Origin: Escherichia coli
GTDB lineage: Bacteria; Pseudomonadota; Gammaproteobacteria; Enterobacterales; Enterobacteriaceae
Strand: one strand, 5' to 3'
Assembly (NCBI RefSeq): GCF_003018235.1
Contig: NZ_CP027437.1
DNA length: 64,000 nucleotides
Shown: positions 1 through 64,000 of the stretch, in pieces
How positions within the stretch are numbered: position 1 is the stretch's first letter
How the letters are laid out: every line of letters starts with the position of its first letter
Notes under the pieces: generated by a model
Seen by the model: only the letters and a program-made list of their open reading frames with translations
What the model was told of the DNA's origin: nothing
Database searches by the model: none
Translations under genes and position numbers: made by a program

Positions 1-604
1 TGCCACCATCTCCAGTACCGCCAACACGCTGCAAATCATCACGGTGGCCGCCATACCCCAGGCGATGCAAAACATCCAGAACAATGACTTCAAAGCGCGA
101 AGGAGAAACCTGCAATAAGTTTTCCAGAACCTCATCAGCCACCGCATCACGAAGCTCTTTTAGCGCCTGATCTAACCGATCGTCCGGGCTGCTCTTTGCA
201 AGTTCTTCATGATCGGGAGAGTCGGCTTTCGGATCTAAATCGACGGCATCCGGCCGTGACTTAAGTTTGACATTCACAAAATCGAAGGCCAGATGGTTCG
301 TCTCCTGCTCCGTCATTGGCTGGGGATGAGACGCAACCCAGTCAAAACCCGCAGGAGTCAGGCACCATTTGCCACGCGACAAACTTTGCGACAACCCGGC
401 ACGTTTTAAACGGTCATGCGCCCAGCCTGCACGATTTTTATAAACAAGTTGTCCGCTGGTAATGACTTTCGCTCGCTGGCTGTCATCCAGTCCTAATGCA
501 TCCGCGGCAGCCTCATGAACATCACGCGCGGCTGCACCTTCCGGTTTTGTCGCCAGATAACGCAGAACAGGTTCAATAAATTTGTCATAGGTTGGAACCG
601 TCAT
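1..604 (-). CDS. mrr: Mrr methyl-directed (type IV) restriction endonuclease, N-terminal ~201 codons only; the gene runs off the window start
   Basis: Reverse-complement translation from ATG at 604..602 reads MTVPTYDKFIEPVLRYLATKPEGAAARDV..., recognised as the Mrr N-terminus; divergent from hsdR as in the E. coli immigration control region. Confidence 0.85.
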   Translation of the reverse strand, partial: MTVPTYDKFIEPVLRYLATKPEGAAARDVHEAAADALGLDDSQRAKVITSGQLVYKNRAGWAHDRLKRAGLSQSLSRGKWCLTPAGFDWVASHPQPMTEQETNHLAFDFVNVKLKSRPDAVDLDPKADSPDHEELAKSSPDDRLDQALKELRDAVADEVLENLLQVSPSRFEVIVLDVLHRLGYGGHRDDLQRVGGTGDGG

Positions 605-791
605 AGTACATCCTTGCAGAATCAGGTAGATGTTTTTCGGCTACTATAACACTACCAAAATAGGCGAACACGTTAGAAATGAGTCAGTTGCTGTGACCGT
701 GGTCATTGCCCGGAAAGGTACAGAAAGCTAAGATGCGATGTTATGGGCCTTAAATATTTGGACAGGCCCACACAGCAATGGATTAATAACA

Positions 792-3700
792 ATGATGAAT
801 AAATCCAATTTTGAATTCCTGAAGGGCGTCAACGACTTCACTTATGCCATCGCCTGTGCGGCGGAAAATAACTACCCGGATGATCCCAACACGACGCTGA
901 TTAAAATGCGTATGTTTGGCGAAGCCACAGCGAAACATCTTGGTCTGTTACTCAACATCCCCCCTTGTGAGAATCAACACGATCTCCTGCGCGAACTCGG
1001 CAAAATCGCCTTCGTTGATGACAACATCCTCTCTGTATTTCACAAATTACGCCGCATTGGTAACCAGGCGGTGCACGAATATCACAACGATCTCGACGAT
1101 GCCCAGATGTGCCTGCGGCTCGGGTTCCGCTTGGCTGTCTGGTACTACCGTCTGGTCACCAAAGATTATGACTTCCCGGTGCCGGTATTTGTGTTGCCGG
1201 AACGTGGCGAAAACCTCTATCACCAGGAAGTGCTGACGCTAAAACAACAGCTTGAACAGCAGGCGCGAGAAAAAGCGCAGACTCAGGCAGAAGTCGAAGC
1301 GCAACAGCAGAAGCTGGTTGCCCTGAACGGCTATATCGCCATTCTGGAAGGCAAACAGCAGGAAACAGAAGCGCAAACCCAGGCTCGCCTTGCGGCGCTG
1401 GAAGCACAGCTTGCCGAGAAGAACGCGGAACTGGCAAAACAGACCGAACAGGAACGTAAGGCTTACCACAAAGAAATTACCGATCAGGCCATCAAGCGCG
1501 CACTCAACCTTAGCGAAGAAGAGAGCCGCTTCCTGATTGACGCGCAACTGCGTAAAGCAGGCTGGCAGGCCGATAGCAAAACCCTGCGCTTCTCCAAAGG
1601 CGCACGCCCGGAACCCGGCGTCAATAAAGCCATTGCCGAATGGCCGACCGGGAAAGATGAAACGGGTAATCAGGGCTTTGCGGATTATGTGCTGTTTGTC
1701 GGCCTCAAGCCCATCGCGGTGGTAGAGGCGAAACGTAAAAATATCGACGTTCCAGGCAAGCTCAATGAGTCTTATCGCTACAGCAAATGCTTCGATAATG
1801 GCTTCCTGCGGGAAACCTTGCTTGAGCACTACTCACCGGATGAAGTGCATGAAGCAGTGCCGGAGTATGAAACCAGCTGGCAGGACACCAGCGGCCAACA
1901 ACGGTTTAAAATCCCCTTCTGCTACTCGACCAACGGGCGCGAATACCGCGCAGCAATGAAGACCAAAAGCGGCATCTGGTATCGCGACGTGCGTGATACC
2001 CGCAATATGTCGAAAGCCTTACCCGAGTGGCACCGCCCGGAAGAGCTGCTGGAAATGCTCGGCAGTGAACCGCAAAAACAGAATCAGTGGTTTGCCGATA
2101 ACCCTGGTATGAGCGAGCTGGGTCTGCGTTATTATCAGGAAGATGCCGTCCGCGCGGTTGAAAAGGCTATCGTCAAGGGCCAACAAGAGATCCTACTGGC
2201 GATGGCGACCGGTACCGGTAAAACCCGTACGGCAATCGCCATGATGTTCCGCCTGATCCAGTCCCAACGTTTTAAACGCATTCTCTTCCTTGTGGATCGC
2301 CGCTCTCTTGGCGAGCAGGCGCTGGGGGCGTTTGAAGATACGCGTATTAACGGCGACACCTTCAACAGCATTTTCGACATTAAAGGTCTGACGGATAAAT
2401 TCCCGGAAGACAGCACAAAAATTCACGTTGCCACCGTACAGTCGCTGGTGAAACGCACCCTGCAATCAGATGAACCGATGCCGGTGGCCCGTTACGACTG
2501 TATCGTCGTTGACGAAGCGCATCGCGGCTATATTCTCGATAAAGAGCAGACCGAAGGCGAGCTGCAGTTCCGCAGCCAGCTGGATTACGTTTCTGCCTAC
2601 CGTCGCATTCTCGATCACTTCGATGCGGTAAAAATCGCCCTCACCGCCACCCCGGCGCTGCATACGGTGCAGATTTTCGGCGAGCCGGTTTACCGTTACA
2701 CCTACCGTACCGCGGTTATCGACGGTTTTCTGATCGACCAGGATCCGCCGATTCAGATCACCACCCGCAACGCACAGGAAGGGGTTTATCTCTCCAAGGG
2801 CGAACAGGTAGAGCGCATCAGCCCGCAGGGAGAAGTGATCAACGATACCCTGGAAGACGATCAGGATTTTGAGGTCGCCGACTTTAACCGAGGCCTGGTG
2901 ATCCCGGCGTTTAACCGCGCCGTCTGTAACGAACTCACCAACTACCTTGATCCGACCGGGTCACAAAAAACGCTGGTCTTCTGCGTCACCAATGCCCATG
3001 CCGATATGGTGGTGGAAGAGCTGCGTACCGCATTCAAGAAAAAGTATCCGCAACTGGAGCACGACGCGATCATCAAGATCACCGGTGATGCCGATAAAGA
3101 CGCGCGCAAAGTGCAGACCATGATCACCCGTTTCAATAAAGAGCGGCTGCCCAATATCGTGGTAACCGTCGACCTGCTGACGACCGGTGTCGATATTCCG
3201 TCGATCTGTAATATCGTGTTCCTGCGTAAAGTACGCAGCCGCATTCTGTACGAACAGATGAAAGGCCGCGCCACGCGCTTATGCCCGGAGGTGAATAAAA
3301 CCAGCTTTAAGATTTTTGACTGTGTCGATATTTACAGCACGCTGGAGAGCGTCGACACCATGCGTCCGGTGGTGGTGCGCCCGAAGGTGGAACTGCAAAC
3401 GCTGGTCAATGAAATTACCGATTCAGAAACCTATAAAATCACCGAAGCGGATGGCCGTAGCTTTGCCGAGCACAGCCATGAACAACTGGTGGCGAAGCTC
3501 CAGCGCATCATCGGCCTGGCCACATTTAACCGTGACCGCAGCGAAACGATAGATAAACAGGTGCGTCGTCTGGATGAGCTATGCCAGGACGCGGCGGGAG
3601 TGAACTTTAACGGCTTCGCCTCGCGCCTGCGGGAAAAAGGGCCGCACTGGAGCGCCGAAGTCTTTAACAAACTGCCTGGCTTTATCGCCCGTCTGGAAAA

Positions 3701-4304
3701 GCTGAAAACCGACATCAACAACCTGAATGATGCGCCGATCTTCCTCGATATCGACGATGAAGTGGTGAGCGTAAAATCGTTGTACGGTGATTACGACACG
3801 CCGCAGGATTTCCTCGAAGCCTTTGACTCGCTGGTGCAACGTTCCCCGAACGCACAGCCGGCATTGCAGGCGGTGATCAATCGCCCGCGCGATCTCACCC
3901 GTAAAGGGCTGGTCGAACTCCAGGAGTGGTTTGACCGCCAGCACTTTGAGGAATCTTCCCTGCGCAAAGCGTGGAAAGAGACGCGTAATGAAGATATTGC
4001 CGCCCGGCTGATTGGTCATATTCGCCGTGCTGCGGTAGGCGATGCGCTGAAACCGTTTGAGGAACGTGTCGATCACGCGCTGACGCGCATCAAGGGCGAA
4101 AACGACTGGAGCAGCGAGCAATTAAGCTGGCTCGATCGTTTAGCGCAGGCGCTGAAAGAGAAAGTGGTGCTCGACGACGATGTCTTCAAAACCGGCAACT
4201 TCCACCGTCGCGGCGGGAAGGCGATGCTGCAAAGAACCTTTGACGATAATCTCGACAACCTGCTCGATAAATTCAGCGATTATATCTGGGACGAGCTGGC
4301 CTGA
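792..4304 (+). CDS. hsdR: Type I restriction enzyme R subunit (HsdR), type IA family
   Basis: ORF 738..4304; likely true start at the MMNKSNFEFLKG methionines (792); DEAD-box helicase motifs (AMATGTGKT, VVDEAH); followed by hsdM and hsdS. Confidence 0.95.
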   Translation: MMNKSNFEFLKGVNDFTYAIACAAENNYPDDPNTTLIKMRMFGEATAKHLGLLLNIPPCENQHDLLRELGKIAFVDDNILSVFHKLRRIGNQAVHEYHNDLDDAQMCLRLGFRLAVWYYRLVTKDYDFPVPVFVLPERGENLYHQEVLTLKQQLEQQAREKAQTQAEVEAQQQKLVALNGYIAILEGKQQETEAQTQARLAALEAQLAEKNAELAKQTEQERKAYHKEITDQAIKRALNLSEEESRFLIDAQLRKAGWQADSKTLRFSKGARPEPGVNKAIAEWPTGKDETGNQGFADYVLFVGLKPIAVVEAKRKNIDVPGKLNESYRYSKCFDNGFLRETLLEHYSPDEVHEAVPEYETSWQDTSGQQRFKIPFCYSTNGREYRAAMKTKSGIWYRDVRDTRNMSKALPEWHRPEELLEMLGSEPQKQNQWFADNPGMSELGLRYYQEDAVRAVEKAIVKGQQEILLAMATGTGKTRTAIAMMFRLIQSQRFKRILFLVDRRSLGEQALGAFEDTRINGDTFNSIFDIKGLTDKFPEDSTKIHVATVQSLVKRTLQSDEPMPVARYDCIVVDEAHRGYILDKEQTEGELQFRSQLDYVSAYRRILDHFDAVKIALTATPALHTVQIFGEPVYRYTYRTAVIDGFLIDQDPPIQITTRNAQEGVYLSKGEQVERISPQGEVINDTLEDDQDFEVADFNRGLVIPAFNRAVCNELTNYLDPTGSQKTLVFCVTNAHADMVVEELRTAFKKKYPQLEHDAIIKITGDADKDARKVQTMITRFNKERLPNIVVTVDLLTTGVDIPSICNIVFLRKVRSRILYEQMKGRATRLCPEVNKTSFKIFDCVDIYSTLESVDTMRPVVVRPKVELQTLVNEITDSETYKITEADGRSFAEHSHEQLVAKLQRIIGLATFNRDRSETIDKQVRRLDELCQDAAGVNFNGFASRLREKGPHWSAEVFNKLPGFIARLEKLKTDINNLNDAPIFLDIDDEVVSVKSLYGDYDTPQDFLEAFDSLVQRSPNAQPALQAVINRPRDLTRKGLVELQEWFDRQHFEESSLRKAWKETRNEDIAARLIGHIRRAAVGDALKPFEERVDHALTRIKGENDWSSEQLSWLDRLAQALKEKVVLDDDVFKTGNFHRRGGKAMLQRTFDDNLDNLLDKFSDYIWDELA

Positions 4305-4505
4305 CACGTATACACTTCATCCTTCAGGCTGCCTCTGCGTTGGCTGCGCTCGTTCACCCCGGTCACGTACTTCTGTACGCTCCCGGGGATTCACTCACTT
4401 GCCGCCTTGATGCAACCTGAATGATTTTGTGTATATTACCCTCGGCAATTTCTTCTTCTACGGCCCCAAACAATGCGGGCCGTTGTTTAATTTACGGAAC
4501 TCACA

Positions 4506-6095
4506 ATGAACAATAACGATCTGGTCGCGAAGCTGTGGAAGCTGTGCGACAACCTGCGCGATGGCGGCGTTTCCTATCAAAACTACGTCAATGAACTCGC
4601 CTCGCTGCTGTTTTTGAAAATGTGTAAAGAGACCGGGCAGGAAGCGGAATACCTGCCGGAAGGTTACCGCTGGGATGACCTGAAATCCCGCATCGGCCAG
4701 GAGCAGTTGCAGTTCTACCGAAAAATGCTCGTGCATTTAGGCGAAGATGACAAAAAGCTGGTACAGGCAGTTTTTCATAATGTTAGTACCACCATCACCG
4801 AGCCGAAACAAATAACCGCACTGGTCAGCAATATGGATTCACTGGACTGGTACAACGGCGCGCACGGTAAGTCGCGCGATGACTTCGGCGATATGTACGA
4901 AGGGCTGCTGCAGAAGAACGCCAACGAAACCAAGTCTGGTGCAGGCCAGTACTTCACCCCGCGTCCGCTGATTAAAACCATTATTCATCTGCTGAAACCG
5001 CAGCCACGTGAAGTGGTACAGGACCCGGCAGCGGGTACGGCGGGCTTTTTGATTGAAGCCGACCGCTACGTTAAGTCGCAGACCAATGATCTGGACGACC
5101 TTGATGGCGACACGCAGGATTTCCAAATCCACCGCGCGTTTATCGGCCTCGAACTGGTGCCCGGCACCCGTCGTCTGGCGCTGATGAACTGCCTGCTGCA
5201 CGATATTGAAGGCAACCTCGACCACGGCGGCGCAATCCGTCTGGGCAACACTCTGGGTAGCGACGGTGAAAACCTGCCGAAGGCGCATATTGTCGCCACT
5301 AACCCGCCGTTTGGCAGCGCCGCAGGCACCAACATTACCCGCACCTTTGTTCACCCGACCAGCAACAAACAGTTGTGCTTTATGCAGCATATTATTGAAA
5401 CGCTGCATCCCGGCGGTCGTGCGGCGGTGGTTGTGCCGGATAACGTGCTGTTTGAAGGCGGCAAAGGCACCGACATTCGTCGTGACCTGATGGATAAGTG
5501 TCATCTGCACACCATTCTGCGTCTGCCGACCGGTATTTTTTACGCTCAGGGCGTGAAGACCAACGTGCTGTTCTTTACCAAAGGGACGGTGGCGAACCCG
5601 AATCAGGATAAGAACTGTACCGATGATGTGTGGGTGTATGACCTGCGTACCAATATGCCGAGTTTCGGCAAGCGCACGCCGTTTACCGACGAGCATTTGC
5701 AGCCGTTTGAGCGCGTGTATGGCGAAGACCCGCACGGTTTAAGCCCGCGTACTGAAGGAGAATGGAGTTTTAACGCCGAAGAGACGGAAGTTGCCGACAG
5801 CGAAGAGAACAAAAATACCGATCAGCATCTTGCTACCAGCCGCTGGCGCAAGTTCAGCCGTGAGTGGATCCGCACCGCGAAATCCGATTCGCTGGATATC
5901 TCCTGGCTGAAAGATAAAGACAGTATTGATGCCGACAACCTGCCGGAGCCGGATGTGTTAGCGGCAGAAGCGATGGGCGAACTGGTACAGGCGCTGTCTG
6001 AACTGGATGCGCTGATGCGTGAACTGGGGGCGAGCGATGAGGCGGATGCGCAGCGCCAGTTGCTGGAAGAAGCATTTGGTGGGGTGAAGGAATGA
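4506..6095 (+). CDS. hsdM: Type I restriction-modification N6-adenine DNA methyltransferase M subunit (HsdM)
   Basis: 529-aa ORF with the NPPF catalytic motif (ATNPPFGSA) and an AdoMet-binding region; stop overlaps the hsdS start (ATGA). Confidence 0.95.
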   Translation: MNNNDLVAKLWKLCDNLRDGGVSYQNYVNELASLLFLKMCKETGQEAEYLPEGYRWDDLKSRIGQEQLQFYRKMLVHLGEDDKKLVQAVFHNVSTTITEPKQITALVSNMDSLDWYNGAHGKSRDDFGDMYEGLLQKNANETKSGAGQYFTPRPLIKTIIHLLKPQPREVVQDPAAGTAGFLIEADRYVKSQTNDLDDLDGDTQDFQIHRAFIGLELVPGTRRLALMNCLLHDIEGNLDHGGAIRLGNTLGSDGENLPKAHIVATNPPFGSAAGTNITRTFVHPTSNKQLCFMQHIIETLHPGGRAAVVVPDNVLFEGGKGTDIRRDLMDKCHLHTILRLPTGIFYAQGVKTNVLFFTKGTVANPNQDKNCTDDVWVYDLRTNMPSFGKRTPFTDEHLQPFERVYGEDPHGLSPRTEGEWSFNAEETEVADSEENKNTDQHLATSRWRKFSREWIRTAKSDSLDISWLKDKDSIDADNLPEPDVLAAEAMGELVQALSELDALMRELGASDEADAQRQLLEEAFGGVKE

Positions 6096-7459
6096 GTGCT
6101 GGGAAATTGCCGGAGGGGTGGGAACAGATTGAAATAGGCGACATTGCTGATGTCATCTCTGGTGGGACACCAAAATCGGGAGTCGCTGAAAATTTTGCAC
6201 CTTCGGGTGAGGGAGTCGCCTGGCTTACGCCTGCCGATTTGAGCGGTTATAAAGAGAAATATATCTCACATGGTGCCAGAGATTTAACTACACTAGGCTA
6301 TTCCTCTTGTTCAGCAAAACTAATGCCCAAAGGCACTATACTTTTTAGTAGCCGGGCACCGATTGGATATGTTGCTATTGCTGCAAATGAGATTGCGACT
6401 AACCAGGGTTTCAAAAGTTTTGCTTTTCCTTCAGACATTTTTCCTGATTATGCATATTACTTTCTCCGCAACATCAGACATATTGCAGAGGAAATGGGCA
6501 CAGGAACAACTTTTAAAGAAATTTCTGGTAGTTCTGCGAAAACATTACCATTTGTTCTTGTACCGTTTGCCGAACAAAAAATCATCGCTGAAAAACTCGA
6601 TACGCTGCTGGCACAGGTAGACAGCACCAAAGCACGTCTTGAGCAAATCCCACAAATCCTGAAACGTTTTCGTCAGGCGGTTCTGGGTGCAGCGGTGAGA
6701 GGAAAACTAACTGAAGACTGGAGAGATAATTCAAGCCTGTCTGGGTGGAGAGAAGGCAAACTTGGGGAGTTTATAAAAAAACCAAGTTACGGAACGTCAT
6801 CTAAGTCTAATAAAGAAGGACTCATTCCTGTATTAAGAATGGGCAATCTTCAGGGAGGAAAGTTGGACTGGACGGATCTAGTCTATACGTCAGATACCAT
6901 AGAAATTGAAAAGTATAAACTTGAGTACAATGATGTATTATTCAATCGTACAAATAGTCCTGAACTTGTCGGGAAAACAGCCATATATAAATCAGAGCAA
7001 CCAGCTATTTATGCAGGTTATTTGATTAGGGTTCAATGTTTACCTGATTTAAACCCTGACTATCTTAACTACCATTTAAATAGCATTTTGGGGAGACAAT
7101 ATTGCTATTCAGTTAAATCTGATGGGGTCAGTCAATCAAATATTAATGCACAGAAATTAATTGCATACCCAATAACTGTTCCCCCCCTTCCCGAACAAGC
7201 TGAAATCGTTCGCCGCGTCGAGCAACTCTTCGCCTACGCCGACACAATAGAAAAACAGGTCAACAACGCCTTAGCCCGCGTCAACAATCTGACGCAATCC
7301 ATCCTGGCAAAAGCGTTCCGTGGTGAACTCACCGCCCAGTGGCGGGCCGAAAACCCGGAATTAATCAGCGGTGAAAACAGCGCCGCCGCGTTGCTGGAGA
7401 AAATCAAAGCTGAACGCGCAGCCAGCGGGGGTAAAAAAGCCTCGCGTAAAAAGTCCTGA
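6092..7459 (+). CDS. hsdS: Type I restriction-modification specificity subunit (HsdS) with two variable target-recognition domains
   Basis: 455-aa ORF; conserved N-terminus MSAGKLPEGW, central block AEQKIIAEKLDTLLAQVDSTKAR and C-terminal block EQAEIVRRVEQLFAYADTIEKQVNNALARVNNLTQSILAKAFRGELTAQWRAEN are typical of type IA HsdS; the two intervening domains are AT-rich and divergent. Confidence 0.93.
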   Translation: MSAGKLPEGWEQIEIGDIADVISGGTPKSGVAENFAPSGEGVAWLTPADLSGYKEKYISHGARDLTTLGYSSCSAKLMPKGTILFSSRAPIGYVAIAANEIATNQGFKSFAFPSDIFPDYAYYFLRNIRHIAEEMGTGTTFKEISGSSAKTLPFVLVPFAEQKIIAEKLDTLLAQVDSTKARLEQIPQILKRFRQAVLGAAVRGKLTEDWRDNSSLSGWREGKLGEFIKKPSYGTSSKSNKEGLIPVLRMGNLQGGKLDWTDLVYTSDTIEIEKYKLEYNDVLFNRTNSPELVGKTAIYKSEQPAIYAGYLIRVQCLPDLNPDYLNYHLNSILGRQYCYSVKSDGVSQSNINAQKLIAYPITVPPLPEQAEIVRRVEQLFAYADTIEKQVNNALARVNNLTQSILAKAFRGELTAQWRAENPELISGENSAAALLEKIKAERAASGGKKASRKKS

Positions 7460-7594
7460 TCATTATTTTCTGGCGCACCTTTCTGGTGCGCTATTTATTA
7501 TTTTTACGCCAATCATAACTCACACAAATATATTTAAATCGTTCCAGAAACTTCCCATTTTATTCTATTTTTAGCTGGACTTTCCCTGTATTTA

Positions 7595-7610
7595 CTGATG
7601 ATATATCCAG
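7595..7610. promoter_or_regulatory. Candidate LexA box (CTG-N10-CAG, AT-rich centre) upstream of symE
   Basis: Sequence CTGATGATATATCCAG lies ~80 bp upstream of the symE start; symE is known to be SOS-regulated. Confidence 0.5.
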
Positions 7611-7614
7611 GTAT

Positions 7615-7697
7615 TTAGCGCGATGCGGATGTGCGCCAACACACCCGCACCGCTCATCACAATCACTATTTATGGAGAATAGTAATCATGACTGACA
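7615..7697 (-). ncRNA. symR: SymR antisense sRNA overlapping the symE 5' UTR and start codon (approximate boundaries)
   Basis: Position antisense to the symE translation start, matching the known symE/symR arrangement; boundaries not determinable from sequence alone. Confidence 0.4.
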
Positions 7698-8029
7698 CGC
7701 ATTCTATTGCACAACCGTTCGAAGCAGAAGTCTCCCCGGCAAATAACCGTCAATTAACCGTGAGTTATGCGAGTCGCTACCCGGATTACAGCCGTATTCC
7801 CGCCATCACCCTGAAAGGTCAGTGGCTGGAAGCCGCCGGTTTTGCCACTGGCACGGCGATAGATGTCAAAGTGATGGAAGGCTGTATTGTCCTCACCGCC
7901 CAACCCCCCGCCGCCGAAGAGAGCGAACTGATGCAGTCGCTTCGCCAGGTGTGCAAGCTGTCGGCGCGTAAACAAAGGCAGGTGCAGGAGTTTATTGGAG
8001 TGATTGCCGGTAAACAGAAAGTCGCGTAA
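7688..8029 (+). CDS. symE: SymE, SOS-induced toxin-like protein
   Basis: ORF 7631..8029; true start most likely ATG at 7688 ([15 protein letters not shown]...), giving 113 aa; sits between hsdS and mcrB. Confidence 0.85.
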
Positions 8030-8190
8030 CAGCGTTTACTCCCGGTTAACCACCGGGAGCTTTCCACTGACTCAATAGAAACTTTCCCCCTCAGTAAATA
8101 TTTACCTGCCTGATTGTGCAGTAAAAATCTATTGTTTCAGTACGTTGCGAAAGCGATAATAGAGGCTTAGCAATGAGGAAGGCACATCTT

Positions 8191-9570
8191 ATGGAATCAA
8201 TTCAAGCCTGGATTGAAAAATTTATTGAGCAAGCACAGCAACAAAGTTCACAATCCACTAAAGATTATCCAACGTCTTACCGTAACCTGCGAGTAAAAGT
8301 GAGTTTCGGTTATGGCAATTTTACATCTATTCCCTGGTTTGCATTTCTTGGAGAAGGTCAGGAAGTTTCTAACGGTATATATCCCGTTATTCTCTATTAT
8401 AAAGATTTTGATGAGTTGGTTTTGGCTTATGGTATAAGTGACACGAATAAACCACATGCCCAATGGCACTTTTCTTCTGACATACCTAAAACAATCGCAG
8501 AGTATTTCCAGGCAACTTCAGGTGTATATCCTAAAAAATACGGACAGTCCTATTACGCCTGTTCCCAAAAAGTCTCACAGGGTCTTGATTATACCCGGCT
8601 TGCCTCCATGCTGGACAACATAATCAACGACTATAAATTAATATTTAATTCTGGCAAGAGTGTTATTCCACCTATGTCAAAAACTGAATCATACTGTCTG
8701 GAAGATGCGTTAAATGATTTGTTTATCCCTGAAACCACAATAGAGACGATACTCAAACGATTAACCATCAAAAAAAATATTATCCTCCAGGGGCCGCCCG
8801 GCGTTGGAAAAACCTTTGTTGCACGCCGTCTGGCTTACTTGCTGACAGGAGAAAAGGCTCCGCAACGCGTCAATATGGTTCAGTTCCATCAATCTTATAG
8901 CTATGAGGATTTTATACAGGGCTATCGTCCGAATGGCGTCGGCTTCCGACGTAAAGACGGCATATTTTACAATTTTTGTCAGCAAGCTAAAGAGCAGCCA
9001 GAGAAAAAGTATATTTTTATTATAGATGAAATCAATCGTGCCAATCTCAGTAAAGTATTTGGCGAAGTGATGATGTTAATGGAACATGATAAACGAGGTG
9101 AAAACTGGTCTGTTCCCCTAACCTACTCCGAAAACGATGAAGAACGATTCTATGTCCCGGAGAATGTTTATATCATCGGTTTAATGAATACTGCCGATCG
9201 CTCTCTGGCCGTTGTTGACTATGCCCTACGCAGACGATTTTCTTTCATAGATATTGAGCCAGGTTTTGATACACCACAGTTCCGGAATTTTTTACTGAAT
9301 AAAAAAGCAGAACCTTCATTTGTTGAGTCTTTATGCCAAAAAATGAACGAGTTAAACCAGGAAATCAGCAAAGAGGCCACTATCCTTGGGAAAGGATTCC
9401 GCATTGGGCATAGTTACTTCTGCTGTGGGTTGGAAGATGGCACCTCTCCGGATACGCAATGGCTTAATGAAATTGTGATGACGGATATCGCCCCTTTACT
9501 CGAAGAATATTTCTTTGATGACCCCTATAAACAACAGAAATGGACCAACAAATTATTAGGGGACTCATAG
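8191..9570 (+). CDS. mcrB: McrB, GTP-dependent 5-methylcytosine-specific restriction enzyme subunit B (AAA+ GTPase)
   Basis: ORF 8173..9570; start MESIQAWIEKF at 8191 preceded by AGGAAGG; Walker A LQGPPGVGKTF; 459 aa. Confidence 0.93.
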   Translation: MESIQAWIEKFIEQAQQQSSQSTKDYPTSYRNLRVKVSFGYGNFTSIPWFAFLGEGQEVSNGIYPVILYYKDFDELVLAYGISDTNKPHAQWHFSSDIPKTIAEYFQATSGVYPKKYGQSYYACSQKVSQGLDYTRLASMLDNIINDYKLIFNSGKSVIPPMSKTESYCLEDALNDLFIPETTIETILKRLTIKKNIILQGPPGVGKTFVARRLAYLLTGEKAPQRVNMVQFHQSYSYEDFIQGYRPNGVGFRRKDGIFYNFCQQAKEQPEKKYIFIIDEINRANLSKVFGEVMMLMEHDKRGENWSVPLTYSENDEERFYVPENVYIIGLMNTADRSLAVVDYALRRRFSFIDIEPGFDTPQFRNFLLNKKAEPSFVESLCQKMNELNQEISKEATILGKGFRIGHSYFCCGLEDGTSPDTQWLNEIVMTDIAPLLEEYFFDDPYKQQKWTNKLLGDS

Positions 9571-10616
9571 TGGAACAGCCCGTGATACCTGTCCGTAATA
9601 TCTATTACATGCTTACCTATGCATGGGGTTATTTACAGGAAATTAAGCAGGCAAACCTTGAAGCCATACCCGGTAACAATCTTCTTGATATCCTGGGGTA
9701 TGTATTAAATAAAGGGGTTTTACAGCTTTCACGCCGAGGGCTTGAGCTTGATTACAATCCTAATACCGAGATCATTCCTGGCATCAAAGGGCGAATAGAG
9801 TTTGCTAAAACAATACGCGGCTTCCATCTTAATCATGGGAAAACCGTCAGTACTTTTGATATGCTTAATGAAGACACGCTGGCTAACCGAATTATAAAAA
9901 GCACATTAGCCATATTAATTAAGCATGAAAAGTTAAATTCAACTATCAGAGATGAAGCTCGTTCACTTTATAGAAAATTACCGGGCATTAGCACTCTTCA
10001 TTTAACTCCGAAGCATTTCAGCTATCTGAACGGCGGAAAAAATACGCGTTATTATAAATTCGTTATCAGTGTCTGCAAGTTCATCGTCAATAATTCTATT
10101 CCAGGTCAAAACAAAGGACATTATCGTTTCTATGAATTTGAAAGAAATGAAAAAGAGATGTCATTACTTTATCAAAATTTTCTTTTTGAATTTTGCCGTC
10201 GTGAATTACCATCTGTAAATACAACTCGCCCACATTTAAAATGGGATGCATCAAGCATATCGGATCAATCACTTAGCTTGTTACCTCGAATGGAAACTGA
10301 CATCACCATTAACTCATCAGGGAAAATACTTATCGTTGATGCCAAATACTATAAAAGCATTTTTTCACGACGAATGGGTACAGAAAAGTTTCATTCTCAA
10401 AATCTATATCAACTGATGAGTTACTTATGGTCGTTAAAGCCTGAAAATGGCGAAAAAACAGGGGGGTTATTAATATACCCACACGTAGACACCTCAGTGA
10501 AACATCGTTATAAAATTAATGGCTTCGATATTGGCTTGTGTACCGTCAATTTAGGTCAGGAATGGCCGTGTATACATCAAGAATTACTCGACATTTTCGG
10601 TGAATATCTCAAATAA
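9570..10616 (+). CDS. mcrC: McrC, nuclease subunit of the McrBC restriction system
   Basis: ORF 9540..10616; probable GTG start at 9570 (VEQPVIPVRNIYYMLTYAWGYLQ) overlapping the mcrB stop by 1 nt; 348 aa. Confidence 0.9.
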   Translation: MEQPVIPVRNIYYMLTYAWGYLQEIKQANLEAIPGNNLLDILGYVLNKGVLQLSRRGLELDYNPNTEIIPGIKGRIEFAKTIRGFHLNHGKTVSTFDMLNEDTLANRIIKSTLAILIKHEKLNSTIRDEARSLYRKLPGISTLHLTPKHFSYLNGGKNTRYYKFVISVCKFIVNNSIPGQNKGHYRFYEFERNEKEMSLLYQNFLFEFCRRELPSVNTTRPHLKWDASSISDQSLSLLPRMETDITINSSGKILIVDAKYYKSIFSRRMGTEKFHSQNLYQLMSYLWSLKPENGEKTGGLLIYPHVDTSVKHRYKINGFDIGLCTVNLGQEWPCIHQELLDIFGEYLK

Positions 10617-10638
10617 GCGGTAAGTTTTATAGAAAATA

Positions 10639-10665
10639 CCGCTCCCGACACCACATCGGGAGCGG
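10639..10665. terminator. Bidirectional intrinsic terminator hairpin between the convergent mcrC and large helicase genes
   Basis: Inverted repeat CCGCTCCCGA-CACCACA-TCGGGAGCGG, GC-rich stem, in the 56-bp gap between two convergent stop codons. Confidence 0.55.
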
Positions 10666-10672
10666 CTCATCA

Positions 10673-13600
10673 TCAGGAGGCGATCACCTCCACCAGCACA
10701 TCCGTTGCCCAACTCTCTTCGCTGTTGGCGACATTCCCTTCCTTGCAGGCCTGAGCCATTTTGACTAACTGGAAAGAAACGTCATCGCGGAAATCAAAGT
10801 AATGCCATTGCGATGCAAAGTTGATGCGCCAGTAGCCCATCCCCTGATCGAAGCGGATCTTCAATACCTGACCATCATCAAAAGTCACCGTCAGTTTACG
10901 ATGGTGAGGGATATCGCGCGGCGAGTCGAACACCGTCAGTTCTACCGGCCTGCCCAGCGCAGCAGCAAACCACTGATCAGCGAAATCCTGAAAATCCGCT
11001 ATGCTCATCCAGTCATGGAAAGGCCGGTTACCGGGGCGATCTTTATCTTTAAATAGCGTATCCAGCGTCACTTCAGCGCCATCGGTCAGCTTTGTTTTTA
11101 GCGGTCTCAAAATTGATCCCAACAACGCCAGCGCAACCGGGTTTTGCAGATAGCGATCGGTATAGTGAACGCCGGTAATTCGCGTGTTATTCATCAGTGA
11201 CTGCGCTTCTTCATGGTCGTTAAACAGCACGTCCCAGAAGCGTTGCCCAAACTGCGACAGTGGTCCATTCAACTGTTTGTGGATCTGAATGTCTTTGACC
11301 CGCTCGACAGCGTTGGCGGCTTTAGCCGGCAGAATAAATTCGTTCAGCTCTACCGTTTTATAGCCGAGACTACGTACCACCAGTTCGTCATTCAGGTGCC
11401 ACTCCGGCCCCGGAATCGTTGCCTGCTGGCTACGAGAGGCCAGCGTCATCACGCGATCGGCAAAGGTGACCTGAGCAACGATCGGTAATTTCAAATCCTG
11501 TTCAACATGGCATAGCCGCACACCCAGCGCAGTAAATTGCGATAGTTCGTGCAACAGGTCCGGGTCATCCACTCCCGCAGGAATAACAAGATCGACCTCG
11601 ACGTTGTCTTTTAGCCGATAGTTCTGAACCGCCGCGCGGAACTGACGTGCGTATAAATCCCACTCATTGGGCGCGCCGGTCATCCACAGGGTGAGCTTTT
11701 CAGCGCCTTCGTTAATCGCCCGGCGAATCGTATCGCCAATGGCGCCAGGGCAGTAGCGGGCATCCGGCAGCGAGAATGTCTCTTCATCCGGTAAACCGAT
11801 GTAATACGTGAAGTCATCGCCAAGCCAGGCCAGCGCCGCTTTGCGATCCAGCAAATCGTGATCGTGGCGAGTCTGGGAATCAAGCAGGCATTCACTACAT
11901 GCAGTCTCACAATGGCGGCAGCCTAACTGTTTCACCATTCCCTGCAATATAGCTTCAATGTGTACCGGTGCGCTGGAGGCAAAACCTGCACCACCGCTGA
12001 TCACATCATAAAGCTGTACGGCTAATACCGATTGCCCATCCTCCAGTCTGACCGGACGTACAGAATAGCCGAGTTCTGCGGCGGAGATACCCAGAACGCC
12101 CGCCAGCGCCTGACGCAGAGCAACCGCCAGAGTCATGGCAACAATCCGCCCCTCCTCTGTGTTATCTGGCAGATACTCGCCGTTTTGCGGTTTGCGCAGA
12201 ATCATTTCAAAGACATCGGTGCGCGCCAGTGCGCCCAGGGTGACGTTCTTCATGAGTGCCGTCGAACCGGGGCAAATCAGACGATGATTCTGGCTGTCGC
12301 GATCCGCTTTACCCGGACGCGGTGGATAGTGAGCTTCCATGCTTTTCGGCGCATCATTTTCATTCAGCATCGACTCAGCACGGCCACAGCTCAGACACAA
12401 TGCATAACCGTGTCCACCTTCCCCCAAACTTTGCTGGAAAACATGCCCATCAGCCCCAGAAGCCATATAACCCATTAGCGGGTTAGGCAACGGTACGGGC
12501 TCTGCTTTAACAAAGACCCACGCGGGGACAACCGGGACGAATTTCATGGTTTCAATATTGTTCGTTACCGGAGCGTGTGCATCGGTGACAAACCCGGCAG
12601 GCTGCAGCACCTGACGGCGATTATCCATGATTATTTTTTCGCCGCAGGCGCTATTGGAGCAAAAGAGCATCCCGGAACTGCTCATCCCCTCTTCATAGCC
12701 AATGGTCCCGCATTTGTGACAGCGCCAGGCGCAATCCAGACGCTGGGCTTCATTGGTATCAGCATTAATGTTGTGCCAGTGCAGTGAGACACCGGCAGAG
12801 CGGAAGACACGGCCATCAAGAATGATCTCTGCTCCCGGTGCATATTCACGAATGGCAACACCGAGGTTACGGGAAGGTAATCCTTTATAACGGGAGACGT
12901 TATCTTCACGGTCCTTTTTATCACGACTTTTTTGCGATTTTTCGCGGATATAATCTTCCATTGTGAAGTTATCAAACGTCACTACATCTGTCGGGAAACC
13001 GTATCCCGGCAAGAAGGTTCTGGCAGCTAGATCGCGCAGCAGATACTCGCCACAGTGCCGTTTCTTCTCCAGCTCTATGCGCTTACGATAAGGCGTTTGC
13101 GGCTGCGACTCACGCTCCTGTGTCACGAGATCGCGATAAACGGAGAGCCACCGCTGCTGCAGGAAGGTGATCGCGTTGATTGTTTTATCCCGCAGATATT
13201 CGGCTCTTGCACCATGCAACGCCGTACCTTTCACCAGCCGTTCCAGCGCCGTGTCGATATCAAGAACAGGGCGTTCCAGCCAGACTTTGAAGCGTTCGCA
13301 TTTTGACTGCCCGTCATCTTCACCGAAAAACCAGAGGCTATCGAGGCTGGTTTTCTCTTTATCGGTTTCGCCAATAACGTTACATAAAAAGTCGGACAGT
13401 AATAATGCATTGACGTGACGTTGCACCAGTCGGGCGGAGTTCATCGCGACCATGGGTGCCGGGATCATGGTTTCAAATGGCCAGAGCGGGTTGGCAAAAA
13501 CCTGCTGGTCGTGTGGGTTACCTTTACATAGGGTGTAAGAGATCGCACGTGATTCTTTACTACGCCCGGCTCGCCCGGCGCGCTGTAAATAGTTGGCCGG

Positions 13601-16600
13601 ATGTGGCGGTACGTTGTTCATTACCACCGCAGTAATGCCCCCGATATCAACCCCCATTTCCATGGTGGTGGAACAGTTGAGAACATTTAGTTGCCCATTC
13701 TTGAACATCTTTTCATAGCTTTGCAGACGTTCTGACGACTGCTGGGCAGAGTGCTCGGCAGTGCGATAGTAGAAACCGCCTTCCACGACACGATCGTTGA
13801 TGTCTGTCCAGACGTTTTCCGACCGCAATTGTGCGATCAGCGGATCATTGCTGACCCAGTCGCGTGCTTTTGCCAGACCCTCTGCGTAGTCTTCCTGTGA
13901 ACGATCCAGCTTCCAGATTTCCGGCATGGTGACTTTCTGCGCGACAAAAGTGTCATATTGCGCCTGGGTAAGATGCTCGAACGAAATATGGGTAGGCAGA
14001 TAAGGGGTTAAGCCTTTAAAAGCCGTATCCAGGATTTTATTGGTTACCGGGCAAATCCAGGCATCCGTGATTAATGAAAAAGTCATATGCTCTTTCGGTA
14101 AATAAAAACGGTTGCCATCGGGTTTCAGTACTGCAAGCGGTCCGGTAAGTTGGGCCCATGCTTCTTTCAGCCATGTATTGATAATATCAATAGTCGCCGT
14201 ATTGACGGTTTTGAATCCAGCCCCCAGCATCAGTAACTTCGCTAAACGATGGGATACGTTGCCATTACGAATTTGAGGCCAGCGTCTGTTCTGATTATCT
14301 TCAGGATCTTTTGATTCCGGGTTACGGACGAATTTTGATGAAAAACGGCTACCGATCCAGTTTTTCAGCTCATCATCCAGCTGTGTGAAGTTGCTCTCAC
14401 GAACGTAATGATCCAGCGTAACTTTGAGAAAATCGCGCCAGTCATCCAGCGTTAATCCTTTTTCCTGCCAGTGCAGAGGGATCTTATGTATTTTCTCCAG
14501 CCCCAGGTAACCAACCTGAACCAGCCCTTGTGTTTCCAGGCTGTTAGTCCGTTTAGGGCGACGCATGAATTCCCGGAATAACAACATTTCCGAAAGCTTT
14601 AGAGGCCCGCCGTTTTCATTAAACACTTCAGGCTTAAGATAATGGTTATATTGCAGAACCGGGCCACGGATATCGGCTCTCTCTTTAAGCTCGTTAACCA
14701 TTTCTGTCCAGGTTCGGGATACCAGAGTAATTGCAGCTTTTCCACCGATTGCAGACTGGTAAGCCTGTTCAAGCTGCTCGGCCTGCGCTTCTGATAATTT
14801 CGCTTGATCCGGCAATCCCCAGCTTCGATATTCTTCTGCCTGCTCACGGGCTTGCTTTACCCTGGTCGCTAATTTTTCCAGATCGGCATTAGCGTTCGGC
14901 GCCGTGGGCGTTTGCGTTCGTTGATGCCAGCTCAGAATTTCGACTACGCTTCCGCGTAAGCGACTACGTTCTGCTTCTTGCTGCATACGCACCGCCATCC
15001 GGGCTGTCCCTTGTCGACTATCCGTAAAGGTAATGAGTCGACGTCCTCGCCCTGGCAACGAATCTGGTCCGACGCCCTCTTTGCCTTCATCACTGGCAAA
15101 GTCCTGACAATACTCAAGAACGGTGGGAACGATATTAGTAACGTAAAATGGCCCACCTAATAGTGCACGCCGGAAGGGCTGTTTCCCGCTCATGCCTCTG
15201 AAGCCACAGCCGCTGGCGCTACAAACCTGTTCAATATCATTAATAATCAGCGGAATGCTGTCATTATTAATAACGCCAATACGGCGCGTCTGACGGTCGA
15301 GGCGTTGTAGGGTATAGCCTGTCTCGCTGGTCTCTCCTGCGGCAATAATCAACGGAGGCTGGAAACCGTTCTCTTTTTCGACTTTTTCCTCTGTAGTGTC
15401 ATGTTCAACAGGTACTTCATCCTGCAAGGAGAACTCATCGCCACCTTTATTTTCCCATTGGACAAGTTTGCCCTTTTTGTCCTGCGCCAGAAGATGAGGC
15501 TCATTACAATCATTACAGAACGCCACTTCGTAGACAGGGCTTCCACAGTCGCAATTTTGTCGCTGGTTCACATACACATAGCCAAAGGGCCAGCCTTTTT
15601 CGAGCGGTGTACCGTGCTTTAATCTGCAATCTTTATCAACACAAGCCCATATTCCCTGGGTATTACGCTGGAAGATATGCGCCCTGACTTTAAGAAATGC
15701 GGGATCCTTTGCATTAGGTTGAGTCCCTGAACAGACATCGATCCAACGCAGTACTTCCTGCTGGCTGTAATGCTGTTTTGTCAGCGCATTTAACCGCTGC
15801 GTCATCTCATCCAGTTTCATTGGATTAGGTTGGCTAACCAACATTTCACGTATGTAACGCGCTTCGGGGGAGTGCGTAAGCGCATAAAAGCGCTCAGGAC
15901 TTATCCCTTTAATTTTATTATCATTTTTATCTTTTAGATCCAGATCAGGTATTTGCTCTATTTCGTCTAACGGAACAGAAACGTTTTTGGATGGTTCCAG
16001 TTCAGGAATCACCCGACTTCCGTCCAGAACATCGATGCGCTCCTGCGGGATACCGGATAATTCAGAGAGAAATTTTTTCAGCTGCTTTTCAGCGTCGCTG
16101 CCGGCAATGGTCGCAGAGGTCGCTACAAAGCGCACGTCATCTGGTGTCACGCCAAACGCTGTCATCACACGACGCAGCTGGAGCGCCAGTTCAGCGGCCT
16201 GCGACCCGACATAGGTATGCGCTTCATCCAGTACAATCCAGCGTAGTGATTTTTGTGCTTTAGATTGCTGGATAATCGGGGCGTCGACCTGGCGAACCAT
16301 CATATATTCCAGCATCGTGCCGTTGGTCACCAGAATCGGCGCAGGTTCTTCACGCATTTTTTCGCGCGAGAGCACCTCATTCGGCCTTTTTGCCTGTTCA
16401 CTTTTTACCGAAGCGTGTAGGTTTTCGGTGTTGCCGTTGTAAAGGCAGTAGCGAATCCCAGTACCAAAACCACGCGTCCAGGCATCCAGACGCTCGCGCT
16501 GTGAATTAATCAAGGCGTTCAATGGATAGAGAAAAAGGGCTCGGACACCAACCAACGGATTGTTGCCATTTTCATGCAGTTCCCGGTAAAGATCTTCCAG

Positions 16601-17017
16601 CACCGGAACCATAAAACATTCCGTTTTACCTGAACCCGTACCACTGGTTACCACCACTGAATGTTTCTTTTCCAGCAAAGCTTTCCAACTGGCTAACTGG
16701 TGTGTAAAAGGCTTCCAGTCAGCACCAAATCGGTACCGGCCATTACTCTGATTATCCAGTGAATCAACCACTGCTTTGCTCAACAATGCGTTGCCTTCCG
16801 TCAGGCTGCGCATCGTGTGATTTGACTCCTTCCATCCAAACATTTGCTGGAATACCGGAGAAGCAAGGAATGAGCCCGGTTTCCCACAATCAGCCCCCAT
16901 TTGTTGCGCGAGATGTTCACGCAGCTGCGGGTTGGTAACGCCCATGATACTGAGCGTTGCTTCAGTTGAACGAGACAACGATTGTTCAATAAGTGACGAA
17001 AAATAGCGTGTAGTCAT
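10673..17017 (-). CDS. Very large DEAD/DEAH-box helicase with C-terminal cysteine-cluster (DUF1998/MrfA-like Zn-ribbon) region; DruE-like (Druantia) defence protein
   Basis: Intact 2114-aa ORF; Walker [17 protein letters not shown] box [11 protein letters not shown] motif, helicase-C motif QRAGRAGR, cysteine clusters (CHKCG...CSNSACG; CLSCG; [11 protein letters not shown]); good RBS AAGGAATAAGG before the ATG; 87 bp downstream of the partner gene. Confidence 0.75.
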
Positions 17018-17104
17018 CCTTATTCCTTTTTATTTTTTAGCAACATAACGCAACAGGCTGCACTGAAAGATGGTCTTAAACCAGCGGGAATCGAAGTCCC
17101 TGAC

Positions 17105-18823
17105 TTACCTCAGGAAAAATACGGCACCGGGTTTACGGTCAAATACAGCTTCAAAAGAAGTATTTCCGCTTGCCACAGCTGCAGCGAAGACGGGTAACCA
17201 GGCCACGGAATAGCGGTGATTTGCGTCAGGATTAATACCAATCACTGGATTTTTTTGTGACATCATCCATTTATACAGACGCTTGCAGCCATATTCAGGC
17301 CAGCGAGCTTCACTGTGCTCACGTAAAAGCTCCTGATACCACCCGTGGACACAAGATTCAGGAATAGACGGAGGGAGATATCCGTTACTTAACCATTTCT
17401 CAATTTCATCGGCATATGTCGGGAACACGAGCCCCAGCCGTTGAAACATATTAGTAACCAGTAATTTCTGGGTTTCCTCCGGTGCACCTTTTTGGCTCAG
17501 GAACAATTTGAAACGCTCAGATGCAGCTTTGATCTCAAAGATGGGGAAAAACTCCCATAGAATAGGGAACTCATTCTCAATACGACTCAGGTACTCTGCT
17601 GACATTTCAAATTTGAAGAGCGACATCGCCAATGCCTGCGGATGCTGCACTAGTGCACGCCATACTTCAAAGGTTGCCAGCGGTAAATAACCAAATTGAT
17701 CGTACAGGCTACGCATAAATTGCCAGCCGGAATGGGCAGGATCGTTAGCCATCTGTCCGAGAACCAGTGTGATGGTATTAACTTCTGCCTGTGGATTAAA
17801 AAGCTGGGTCGCTTTCTGCAATGAGCGGATGTTGCTTTCTTCTACCGGTAACGAAGATTCGCCACGAATGAAGCAGGGGCGAAAAGCCATCTCCTCACCC
17901 GGTTTAGGAACAACCAACCATGGCCCATTTTTGTTAACGATTGAGCTCAACTCATATTCACCGACAGGCACTCCCTCGCTCATTCTTGATGCTAAGGGGA
18001 TGGATTTCCTCTCGGGTTCACTTAACAGCATGATAACGGGGGAAGGAATCTGCCCAGCACGATGGTTCACTGACTGGCTGAGTAATAGTTCTTTTTCATA
18101 ATCATAGCGCAGGCTGTATTTATAGCGACGAATTTGCCAGGCCATGACCACACCTGCCCCCGTAATACGCATCTCAACAACCTGATCAATACCTGCCTCA
18201 AGTGAAATCAGGTTCTCAATATGTTCGCGCAGACTATAGAGATTCAATTCAACAGGACGATCGCTCAACGCCGTATAACACCATTCATGCCATGCCTGTA
18301 ATCCACTAACGGAGCGCAAATACAACTGCAATGTATATTTTGTCGGCTCACCATTTCTGGAGAACAGAAACGCTCTGGAACCCAGCAGATCATGCAGCGT
18401 AATGTTTTTATCCAGAGGACGTCCGTTTACATCAAGAGCGAGACAGCCTTTAGCGGGAAAAGGTAACTCAATGTCGATGGGGTCAGCCGCCAAATTAGGC
18501 AGAACTTGTAATGTAATAAATGCCGGAGGTACCCCTTCCGCTTTAAGTTGTATCTCTGTTCGCCCCTCAGTACGCTTACGTGTAGCCTCCAATGTTTTAT
18601 CTTTAAGTTTTGCTACACAAGGATGCTGTGTGGTGATTAAGATAGTGCCTTCATTTGCGTGCATTCCACCTTTTATCTCAATACTGAAATCAGCAGGCAA
18701 GATACCGATTTTGCGACGCAAGAGCGTTTCATTGTTACTATTACGGATAGAAAGATATTGAGCCCCCAGCATCTCTTGTATATGACATTGCTCAATTGAA
18801 ATTCCGCTCAGGTAACGCGTTAC
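17105..18823 (-). pseudogene. C-terminal fragment of the DruH-like partner gene, separated from its 5' part by IS100
   Basis: The 582-aa ORF 17105..18853 begins with a GTG inside the IS inverted repeat; native sequence starts at 18823; frame is continuous with fragment 20778..21943 once the IS and one GTTAC copy are removed. Confidence 0.75.
18819..18823. repeat. Target-site duplication (GTTAC), left copy
   Basis: Identical 5-bp GTTAC immediately flanks both ends of the 1954-bp element. Confidence 0.75.
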
Positions 18824-20777
<1,954 letters not shown>

Positions 20778-20782
20778 GTTAC
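20778..20782. repeat. Target-site duplication (GTTAC), right copy
   Basis: See left copy. Confidence 0.75.
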
Positions 20783-21943
20783 ATCAATGCTTTGAATATC
20801 CGGTAGTGTAGAAATGACTTTTGGTACACCAATAAATGTTTCATCTGGATGACAAACCCAGCTTGCACGCTTTCCATTTAGAGCAAACCTTCCGATGCTG
20901 ATTTGTTCTCTTCCGGTGCGAATCCGATAAGTTTCATTTGCTGTAACTGTAACGTCCTGACATCCCTTCACAGGTAGTGCTTTTAGTCCTAATACGTTTA
21001 CTGCGCTCGATTGGCCATCAAAACCAGCAACATTGCTATTATCCCGAGGGAGTACAATCAGAACATCGCTGCTTCGCACACTGCAAGAAGCCTGTCCCTG
21101 TAACAGCCATTGATCTGCATCAACGATGAAGGTTAACGGCACCTCACCAATGGCAATTTCACTGTCATCAAGTTTAATGCTCCCAACAATCATCCCTCCA
21201 GCACGAGCCACTAATGACAAACCTGCCGATGGATTTTGCCTGACAAATCTCACTTCGCTTTTACGTAATCGAACTGTTGCCTGTCTGTTTTCCAGGGAAG
21301 CATAGGCTGGCCCAAGGCCAGAGACTTCCTCACCATCTTCACAAATGGCAAGTTCAAAGCGCGTAGTTGACGGCTCGCTTGTTACAGGAAAGGAAACTTC
21401 GTCCGGAAGAGATACTATCACCCTAAGCTCATCTGGATGCTTTTCTGACCAATAGAATTGGCAACGCGTACTCTTATTTTTTTGTAGTCGAGGCTTAGCC
21501 TCTACAGAGGCTGCGCATAGCAGTCCATTCAAAAAATGCGTTCCTGTTTCATCATCTAACGGTATTGGAAACTCGCTTCGCCAGGTAGGGTGAACCTTCT
21601 CAAGCTGTTGTACTGGTTCTTTGTGATTTATTAGGTTGTGAGTAAGTACTAAGGAATTGAGGTTATCAGCCATATGACTGATAAGTTCTACAGAGGTATC
21701 TTCGCTAAAAACAGTTGGCAGCGCTGATTTTTCTATGACAGCTCTTGCCAGCGAAAGGGCAGAAAAACCTGACTGCTTTGCTTGCTCATATTGTCCAAGG
21801 ATCCTGGAGAAAACAGCCAGAAAGCGACTGTCTGATTCTTTGAGTAGCCGGAAAGGTAAACCACCTTCACTGAATAATGTTCCGAGAAAATTGCGTCGTT
21901 CAGATTCATAAAATCGAATTGGGCGCAGCCAGTAATCTTCCAT
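20778..21943 (-). pseudogene. N-terminal fragment of the DruH-like partner gene, interrupted by IS100
   Basis: The 393-aa ORF 20762..21943 ends in a stop supplied by the IS end; the reconstructed junction reads ...TLPDIQSIDV|TRYLSGISIEQ... in frame. Confidence 0.75.
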
Positions 21944-21990
21944 CCCTTTCGGTACGATAGTACCAAGCTCTGTGGCGGTGAATGAAATCC

Positions 21991-22326
21991 CTATTTTTTA
22001 TATATAGGGTCCCACGTCCATCCGCATTGCCGTTCATAATCCCTGCGGTACCACTCAGAGCAAAAAAGAACAAAACAGGCAGCAAAGTCCCTATTACATA
22101 TATTAGATTGTGATTGACCGACCGCACGGAGTAGCTGCGTTAATTGGGTATATTCATCATTGGTTGCATGATATTCATAAAGAGGACGGCCATCCGGTTG
22201 TCTCAACCCTCTAAGATTCACAAAGTTACTTAGCCAGGAAGTACATTTTACCCATGAAATGTATTCTGATTGACCCAAAGCAAGCTCCTTAGAGATAAAA
22301 GATACAAAAACAAAACCCCACAACAC
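21991..22326 (-). other. Open frame immediately upstream of the DruH-like gene; possible frameshifted N-terminal extension, or non-coding
   Basis: 111 codons open with no ATG (GTG start only); ends at TAG inside TATATAAAAAATAGGG; the downstream frame opens 2 codons earlier, so a 1-nt change in the A6 tract would fuse them. Confidence 0.3.
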
Positions 22327-22776
22327 TTCTAATTTGAAAGAAAACTTTTCAAAATATCGTATAATTAATCAGGCGGCAACAACTAATTTTTCATGTCGGT
22401 ACTATAAATTAATTTTAGATAAAAATGATATCAACCATCTATTAATCACAACTCATTTATCACCTGGTTTTATAATTTCAAATGAAAATAAATCTCAAAC
22501 AATCAAAAAGTATGCAGTAGCTAACATTTAACTTTCCAGGATATAAAACAATTAGAGAAACTGCACAATAGCGAATAATGAAAGTTGTAAAGTCAGTCAA
22601 AAAACACAAGCAATCAGTGTGCGTTTTTTGACCGTTATCGACATGAGTTTAAAGAGTTTAGTGAAGAAGATATTCCTGTACACTCCATACCTATTGATGA
22701 ATTGTCTCGGGAAAATTTTTATAACTTAATTTAAAAACATAAAAACGTTTTATTATATATAAATCTATAACCCCCA

Positions 22777-22941
22777 TCACTCCACATCCTCCCTGCGTAA
22801 CCCAATATCCCTCAACCGCTCATCACTCATCTGCTGTAACACTCGTCGGGTCTGCATTTGCCGCCGCCAACGCCTCATCACCTGCCAGAGTTGCACAAGT
22901 CCAATAAACGGTGCTTTAGCTTTGTTTTCGTGAAATTCCAT
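22777..22941 (-). CDS. yjiS: Small DUF1127-family protein YjiS (54 aa)
   Basis: Reverse-complement translation MEFHENKAKAPFIGLVQLWQVMRRWRRQMQTRRVLQQMSDERLRDIGLRREDVE; below the 60-aa cutoff of the ORF track. Confidence 0.7.
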   Translation of the reverse strand: MEFHENKAKAPFIGLVQLWQVMRRWRRQMQTRRVLQQMSDERLRDIGLRREDVE

Positions 22942-23117
22942 CTGCTGCCTCCTCATCTTTCAGAGGCTTCATCATCCGTCTTCTGGCAGTTCACAATACA
23001 GATGCAAATATTAGTTTTATTTAACATACAGACAGGTTAAAACAGCATCTGCATCCGGTTTTTTAGCCTCATCTGTACCGGTTTTTCTCTCTGTATGGTC
23101 CAAATAAGGAACACAGC

Positions 23118-24530
23118 ATGACGCGTTATCAACATCTGGCGACTCTACTTGCCGAGCGGATTGAGCAGGGGCTGTATCGTCACGGGGAGAAATTGCCGTC
23201 GGTGCGCAGCTTAAGTCAGGAGCACGGCGTCAGCATCAGCACCGTGCAGCAGGCGTATCAGACGCTGGAGACGATGAAGCTCATCACCCCACAGCCGCGT
23301 TCGGGTTATTTTGTCGCACAACGTAAAGCCCAGCCGCCAGTACCGCCGATGACGCGCCCGGTGCAGCGCCCGGTGGAAATTACCCAGTGGGATCAGGTGC
23401 TGGATATGCTGGAGGCGCATAGCGACAGTTCCATTGTTCCGTTAAGTAAAAGCACGCCGGATGTCGAAACGCCCAGCCTGAAACCGCTGTGGCGGGAGCT
23501 AAGCCGGGTGGTGCAGCATAATCTGCAAACCGTTCTCGGTTATGACTTGTTAGCCGGTCAGCGAGTGTTGCGAGAGCAGATTGCCCGCCTGATGCTCGAC
23601 AGCGGCTCGGTGGTCACTGCCGATGACATCATCATCACCAGCGGCTGCCATAACTCGATGTCGCTGGCGTTAATGGCGGTGTGTAAACCGGGCGATATTG
23701 TCGCGGTCGAATCCCCCTGTTATTACGGTTCGATGCAGATGCTGCGTGGCATGGGCGTGAAAGTGATTGAAATCCCAACCGATCCAGAAACAGGCATCAG
23801 CGTTGAAGCGCTGGAACTGGCGCTGGAACAGTGGCCGATTAAAGGCATCATTCTGGTGCCAAACTGTAATAATCCGCTGGGATTTATTATGCCGGACGCG
23901 CGCAAACGGGCCGTTCTCTCTCTCGCTCAGCGTCATGATATTGTGATTTTTGAAGATGATGTCTACGGCGAACTGGCAACGGAGTATCCGCGCCCGCGGA
24001 CCATTCATTCCTGGGATATCGACGGGCGAGTGCTGTTGTGCAGCTCATTCAGTAAAAGTATTGCACCTGGCCTGCGCGTGGGTTGGGTCGCACCGGGGCG
24101 TTATCACGATAAACTGATGCATATGAAATACGCCATCAGCAGCTTTAATGTACCGTCCACGCAAATGGCGGCGGCAACGTTTGTGCTGGAAGGTCACTAT
24201 CATCGCCATATCCGGCGGATGCGGCAGATCTATCAGCGCAATTTGGCGCTTTATACCTGCTGGATACGGGAATATTTTCCATGCGAAATCTGTATTACGC
24301 GCCCGAAAGGCGGATTTTTACTGTGGATAGAATTGCCTGAACAGGTCGATATGGTCTGCGTCGCGCGGCAGCTGTACCGCATGAAAATCCAGGTGGCGGC
24401 AGGCTCGATTTTCTCAGCTTCCGGCAAATACCGTAATTGTCTGCGCATCAACTGCGCTTTGCCGCTCAGCGAAACCTATCGCGAAGCACTGAAGCAAATT
24501 GGCGAGGCCGTGTATCGGGCAATGGAATAA
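23118..24530 (+). CDS. yjiR: MocR-type GntR-family transcriptional regulator fused to an aminotransferase-like domain
   Basis: 470 aa; N-terminal GntR HTH (LPSVRSLSQEHGVSISTVQQAY) plus a PLP-fold domain. Confidence 0.88.
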   Translation: MTRYQHLATLLAERIEQGLYRHGEKLPSVRSLSQEHGVSISTVQQAYQTLETMKLITPQPRSGYFVAQRKAQPPVPPMTRPVQRPVEITQWDQVLDMLEAHSDSSIVPLSKSTPDVETPSLKPLWRELSRVVQHNLQTVLGYDLLAGQRVLREQIARLMLDSGSVVTADDIIITSGCHNSMSLALMAVCKPGDIVAVESPCYYGSMQMLRGMGVKVIEIPTDPETGISVEALELALEQWPIKGIILVPNCNNPLGFIMPDARKRAVLSLAQRHDIVIFEDDVYGELATEYPRPRTIHSWDIDGRVLLCSSFSKSIAPGLRVGWVAPGRYHDKLMHMKYAISSFNVPSTQMAAATFVLEGHYHRHIRRMRQIYQRNLALYTCWIREYFPCEICITRPKGGFLLWIELPEQVDMVCVARQLYRMKIQVAAGSIFSASGKYRNCLRINCALPLSETYREALKQIGEAVYRAME

Positions 24531-24589
24531 ATTCGAATTAGTGCCGAGCCCCCTGATTTACTCTCACGAATCGCCTGTAACTCGTTTTA

Positions 24590-24750
24590 TCTTTATAGCG
24601 ACATCGCCACGTTCCGGCATGGCTTAGGCAAAATGCGCTTCGTTCATGCCAGATGCCATGTGAACGCCTTACCAGGTCTACAAAATCTTTAAAGTTCAAT
24701 ATATTTAATGGGTTATGTAGACCTGATAAGCGTAGCGCATCAGGCTGCTT
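24590..24750. repeat. REP (repetitive extragenic palindromic) elements
   Basis: Motifs GCCTGATGCGCTACGCTTATCAGGTCTAC and related imperfect palindromes between convergent genes. Confidence 0.4.
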
Positions 24751-24772
24751 TGCGTTTGTCATCCGTCTCTGA

Positions 24773-25729
24773 TTAGTACTCGATCCATGGATCACGCTTG
24801 CTTTCAGGCAAGGGCTGATCTAATGCCTGCATTTGCTCTGCCGAAAGTCCGGTATATCGTTGTATCCATTCAGGATCGGCCCCATTCTGCAACAATAATC
24901 GGAGGAGGCTCCGTTCCCCTTCTACTTTCCCTTCTTTCCTGCCCCTCTCCCTTCCCAACAGCCATCCATCATTATGAATTCGCTCTGCAATTGTCATTAT
25001 TCGCTCCCTGTGGTGTGGCATTCGCCTGGTAAGTTCGCTGATAAACGCCTTAAAACGCGCTTCATCGCCAGTCAGTAAAATGTAATTTAACAGCGCAGTT
25101 ATCTGGCTGTCATTAGCACACTCTGTAACCAGTAATACTACCAGTTGGTCGATAAGCCCCATCAGATCGCGCTGGCGAATATGCTTTTGGATCAACTCCA
25201 ACAGGGCGACTCTGCGATGCTGCACAATCTCGTCGTCTGGCACGACAGTGACATCCACCAGCGGGAACGCTGCGCTATAAAGTTTCCGTGCGGTAGTCGG
25301 GTCGGCAAATTCGTCCAGCCAGCACAGGGACCAGGGGTAAGGACTACGGCTACCGTGATAAAACAGCATCGGGATGACCAGCGGTAGCGGCCGGCGTTTA
25401 TCATGCTCGATATGGCGCTGCATCACCGCCATAGAATAGCGCATCAGGCGAAAGGCCATATGAATATCCTCGCGGCTCTGATGTTCAATCACCACATAAA
25501 TATAGCCATCGCCTTCGCGGGTCTTTACCGACCACAGAATATCGGAATGTAGCGCCCGCAATTTTTCATCGACAAAGCTGGCGGATTCCAGTTTTAAGCT
25601 GTCGAGATCGCACAGTTCACGTAAATCTTTAGGTAAGTGGATCTCCATAAAATCCCGCGCGGTGTCAGGGTGCATGAGAAAAGATTTAAATAATGCGTCA
25701 TGCGGCGTGCTGGTCGTGAAGTTTGTCAT
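24773..25729 (-). CDS. rpnD: Rpn-family recombination-promoting nuclease (PD-(D/E)XK, transposase_31-like), apparently intact
   Basis: 318-aa [31 protein letters not shown]..., typical Rpn/YhgA-like N-terminus; position matches yjiP/yjiQ. Confidence 0.8.
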
Positions 25730-48559: not shown

Positions 48560-50020
48560 TTACAGCGCAGCCACACACTCGCGCGCACCGCGTTCGCACA
48601 GCTGCTGATATGCCGCCGTCACCGCGCCAACAAAGTCGGCATTCTGCGGCAGATCATCGGCAAAAATACCGCTCAGGCCCAGCAGCGCTTTCACGCGGTC
48701 TGCGCCCTGATACTGCGCGTTGATCTTCTGGAACTCCGCCAGCATCGGGTCGACCACGTCAATAGCTTTACCCTGCTCATCCACGCCCTGGGTGTAACGC
48801 ATCCAGCCAGCCACGCCCAGCGCCAGGTGACGCCAGCTACCGCCGTTTTGCAGATGCAGACGCACCGGATCCAGCAGACGCTGCGGTAACTTCTGGCTGC
48901 CGTCCATCGCAATCTGCCAGGTACGGTGACGCAGAGACGGGTTGCTGAAACGCTCGATCAGCAGAGTCGCATAGGCGTTCAGGTCTGTACCTTCCGGCAT
49001 CGACAGCGTTGGCGCTTGTTCCTGCATCATCAGGGCAAAGGCCGCTTTGCGATAATCCGGATTAGTCATGGTGTCGGCAATAGTTTCATAGCCGCCGAGG
49101 TAACCGAGGTACGCCAGGAAAGAGTGGCTGCCGTTCAGCATACGCAGTTTCATCATTTCGAACGGCACAACGTCTGCAACGAACTGTGCGCCCACTTTAT
49201 CCCAGTCCGGGCGACCATTAACGAAGTTATCTTCAATCACCCACTGACGGAACGGTTCGCAGGCAATGGCGCATGGGTCGTAAACACCCAGCTGGTCAGC
49301 AATTTCCTGTAAGGTTTCTGGCGTCGCCGCCGGAACGATGCGGTCAACCATGGTGCACGGGAAGGTGACGTTCTCTTCAATCCATGCCGCCAGCTGTGGA
49401 TCACGCGCCTGAGCCAGCCCCAGAACCGCGACCTTCGCCACATGACCGTTTTCACGCACGTTGTCGCAGGACATCACAGTAAACGCTTTCAACCCTTTTT
49501 CACGACGCAGACGCAAGGCTTCGACGATGTAACCAATCGCGGACTTCGGCGCAGTCGGATTTTCCAGATCGTGCTTGATCAGCGGGTTATTGAGATCCAG
49601 CTGACCGCTTGCCGCATCGGCGCAATAACCTTTCTCTGTGACCGTCAGGGAGACAATCGCCGTCTGCGGACGCGCCATCGCGTTGAGAATACCTTCACAA
49701 CCGTCGATTTCCGGATGCAGGGCTTCTTTCATCGAACCGATAATTTTCAGCTCGGTGCTTTCTGCGCCTTTTTCCGCCACGGTGTACAGCAGTTGCTGTT
49801 TTTTCAGGTTTTCGATCAGCACGCGGTCGTTACCTGGCATCAGGTTAACTTCGCAGATACCCCAGTCGCTGTCGGTGCTTTCCAGCAGATGATGGGTATA
49901 CAGCGCCTGGTGCGCGCGGTGAAACGCCCCGCAACCGAGATGCACAATGCGTGATTCCAGACGAGAATGATCCCATGACGGGCGGGCAACCGGCAGATTG
50001 CTGTCAACAATAGTAGTCAT
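48560..50020 (-). CDS. uxuB: D-mannonate oxidoreductase (fructuronate reductase)
   Basis: 486 aa, mannitol-dehydrogenase-family sequence. Confidence 0.92.
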   Translation of the reverse strand: MTTIVDSNLPVARPSWDHSRLESRIVHLGCGAFHRAHQALYTHHLLESTDSDWGICEVNLMPGNDRVLIENLKKQQLLYTVAEKGAESTELKIIGSMKEALHPEIDGCEGILNAMARPQTAIVSLTVTEKGYCADAASGQLDLNNPLIKHDLENPTAPKSAIGYIVEALRLRREKGLKAFTVMSCDNVRENGHVAKVAVLGLAQARDPQLAAWIEENVTFPCTMVDRIVPAATPETLQEIADQLGVYDPCAIACEPFRQWVIEDNFVNGRPDWDKVGAQFVADVVPFEMMKLRMLNGSHSFLAYLGYLGGYETIADTMTNPDYRKAAFALMMQEQAPTLSMPEGTDLNAYATLLIERFSNPSLRHRTWQIAMDGSQKLPQRLLDPVRLHLQNGGSWRHLALGVAGWMRYTQGVDEQGKAIDVVDPMLAEFQKINAQYQGADRVKALLGLSGIFADDLPQNADFVGAVTAAYQQLCERGARECVAAL

Positions 50021-50100
50021 CGTAAACTCCAGAATCCGTCTTCAGAGAGTGACGGCAAGGAAGAAGGAACCGGCACGGCGCGCAGCCATGCCGGTGGATA

Positions 50101-51285
50101 TTAACGGCTAAAGAAAGCGCGCTGGATCGCCAGTTCGACACCGCGAACTTCGGCCAGGCCTTTCAGACGACCAATTGCGGAGTAACCTGGGTTGGTTTTC
50201 TTCTTCAGGTCGTCCAGCATCTGATGACCGTGGTCCGGACGCATCGGGATCAGGTCTTCTTTGCCTTCCGCTTTACGACGGTGTTCTTCTTCAACAATCG
50301 CTTTCACCACTTCGTACATATCAACGTCACCGTTCAGGTGCGCCGCTTCGTGGAAGGTTTTCGGGTTATCTTCACGCATGGTGGAGCGCAGATGGGTGAA
50401 GTAAATGCGCGGACCAAACTGCTTGATCATATCAACCAGATCGTTGTCAGCACGCACGCCGTAGGAACCGGTGCACATGGTGAAACCGTTCGCCATGCTG
50501 TTTACGGTATCAACCATCCACTGCATATCTTCAATGGTGGAAACAATGCGCGGCAGGCCGAGGATCGGGCGCGGCGGATCGTCCGGGTGAACAGCCATAC
50601 GCACGCCGACTTCTTCGGCAACCGGAATAATCGCTTTCAGGAAGACAGCGAAGTTTTCGCGCAGTTTGGCTTTGTCGATATCTTTGTACAGCTCCAGGTG
50701 CTTACGGAACTGGTCGAGGGTATACCCTTCTTCCGCGCCCGGCAGACCGGCAATGATGTTACGGGTCAGACGCGCTTTGTCTTCGTCGCTCATAGTGGCG
50801 AAGCGTTCAGCGGCCTGAGCAATTTCTTCTTCGGTGTAATCCGCTTCCGCGCCTGGACGCTTGAGGATATGCATTTCGAATGCAGCGAATTCGATCTGGT
50901 CGAAGCGCAGAGCTTTGGAGCCGTCTGGCAGCACGTATTCGAGGTCAGTACGGGTCCAGTCGAGCACCGGCATGAAGTTGTAGCACACGGTGCGAATGCC
51001 GCACTGCGCCAGGTTGCGCAGAGTCTGCTGATAGTTAGCGATCCACTGTTCATAGTTGCCAGTGTGGGTTTTGATATCTTCGTGAATTGGCACGCTTTCT
51101 ACGACAGACCATACCAGGCCTGCGTCTTCAACGATCGCCTTGCGTTTGAGGATCTCTTCTACGGACCATACTTCGCCGTTCGGGATATGGTGCAGCGCGG
51201 TAACCACGCCAGTTGCGCCCGCCTGACGGACATCAGCTAAAGAAACCGGATCGTTTGGGCCGTACCAGCGCCAGGTCTGTTCCAT
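50101..51285 (-). CDS. uxuA: Mannonate dehydratase
   Basis: ORF 50101..51321; start [14 protein letters not shown] at 51285; 394 aa. Confidence 0.92.
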
Positions 51286-51624
51286 GATTTTTCCTCTTTC
51301 ACATAGTGGGTTCCACAGCAAAGAGACGTGGAGCCCCGGAGTTGTTTAGGTATCCGGATGAACAACCAGACCGCAGCCGTGGCGTTGCATCGGATGAGAT
51401 GGCGTATAAGTTCTACCTTTTGGTAAGACATGTCAACCCGAAATCTAAAATTGGTTAACCACATCACAAGAATTTCACTCTCCTGGTTGTTGCTGCAAAT
51501 TGCAGCAAAGGGTAATCGATGGTTATTGATCAGAGGATGTGACATTCATCGCAACAATGGTTGACCAATTTACATAACATGTCGCCCAAAATAACAACGG
51601 TTCAACCAGGTAAGGTAAAACGTT

Positions 51625-52968
51625 ATGCATGTGCTTAACATTCTCTGGGTGGTATTCGGCATTGGTCTGATGCTGGTACTGAATTTGAAGTTCAAAATCA
51701 ATTCAATGGTGGCTTTGTTGGTGGCGGCGCTGTCCGTCGGGATGCTGGCGGGCATGGATTTGATGTCGCTGCTGCACACCATGAAAGCGGGCTTCGGCAA
51801 CACGCTGGGGGAACTGGCTATCATCGTGGTGTTCGGTGCGGTCATCGGTAAATTGATGGTCGACTCCGGCGCGGCGCACCAGATAGCGCATACGCTGCTG
51901 GCGCGTCTCGGTCTGCGCTATGTACAGCTGTCGGTGATTATCATCGGCCTGATTTTCGGTCTGGCGATGTTTTATGAAGTGGCCTTTATCATGTTAGCGC
52001 CGCTGGTTATTGTTATTGCCGCCGAAGCTAAAATTCCGTTCCTGAAACTGGCGATCCCGGCAGTAGCAGCTGCCACTACCGCACATTCACTGTTCCCACC
52101 GCAGCCGGGTCCGGTGGCGCTGGTGAATGCTTATGGCGCGGATATGGGGATGGTTTATATCTATGGCGTACTGGTGACGATCCCAAGTGTCATCTGCGCA
52201 GGTCTGATCCTGCCGAAGTTCCTCGGCAATCTTGAGCGCCCAACGCCATCATTCCTGAAAGCAGATCAACCGGTAGATATGAATAATCTGCCCTCTTTCG
52301 GCGTTTCGATTCTGGTGCCGCTGATCCCGGCGATCATTATGATCTCTACCACCATCGCCAATATCTGGCTGGTAAAAGATACCCCTGCCTGGGAAGTGGT
52401 TAACTTTATCGGTTCCTCGCCGATTGCAATGTTTATTGCGATGGTGGTTGCATTCGTACTCTTCGGCACCGCGCGCGGGCACGATATGCAGTGGGTGATG
52501 AACGCTTTTGAAAGCGCGGTGAAGAGTATTGCAATGGTGATTCTGATCATCGGTGCGGGTGGCGTGCTGAAGCAGACCATCATCGACACCGGCATTGGCG
52601 ACACCATCGGCATGTTGATGTCCCACGGCAATATCTCGCCCTACATCATGGCATGGCTGATCACCGTACTGATTCGTCTGGCGACGGGTCAGGGTGTCGT
52701 TTCGGCGATGACCGCTGCCGGGATTATCAGTGCAGCAATCCTTGATCCAGCAACTGGTCAGCTGGTTGGCGTGAATCCGGCGCTGCTGGTACTGGCGACG
52801 GCTGCGGGTTCCAACACCCTCACCCACATTAACGATGCATCTTTCTGGTTGTTCAAAGGTTACTTTGACCTGTCAGTAAAAGATACGTTGAAAACCTGGG
52901 GTCTGCTGGAGCTGGTCAACTCCGTGGTTGGGCTGATTATTGTGCTGATTATTAGCATGGTAGCGTAA
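51625..52968 (+). CDS. gntP: Gluconate/fructuronate permease (GntP family)
   Basis: 447 aa polytopic membrane protein. Confidence 0.9.
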
Positions 52969-52984
52969 AAGAACACCTGAGCCT

Positions 52985-53210
52985 GCCATTGGCAGGCTCT
53001 GACTGATGACAAAGTCTAAAAATGTGCCCGGCCAGTCCCCTCGCCCCTCCGGGGAGAGGGTTAGGGTGAGGGGAACAGACCAGCAAAGTGCGCTTTGTTT
53101 ATGCCAGATGCGACGCTGACGCGTCTTATCTGGCCTACAAAGGGCTAACGTGCAGGTTTTGTAGGTCTGATAGCGTAGCGCCTCAGGTACCAGCATTAGC
53201 AATGCGCTGT
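52985..53210. repeat. Cluster of intergenic repeat elements (REP/BIME-like)
   Basis: Inverted repeats GCCTGCCATTGGCAGGC and CCCTCCGGGGAGAGGG plus REP units between convergent gntP and fimH. Confidence 0.5.
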
Positions 53211-53217
53211 AATTTTT

Positions 53218-54120
53218 TTATTGATAAACAAAAGTCACGCCAATAATCGATTGCACATTCCCTGCAGTCACCTGCCCTCCGGTACGTGCGTAATTTGCCG
53301 TTAATCCCAGACTTACCGCCGAAGTCCCTACTGCTCCTAACGATACCGTGTTATTCGCTGGAATAATCGTACCGTTGCGCGTCAACTGTACGCCGACGCC
53401 CTGCGCTGGTGAAAACGACGCGGTATTGGTGAAAATCGAGTTGCCCGCATCTGCGGTTGTGCCGGAGAGGTAATACCCCAGGTTTTGGCTTTTCGCACAA
53501 TAAACGGTAAGAGGAATTGGCACTGAACCAGGGTAGTCCGGCAGAGTAACGGTGACATCACGAGCAGAAACATCACAGCCGCCAGTAGGCACCACCACAT
53601 CATTATTGGCGTAAATATTCCACACAAACTGGAAATCATCGCTGTTATAGTTGTTGGTCTGTCGCAAAATTAGCACGGCAATTAATGAGCCAGCTTTAAT
53701 CGCCACCCCGCCCGCACTGCTCACAGGCGTCAAATAAAGCGCCACCGGCCACGGCTTATCCGTTCTCGAATTATAAACAACCCGCGGCGTTTCGCTGGTG
53801 GTAGGAAATGGATAGCTACTGCCACTATATTTTACGGTCCCGGAAAAATTAGATAACACGCCGCCATAAGCCGAACCTCGTTGCAGTGTGACATAGTCTG
53901 TAATGGTTTCCGGGTAATCGTTATGGCAAAAGATTTGCGTCGAAAGATCCACGACCAGGTTTTGCCCCACATTCACGGCGGGCGCAAGGTTTACATAAAC
54001 ATTGGCGCTGCCACCGCCAATAGGGATAGCGGTGCCATTGGCGGTTTTACAGGCGAATGACCAGGCATTTACCGACCAGCCCATCAGCAGTACAGCAAAC
54101 AGGGTAATAACTCGTTTCAT
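53218..54120 (-). CDS. fimH: Type 1 fimbrial adhesin FimH (mannose-binding)
   Basis: ORF 53218..54129; start MKRVITLFAVLLMGWSVNAWSFACKTANG... at 54120; 300 aa. Confidence 0.95.
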   Translation of the reverse strand: MKRVITLFAVLLMGWSVNAWSFACKTANGTAIPIGGGSANVYVNLAPAVNVGQNLVVDLSTQIFCHNDYPETITDYVTLQRGSAYGGVLSNFSGTVKYSGSSYPFPTTSETPRVVYNSRTDKPWPVALYLTPVSSAGGVAIKAGSLIAVLILRQTNNYNSDDFQFVWNIYANNDVVVPTGGCDVSARDVTVTLPDYPGSVPIPLTVYCAKSQNLGYYLSGTTADAGNSIFTNTASFSPAQGVGVQLTRNGTIIPANNTVSLGAVGTSAVSLGLTANYARTGGQVTAGNVQSIIGVTFVYQ

Positions 54121-54139
54121 TACAATCATCTCTTCGGCT

Positions 54140-54643
54140 TCAGCTGTAGGTATAGGTGATGCTAATCACTGCCTGAATGGTTCCCTGAGTGGCTCCGCCA
54201 TTTACCGTCAATGCTCTGACCTGTAACGGGAAGTGCGCTGATTGTGAGGAATCATCCACCTGAACTGTTTTGGTTGCGCCAGTATTCAATGTGTTGCCAC
54301 TGTCATCCTGTAGCTCTAACTGGATGTTTTGCGCGGTCCCCTGGTTTTTATAATATCCGGTACTGTCGGCTGCCCCGCTGAAGCTGGCGGTGACCCTCGA
54401 CGTTCCCACCGGACAATTAGTCAACTCAAGCGCAACATCATGCCAGGCCGATGCCGCCCCGGCAGACATCAGACTGAAAGAATAAAGATCGCCGAGATCT
54501 ACCGTGGCATTGGTGGTGGAAACCGTGCACGGTTTGGCGACGACCTTACCGTTCACCGTGATGGTGACATCGGCTGCCTGTATCGTCGCACTTGCGAGCG
54601 CCAACATTGCCGCCAATAAATACCCACGTTTGCGCCATTTCAT
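54140..54643 (-). CDS. fimG: Type 1 fimbrial minor subunit FimG
   Basis: ORF 54140..54649; start at MKWRKRGYLLAAMLALASA; 167 aa. Confidence 0.93.
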   Translation of the reverse strand: MKWRKRGYLLAAMLALASATIQAADVTITVNGKVVAKPCTVSTTNATVDLGDLYSFSLMSAGAASAWHDVALELTNCPVGTSRVTASFSGAADSTGYYKNQGTAQNIQLELQDDSGNTLNTGATKTVQVDDSSQSAHFPLQVRALTVNGGATQGTIQAVISITYTYS

Positions 54644-54655
54644 GAGCATCTCCAG

Positions 54656-55186
54656 TTACTGATATTCAAGAGTGAAGGTAGCCGTGGCATTGATATGCCC
54701 CGCAGTGACAGGCACCTGTGTCGCCATTAACCGGGCGTAAAAATTCAGCGTATTTGGTTTACCCAGCGTCAGGGTCGTCCACGAAATCGCGGACGATGGA
54801 GCATTAAGGGGTATTTGATTTTGCTGCTCATTCAGAAGCTGTATTCCCAGTCCCGCAGCCGCTGACACCGTATTTTCAAGTGCAAGCAGGTTGGCATTGT
54901 GGCTATCTGCAACGCCAGTAAACCCAACCTTTACGGCAGAAACGGCGTTACCACAGGGTGACAGCAAAATACGAAATGGAACGACAGGAGTCGTCGCGCC
55001 AATGTTGTTAAATTGCTTCGCCGCGTTTTCCATCAGATCAACAGTAAAATTGGTTGATTCAGCGGCCACACTACAGCCGTTATCTCTGACATAGCCGCGG
55101 ATAGTAATCGTGCTATCCGCAGCCAAAGCGCGACTTACCGCCAGCCACAAAAAAGCGCACAGAAGATAAAAAGGTTTGTTTCTCAT
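54656..55186 (-). CDS. fimF: Type 1 fimbrial minor subunit FimF
   Basis: ORF 54656..55189; start at [15 protein letters not shown]; 176 aa. Confidence 0.93.
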
Positions 55187-55195
55187 CACGCCCCC

Positions 55196-57832
55196 TTAAC
55201 GACATTCAGCTGATAGCTGGGTTAATAACTGCTGCTGACTCTCTGGTGGCAGTTGATAATTGGCGACACAGTGAGCATTTTCCTCTTCTCCCCATTTCAC
55301 CTGAACTTTTCCCGCTAAAGGCATTCCGCTGAGGTAAACCTGACCATTATCCGCAACAATGCCGCTACTCTGGCTACTCTCTGATGTCACCATCGCCCCA
55401 AACGGCAGCGGCTTATTATTGTGGGTTAGCGTCATGAGCAGTTTTATCCCAACGCGCGCTTTAAACTCTGCTCGCACTATCGCCCCACGAGTGGGAACAA
55501 CGTTAGCGACCGCGTTATCTAAATCGACGTTATCAGCCAGGGTATTGGTATCCAGCGCTACTCTGTTTTCCCGATATTCAGTGGCATAAGGCAGCACGGC
55601 ATAACCGCGCCAGTCGGTACGCACCCCCGTCTGGTTTTCGACTTTTGCATCTTTTGCGCCAGGCGCTTTAACAAGCACCACCGTATCGTTTAACGGCTGC
55701 CCCAGCGTTACGCCATTGGCATGAGCCAGTACCCCACCGCTGACTCCATAATAGAGCTGCTTAATATCATCGCTATGGCTGTAACCGATGTTGGCATTGC
55801 CGTAACCACCGCGATAATTCAGCGTGGCGTAGCCTGTGCTTCCGCTATTACCATCGCCTCCCCCGGCATAGCCGGTTTGCACGCTATAGCTGAGGTTGTT
55901 GTCTTCCAGCAACGTACCGTATACACCGGCCAGATTGGTCATCCGACCGTTGAGATCGTGTGACATGCTGTAGCTGGCACTGGCATGTCGCCACTGAGAT
56001 TTACTGTCAGAACGCAGCCAGTGGCTGAAAGGAATATTGACGTTAAGCGCTAACATCTGATCCCGTCCTTTTTGCCAGGCGTTTTTCGTCAGGCTATAGC
56101 TGAGCGTCCAGTTGATATCTTCGAATGCAGTATTTAAACCAGCCTGGAATTGCTCATCGACATTACTCGTTCCCCAATAAGTTTGATGGCTACCACTCAA
56201 ATACAGTGTTGATGTGCGCCCGAGTTGCTGAGTAACGGTGAGTTGTAATTTCCCGCGTTTGTTATAAGCGAGATTGTAATAGTCGGTGAATTTCGGCTTA
56301 ACCTGAATAACACCATCCTGTGTTTCGATGTTGTAGCCATTCATTCGACTGTATGTTGTATCAGCGAAATTAAAATACCCACTGGTCGAATAACGGTAAC
56401 CCACTAACTGAATATTCGTGCCTGATTCATTGAGCGATTTGTTATAGAGAAAACGCACCGATTGTCCGTCATGCTGACTGTCATCGGGAAGTGTGGAATT
56501 AGCCTGCGTCATATCCACAGACAGAGCGCCCAGTGCCCCCATGTTTTTCCCGATACCGAAATTAAAAGCACGATAACGATCCGCCAGTTGCGTTCCACCA
56601 TATATTGTCCAGCCAGCCGGAAGGCCGTGGAGTAATGTACTCTGGAAAAAGCGAGGTTTTTCCTGCTGCGCATTTCCACTACGGTATTCTCCTGCCGTAA
56701 TGGAATAACGAGTATGTCCTTCCCGTTGCAAAAGCGGGACTGACGAATAGGGTACGGTAAAGATCTGCGTGCTGCCGTCAGCCTCTTTAATCGTTACCTG
56801 CAAGTCACCACTATTACCTGCGGCATAGATATCGTTGATGGTAAAAGGCCCCGGTGGCACCGTACTATTATAAATGTCATACCCATTTTGTTTAATAGTG
56901 ACCTGTGCAGTACCACGAGCAATACCGTGGATCACCGGGGCAAATCCTCTTTGGCTATCGGGTAACATATTGTCATCTGAGGCCAATTGTGCGCCGCGAA
57001 AGTTAATACCATCGAAAATATCGCCCTGGGTATAACCATCACCCAGCGTCAGCCGGGAACGTAACGGAATTATGTCTCGCTCAAGCCAGGTATTGATATG
57101 CTGCCATTTATTTTTGCTACCTGATGAACTGTCGCTACTGTTATAACTCCAGGTGGTATTGTCGCGTAAACGCCACGCACCAATATTTAGCCCACTCTGT
57201 AGGTTTAAATATGCATAATGGCTGTTACTACCAATCCGATTCTGTACACTATTTCCGCTGAAATTATAATTGAGCAAGCCGGCATTAATACCGGGATCCC
57301 ACAACTCAGGAGGAATATATCCACGCGCGCGATTACTCATAAATGCCTGAGGGATCGTCAGGTTGAGTCGCTGCTGACCAACATCTAAATGCGCAGTAGC
57401 GTCATGGATCATTGAGGTTAATGGCACGCAGGCATCATCCGCCAGCAGATTCATACCGGAGACAGAAGCCGTATTCAGCCCCATACTGGCAAGTTGCGCG
57501 CGTGTCAGGCAGGGAACAATCCCTTGTTCACTGTCGCCCGTGTTAAATGTGACATCACGCGTTGCCATATAAGCATTATTCAAATAGATATCGACGCGAT
57601 ACGTCCCTGGCGGTAATTCTTGCCCATTTTCAAAACGCGATAAATCGGCCACAGCCTGGGGATCATCCGCTAAAAAGCGCGGATTAAAATAGAGTTCGGC
57701 AGATGACAAAGGTGCCTGTGCGGCAAAAGCACAGGCGACAAAGAGCCGGACAAAAAGACCAGCCAAACGATGCTTACGAACATGCAAGCATTGTGTGTTT
57801 CGCTGGTAAAGTCTTAAATTCAGATATGACAT
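55196..57832 (-). CDS. fimD: Fimbrial outer-membrane usher FimD
   Basis: 878 aa usher. Confidence 0.95.
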   Translation of the reverse strand: MSYLNLRLYQRNTQCLHVRKHRLAGLFVRLFVACAFAAQAPLSSAELYFNPRFLADDPQAVADLSRFENGQELPPGTYRVDIYLNNAYMATRDVTFNTGDSEQGIVPCLTRAQLASMGLNTASVSGMNLLADDACVPLTSMIHDATAHLDVGQQRLNLTIPQAFMSNRARGYIPPELWDPGINAGLLNYNFSGNSVQNRIGSNSHYAYLNLQSGLNIGAWRLRDNTTWSYNSSDSSSGSKNKWQHINTWLERDIIPLRSRLTLGDGYTQGDIFDGINFRGAQLASDDNMLPDSQRGFAPVIHGIARGTAQVTIKQNGYDIYNSTVPPGPFTINDIYAAGNSGDLQVTIKEADGSTQIFTVPYSSVPLLQREGHTRYSITAGEYRSGNAQQEKPRFFQSTLLHGLPAGWTIYGGTQLADRYRAFNFGIGKNMGALGALSVDMTQANSTLPDDSQHDGQSVRFLYNKSLNESGTNIQLVGYRYSTSGYFNFADTTYSRMNGYNIETQDGVIQVKPKFTDYYNLAYNKRGKLQLTVTQQLGRTSTLYLSGSHQTYWGTSNVDEQFQAGLNTAFEDINWTLSYSLTKNAWQKGRDQMLALNVNIPFSHWLRSDSKSQWRHASASYSMSHDLNGRMTNLAGVYGTLLEDNNLSYSVQTGYAGGGDGNSGSTGYATLNYRGGYGNANIGYSHSDDIKQLYYGVSGGVLAHANGVTLGQPLNDTVVLVKAPGAKDAKVENQTGVRTDWRGYAVLPYATEYRENRVALDTNTLADNVDLDNAVANVVPTRGAIVRAEFKARVGIKLLMTLTHNNKPLPFGAMVTSESSQSSGIVADNGQVYLSGMPLAGKVQVKWGEEENAHCVANYQLPPESQQQLLTQLSAECR

Positions 57833-57898
57833 TATTCCTCCGGTTTAAAATCACCCGGCAGTCAATTCTTTTTATTCAGGCGAAAAATTCCCCCTGCG

Positions 57899-58624
57899 TT
57901 ATTCCATTACGCCTGTCATTTTGGGGGTAAGTGCGCCATAATCATTTATTGTTCGGTAAGTAATATTGCTTCCTGCATCAGAAGGCAATTTAACCGTGCT
58001 TTCGCCCATTGGAGGCACCAATGCATTTTCAAGAACCCGGGTTCCGGCATTCAACTCTGTTACCGTCAGGTAATAGGGTGTCGGGTTAATCAGCGTCAGA
58101 GAATTCGCGCTACGACGAAATCTTAATTTTTCTGCGGCCTGATCGGGTGGCAACGCTAATTTAGCCGGGCGATAGTACAGTTTAATGCGGCTGATAATTG
58201 CGAGCTGTAGCGTATTCTCAGTCAATTTTGATTTATCCATTGACGGAATCGCTTTAACGTTCATCCAGAATAAACTTTCCCGATCCTGTGGCAATTGGTT
58301 ATTTGTTGCATCAAGAATACGCAAGGTATTCTCTTTTTTTCCCTTCATCGCAAACAGAGGAGGCGTCACGATAAAACGACCATCCTTTACACCATCGGCA
58401 TTTTCCACCCATGATTGAATTAAATAGGTGCTATTTTCATCATTATTTGTCACGGCAAGTTGCACTTGTTTTTGCCCTGCCGGATAAATTACGCGAGTCG
58501 CACCTAAGGCCACTCCCGCTTCAGCGCGTCCGGCAACCATCATTGCCATGAACATCAGGATACCTGCCAGCAAGCAGAATGTTATTTCCTGCGATTTCCT
58601 TACATTGACGTTTTTATTACTCAC
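57899..58624 (-). CDS. fimC: Periplasmic fimbrial chaperone FimC
   Basis: 241 aa PapD-like chaperone. Confidence 0.95.
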   Translation of the reverse strand: MSNKNVNVRKSQEITFCLLAGILMFMAMMVAGRAEAGVALGATRVIYPAGQKQVQLAVTNNDENSTYLIQSWVENADGVKDGRFIVTPPLFAMKGKKENTLRILDATNNQLPQDRESLFWMNVKAIPSMDKSKLTENTLQLAIISRIKLYYRPAKLALPPDQAAEKLRFRRSANSLTLINPTPYYLTVTELNAGTRVLENALVPPMGESTVKLPSDAGSNITYRTINDYGALTPKMTGVME

Positions 58625-58660
58625 TGTCCTGTTCCTGTTATCACATTATCTGCTGAACAA

Positions 58661-59200
58661 TTACTGATAGGTTAAAGAGAACCAGGCCTGGGCATTGGCG
58701 ATGCCGCCAGTAACCCGACGCCCGGTAGCACGATATTTGGCGATGAAATGTAGCGAAGTAGAGCCTGAGTAAAGCCGTTTCCAGTTTGCTGGAGGACGAT
58801 TAATCGGTACGAGGTTTCCTTCATCATCAAATAACGCTACGCCAATATTTGTGGCTATCCCTGGCCCCTCTCCCACGGAAAGCACATCCGGATTTTTACC
58901 ATCCGCGACACCGTGAAACGCCACACCCACACGTTCACTCACCACCGTGCTACATTCCCGTAAATGAATAACAAAAGGCACCGGTGCGCTATCTTCCCCT
59001 ACCGCATGAAACCGGTTACTGCTGATTTGCCCCATATTGACCGTCATTTGTTTATCACCAGCTTCAACTCGGCAAGTTTCCGCAATAATGACGCCCTGAA
59101 ATTGCATATTTCCGCCGGGCAGCGTGGTATTCCATTTATTTCCGGCCAGAGCAAACATTGGCAGCAACGACGCTAATAGAAATAATCTCTTCCTTTTCAT
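58661..59200 (-). CDS. fimI: Fimbrin-like protein FimI
   Basis: ORF 58661..59332; probable start [20 protein letters not shown] at 59200 (179 aa); a longer upstream start is possible. Confidence 0.85.
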
Positions 59201-59264
59201 CGTTATTTTTATCGCACAAGGGTGGGCATCCCTGCCCGTAATGACGTCCCTGAACCTGGGTAGG

Positions 59265-59813
59265 TTATTGATACTGAACCTTGAAGGTCGCATCCGCATT
59301 AGCTGCGCCAGGGGTTGCGGCACCGGTTGCAAAATAACGCGCCTGGAACGGAATGGTGTTGGTTCCGTTATTCAGGGTTGTTTCTGAACTAAATGTCGCA
59401 CCGTCCAGCGCCAGCGCAGCACCCGTTCTGTCCAGGATCTGCACACCAACGTTTGTTGCGCTACCCGCAGCTGAACTCTGCAGAGCCAGTACATCAGTAT
59501 GCGTAGCATCAATTGCCGTACCTAAGAAGGCAACAGCGGCTTTTGTGGCAACAGTGGTATCGCAATCATTCAGCTGAATGTTAAAACCAACGGCAGAGCT
59601 GGTTGCTCCAGCCTGCTTCAGGCTAGCGGTACGAACCTGCCCTAACTGAACGGTTTGATCAGCAGAGCCTGCATCAACTGCGCAAGCGGCGTTAACAACT
59701 TCCCCTTTAAAGTGAACGGTCCCACCATTTACCGTCGTAGTATCAGCCAGAGCCGCTGCGGAACTGAGGGACAGAGCCGACAGAACAACGATTGCCAGAG
59801 TTTTAATTTTCAT
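59265..59813 (-). CDS. fimA: Type 1 fimbrial major subunit FimA
   Basis: ORF 59265..59870; start [23 protein letters not shown] at 59813; 182 aa. Confidence 0.95.
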
Positions 59814-59932
59814 GCTGCTTTCCTTTAAAAAAACTATTTCTAAATCGACATGGGCAGTCGTTCTGTACACTTTGTTTTGTCAACGAGTTTGACTGCCAAC
59901 ACTGCACAGTTTTCCCCCAAAAGATGAAACAT

Positions 59933-60246
59933 TTGGGGCCATTTTGACTCATAGAGGAAAGCATCGCGCACAAACTTTTTCAGTTTATTTGTTGGCTTAA
60001 TATTCTATTGTTATCTTTATTTATAGATTTTTATATTGCATGAGGTGGTTTTTGGAGAGAAGAATGAGGAAGATGCGTCGAGCCACAGAAACGTTAGCTT
60101 TACATTTGGCGGAGGTGATGTGAAATTAATTTACAAGAGAAATAATTTACATATCAAACAGTTAGATGCTTTTTATCGTTTTTTAATATTTTTATGCTTG
60201 AGAAAAAATACGTAACTTATTTATGATATGGACAGTTTGGCCCCAA
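59933..60246. promoter_or_regulatory. fimS: fimS invertible element (fim switch), 314 bp bounded by 9-bp inverted repeats TTGGGGCCA / TGGCCCCAA; apparently phase-OFF
   Basis: Inverted repeats at 59933..59941 and 60238..60246, located between fimE and fimA; the internal sigma70-like promoter points toward fimE, away from fimA. Confidence 0.85.
60198..60227 (+). promoter_or_regulatory. fimA promoter inside fimS (-35 TTGAGA, 18-bp spacer, -10 TATGAT), here oriented away from fimA
   Basis: Near-consensus sigma70 hexamers read on the + strand about 10 bp inside the fimE-proximal inverted repeat. Confidence 0.6.
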
Positions 60247-60293
60247 TTGTCTTGTATTTATTTGTTTTTTAACTTTATTATCAATAAGTTAAA

Positions 60294-64000: not shown

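Follow-up and report, generated by a model that had tools for sequence, protein, structure and literature searches.

An hsdS gene in an Escherichia coli immigration control region matches the EcoUTI89I allele, with CCA(N7)CTTC as its predicted target site

Introduction

Which DNA site is recognized by a type I restriction-modification system whose specificity subunit follows that of EcoKI in its conserved blocks and departs from it in both target-recognition domains (TRDs)? This question is raised by the hsdS gene (6092..7459, + strand, 455 amino acids) of an Escherichia coli sequence of 64,000 nucleotides (contig NZ_CP027437.1), referred to here as the window, with positions counted from its first nucleotide. 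A previous sequence-only reading of this locus had proposed a type IA system with a different, possibly uncatalogued, DNA specificity that arose by domain shuffling. Here, we compare the locus with EcoKI, with complete E. coli genomes, and with specificity subunits of known target site, using the EcoKI proteins from MG1655 as the reference for all HsdS, HsdM, and HsdR alignments.

Results and Discussion

An intact type IA locus

The three genes of the system lie on the + strand in the order hsdR-hsdM-hsdS, and all three open reading frames (ORFs) are intact and of full length. The type IA restriction subunit gene hsdR (792..4304) encodes a protein with 1158 of 1170 residues identical to EcoKI HsdR; the ORF as called mechanically starts at 738 and has 1188 codons, and the start equivalent to that of EcoKI is at 792 (1170 codons), with the alignment beginning at query residue 19. 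The type IA methyltransferase subunit gene hsdM (4506..6095, 529 codons) encodes a protein that matches EcoKI HsdM at 527 of 529 residues, and its stop and the hsdS ATG overlap by 4 nucleotides. Downstream of hsdS we find symE (7688..8029, + strand; NCBIfam NF010128, SymE, E = 8e-69, covering residues 20-131 of the ORF at 7631-8029), followed by mcrB (8173-9570) and mcrC (9540-10616). The arrangement hsdR-hsdM-hsdS-symE-mcrBC is the one typical of the immigration control region in E. coli, and the locus is syntenic with both UTI89 and K-12. EcoKI, the type IA prototype from K-12, thus shares the chromosomal locus with the window, with symE and mcrBC downstream in both, and its HsdR and HsdM are 99% identical to those encoded here.

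HsdS passes the cutoff of the NCBIfam equivalog for type I specificity subunits (NF007278; 736.6 bits, with a cutoff of 662), contains the Pfam domain Methylase_S (PF01420) twice (residues 7-187, E = 8e-24, and residues 217-394, E = 2.5e-14), and has the EcoKI S subunit (PDB 2Y7C) as its best match among solved structures. Its alignment with EcoKI HsdS shows a variable-conserved-variable-conserved layout. All 10 residues of the conserved N-terminal block (residues 1-10; 6092..6121, + strand) match EcoKI, and the N-terminal recognition domain that follows, TRD1 (residues 11-157; 6122..6562, + strand), is only about 20% identical at the amino acid level. The central conserved region (residues 158-211; 6563..6724, + strand), which holds the first coiled-coil/dimerization helix, is again near-identical to EcoKI (~93%) and has the same length, without indels, and the C-terminal recognition domain, TRD2 (residues 212-363; 6725..7180, + strand), falls back to ~20% amino acid identity. 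In the conserved C-terminal region, comprising the second coiled-coil helix and the tail (residues 364-455 plus the stop codon; 7181..7459, + strand), 91 of 92 residues match. The same contrast is seen at the nucleotide level, where identity to EcoKI hsdS per 60-nucleotide bin is 17 to 58% in both TRDs versus 83 to 100% in the conserved blocks.

Domain layout, conserved blocks, and cognate HsdM and HsdR all agree in placing the system, by its sequence, in the type IA (EcoKI) family. Since both target-recognition domains differ from those of EcoKI, the specificity is expected to differ as well. These alignments bear out the sequence-only reading in its description of the protein: the N terminus, the spacer, and the C-terminal region had been recognized as conserved type IA blocks, the two intervening domains had been described as unlike EcoKI, and the domain limits given for them (roughly residues 10-150 and 215-365) lie within a few residues of those found here.

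Identity with a characterized allele

By direct string comparison, the window hsdS is identical to that of UTI89 at 1368 of 1368 nucleotides, and a published UTI89 hsdS knockout primer (PMC8287963 supplement) matches its first 50 nucleotides. SMRT sequencing of UTI89 has revealed m6A at 5'-CCA(N7)CTTC-3', a modification that is gone after hsdSMR deletion, and unmethylated plasmids with one or two CCA(N7)CTTC sites are restricted by wild-type UTI89 and not by the deletion mutant (Mehershahi and Chen, NAR 2021, PMC8287963). In the same work, swapping the K-12 hsdS into UTI89 yielded functional EcoKI specificity (PMC8287963). The UTI89 system is named EcoUTI89I, with the REBASE entry S.EcoUTORF5051P, and in the REBASE grouping quoted there it belongs with 104 E. 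coli systems for which Eco646I is the prototype (PMC8287963). The Eco646I site, CCANNNNNNNCTTC, had come into use as a reference by 2008; at that time, Eco646I and Eco377I were described as more frequent in clinical E. coli strains than any other type I isoschizomers (PMC2490747), and the same site, CCANNNNNNNCTTC, is tabulated in the review by Loenen et al. (PMC3874165).

The allele is also widespread. A megablast search of complete E. coli genomes recovers the full-length hsdS at ≥99% identity in 223 of 5,426 genomes, and at least 30 genomes among the matches listed carry a 100% identical copy, including UTI89, APEC O1, IHE3034, NU14, and UM146; the copy in strain H1 is disrupted by an insertion sequence (IS). 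On the strength of this sequence identity, we consider it almost certain that the window hsdS is the already characterized EcoUTI89I allele, an isoschizomer of Eco646I with CCA(N7)CTTC as its site, set in an intact type IA system. The window system is tied to Eco646I through the REBASE grouping as quoted in PMC8287963.

The window and UTI89 share, besides hsdS, the type IA family and the hsdR-hsdM-hsdS-symE order, and they differ in their surroundings. The window hsdR, hsdM, and upstream DNA are ~2.4% divergent from those of UTI89, and the region downstream carries mcrBC and DruE in the window, with GmrSD/DUF262 genes in their place in UTI89. The difference from EcoKI, by comparison, lies in the target: the EcoKI site is AAC(N6)GTGC, so that both half-sites differ from those of the window allele, and the nominal spacer is N7 rather than N6.

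Predicted activity in the source strain

In the mechanism that we propose, HsdS would serve as the core of both an M2S1 methyltransferase and an R2M2S1 endonuclease, in which the conserved coiled-coil regions, common to EcoKI, would keep the two TRDs at a fixed distance. The enzyme would then methylate adenines in 5'-CCA(N7)CTTC-3' and restrict DNA with unmethylated sites. That it does so in the source strain is suggested by the intact ORFs together with the sequence identity to known systems.

An alternative is that the allele is the known one but silent in this strain, owing, for example, to faulty regulation or to missense mutations that impair HsdM or HsdR, in which case neither methylation nor restriction at CCA(N7)CTTC would take place. 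HsdR and HsdM do differ from the proteins tested in UTI89 (~2.4% nucleotide divergence over 1-5978), gene decay occurs in the region, as the neighboring YjiT/DruH-like gene is broken by IS21, and IS-disrupted hsdS copies are found in other strains (H1 and 67-1). However, hsdR, hsdM, and hsdS are all full length here, HsdM and HsdR carry only 2 and 12 substitutions, respectively, relative to the functional EcoKI proteins, and hsdS is identical to the functional UTI89 allele, so that we regard a silent locus as quite improbable. Within the window, we observed no signal of avoidance or enrichment of CCA(N7)CTTC, with 9 sites found and 7.5 ± 2.7 expected.

Even less probable, to a degree that we consider negligible, is an hsdS of type IA whose DNA specificity is new, since the only observation in its favor, namely, that neither domain is related to its EcoKI counterpart (~20% identity), is outweighed by an identical UTI89 gene with an experimentally determined site, by the presence of the allele in 223 of 5,426 complete genomes, and by the description of the CCA(N7)CTTC site for Eco646I by 2008 (PMC2490747). 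The suggestion of a possibly uncatalogued specificity in the sequence-only reading is therefore refuted; that reading had itself stated that an allele already catalogued, with a known specificity and identical over its full length, would count against it, and UTI89 hsdS is such an allele.

Proposed assignment of the half-sites to the two domains

In type I S subunits generally, the 5' half-site is read by the N-terminal domain and the 3' half-site by the C-terminal one (PMC3874165). A tblastn search of plasmids with TRD2 returned the S subunit (HsdSp) of plasmid pZM32 from Zymomonas mobilis ZM4 at 56.8% identity, a match located in the C-terminal domain of that protein (residues ~182-336 of 420; ~57 to 60% amino acid identity). 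The site of pZM32 HsdSp, established by SMRT sequencing and deletion, is GAAG(N7)TCC, equivalent to GGA(N7)CTTC when the complementary strand is read (PMC8432527). The CTTC half-site and the N7 spacing are thus common to HsdSp and the window allele, whereas the N-terminal domains differ, as do the corresponding half-sites (GGA rather than CCA). The Z. mobilis protein is plasmid borne in an alphaproteobacterium and belongs to another hsd family, the aligned region, the C-terminal two-thirds of HsdS, being only ~46% identical. From the general rule for type I S subunits, with independent support from pZM32 HsdSp, whose C-terminal domain is homologous to TRD2 and whose site shares CTTC, we infer that TRD1 reads CCA and that the half-site of TRD2 is CTTC, or GAAG in the complementary strand.

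The positions of the methylated bases can be predicted in a similar way. In type IA enzymes, 8 bp lie between the two methylated adenines, a value that is constant in the published table (PMC3874165), and the equal length of the central region in EcoKI and the window, despite N6 in the one and N7 in the other, fits this pattern. Because of this 8-bp separation, the predicted targets of methylation are the adenine of CC(A) in one strand and, in the opposite strand, the second adenine of GA(A)G, which faces the first T of CTTC.

Probable recent transfer of the specificity cassette

The first 8,025 nucleotides of the window align to UTI89 without gaps and with 143 mismatches, which are very unevenly distributed. 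The flank at 1-5978 accounts for 141 of them (2.4%), whereas the tract at 5979-7998, which begins 117 nucleotides before the end of hsdM, contains hsdS in full, and extends through most of symE, where its distal end lies, has 0. At the flanking rate, ~48 mismatches would be expected in this tract, and the Poisson probability of finding none is ~2e-21. Recombination at hsd is well documented. Because an identical tract of ~2 kb adjoins a flank of 6 kb that is 2.4% divergent, it is likely that the whole specificity cassette recently moved between E. coli lineages by homologous recombination. If true, this would mean that restriction specificity was swapped as a unit between lineages, as an instance of a known process.

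Shuffling of the two domains

When the two domains are searched separately, TRD1 is found in 242 E. coli genomes and TRD2 in 278, of which 55 combine a ~97.8% identical TRD2 with another TRD1. Both counts exceed the 223 genomes with the full allele, indicating that the excess genomes carry reassortants. We observe such reassortants for each domain: the hsdS of ETEC-2265 combines an unrelated N-terminal domain with a C-terminal domain that is 97.8% identical to the window TRD2 at the nucleotide level, and the hsdS of strain 67-1, which is interrupted by IS3, combines the window TRD1 (98.9% nucleotide identity) with a third, unrelated C-terminal domain. As natural reassortants at the same locus, these alleles support the domain shuffling that the sequence-only reading had proposed.

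A similar reassortment pattern is known from the StySQ and StySJ hybrids, in which crossing-over in the central conserved region of StySB and StySP reassorted the N- and C-terminal domains and, with them, the half-site specificities (PMC3874165). Those hybrids were obtained by laboratory transduction, whereas the window, ETEC-2265, and 67-1 alleles are natural. By the same mechanism, TRD cassettes at this locus would be exchanged by homologous recombination within the conserved flanking and central blocks.

Base composition of the recognition domains

The observation, made from the sequence at the outset, that the two domains are more AT-rich than the conserved blocks and than hsdR and hsdM holds true, with GC contents of 0.420 for TRD1 and 0.357 for TRD2 (GC3 of 0.29 in both) versus 0.565 for the C-terminal block of hsdS (GC3 of 0.63), 0.541 for hsdR, and 0.549 for hsdM. 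We considered this AT-richness as a sign of a recent foreign origin of the window allele and rejected it. The target-recognition domains of EcoKI (GC of 0.35 and 0.34) and those of a third allele, that of ETEC-2265 (0.38 and 0.36), are equally AT-rich, and the base composition is therefore no evidence of a recent or unusual import. AT-richness is instead shared by target-recognition domains of type IA systems in general.

Wider relatives of the two domains

Both domains have relatives well beyond E. coli. TRD1 is 40 to 49% identical to S subunits of Pseudoalteromonas, Arthrobacter, Lactococcus, and Methanocaldococcus jannaschii that are plasmid borne. In the crystal structure 1YF2, an S subunit from M. 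jannaschii, TRD1 has a match in each of the two domains (E = 1e-31 and 1e-18). For TRD2, identity is 69% with the S subunit of an Allochromatium plasmid and 57 to 58% with those from Vibrio and Zymomonas. Both TRDs thus resemble S subunits from distant organisms far more closely than they resemble their EcoKI counterparts, a likeness that represents the familiar sharing of TRD cassettes across families. Among plasmids, we found no close homologue of either TRD, the sole match at ≥99% being a chromosome misfiled in PLSDB.

Significance and genomic surroundings

Previous publications already cover the allele, the site it recognizes, and the mechanism by which domains are exchanged, and the allele is a common and ordinary one. 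What the identification offers is a prediction for the source strain, namely, methylation and restriction at CCA(N7)CTTC, which bears on transforming the strain and on reading its methylome. In addition, the half-site assignment proposed above, with CCA for the N-terminal and CTTC for the C-terminal domain, to which the natural reassortants contribute along with the Zymomonas homologue, may aid specificity prediction for related hsdS alleles. Alleles of the ETEC-2265 type would then be predicted to have sites of the form X(Nn)CTTC, and intact alleles of the 67-1 type sites of the form CCA(Nn)Y.

With respect to the wider surroundings, a megablast search with positions 1-20000 of the window against complete E. 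coli genomes gave no full-length match, the best being MEI003 with 99.0% identity over 90% of the query. The homology stops at 18823, where an IS21 element lies, and the neighboring YjiT/DruH-like defense gene is interrupted by an IS21 element.

Probable recombination around hsdS

The 5979-7998 tract, which takes in the 3' end of hsdM, the whole of hsdS (6092-7459, +) and the 5' part of symE, is identical to UTI89 (0 mismatches, 100% identity), compared with 141 mismatches (2.4% divergence) in the adjoining 1-5978. A tract of this length should carry about 48 mismatches (P ~2e-21), and it looks like a recombination patch by which these three segments may have moved between lineages. Downstream of symE, mcrB and mcrC (8173-10616, +) are both intact and occupy the same position as in K-12, whereas UTI89 carries GmrSD/DUF262 genes in their place despite its identical hsdS, indicating that the hsdS allele and the neighboring defense genes assort independently.

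At the other end of the locus, the hsdR ORF begins 18 codons before the EcoKI-equivalent start (792), and the added codons (738-791) probably reflect an in-frame upstream ATG rather than a real extension of hsdR.

Relatives and disrupted copies of the hsdS allele

The N-terminal target-recognition domain of HsdS (TRD1, 6122-6562) matches both domains of 1YF2, the crystal structure of an archaeal S subunit from Methanocaldococcus jannaschii (113 and 70 bits), while the EcoKI TRD1 is far more distant from it than these archaeal domains are. With respect to other E. coli strains, we observe that a related hsdS allele is disrupted by IS3 in strain 67-1 (locus L003, 2471-5123), and that IS1 lies within the same allele as that of the window in strain N31. 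The two insertions show that natural inactivation of hsdS has happened repeatedly.

Sites for the EcoUTI89I/Eco646I-type specificity, CCA(N7)CTTC, occur nine times in the window, a count that does not differ from chance over its whole length. Three of the nine are inside the hsdM 3' end or hsdS (6066-6082 and 6752-6765), including an overlapping pair at 6066 and 6069.

Druantia type III genes and other window genes

An intact druE (10673-17017, -) encodes a Druantia type III helicase of 2,114 aa (PADLOC DruE3, 2696 bits); in K-12 the corresponding region contains nothing but yjiT and the pseudogene yjiV. A YjiT/STY4851-family gene of the window (17105-21943), the DruH-like partner of DruE in Druantia type III, is split by an IS21-family element, with istA (18910-19932) and istB (19929-20711) between its two halves (profile positions 100-485 at 20762-21943, -; profile positions 491-1072 at 17105-18853, -). 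This insertion has probably inactivated the Druantia type III system of the window.

Two other genes of the window, unrelated to the hsd finding, encode an IatC/intimin-like inverse autotransporter adhesin (36047-41287, +; 1,746 aa; 1123 bits, below the model cutoff of 2400 bits) and a pentapeptide-repeat protein (31367-33481, +; 704 aa).

Follow-up and report, generated by a model that had tools for sequence, protein, structure and literature searches.

The type I and type IV restriction genes of the Escherichia coli chromosomal stretch analysed here (64,000 nucleotides, referred to as the window) are separated by 731 bp between the hsdS stop (7459) and the mcrB start (8191), which raises the question of what this interval holds, how it would be controlled and what its product does. 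An earlier note on the same DNA had proposed an SOS-inducible, toxin-like RNase module of SymE and an antisense SymR RNA, embedded in the restriction cluster. The interval holds symE/symR, and the locus is almost certainly the type I toxin-antitoxin locus symE/symR that E. coli carries on its chromosome in the immigration control region. It is already known, having been characterised by Kawano et al. 2007 and in subsequent work, and the window carries an allelic variant of this published locus. PGAP-style records give symE but as a rule lack symR and the LexA box; the positions reported here fill this gap in the annotation of the window, and the significance beyond correct annotation is small. 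The landmarks that frame the locus are the following.

2..604, minus strand: N-terminus of mrr, at the left edge of the window
6092..7459, plus strand: hsdS, the left flank of symE
7471..7493, plus strand: intrinsic-terminator-like hairpin of hsdS followed by a T-run (terminator scan: 9-bp stem, 6 GC pairs, tail TTTATTATTT)
8191..9570, plus strand: mcrB from its canonical start; the ORF is open from 8173

The genes follow the order mrr, hsdR, hsdM, hsdS, symE/symR, mcrB, mcrC, which is that of the immigration control region of K-12, and the hsdRMS-symE-mcrBC segment of K-12-type genomes is identical to that of the window in order and orientation. The island is syntenic with K-12-type records and with that of strain MEI003, in all of which yjiA flanks mrr. 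The immigration control region has been described as a variable block adjoining yjiA that carries mrr, hsdRMS, a type IV system (either mcrBC or gmrSD, which can stand in for it) and symE/symR, and a 2025 review names symE symR as one of the toxin-antitoxin systems found with the type I and type IV restriction genes of the island (PMC12707154). A variable block with mrr, type I hsdRMS, type IV mcrBC and symE/symR was likewise found in the window, so that the proposed placement within the restriction cluster stands, as the textbook K-12 arrangement and hence not as a new one. The symE region was matched in 2,872 of 5,426 complete E. coli genomes, about 47% being without the locus. Within the interval itself the order is a terminator-like hairpin, an AT-rich stretch, a 20-mer resembling a LexA operator, a GC-rich palindromic segment, GGAG, the symE ATG and a GC-rich hairpin. 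The first of these, at 7471..7493, is terminator-like and may close the hsd operon, setting symE apart from the hsdRMS transcript.

The surroundings of the locus are mosaic. The hsdS gene encodes 455 amino acids, a length equal to that of the strain AR_0372 allele, as against 464 for the EcoKI HsdS of K-12; it represents a different specificity allele and the type I enzyme here should therefore have another target sequence. Adjoining mcrC is a Druantia type III system (10673..17017, minus strand; 17105..18853, minus strand; 18910..20711, plus strand; 20762..21943, minus strand). Its DruE3 is an intact helicase of 2114 amino acids (PADLOC, 2697 bits), and its DruH3 (yjiT) is cut in two by an IS21-family element consisting of an istA-like transposase (18910..19932) and istB (19929..20711). 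The Druantia helicase is a pseudogene in K-12-type genomes; an IS30 interrupts it in strain MEI003, where yjiT is intact. In Escherichia whittamii (L035, 48..12990) hsdRMS-symE is followed directly by DruE (97% identical) without mcrBC, which suggests that mcrBC may have been inserted between symE and the Druantia genes. Further along the window, 36047..41287 on the plus strand encodes an inverse autotransporter or invasin-like adhesin of 1746 amino acids, with an IAT_beta domain and at least 8 Big_1 / Invasin_D3 repeats.

The gene for the toxin and its immediate signals were placed as follows.

7688..8029, plus strand: symE coding sequence, 113 amino acids, from the ATG at 7688 to the TAA ending at 8029
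7674..7677, plus strand: symE Shine-Dalgarno sequence GGAG, 10 nt upstream of the ATG and within the stretch complementary to SymR
8039..8059, plus strand: GC-rich hairpin past the symE stop, a weak terminator candidate (CUCCCGG-loop-CCGGGAG, then CUUUCC)

The 113-amino-acid SymE gene that had been read between hsdS and mcrB was borne out, with both flanking genes on the plus strand. The protein matched Pfam PF08845 (SymE_toxin) with 76.6 bits against a cutoff of 29, over profile positions 1-54 of 54, and the NCBIfam equivalog NF010128 with 229.4 bits against a cutoff of 132, over residues 1-112 of 113. It is identical to K-12-type SymE at 107 of 113 positions (95%). The true start is taken to be the ATG at 7688, because NF010128 aligns with residues 1-112 of the 113, all genera compared keep ATGACT unchanged and a GGAG is found 10 nt upstream; the GGAATAG / GAGAATAG block at the Shine-Dalgarno sequence is also conserved across genera. 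A longer ORF of 132 amino acids with a GTG start (7631..8029), present in the mechanical ORF list, was rejected as a gene, its additional residues being an unconserved translation of the symR hairpin region.

The hairpin beyond the stop codon folds with -16.1 kcal/mol (z -2.67). No call was made there by the terminator scan because the T-run is short. This hairpin is shared with K-12 and is absent in alleles with GmrSD downstream. The homology of the window to its closest symE alleles (99.6% identity, e.g. strain AR_0372) ends at 8029..8035, within bases of the symE stop (L002, 4566..4620), and strains of the AR_0372 type possess a GmrSD gene downstream of symE in place of mcrBC. The full interval 7460..8172 was not found at 99% identity or better among the complete E. 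coli genomes in the collection, the best full-length match being 96.6%. The 3' end of symE thus looks like a recombination junction at which the window joins a GmrSD-type symE allele to mcrBC.

The antisense RNA was located with its probable promoter elements at these positions.

7617..7693, minus strand: symR, cis-antisense RNA of 77 nt (type I antitoxin), Rfam RF01809
7701..7706, minus strand: -10 hexamer TAGAAT of the symR promoter, inside symE codons 5-7 and 7 nt from the SymR 5' end (7693)
7724..7729, minus strand: possible, weak -35 element TTCTGC, assigned from its 17-nt spacing, with a 2/6 match

The minus-strand segment 7615..7697 had been suggested as the place of SymR over the symE start. 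Rfam RF01809 refines this to 7617..7693 with a full-length match (all 77 model positions; 95.8 bits, gathering level 61; E 3.9e-19), the sole match at gathering level in the 64-kb window. SymR is complementary to the symE 5' UTR, the Shine-Dalgarno sequence, the start codon (ATG 7688..7690) and the first base of codon 2, and the complementarity is perfect over essentially the whole leader, the Shine-Dalgarno sequence and the start codon. Its predicted fold, at -41.1 kcal/mol (z -5.96 relative to shuffled sequences), consists of two long hairpins. Across 35 sequences 97.2% of the cells of this two-hairpin structure were paired, compared with 25-53% when the partners were slid, and compensatory changes, with both partners altered, occurred in 10 pairs, of which 9 belong to the 3' hairpin (hairpin 2, 15 pairs). 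The 5' hairpin is nearly invariant in the same 35 sequences, as would be expected because its complement comprises the symE Shine-Dalgarno sequence and start region.

The comparison with K-12 symR that had been proposed as a check yielded 8 differing bases of 77 and an identical promoter region. All 8 differences preserve or create pairs, the K-12 A/C mismatch 44/71 becoming a G-U pair here. The symR promoter is reported to be embedded in the symE ORF, where silent mutations of the -10 element abolish SymR (Kawano 2007, PMC1891008), and the position of TAGAAT at 7701..7706 fits this placing. TAGAAT or TACAAT was kept at this position in 33 of 33 other loci. The ACTTCTG sequence around the putative -35 element is also conserved, which may be owing to the coding sequence.

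Control by LexA was considered next to these elements, for which the relevant positions are as follows.

7593..7612, unstranded: predicted LexA operator (SOS box) TACTGATGATATATCCAGGT, overlapping the probable symE -10 region and start site
7576..7581, plus strand: probable -35 element TGGACT of the symE promoter, assigned from the conservation of GCTGGACTTT across genera, with a 4/6 match to TTGACA

An operator was defined as a 20-bp sequence of the form TACTG(TA)5CAGTA, with CTG-N10-CAG and an HI below about 14-15. Candidates were scored with a symmetrised matrix of 27 E. coli LexA operators from which the symE box was excluded. The operator sequences entered were cross-checked against published HI values. 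The HI values obtained were mostly within about 1.5 units of those published (umuDC 2.4/2.1, recA 4.9/5.0, dinG 8.8/8.6, polB 11.6/13; PMC11228462), the exception being tisB, for which the box as entered scores far worse than its published HI.

The CTG-N10-CAG motif that had been put forward upstream of symE as a candidate LexA box proved to lie within TACTGATGATATATCCAGGT, with CTG at 7595-7597 and CAG at 7608-7610. The weight-matrix scoring proposed as its test gave 16.2 bits and an HI of 9.1 (9.12), ranking it first of all positions in the 64-kb window, ahead of a runner-up of 12.6 bits; only 0.02 sites as good would be expected by chance per 64 kb of Markov-1 simulated sequence. The 20-mer has the form of a LexA regulon operator, and its HI lies below the threshold and within the range of accepted operators (dinG, dinB, ybfE, polB). 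The K-12 symE box reaches 17.2 bits and an HI of 8.35 on the same matrix; its published HI is 7.9, in a listing with a threshold below 14, and its LexA dependence is 2.5-fold (PMC11228462).

The bare motif is common in the window, occurring 29 times compared with 12.2 ± 3.4 in Markov-1 simulations, and is therefore uninformative as an indicator of LexA boxes. The excess is probably a codon-usage effect of the abundant CTG and CAG triplets. One such occurrence upstream of mcrB, at 8106, was rejected as a LexA site (3.2 bits, HI 18.3). The start coordinate of the earlier note, 7586, falls on a different CTG (CTGTAT), and was not upheld: a second box beginning there was rejected as having no CAG partner and no positive matrix score and as being absent from K-12. 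Apart from 7593..7612, no 20-mer between 7560 and 7640 scored above 0 bits on the LexA matrix.

When 7440..8200 was scanned for promoters under strict criteria, none of sigma-70 consensus type emerged for symE or symR, and the hexamers given above were assigned from cross-genus conservation and spacing. TGGACT lies 12 nt upstream of the LexA box and 15-18 nt from AT-rich hexamers inside it. Since the only plausible symE -10 hexamers sit within the box, bound LexA would occlude the symE promoter, which is a weak one.

The predicted operator differs from that of K-12 at a single base, an A to C change at box position 15, immediately before CAG. If this change had weakened the site, the 20-mer might be merely an AT-rich promoter segment, with symE in this strain under the control of SymR and Lon alone. 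The rise in HI from 8.35 in K-12 to 9.12 is in the direction that this would require, and the overlap of the box with the presumed -10 region means that promoter function could explain some of its conservation. The base itself speaks otherwise. C comes second in frequency at this position among known boxes (16 of 54 half-site observations) and is the commoner variant among the Escherichia alleles compared, being present in 4 of the 5 aligned; it is for both reasons regarded as a normal variant and not a lesion. An HI of 9.1 is, moreover, below those of accepted operators such as ybfE and polB, and CTG and CAG remain constant across genera while the spacer varies (TGATGATATAT, GGTTAAATTT, GGGTATTTTT), a pattern of LexA sites and not of a -10 element. 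Loss of LexA control is accordingly considered highly improbable, and a functional LexA operator remains the preferred reading.

The wider distribution of this arrangement was assessed with a single degenerate-pattern scan using a 10-letter SymE protein motif. This yielded 35 loci from Citrobacter, Kosakonia, Pseudocitrobacter, Pantoea, Raoultella, Klebsiella, Phytobacter, Kluyvera, Leclercia, Enterobacter and Escherichia whittamii. Rfam placed symR over the symE start codon in 33 of the 35, always antisense and with a 5' end situated 5 nt beyond the A of the ATG; the two loci without an Rfam symR match were L005, where the sequence ends upstream, and L013, where nothing reached gathering level. 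Of the 33 loci bearing symR, 32 had a CTG-N10-CAG(G) box as their best upstream match to the LexA matrix, and the sequence of the remaining one is truncated. The distance from this box to the symR 3' end is 4-10 nt in 29 of these 33 loci and larger in three. Constancy of CTG and CAG around a spacer that varies by lineage is the signature to be expected of selection for LexA binding, not for a particular promoter sequence.

The three displaced boxes are situated 51 nt from symR in two Phytobacter loci (L020, L021) and 129 nt from it in L015, a second copy in Raoultella ornithinolytica, which implies insertions in the symE leader. Two symE/symR copies each were present in R. ornithinolytica, R. 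planticola and Kluyvera ascorbata. Two further contigs (L027, L028), labelled as 'Bacillota bacterium' MAGs, carry an Escherichia-like hsd-symE-symR arrangement in which SymE is 93-96% identical and HsdM 97% (L028); these most likely represent mis-binning or contamination rather than transfer to Firmicutes.

Taken together with the experiments performed in K-12, these elements allow a scheme of control to be proposed. LexA would silence symE transcription until DNA damage triggers its cleavage (Kawano 2007), and both LexA binding and damage induction of symE are K-12 results (PMC1891008; PMC11228462). Induction of K-12 symE by AZT was only 1.5-fold in one recent data set (PMC11228462), and from this figure SOS induction at the mRNA level would be modest. 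SymR would be transcribed leftwards from 7693 to 7617, from the -10 element TAGAAT inside symE, and would pair with the symE mRNA. The K-12 SymR is a stable RNA that exceeds symE mRNA about 10-fold in abundance (PMC1891008), and its removal raises the mRNA about 3-fold and the SymE protein more than 7-fold (PMC1891008; PMC4147584). Because the protein rises more than the mRNA, SymR appears to act mainly as a translational block; by analogy its pairing here would chiefly prevent translation of symE and modestly lower the mRNA level. Any SymE produced would be degraded by Lon, as in K-12, where the controls exerted by LexA, SymR and Lon are additive (PMC1891008; PMC4147584). For the present strain, we infer SOS inducibility and antisense transcription from conservation.

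It might be argued that symE/symR is a decaying passenger of the defence island, its expression having been lost in this strain. The island is mosaic and ridden with insertion sequences, DruH next door being split by an IS21-family element, and about 47% of complete E. coli genomes are without the locus. Against this, the symE ORF is uninterrupted and 95% identical to that of K-12, no difference from K-12 separates the symR promoter regions, every one of the symR substitutions keeps or improves pairing and the LexA box is retained. Such a reading is scarcely credible in view of these features.

The activity of SymE is a separate matter. It was originally proposed to be an endoribonuclease (Kawano 2007, PMC1891008), and the NCBIfam and RefSeq label for the protein is 'endoribonuclease SymE'. 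With locus and regulation unchanged, SymE could on this basis be an endoribonuclease toxin cleaving mRNA, alone or on the ribosome, and so clearing damaged RNA after SOS induction. The work of Thompson et al. 2022, in the account of it given in PMC11894785, points elsewhere: endoribonuclease activity was not found and RNA was not cleaved on overexpression, and SymE was observed to bind DNA non-specifically throughout the genome and to cause compaction or condensation of the nucleoid. The central domain of SymE has also been reported to be homologous to MazE's DNA-binding domain (PMC1891008, PMC11894785). A fold belonging to DNA-binding antitoxins (AbrB/MazE) speaks against a nuclease. Cleavage of mRNA by SymE is therefore judged unlikely. 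We know of no nuclease motif in an AbrB/MazE-type SymE domain. Most likely SymE binds DNA without specificity, compacting the nucleoid and halting growth as it accumulates, rather than being a true endoribonuclease. 'RNase' and 'endoribonuclease' are historical and annotation labels that are now disputed (PMC11894785) and should be treated as provisional; this applies equally to the RNase part of the module as first proposed.

The AbrB/MazE-type fold rests on the literature and not on the structure searches performed here. An AlphaFold2 model of the SymE monomer was of moderate confidence (pLDDT 67.8), the AbrB/MazE-type fold being that of an obligate dimer for which a monomer is a poor test. 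Foldseek searches of the PDB with this model placed AbrB N-domain and MazE chains near the top at non-significant E values (0.85-5.6). A sequence search of the PDB with SymE gave zero matches even at E 10, a Pfam search at E 10 gave no match to a MazE or AbrB family, and PADLOC holds no model for SymE.

The physical association of symE with restriction-modification systems was already noted in 2007 (PMC1891008). Among the loci of other genera, an HsdS is encoded by the direct upstream neighbour of symE, an ORF sharing its strand, in 12 of the 26 with enough upstream sequence (L004, L007, L010, L011, L015, L017, L027, L028, L031, L032, L035 and L038), and two HsdS families are represented. Elsewhere symE persists with the restriction-modification genes gone, the upstream neighbour being yjiA, the boundary gene of the island, in L029 and a 40-amino-acid HsdS remnant in L034. 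Why type I restriction operons should so often have an SOS-induced DNA-binding toxin at their 3' end is a question to which the window adds no new evidence. One answer, which we regard as very unlikely, would be that symE/symR is a functional accessory of the preceding type I restriction operon and not a free-riding addiction cassette. Were this so, SOS-induced SymE could coat the DNA and shield the chromosome from self-restriction once unmodified sites arise after damage, which would amount to restriction alleviation; another possibility would be that SymE provides a back-up growth arrest when restriction fails.

Of the named systems, the closest is K-12 symE (yjiW, b4347) and symR (ryjC, b4625), characterised by Kawano, Aravind & Storz (2007). 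The two loci share the hsdS-symE-mcrB order, orientation and the 113-amino-acid length of SymE, a symR of 77 nt at an equal offset from the start codon, a LexA box at an equal position and 45 identical base pairs upstream of the SymR 5' end, that is, the promoter. They differ by 6 amino-acid substitutions in SymE, 8 of 77 symR bases and 1 base of the LexA box, and no functional difference is implied by any comparison made here. The tisB/istR-1 and dinQ/agrB loci of E. coli likewise combine a LexA-repressed toxin gene with a constitutive small RNA that prevents translation of the toxin (PMC4147584). In these two loci a small, hydrophobic peptide of the membrane serves as the toxin, and the antitoxin RNA comes from a gene next to that of the toxin and targets a leader, whereas SymE is a soluble protein of 113 amino acids with a reported AbrB/MazE fold and its antitoxin SymR is a genuine cis-antisense RNA that spans the ribosome-binding site. 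The MazE and AbrB (SpoVT-AbrB swapped-hairpin) DNA-binding antitoxins are reported to share the fold of SymE, but the partner bearing it is the toxic one in the case of SymE and the antitoxin in the case of MazE.

What the first reader, a model, noticed from the sequence alone, without database searches (positions are those of the whole stretch)
21975..22030. Possible second lesion in the DruH-like gene: frame change at an A6 tract inside a small inverted repeat
A 111-codon open frame with no ATG ends at TAG within TATATAAAAAATAGGG. The downstream frame containing the ATG at 21943 opens only 2 codons earlier (after a TAA). One extra A in the A6 run would fuse them into one longer ORF. The tract is bracketed by CCCTAT...ATAGGG inverted repeats. 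This could be a genuine frameshift, a homopolymer sequencing error, or simply non-coding leader with the true start at 21943.
Basis: seen in the sequence. Interest (0 to 1): 0.4.

Follow-up and report, generated by a model that had tools for sequence, protein, structure and literature searches.

The report
One-base frameshift in dead druH/yjiT
The anti-phage gene yjiT (DruH of a type III Druantia system) has lost one A from a run of seven, which breaks its reading frame; it is one of three separate lesions in a gene that is dead in this E. coli lineage, so the finding is correct but ordinary.

Summary
On the minus strand, an ORF ends at a TAG (21993-21991) just after an A6 run (21999-21994). 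The next frame opens two codons earlier, and one extra A would fuse the two.

Intact E. coli orthologues (yjiT, 1096 aa) start at the TTG at 22278 and carry A7 at this site. Family profiles (PADLOC DruH3, NCBIfam YjiT_fam) and a solved DruH structure align straight across the junction. The upstream frame is therefore the real N-terminus, not a leader sequence.

A sequencing error is unlikely:
- Two independent public read-set assemblies reproduce A6 together with the same IS junction.
- All 26 neighbouring genes checked are intact.

The gene carries three lesions:
- the A7→A6 frameshift after codon 95;
- a 1954-bp IS100-like insertion (18824-20777, 5-bp duplication);
- a CAA→TAA nonsense at codon 1072 (17107-17105), which was probably not noticed before.

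With all three repaired, the protein is identical to a common intact YjiT. The partner helicase DruE (10673-17017) is intact but orphaned.

A6 recurs on three different yjiT alleles but is rare (1 of 615 complete genomes). This fits sporadic slippage rather than a switch. The flanking inverted repeat is unremarkable.

The parts
21991..22278 (-). yjiT/druH N-terminal fragment. TTG start at 22278-22276 with AAGGAG upstream, 95 codons, then the premature TAG at 21993-21991.
   Evidence: PGAP start in intact orthologues maps to 22278. The 111-aa ORF hits Pfam YjiT_N. PADLOC and NCBIfam profiles cover these residues.
21994..21999 (-). A6 homopolymer run (A7 in intact orthologues): the -1 frameshift site, after codon K95.
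   Evidence: Alignment with WP2-S18-ESBL-07 and MG1655. Of 615 genomes, 614 are not identical over the 84-nt tract query, and all 59 sampled span one extra base.
21989..22009 (.). 6-bp inverted repeat CCCTAT/ATAGGG bracketing the run. Judged to be a chance feature of coding sequence (D-P-I-Y-K-K-I-G).
   Evidence: 236 comparable repeats in the window. Fold z-scores of -2.2 and -3.0. The sequence is invariant in orthologues, so covariation cannot be tested.
20778..21997 (-). yjiT/druH middle fragment in the -1 frame, codons 96 to about 501 of the intact gene. The first ATG, at 21943, is codon 113. The ORF runs on into the IS end and stops at 20762.
   Evidence: BLAST to MEI003 yjiT nt 1-1502 with 0 mismatches and 1 gap. 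tblastn with WEC YjiT.
18824..20777 (+). IS21-family (IS100-like) insertion of 1954 bp: istA 18910-19932, istB 19929-20711, imperfect terminal inverted repeats, and a 5-bp target duplication GTAAC (minus strand) at 20782-20778 and 18823-18819.
   Evidence: istB is annotated 'IS21-like element IS100kyp family helper ATPase' in matching records.
17105..18823 (-). yjiT/druH C-terminal fragment, ending at a nonsense codon TAA (17107-17105) where orthologues have CAA (Gln1072). It removes the last 25 residues.
   Evidence: Alignment with WP2, MEI003 and MS6198. It is the only substitution relative to MEI003 yjiT.
17030..17104 (-). Untranslated remnant of the yjiT 3' end, up to the original TAA stop at 17032-17030.
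10673..17017 (-). druE, the type III Druantia helicase-nuclease partner: 2114 aa, intact.
   Evidence: PADLOC DruE3 PDLC00037, residues 1-2110 against profile 1-2053 of 2055. A single full-length tblastn match without stops.

Best explanation
The site is a genuine, inherited one-base deletion (A7 to A6) in the coding sequence of yjiT. YjiT is the DruH component of a two-gene type III Druantia anti-phage system (druH-druE) in the E. coli immigration control region. The most likely cause is slipped-strand mispairing during replication of the run (inferred). Translation from the real TTG start (22278) now stops at a TAG after 95 codons. Restarting at the ATG at 21943 would give a protein lacking residues 1-112. 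The break falls inside the N-terminal region that published mutagenesis shows to be essential for defence, so this lesion alone should abolish DruH function (inferred from homology). It is one of three independent lesions in the same gene, the others being an IS100-like insertion at codon ~501 and a nonsense codon at 1072. The gene is therefore a decaying pseudogene, and the intact DruE is left without its partner. The order of the three events is unknown.
For: Sequence and orthologues:
- Searches show the sequence as described.
- two orthologues have A7 in an otherwise identical context.
- among 615 complete E. coli genomes with this segment, only MS6198 matches the A6 sequence exactly. All 59 others sampled across the ranking span one extra base.
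- intact yjiT is a single 1096-1097-aa CDS starting at the TTG.

Family and structure:
- the repaired protein matches DruH3 over residues 1-1071 (1780 bits) and YjiT_fam from residue 15 (1230 bits, cut-off 150).
- Pfam YjiT_N hits both the 111-aa ORF and the 393-aa ORF, so the domain is split between them.
- PDB 9tud_A (DruH) aligns across the junction.
- Residues whose alanine substitution abolished defence in PMC13192584 map to both sides of the break. F69, E75, R78/R79 and W88 lie upstream. Y114/W115, L129, T131/L132 and G136/G137 lie downstream.
- Deleting the N-terminal globular domain (10.64898/2026.05.12.722862) or all of druH (10.64898/2026.05.13.724758) abolishes defence.

Not an error:
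- contigs from SRR7691681 and SRR18191694 match the window with 0-1 mismatches and no gaps over 4.2 kb, including A6 and 30 nt of the IS end.
- about 16 contigs carry the exact 393-aa product.
- in 46 kb aligned to strain WEC, this is the only frame-breaking indel.
- 26 of 27 syntenic genes are full length without stops; only yjiT is broken.

Three lesions:
- define the IS insertion and the nonsense codon.
- the fully repaired protein exists exactly, on 601 contigs, named protein YjiT.
Against: - No raw reads were examined, so a systematic platform artefact cannot be strictly excluded.
- The same tract is under-called technically in error-prone public K-12 read sets, which show 0 mismatches and only homopolymer deletions.
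- Only 2 of the roughly 16 contigs were read directly at the tract.
- The functional consequence is inferred from a distant DruH homologue from ECOR19. Only the N-terminal ~250 residues align by sequence (E = 3.7e-22), and the immigration-control-region YjiT-DruE pair itself was not shown here to defend against phage.
- No intermediate alleles of this lineage were found, so the order of the lesions is unknown.
Confidence: 0.87

Rival explanations
1. Homopolymer sequencing or assembly error: the strain really has A7, and the missing base is an under-call.
For: - A 6-7-base run is the classic site for such errors.
- Public K-12 read-set assemblies (L008-L010, L012, L014-L017) show this tract as A6 with 0 substitutions relative to MG1655, and their only other differences are further homopolymer deletions.
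- The only complete genome sharing A6 is MS6198.
Against: - Two independent SRA assemblies of the same lineage give A6, with no other indel over 4.2 kb.
- About 16 contigs carry the truncated product rather than a long one.
- The window shows only two homopolymer-length differences from WEC in 46 kb, the other being intergenic, and no broken neighbouring gene.
- The second A7 tract of yjiT, which is hit in the error-prone runs, is intact here.
- Good-quality 37-78-kb contigs of other lineages also carry A6.
Confidence: 0.08
2. There is no lesion: the gene truly starts at the ATG at 21943, and the upstream open frame is an untranslated leader.
For: PGAP annotated exactly such a truncated CDS (984 aa, 'STY4851/ECs_5259 family protein') in MS6198, which has the same A6.
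Against: - Intact orthologues encode the upstream frame as residues 1-95.
- Family HMMs and the solved DruH structure cover it.
- Essential residues F69, E75, R78/R79 and W88 lie in it (PMC13192584).
- There is an AAGGAG Shine-Dalgarno sequence 6 nt before the TTG at 22278.
Confidence: 0.01
3. The run is a functional switch or recoding site. Either it is a phase-variable tract that turns Druantia III on and off, or the A6-TAG context is read through by -1 ribosomal or transcriptional slippage, which would recreate the wild-type ...YKKIGIS... protein.
For: - A6 has arisen on three different yjiT DNA alleles, each with a near-identical A7 partner. The window pairs with MEI003 (1 nt apart), L018-L020 with L021 (0-2 nt), and MS6198/L011 form the third, K-12-like allele, 51-55 nt from the other two.
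- A -1 slip of tRNA-Lys on AAA AAA before a stop codon would restore the exact wild-type sequence (read from the sequence; the mechanism is an inference from the dnaX and IS-element precedents).
- The run sits in the loop of a predicted hairpin.
Against: - The wild-type state is in frame, so nothing is programmed.
- A7 is short for a contingency tract.
- Only 1 of 615 complete genomes is 'off' at this site, and no A8 was seen in the 59 sampled.
- The many K-12 derivatives, where the gene is already a pseudogene, still keep A7.
- In this genome the IS and the nonsense codon make any read-through pointless.
Confidence: 0.04

Closest known systems
DruH of type III Druantia (YjiT family; NCBIfam NF038336, PADLOC DruH3 PDLC00049; solved structure PDB 9tud)
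   Same: The repaired protein gives a full-length match to DruH3 and YjiT_fam. The gene lies directly upstream of druE on the same strand, 12 nt apart in intact orthologues. The conserved N-terminal residues that are essential in ECOR19 DruH are present.
   Different: Here the gene is broken three times. This immigration-control-region subfamily is distant from the experimentally studied ECOR19/ATCC8739/EDL933 DruH: only about 250 N-terminal residues align by phmmer.
E. coli K-12 yjiT'/'yjiV pseudogene pair
   Same: It occupies the same chromosomal locus (yjiS-yjiT-...-mcrCB), is the same gene, and is also a dead Druantia III remnant.
   Different: K-12 lost the system through an internal deletion that joins a truncated yjiT to a truncated helicase, and it retains A7. 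The window keeps all the sequence and an intact druE but carries a frameshift, an IS and a nonsense codon.
Slipped-strand frameshifts in homopolymer runs, as seen in pseudogene formation and, at longer tracts, in contingency loci
   Same: There is a one-base length change in a mononucleotide run, and it recurs independently on several alleles.
   Different: The run is short (7), the variant is rare (1 of 615), and there is no evidence of reversible switching.
-1 frameshifting on A-rich slippery sites (dnaX A AAA AAG; IS element transposases)
   Same: An AAA AAA run decoded by tRNA-Lys, followed by a slowly decoded codon (the stop), with a nearby hairpin. A -1 slip would restore the native protein.
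   Different: The native gene is in frame, so this would be only an accidental leak. Nothing here tests it.

Membership tests
Type III Druantia (DruH-DruE) | DruH-family protein (YjiT family) | tested here: met
   The repaired protein matches PADLOC DruH3 PDLC00049 at E = 0, 1780 bits, over residues 1-1071 of profile positions 1-1074/1100. It matches NCBIfam YjiT_fam at 1230 bits against a cut-off of 150. As encoded in the window, it is split into three fragments.
Type III Druantia (DruH-DruE) | Adjacent large DruE helicase on the same strand, immediately downstream | tested here: met
   The ORF 10673-17017 (-) of 2114 aa matches DruE3 PDLC00037 at 2697 bits, full length. It starts 12 nt after the original yjiT stop.
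Type III Druantia (DruH-DruE) | No DruA-D (type I) or DruM/F/G (type II) partners | tested here: met
   The neighbours are yjiS and yjiR upstream and mcrC and mcrB downstream. No other Dru model matched the two proteins better than the type III models. The neighbours themselves were not scanned against PADLOC.
Type III Druantia (DruH-DruE) | Confers phage defence that requires both proteins | not testable with these tools
   Shown for other E. coli type III systems (10.64898/2026.05.13.724758; PMC13192584). Not shown for this subfamily here. In this genome druH is disrupted.
Phase-variable contingency locus | Tract length varies at appreciable frequency among close relatives | tested here: not met
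   1 of 615 complete genomes has A6, and all 59 sampled others have one extra base. The many K-12 derivatives keep A7.
Phase-variable contingency locus | On and off lengths coexist within one clone | not testable with these tools
   This needs read-level data.
Programmed -1 ribosomal frameshift | The native, conserved gene arrangement requires a frame change at the site | tested here: not met
   Intact orthologues are a single in-frame ORF through A7.
IS21 family (IS100-like) | About 2 kb element with istA and istB, terminal inverted repeats and a short target duplication | tested here: met
   The element is 1954 bp, with a 340-aa and a 260-aa ORF, TGTCA...GTGATCCAC termini and a 5-bp GTAAC duplication. 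Matching records annotate IS100kyp-family IstB at 95-99% identity.

The most novel reading that the evidence does not exclude
The A7 run near the 5' end of yjiT/druH is a mutational hot spot that selection exploits repeatedly. On this reading it works as a low-frequency, potentially reversible off-switch for Druantia III. This would let lineages shed a defence that hinders uptake of useful mobile DNA, with a residual leak through -1 slippage at AAA AAA TAG. The evidence is that A6 arose independently on at least three yjiT alleles, each with a near-identical A7 partner.
Probability: 0.05. Interest if true: 0.5.

Novelty: already known. Interest (0 to 1): 0.15.

Why it matters
It matters mainly for annotation. 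The 111-codon and 393-codon ORFs and the 582-codon ORF beyond the IS are fragments of one druH/yjiT pseudogene and should not be called as separate genes. PGAP has already called a truncated 'STY4851/ECs_5259 family protein' in MS6198, which carries the same A6.

Any inventory of defence systems should score this genome as Druantia III-negative despite its intact DruE.

More broadly, the locus adds to a pattern of repeated inactivation of the immigration-control-region Druantia III in E. coli:
- the K-12 deletion;
- IS1 and IS3 insertions in yjiT, and an IS30 in druE, in other strains;
- recurrent A7→A6.

That pattern may interest people studying the cost and turnover of defence systems.

Tried and rejected
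- **Pfam scan.** The local library returned nothing for the repaired protein or the fragments. It lacks the newer YjiT_N and YjiT_2nd models, so I relied on the precomputed Pfam hits.
- **Same IS junction elsewhere.** I looked for a complete RefSeq E. coli genome with the same IS100-yjiT junction and found none. The best overall identity to the window's flank is only 98.4%, so the source strain is not in that collection.
- **Order of the lesions.** I looked up exact hypothetical intermediates: A7+IS, A7+TAA, A6+TAA without the IS, and the C-terminal fragment with CAA. None is on record. The 'A6 only' product that does exist belongs to a different DNA allele, 16-18 nt away, so it is not an ancestor.
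- **Support from the 111-aa ORF.** I first took the 32-38 public contigs carrying this ORF as support for A6. Most turned out to be K-12 read sets with homopolymer-only deletions, meaning technical under-calls. I rejected them as evidence.
- **Inverted repeat as a functional element.** I rejected this on frequency and modest fold scores. Covariation cannot be tested because the orthologues are identical here.
- **Selection for inactivation.** All three changes on this lineage's yjiT branch are disruptive. From rough published mutation and IS-insertion rates (my own estimate, not computed with the tools), about a third of neutral events in a 3.3-kb dead gene would be disruptive. The pattern is therefore not significant.

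Full report
**1. The observation**

The gene lies on the minus strand. The sequence there reads ...TGG GAC CCT ATA TAT AAA AAA TAG GGA TTT....
- The 111-codon ORF (22326..21991, from a GTG, with no internal ATG) stops at the TAG at 21993-21991, immediately after an A6 run at 21999-21994.
- The frame holding the ATG at 21943 opens after the TAA at 22000-21998.
- One extra A gives ...Y-K-K-I-G-I-S-F-T-A-T-E-L-G-T-I-V-P-K-G-M-E-D-Y-W..., a single continuous frame.
- The arms CCCTAT and ATAGGG flank the run.

**2. What the gene is**

DNA searches against complete E. coli genomes identify the region as yjiT. In strains with an intact copy, such as WP2-S18-ESBL-07 and MEI003, yjiT is a single CDS of 1096-1097 aa. 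It is followed 12 nt later by a ~2113-aa DEAD/DEAH helicase gene and lies between yjiS and mcrCB.

I repaired the window's copy in silico.
- The repaired protein matches PADLOC DruH3 (PDLC00049) over residues 1-1071 at 1780 bits.
- It matches NCBIfam YjiT_fam at 1230 bits against a cut-off of 150.
- The downstream ORF (10673-17017, 2114 aa) matches DruE3 over its full length at 2697 bits.

The locus is therefore a type III Druantia druH-druE pair in the immigration control region, and 'DruH-like' is right.

**3. The frameshift compared with orthologues**

A 400-nt alignment of the window with WP2-S18-ESBL-07 and K-12 MG1655 is identical around the site, except that both orthologues have A7.
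- PGAP's start in intact orthologues maps to the TTG at 22278, which has AAGGAG 6 nt upstream. The upstream frame therefore encodes residues 1-95 of the native protein.
- Of 615 complete genomes carrying the segment, only MS6198 matches the A6 sequence exactly.
- All 59 other records sampled evenly down the ranking span one extra base.

The window thus carries a rare -1 deletion relative to the normal A7 state.

**4. Real mutation or sequencing error?**

Evidence that the deletion is real:
- The exact 393-aa product (ATG 21943 to the stop inside the IS) is on record in about 16 contigs, including a 5.01-Mb NCBI chromosome.
- Two Logan assemblies of independent runs, SRR7691681 and SRR18191694, match the window with 0-1 mismatches and no gaps over 4.2 kb. 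The match includes A6 and 30 nt of the IS end.
- Against strain WEC, which is about 98% identical over 46 kb, the tract is the only frame-breaking indel. The only other homopolymer-length difference is intergenic.
- Of 27 syntenic genes, 26 are full length without stops. Only yjiT is broken.

Evidence on the other side:
- The tract is clearly prone to technical under-calling. Several public K-12 read-set assemblies show it as A6 with zero substitutions relative to MG1655, and their only other differences are further homopolymer deletions.

I put the probability of a real, inherited deletion at about 0.87-0.9. Read pile-ups would settle it.

**5. Three lesions, not two**

Alignment to MEI003 yjiT shows the following:
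- nt 1-1502 match with 0 mismatches and one gap, which is the A tract.
- A 1954-bp IS21-family (IS100-like) element lies at 18824-20777. It has istA and istB, imperfect terminal repeats and a 5-bp GTAAC target duplication.
- nt 1498-3294 match with one mismatch and a 3-nt polymorphism that other strains share.

That single mismatch is C→T, turning CAA (Gln1072) into TAA at 17107-17105 and removing the last 25 residues.

Repairing all three lesions gives a 1096-aa protein that exists exactly in public data on 601 contigs, named protein YjiT. This validates the reconstruction.

No intermediate allele of this lineage was found, so the order of events is unknown.

**6. Expected consequence**

Three 2026 studies bear on this.
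- Both DruH and DruE are needed for defence (10.64898/2026.05.13.724758).
- Deleting the N-terminal globular domain of DruH abolishes defence (10.64898/2026.05.12.722862).
- An N-terminal surface spanning roughly residues 63-137 is essential (PMC13192584).

The solved DruH chain 9tud_A carries exactly the residues named in that mutagenesis. It aligns with the repaired window protein across the junction (query 14-266, E = 3.7e-22).

Mapping the loss-of-function positions gives this split:
- F69, E75, R78/R79 and W88 fall in the 95-aa fragment.
- Y114/W115, L129, T131/L132 and G136/G137 fall after the break.

The frameshift therefore cuts the essential region in two. A restart at M113 would lack half of it.

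This step is inference from a distant homologue. The immigration-control-region subfamily has not been tested here.

**7. Mechanism and recurrence**

Slipped-strand mispairing in the run is the simplest cause.

A6 occurs on three different yjiT DNA alleles:
- the window's allele, which differs from the A7 allele of MEI003 by 1 nt;
- the L018/L019/L020 allele, which differs from the A7 allele of L021 by 0-2 nt;
- the MS6198/L011 allele, which is K-12-like and 51-55 nt from the other two.

The change has therefore happened repeatedly. Even so, it stays rare, and the many K-12 derivatives keep A7. I read this as sporadic loss-of-function mutation, not a switch.

A -1 slip of tRNA-Lys on AAA AAA before the TAG would recreate the native protein sequence. 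This is untested, and it is moot here because of the IS and the nonsense codon.

**8. The inverted repeat**

Perfect 6-bp repeats with short loops occur 236 times in the window. The extended hairpin is only modestly better than shuffled sequence, with z = -2.2 and -3.0. The arms are simply the codons for D-P-I and I-G. I see no reason to give the repeat a role.

**9. Verdict**

The feature is an ordinary pseudogenising frameshift in a known defence gene, and one of three lesions. Its value is in annotation and in defence-system inventories, not in new biology.

Noticed in passing
window 17105-17107 (minus strand): A third lesion in yjiT/druH that the finding does not mention. A CAA→TAA nonsense at codon 1072 of 1096 is the only substitution relative to the MEI003 allele, and it leaves an 88-nt untranslated gap before druE.
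   Followed up: yes
L004 (MEI003) 12129-19696; hits H102-H107, H110, H20, H21; L002 (K-12) 8121-12562: The Druantia III pair at this locus is inactivated in many other E. coli strains by different routes. These are IS30 in druE (MEI003), IS3 or IS1 in yjiT (TC24, AREA_C483, 1218KP, 500111, WP2-S18-ESBL-08 and others) and an internal deletion fusing truncated yjiT to truncated druE (yjiV) in K-12.
   Followed up: partly
L008-L017 (Logan assemblies of K-12-like and MS6198-like read sets): Several public read-set assemblies differ from MG1655 or MS6198 only by one-base deletions in homopolymer runs (A7 at two or three sites in yjiT, A6, T6, C5). This is a signature of platform under-calling and creates spurious split ORFs in the protein collections.
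   Followed up: partly
L003 (MS6198, NZ_CP015834.1) 12128-15082: PGAP annotates an N-terminally truncated 984-aa 'STY4851/ECs_5259 family protein' from the ATG equivalent to 21943, because this genome also has A6. The CDS is not flagged as a pseudogene.
   Followed up: yes
window 6092-7459 (hsdS) and 7501: The type I restriction specificity subunit is only 37.5% identical to that of strain WEC, while hsdR and hsdM are over 99% identical. This points to a different target specificity. A one-base T-run length difference lies in the intergenic region just downstream.
   Followed up: no
window 36047-41287: The inverse autotransporter gene iatD is an intact 1746-codon ORF here, whereas it is annotated as a pseudogene (internal stop) in the related strain WEC.
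   Followed up: no
window 31367-33481: The pentapeptide-repeat protein gene differs from WEC by an in-frame 24-nt repeat-unit indel near 33190 and is only 94% identical. An 11-nt intergenic insertion follows at 33528.
   Followed up: no
L018-L020, positions ~4030-4215: In three other lineages that carry the A6 allele, mdtM is absent between yjiN and the rpn-family gene. The window and WEC both have it.
   Followed up: no
Listing of cluster members output: The 90% clusters returned for the yjiT fragments contain unrelated proteins (MalF with the 393-aa fragment, DruE helicases with the 582-aa and 984-aa fragments). Cluster membership there is not a guide to homology.
   Followed up: no

Follow-up and report, generated by a model that had tools for sequence, protein, structure and literature searches.

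The closest described counterparts of the locus examined here are yjiS of E. coli K-12 and its orthologue in Salmonella Typhimurium. The gene is already known: it has been part of the K-12 annotation for decades, thousands of RefSeq genomes have it annotated, and experimental work on it was published in 2025. In E. coli, a yjiS mutant has an increased level of the pstS transcript and takes up phosphate faster (Remme et al. 2025, PMC12501420). Binding of YjiS to the sensor kinase PhoR was detected in a bacterial two-hybrid assay, with a signal in one fusion orientation only, and in a Far-Western with purified proteins (PMC12501420). Further, E. coli YjiS restored pstS repression in an Agrobacterium triple DUF1127 mutant, and a model was put forward for the Agrobacterium proteins in which the basic protein attaches to an acidic 'charged region' of PhoR and, via PhoU, favours the phosphatase state (PMC12501420). 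In Salmonella, YjiS was found to be translated under SPI-2-inducing conditions, as detected by Ribo-seq and western blot, and not in LB (Venturini et al. 2025, PMC11707872). The Salmonella protein is found at the inner membrane, from which high salt releases it, and it pulls down the sensor kinase SsrA (PMC11707872). Single substitutions, at arginines or in the DIGL motif, left the Salmonella infection phenotype unchanged (PMC11707872).

We analysed yjiS in a 64-kb stretch of E. coli DNA (the window; Table 1). Read on the minus strand, 22777-22941 translates to MEFHENKAKAPFIGLVQLWQVMRRWRRQMQTRRVLQQMSDERLRDIGLRREDVE, an ATG and 53 further codons, followed by the stop codon TGA. A first-pass annotation had proposed a 54-residue minus-strand gene just upstream of yjiR and had named it yjiS. 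Both proposals were confirmed, as the ORF is intact and diverges from yjiR across a 176-nt spacer, the RefSeq CDS has the same boundaries, and the K-12 MG1655 orthologue (b4341/NP_418761.1) has the same length of 165 nt and the same 176-nt spacer to its yjiR (b4340). The absence of the gene from the ORF track had been attributed purely to a 60-aa minimum. This explanation is correct: the mechanical ORF, counted from the first start codon after a stop, runs from 22777 to 22956, begins five codons before the yjiS ATG, and is absent from the list because its 59 aa are one residue short. The description of yjiS as a missed gene holds for the ORF track only: standard annotation has the gene, and it has already been studied experimentally. 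A tblastn search within the window found yjiS as a single copy. We conclude with high confidence that 22777-22941 is the protein-coding gene yjiS, that it encodes a very basic, Arg-rich DUF1127 protein of 54 residues beginning at the ATG at 22941, and that it is transcribed from the spacer shared with yjiR.

Table 1. Features of the yjiS locus and its surroundings, in window coordinates
Feature	Position	Strand	Remarks
hsdRMS (probable)	738-7459		assigned by ORF sizes and position
symE	7631-8029
mcrBC	8173-10616
DEAD/MZB helicase ORF	10673-17017	minus	2,114 aa; DEAD/ResIII, Helicase_C and MrfA Zn-binding (MZB) domains
yjiT	17105-22326		inactivated
IS21-family element in yjiT, IstA	18910-19932
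IS21-family element in yjiT, IstB	19929-20711
IS21-family element in yjiT, terminal inverted repeats	near 18819-18851 and 20750-20782
yjiS CDS	22777-22941	minus	54 codons plus TGA; boundaries identical to the RefSeq CDS
Antisense ORF	22858-23040	plus	60 aa, TTG start; over the 5' part of yjiS and the spacer
Divergent yjiS/yjiR spacer	22942-23117		176 nt; four ATACAGA/TCTGTAY half-sites
Shine-Dalgarno sequence GAGGAGG	22948-22954	minus	6 nt before the ATG at 22941; read from sequence
Upstream in-frame ATG	22954-22956	minus	makes the mechanical ORF 59 aa; not the real start
ATACAGA half-sites	22996-23002 and 23026-23032	plus	repeat search
Proposed sigma-70 promoter for yjiS	23014-23040	minus	TTAACC-15 nt-TAAAAC (K-12: TAAAAG); read from sequence
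TCTGTAY half-sites	23072-23078 and 23090-23096		reverse complement of ATACAGA; repeat search
yjiR	23118-24530	plus	470 aa; Pfam GntR and Aminotran_1_2; MocR-type regulator with PLP aminotransferase-like domain
Rpn-family (YhgA-like, PF04754) recombination-promoting nuclease	24773-25729	minus	318 aa, intact

The product had been described as a DUF1127 protein, and the Pfam search bears this out. PF06568 (DUF1127, now 'YjiS-like') matched YjiS with 49 bits and E = 5e-13 against a gathering cutoff of 23.3, and the match covers residues 18-54 and profile positions 1-37 of 37. The protein has a pI of 11.1, and 10 of its 54 residues are Arg (18.5%, compared with a mean of about 14% for the DUF1127 family; PMC12501420), which places it among the high-Arg small proteins that characterise the family. 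The C-terminal family motif D-I/V-G-L is represented by DIGL at residues 45-48, with D45, G47, and L48 invariant in a 20-sequence alignment. A search of 5.8 billion proteins showed that homologues exist: it returned 168 matches, mostly of 54 aa, with E-values down to 5.5e-26, from Escherichia, Citrobacter, and Klebsiella. No NCBIfam model matched YjiS, and a sequence search of the PDB found no solved structure for the family, the single match at E = 1 being noise.

At the nucleotide level, a megablast search with the 165 nt of yjiS matched about 3,447 of 5,426 complete E. coli genomes. In the same search, about 36% of the complete genomes had no yjiS match at all. Among the matches listed, all 11 that align over essentially the whole 165 nt carry the annotation 'yjiS: DUF1127 domain-containing protein' with the same boundaries. 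Two E. coli alleles are at least 99% identical to the window gene, and the allele of strain 06-00048 is 100% identical in nucleotide sequence. The protein WP_032320656.1, carried by strains MEI003 and 06-00048, has the sequence of the window YjiS.

The experiments on the K-12 protein and the Salmonella orthologue make it reasonably probable that YjiS is a peripheral inner-membrane modulator of sensor kinases, with PhoR as its partner in E. coli. According to this model, YjiS would sit peripherally on the inner membrane, on the cytoplasmic side, and would attach to it through a hydrophobic/amphipathic N-terminal helix. There it would bind sensor histidine kinases, which in E. coli would mean PhoR, and binding to PhoR would restrain the Pho regulon, that is, pstS expression and phosphate uptake. 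By composition, YjiS has a hydrophobic stretch of 12 residues at positions 11-22, followed by an amphipathic Arg-rich segment. Because a stretch of about 12 residues is too short to span the membrane, YjiS is predicted to have no transmembrane segment. AlphaFold2, run with the 20-sequence alignment, predicted a single long helix at residues 11-46 with a mean pLDDT of 66.7, which is low confidence. As far as sequence features can indicate, the arginine content, the pI, the hydrophobic and amphipathic stretches, and the predicted helix fit the membrane and kinase picture. For the window allele, PhoR binding is an extrapolation, because four residues differ from K-12 YjiS (K7R, V21A, M22V, and R44K).

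The main rival on mechanism is that YjiS is primarily an RNA-binding protein like Rhodobacter CcaF1, and that it acts on sRNA maturation or mRNA stability and not on kinase signalling. CcaF1, which is described in PMC8034643 as binding RNA, has the same Pfam domain as YjiS, and both are Arg-rich (18.5% in YjiS). However, the enterobacterial YjiS clade is separate from the alphaproteobacterial proteins, and no bound transcripts were evident when Salmonella YjiS was pulled down (PMC11707872). A 'moonlighting' role has been raised as a possibility in the same study that detected direct binding between YjiS and PhoR with purified proteins (PMC12501420). Further, there is no sRNA cluster downstream of yjiS, where the sequence is strain-variable. 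With these observations, we consider it unlikely that RNA binding is the main activity of YjiS, and we favour modulation of sensor kinases.

Regulation of yjiS could come from its divergent neighbour. The yjiR product has a GntR HTH followed by a class I/II aminotransferase fold in Pfam, and NCBIfam MocR-like models score under their cutoffs against YjiR. The divergent yjiR-yjiS pair is kept in Citrobacter and Klebsiella, with a spacer of 177 nt there compared with 176 nt in the window and K-12, and the outer neighbours of the pair differ in both. Within the spacer, the four half-sites are laid out as -> -> <- <-, and exact ATACAGA occurs in 3 copies in the 176 nt compared with 9 in the whole 64 kb. 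Citrobacter and Klebsiella share all four half-site blocks, whereas the intervening sequence drifts; the half-site at 23072 reads TCTGTAC in the window and TCTGTAT in Citrobacter. A direct repeat of 17 nt, CATCTG(C/T)A..CCGGTTTT, is present in the spacer as well, at a spacing of 24 nt, and this repeat is likewise conserved in Citrobacter and Klebsiella. Among E. coli alleles, mean identity is 97.7% in the spacer compared with 95.4% in the yjiS CDS.

MocR regulators, among them GabR and PdxR, usually have divergent genes as their targets and recognise short repeats, direct or inverted, that occur in arrays. For this reason YjiR is a plausible regulator of yjiS, and the ATACAGA half-sites may be YjiR operators. 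A more specific proposal is that yjiR and yjiS form a conserved two-gene module, in which YjiR would bind the four half-sites and switch yjiS on or off in response to an amino compound, so that PhoR and the phosphate regulon would respond to a metabolite signal. We offer this proposal tentatively, as one that is possible and that we would not call probable. A full-text literature search for yjiR and MocR found no paper testing YjiR control of yjiS, and PMC12501420 and PMC11707872 make no mention of yjiR, or of a GntR or aminotransferase-type regulator, in the control of yjiS. Genomic SELEX located an RpoD site in the yjiR-yjiS spacer, with the hexamers TTAACC-15-TAAAAG assigned to yjiS (PMC3946193). 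A consensus scan of 22300-23300 detected neither a sigma-70 promoter nor an intrinsic terminator, a result that is uninformative on the real promoter. Because this simple scan found nothing at the proposed site, the yjiS promoter may be weak or activator-dependent.

Judged by comparison of homologues, translation of yjiS starts at the ATG at 22941. As a translation signal, GAGGAGG stands 6 nt before this ATG, and its GGAGG core is also conserved in Citrobacter and Klebsiella. For the Salmonella orthologue, translation has been detected by Ribo-seq and western blot (PMC11707872). All 20 aligned homologues, drawn from three genera, begin with the same six residues, MEFHEN, and 54 aa is the usual length of full-length homologues. 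The alternative is that a 59-aa product starting at the ATG at 22956 is the real form, and this ATG is in frame and found in most E. coli alleles. In K-12 and Klebsiella, however, an in-frame TAG separates it from the annotated ATG, and Citrobacter has no ATG at the upstream position. In addition, the ATG at 22956 has no Shine-Dalgarno sequence of its own and overlaps the one that serves 22941, and the RefSeq and K-12 annotations both place the start at 22941. We rejected the 59-aa isoform on the basis of the K-12 and Klebsiella stop, the missing Citrobacter ATG, and the invariant MEFHEN, and consider it highly improbable that such a product is made in place of the 54-aa protein.

The coding comparison included eight sequences: six distinct E. 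coli alleles, one Citrobacter gene, and one Klebsiella gene. The E. coli loci other than the window number seven in all, and one of these duplicates the window sequence. When the six frames were compared, the annotated yjiS frame alone was stop-free in all eight sequences, and it had the lowest pN/pS of the six, at about 0.2 (0.17-0.22). For yjiS, synonymous sites were saturated relative to both other genera, with pS at 0.76 for Citrobacter and greater than one for Klebsiella, and pN was only 0.16-0.21. Among the E. coli alleles pN/pS was 0.09-0.35. In the eight-sequence comparison, variable sites at codon positions 1, 2, and 3 numbered 23, 15, and 40, respectively. A shadow signal, as expected, was seen in the antisense frame that shares the third codon position of yjiS, but this frame is interrupted by stop codons. 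By these substitution patterns, yjiS is a real coding gene under purifying selection. The view that yjiS is a chance open frame, or that its functional product is an RNA without protein, is effectively refuted: although the gene is only 54 codons long, simple scans gave no consensus promoter or terminator, and a 60-aa ORF lies antisense over part of it, the Pfam score is far beyond the cutoff, synonymous sites are saturated while amino-acid divergence is low in three genera, no other frame is open throughout, the Shine-Dalgarno sequence is conserved, no Rfam match comes near any family threshold, the antisense frames contain stops, and the Salmonella orthologue has been detected by Ribo-seq and western blot (PMC11707872).

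Two further results concern the strand opposite yjiS and non-coding RNA. The antisense ORF was rejected as a gene, as it had no Pfam match and the antisense frames are all interrupted by stop codons within yjiS in the six E. coli alleles. This ORF just reaches the 60-aa cutoff, so an ORF track would show it instead of yjiS, and it is probably spurious. An Rfam scan of 22000-23600 at a permissive E-value gave just sub-threshold matches to archaeal and eukaryotic snoRNA families, which we attribute to chance.

The window covers the restriction ('immigration control') neighbourhood of E. coli, with the gene order yjiT, yjiS, yjiR, rpnD, mdtM. Among seven strains, homology breaks off no more than a few bases from the yjiS stop codon, and mean pairwise identity falls from 95.4% in the CDS to 51% beyond it, in the stretch immediately 3' of the gene (22700-22776). 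The genes downstream of yjiS vary by strain and include yjiT, DUF262/GmrSD genes, penicillin acylase, and symE. Because homology stops at this point and the downstream neighbours differ, yjiS is the last fixed gene before a variable restriction/defence region. The high synonymous divergence of yjiS alleles (pS 0.18 relative to K-12) would fit such an edge position.

Several neighbouring genes differ from their counterparts in other strains. The yjiT gene has been inactivated twice in the window, by the insertion of an IS21-family element and by a frameshift, the latter due to the loss of 1 nt from an A7 run near 21995 in comparison with strain MEI003. The IS21-family insertion at this yjiT site was found in 0 of 5,426 complete E. 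coli genomes, with a best coverage of 74%. The helicase ORF adjoining yjiT is a single open frame here, and its counterparts in K-12 (yjiV) and strain MEI003 are pseudogenes. On the other side of yjiR, the intact Rpn-family gene occupies the place of the K-12 rpnD pseudogene. In E. coli strain PAR, the 3' 93 nt of yjiS alone remain (3001-3093 of its locus) and are annotated as a pseudogene, and yjiR and mdtM are absent between symE and the rpn gene. This remnant indicates that the yjiR-yjiS module can be lost by deletion.

The results bear on how small genes are listed. With a fixed cutoff of 60 aa, real genes drop out of an ORF list: a gene that has been studied experimentally was lost by one codon here, and a meaningless 60-aa antisense ORF was let through. 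YjiS is one of the small proteins that modulate sensor kinases, a class that is growing, and its presence and integrity in this strain are routine information. The sole new thread is the conserved spacer, which resembles an operator array and is a candidate target for the uncharacterised regulator YjiR. If this were true, a protein of 54 aa under YjiR control would connect the phosphate regulon, via PhoR, with a metabolite signal.

In comparison with known systems, the window gene is nearest to K-12 yjiS. The two proteins are both 54 aa and identical at 50 of 54 residues, differing by the four substitutions given above, and the genes have the same start, stop, Shine-Dalgarno sequence, and arrangement with yjiR. 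The nucleotide divergence between them is unusually high for E. coli (pS 0.18), and where K-12 has a TAG between the upstream ATG and the start, the window has CAG at that codon. Salmonella Typhimurium YjiS is also 54 aa, has its DUF1127 domain at the C-terminus, and shares the DIGL motif and, close to the N-terminus, a putative amphipathic helix, but it is tied to SPI-2/SsrAB and macrophage escape (PMC11707872). Because E. coli has no SsrA/B, this role is not directly transferable. The Agrobacterium tumefaciens proteins SDP1-3 have the same Pfam domain and Arg richness; they bind PhoR, and pst expression goes up when they are lost, whereas their similarity to E. coli YjiS is about 24% (PMC12501420). 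SDP1-3 are shorter, with little beyond the domain, and occur as several paralogues per genome in contrast to the single copy in the window. MgrB and SafA are unrelated to YjiS in sequence; they are integral membrane proteins, and their target is the periplasmic domain of the kinase, whereas YjiS is predicted to have no transmembrane segment and leaves the membrane in high salt. The principle would nevertheless be the same, in that an inner-membrane small protein of less than 70 aa tunes a histidine kinase, which for MgrB and SafA is PhoQ.

Follow-up and report, generated by a model that had tools for sequence, protein, structure and literature searches.

The segment at 59933..60246 raises two questions: which phase of the type 1 fimbrial switch has this assembly recorded, and what, if anything, does the recorded orientation tell us about the bacteria that were sequenced? 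The answer developed below is that the region is almost certainly an OFF-oriented copy of fimS, the canonical switch for the phase of type 1 fimbriae in E. coli, and at the level of sequence every defining fimS feature that was tested was found in it. The result is right, was known before and is of an ordinary kind, and it belongs to textbook biology. Throughout, the window means the whole 64-kb stretch of DNA that was analysed.

The invertible element and the genes around it

In the whole 64-kb window the 9-mer TTGGGGCCA occurs exactly twice and in inverted arrangement, at 59933-59941 on the plus strand (IRR, the fimA-proximal repeat) and at 60238-60246 on the minus strand (IRL, the fimE-proximal repeat), and because these two copies place the ends of the element at 59933 and 60246, fimS is 314 bp long. 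The preliminary description of this DNA had claimed just such a 314-bp element with 9-bp inverted repeats, and the sole two copies in the window bear it out. Chance alone would be expected to supply 0.59 copies, and at least two were present in 12 of 100 shuffles, none of them as an inverted pair at the fimS spacing. The repeats extend imperfectly to 22 nt with 77% complementarity (59920-59941 and 60238-60259), which is where the recombinase half-sites would be expected to lie. The delimitation of this phase-OFF element draws on the inverted 9-mers, on collinearity with MG1655 and on the in silico assays described below.

By open reading frames and NCBIfam matches, fimS has fimE on one side and fimA on the other and lies upstream of fimAICDFGH, in a non-coding gap of 480 bp that separates fimE from fimA; the whole cluster, fimB-fimE-fimS-fimAICDFGH, runs along the minus strand in the final 11 kb of the window. 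Both invertases are matched at full length and with scores well in excess of the cut-off: fimB, encoding the bidirectional tyrosine invertase of 200 aa (61368..61970, minus strand; NF007370, 458.4 bits), and fimE, encoding the ON-to-OFF tyrosine invertase of 198 aa (60294..60890, minus strand; NF007371, 451.7 bits). Across the switch lie fimA, for the major fimbrial subunit of 182 aa (59265..59813, minus strand; NF011741, 184 bits), and then fimI, fimC, fimD, fimF, fimG and fimH, which the list of open reading frames gives as uninterrupted and of the expected lengths (53218..59200, minus strand), with FimI matching NF052361 at 333.7 bits and fimD and its neighbours being named in annotated genome matches. 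A 35-nt stretch at 59220..59254 (minus strand) is 100% identical to the FimR2 sRNA of MG1655, where it is annotated just downstream of fimA.

Both FimB and FimE belong to the tyrosine recombinases and work inside the 9-bp repeats, FimB inverting the segment both ways and FimE strongly favouring inversion from ON to OFF and overriding FimB, and inversion is further shaped by IHF, Lrp, H-NS and Fis (PMC2647292, PMC9993118). In the present locus the two enzymes would cut and rejoin the DNA within the 9-bp repeats, so inverting the 314-bp segment together with the sole promoter of fimAICDFGH that it carries.

The remainder of the window holds several features that are worth recording in their own right. 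An "immigration control" block at 738..10616 comprises the type I restriction-modification genes hsdR (738..4304), hsdM (4506..6095) and hsdS (6092..7459), the SymR antitoxin RNA (7617..7693, minus strand; Rfam RF01809, 95.8 bits) and mcrB/mcrC (8173..10616). Next to it, on the minus strand at 10673..21943, is a Druantia type III anti-phage pair, in which DruE3 (druE) is a full-length protein of 2114 aa (10673..17017, minus strand; PADLOC PDLC00037, 2697 bits) and DruH3 (druH) is present as a C-terminal open reading frame at 17105..18853 (minus strand; profile positions 500-1074) and an N-terminal one at 20762..21943 (minus strand; profile positions 113-501). Between these two lies an IS21-family element on the plus strand (18910..20711; IstA 18910..19932, IstB 19929..20711), and since druH is split by it, Druantia III looks insertionally inactivated. 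Further along are an Rpn-family recombination-promoting nuclease or putative transposase, RpnA-like and of 318 aa (24773..25729, minus strand), which passes TIGR01784 and falls below the equivalog cut-offs, and a pentapeptide-repeat protein of 704 aa with a long repeat region (31367..33481, plus strand), whose weak HetL/Qnr/PipB2-type matches all lie below the family cut-offs. Finally, an inverse autotransporter adhesin of 1,746 aa is encoded at 36047..41287 (plus strand); its N-terminal 838 aa match an IatC-type model with a score of 1123 bits, below the model cut-off of 2400, and it resembles the intimin/invasin family too. To our knowledge this adhesin is absent at the corresponding position in K-12.

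Promoter direction and the assembled phase

The phase of a fim switch is read from its promoter, which sits inside fimS (PMC2647292, PMC2636892): in the ON state it is directed toward the structural genes, and in the OFF state it is inverted and their transcription is abolished (PMC2636892, PMC2647292). A consensus scan gave as its top sigma-70 match within 59700..60500 the combination TTGAGA-18-TATGAT on the plus strand (60198..60227; 10/12 consensus positions), with the -35 hexamer at 60198-60203, an 18-nt spacer and the -10 hexamer at 60222-60227, and this match ends 10 bp from IRL and is directed at fimE, away from fimA. From their position we take these hexamers to be probably those of PfimA, which Olsen and Klemm are said to have mapped in 1994; a literature search pairing the TTGAGA/TATGAT hexamers with the fimA promoter found nothing relevant. 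Transcription from PfimA would start at about A60234, just inside IRL. As a promoter pointing away from fimA is the definition of the OFF phase, the window is therefore OFF (PMC2636892, PMC2647292).

Two weaker promoter-like matches, each of 9/12, were also returned by the consensus scan, one on the plus strand at 60008..60037 and one on the minus strand at 60157..60128 that is directed at fimA; the total of three matches compares with 2.0 +/- 1.5 expected in shuffles, and the weak ones are therefore at the level of chance in AT-rich DNA. The best promoter had earlier been described at exactly the coordinates that the scan returned, adjoining the fimE-proximal repeat and facing fimE, and the accompanying claim that no comparable promoter reads toward fimA is a fair one, its only competitor being at chance level, with the amendment that one 9/12 match in that direction does exist.

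It might still be argued that the assembled orientation is the ON phase and that the fimA promoter is something other than the TTGAGA/TATGAT match, and for this there is nothing to cite beyond the weak match reading from inside fimS toward fimA, set against a strong match that faces away from it. The comparison with the published ON phase proposed in the preliminary description was therefore run in silico, by way of three published restriction assays of switch orientation, and it upheld the OFF assignment. The assays use a unique BstUI site (CGCG, 59965..59968), 24 bp inside the fimA-proximal repeat, and a unique SnaBI site (TACGTA, 60209..60214), inside the PfimA spacer on the fimE side. With OL4/OL20 and BstUI, the sequence as assembled yields 188+539 bp (published OFF 539+187) and the same sequence with the fimS interior flipped yields 434+293 bp (published ON 433+293; PMC9993118). 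With the 601-bp pair and SnaBI, the assembled sequence yields 440+161, exactly the published OFF pattern, and the flipped one 196+405 against a published ON pattern of 403+198 (PMC11724981, PMC4374849), while an older 602-bp primer pair taken from PMC2978726 gives, again with SnaBI, 442+160 as assembled and 198+404 when flipped. The 2-bp ON mismatch in the 601-bp SnaBI assay looks like rounding in the literature or a mixing of primers and numbers, and it leaves the distinction between ~160/440 and ~200/400, hence the OFF assignment, unaffected. Digests that are OFF-sized as assembled and ON-sized when flipped rule out the ON phase for the window, and the orientation is moreover shared by ~95% of assemblies, matching the known dominance of OFF (PMC9993118, PMC10925322), so that we give the ON reading virtually no chance of being right.

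With the window in OFF, PfimA would sit beside the fimE-proximal repeat and fire into the 3' end of fimE, leaving fimA untranscribed together with the genes that follow it. The opposite transcript may be affected as well, for it is in the OFF orientation alone that the fimS Rho-dependent terminator acts on fimE mRNA (PMC2647292, PMC12360218). By base composition, a candidate Rho-utilisation region lies at ~60014..60113 on the minus strand, that of the fimE-sense transcript, as a C-rich and G-poor tract in which 60-nt windows contain 27-35% C and 3-15% G with C/G up to 6.6 as assembled; the fimE-sense RNA with fimS flipped is G-rich, with C/G of 0.19-0.47. A C-rich tract that is on the fimE-sense strand in OFF only is consistent with the published Rho-dependent terminator, whose position here is suggested by C/G composition only. 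In OFF, the fimE-sense transcript would enter this tract and be terminated by Rho, leaving a shortened and destabilised fimE mRNA. Hinde et al. reportedly mapped the fimS Rho terminator in 2005. A scan of 59700..60500 found no intrinsic terminator, which is consistent with a Rho-dependent mechanism.

Inside fimS there is also a purine-rich open reading frame of 27 codons, MRWFLERRMRKMRRATETLALHLAEVM (60040..60123, plus strand), with a GGAG placed six bases ahead of an internal ATG, and it lies just downstream of the weak promoter-like match at 60008..60037. Its composition is purine-rich because it is the complement of the C-rich fimE-sense tract, and small open reading frames inside fimS were set aside as coding candidates, their composition being explained by the opposite strand. 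We consider it highly unlikely that antisense transcription from PfimA into the fimE 3' end, or the 27-codon open reading frame, regulates anything in an orientation-specific way, be it in this strain or in all E. coli, and a literature search found no statement on PfimA antisense transcription into fimE in OFF cells.

What the orientation says about the culture

Wild-type cultures are strongly biased toward OFF (PMC9993118, PMC2647292), and as FimE is intact here, OFF is the expected majority state. Under FimE dominance over FimB, most cells in an ordinary culture would be OFF, and a consensus assembly would then record OFF. The source culture was probably a mixed population, and the earlier statement that the assembled sequence represents cells not transcribing fimAICDFGH would hold for the bulk of that population and not necessarily for every cell, an assembly giving the majority orientation.

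How far assemblies follow populations could be gauged from a census in which junction probes of 129 nt, each made of the repeat with 60 nt of flank on one side and 60 nt of interior on the other, were compared with 5,426 complete E. coli genomes. At the fimA-side junction 4,464 of these genomes carry the orientation of the window and 247 the flipped one, and at the fimE-side junction the counts are 4,463 and 248, so that ~94.7% of the locus-bearing assemblies are OFF and ~5.3% are ON (247-248 of ~4,711). fimS is therefore seen in both orientations across complete E. coli genomes, and real genomes, a DH5alpha assembly being one of them, reproduce at 100% identity the flipped junctions that had been made in silico; the ON assemblies include the DH5alpha one and several isolates from mouse, dog and cattle. 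The window itself is not among the census genomes, its best match over 20 kb being 99.4%. In stool metagenomes ~7.7% of fimS copies are ON, and the 95:5 split of the assemblies mirrors these measured population fractions (PMC10925322). Since assembly orientation tracks the population bias, it is not to be read as a property of the strain.

These numbers also bear on the possibility that the recorded orientation is an artefact of assembly, an arbitrary pick from a roughly balanced mixture that says little about the culture. fimS is indeed known to be heterogeneous within cultures, and with ~5% of complete assemblies in ON, either state does get recorded; a split of 95:5 is, on the other hand, not what arbitrary choice would be expected to produce (cf. 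PMC10925322), and an intact FimE imposes a strong OFF bias on wild-type cultures (PMC9993118, PMC2647292). In addition, sequencing reads far exceed the 9-bp repeats in length and so resolve the junctions directly. An arbitrary pick is accordingly very unlikely, and the OFF orientation is better taken as that of most cells in the culture. Judged from sequence, that culture would have been mostly non-fimbriate, like most E. coli cultures, while keeping a type 1 system that appears complete and switchable. The importance of this result beyond correct annotation is slight, and the census is a possibly useful by-product.

The switch among known systems

The K-12 fimS, with its FimB/FimE phase switch, is said to have been described by Abraham et al. 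in 1985 and by Klemm in 1986. Compared with MG1655, the locus is collinear over 3.47 kb, with an identity of 97.5% and without inversion, which is to say that it has the MG1655 orientation, and within fimS there are 6 SNPs and 0 indels, and no SNP touches a repeat, a -10/-35 hexamer or an IHF core. FimB (200/200 aa) and FimE (198/198 aa) are identical to their MG1655 counterparts. Two matches to the IHF consensus WATCAANNNNTTR mark predicted IHF sites, both on the plus strand, one inside fimS (IHF-2, TATCAAACAGTTA, 60152..60164) and one outside it beside IRL (IHF-1, TATCAATAAGTTA, 60279..60291), in agreement with the published layout of IHF-2 within fimS and IHF-1 adjacent to IRL (PMC9993118). 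As the repeats, FimB, FimE and the IHF sites are all as published, the switch should be functional and should still invert.

An OFF assembly could nonetheless come from a switch that is genetically locked by mutation of a repeat, of the switch itself or of a recombinase. EHEC O157:H7 is locked OFF by a deletion in fimS. In Shigella, the locking is attributed to a fimB nonsense mutation and IS insertions, all of the 129 Shigella genomes that one study looked at being OFF and fimB being inactivated in S. flexneri (PMC4374849). The window resembles these systems in that its assembled genome is OFF, and differs from them in keeping intact its switch and repeats, its two recombinases and all of its structural genes. 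Neither 9-bp repeat has a mismatch, the element keeps its exact length of 314 bp without any indel against K-12, its substitutions fall outside the sites named above, an identical 314-bp fimS allele is present in other complete genomes, and FimB and FimE have the sequences of the functional K-12 proteins; the genes for IHF, Lrp and Fis, which act as host factors, lie outside the window, and the comparison is to be read with that scope. A mutationally locked-OFF switch is rejected on this evidence as extremely unlikely, and we retain the reading of an ordinary switch in its OFF phase.

The closest relative is thus the K-12 switch, as reviewed elsewhere (PMC2647292, PMC9993118), with which the present element agrees in being 314 bp long, in lying between fimE and fimA, in the identical sequence of its 9-bp repeats, in its promoter hexamers, in where its IHF consensus sites fall, in its BstUI and SnaBI sites and in its invertases. 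It is unlike K-12 in its 6 fimS substitutions, in flanks that are 97.5% identical and in a FimA that is identical at 171/182 residues, a divergence that is the usual antigenic variation, and none of this amounts to a visible functional difference. More distantly, the Klebsiella fimS/FimB-E switch, Salmonella hin and the flgB and cwpV switches of C. difficile (PMC5386303, PMC2784873) likewise invert a short promoter or terminator segment site-specifically between inverted repeats, and the C. difficile flgB switch also shows OFF-specific Rho-dependent termination (PMC12360218). These other invertible-promoter switches differ in their recombinases (the serine invertase Hin; RecV), in their repeats and in the operons that they target, and what the window contains is no analogue but the fim switch of E. 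coli itself.
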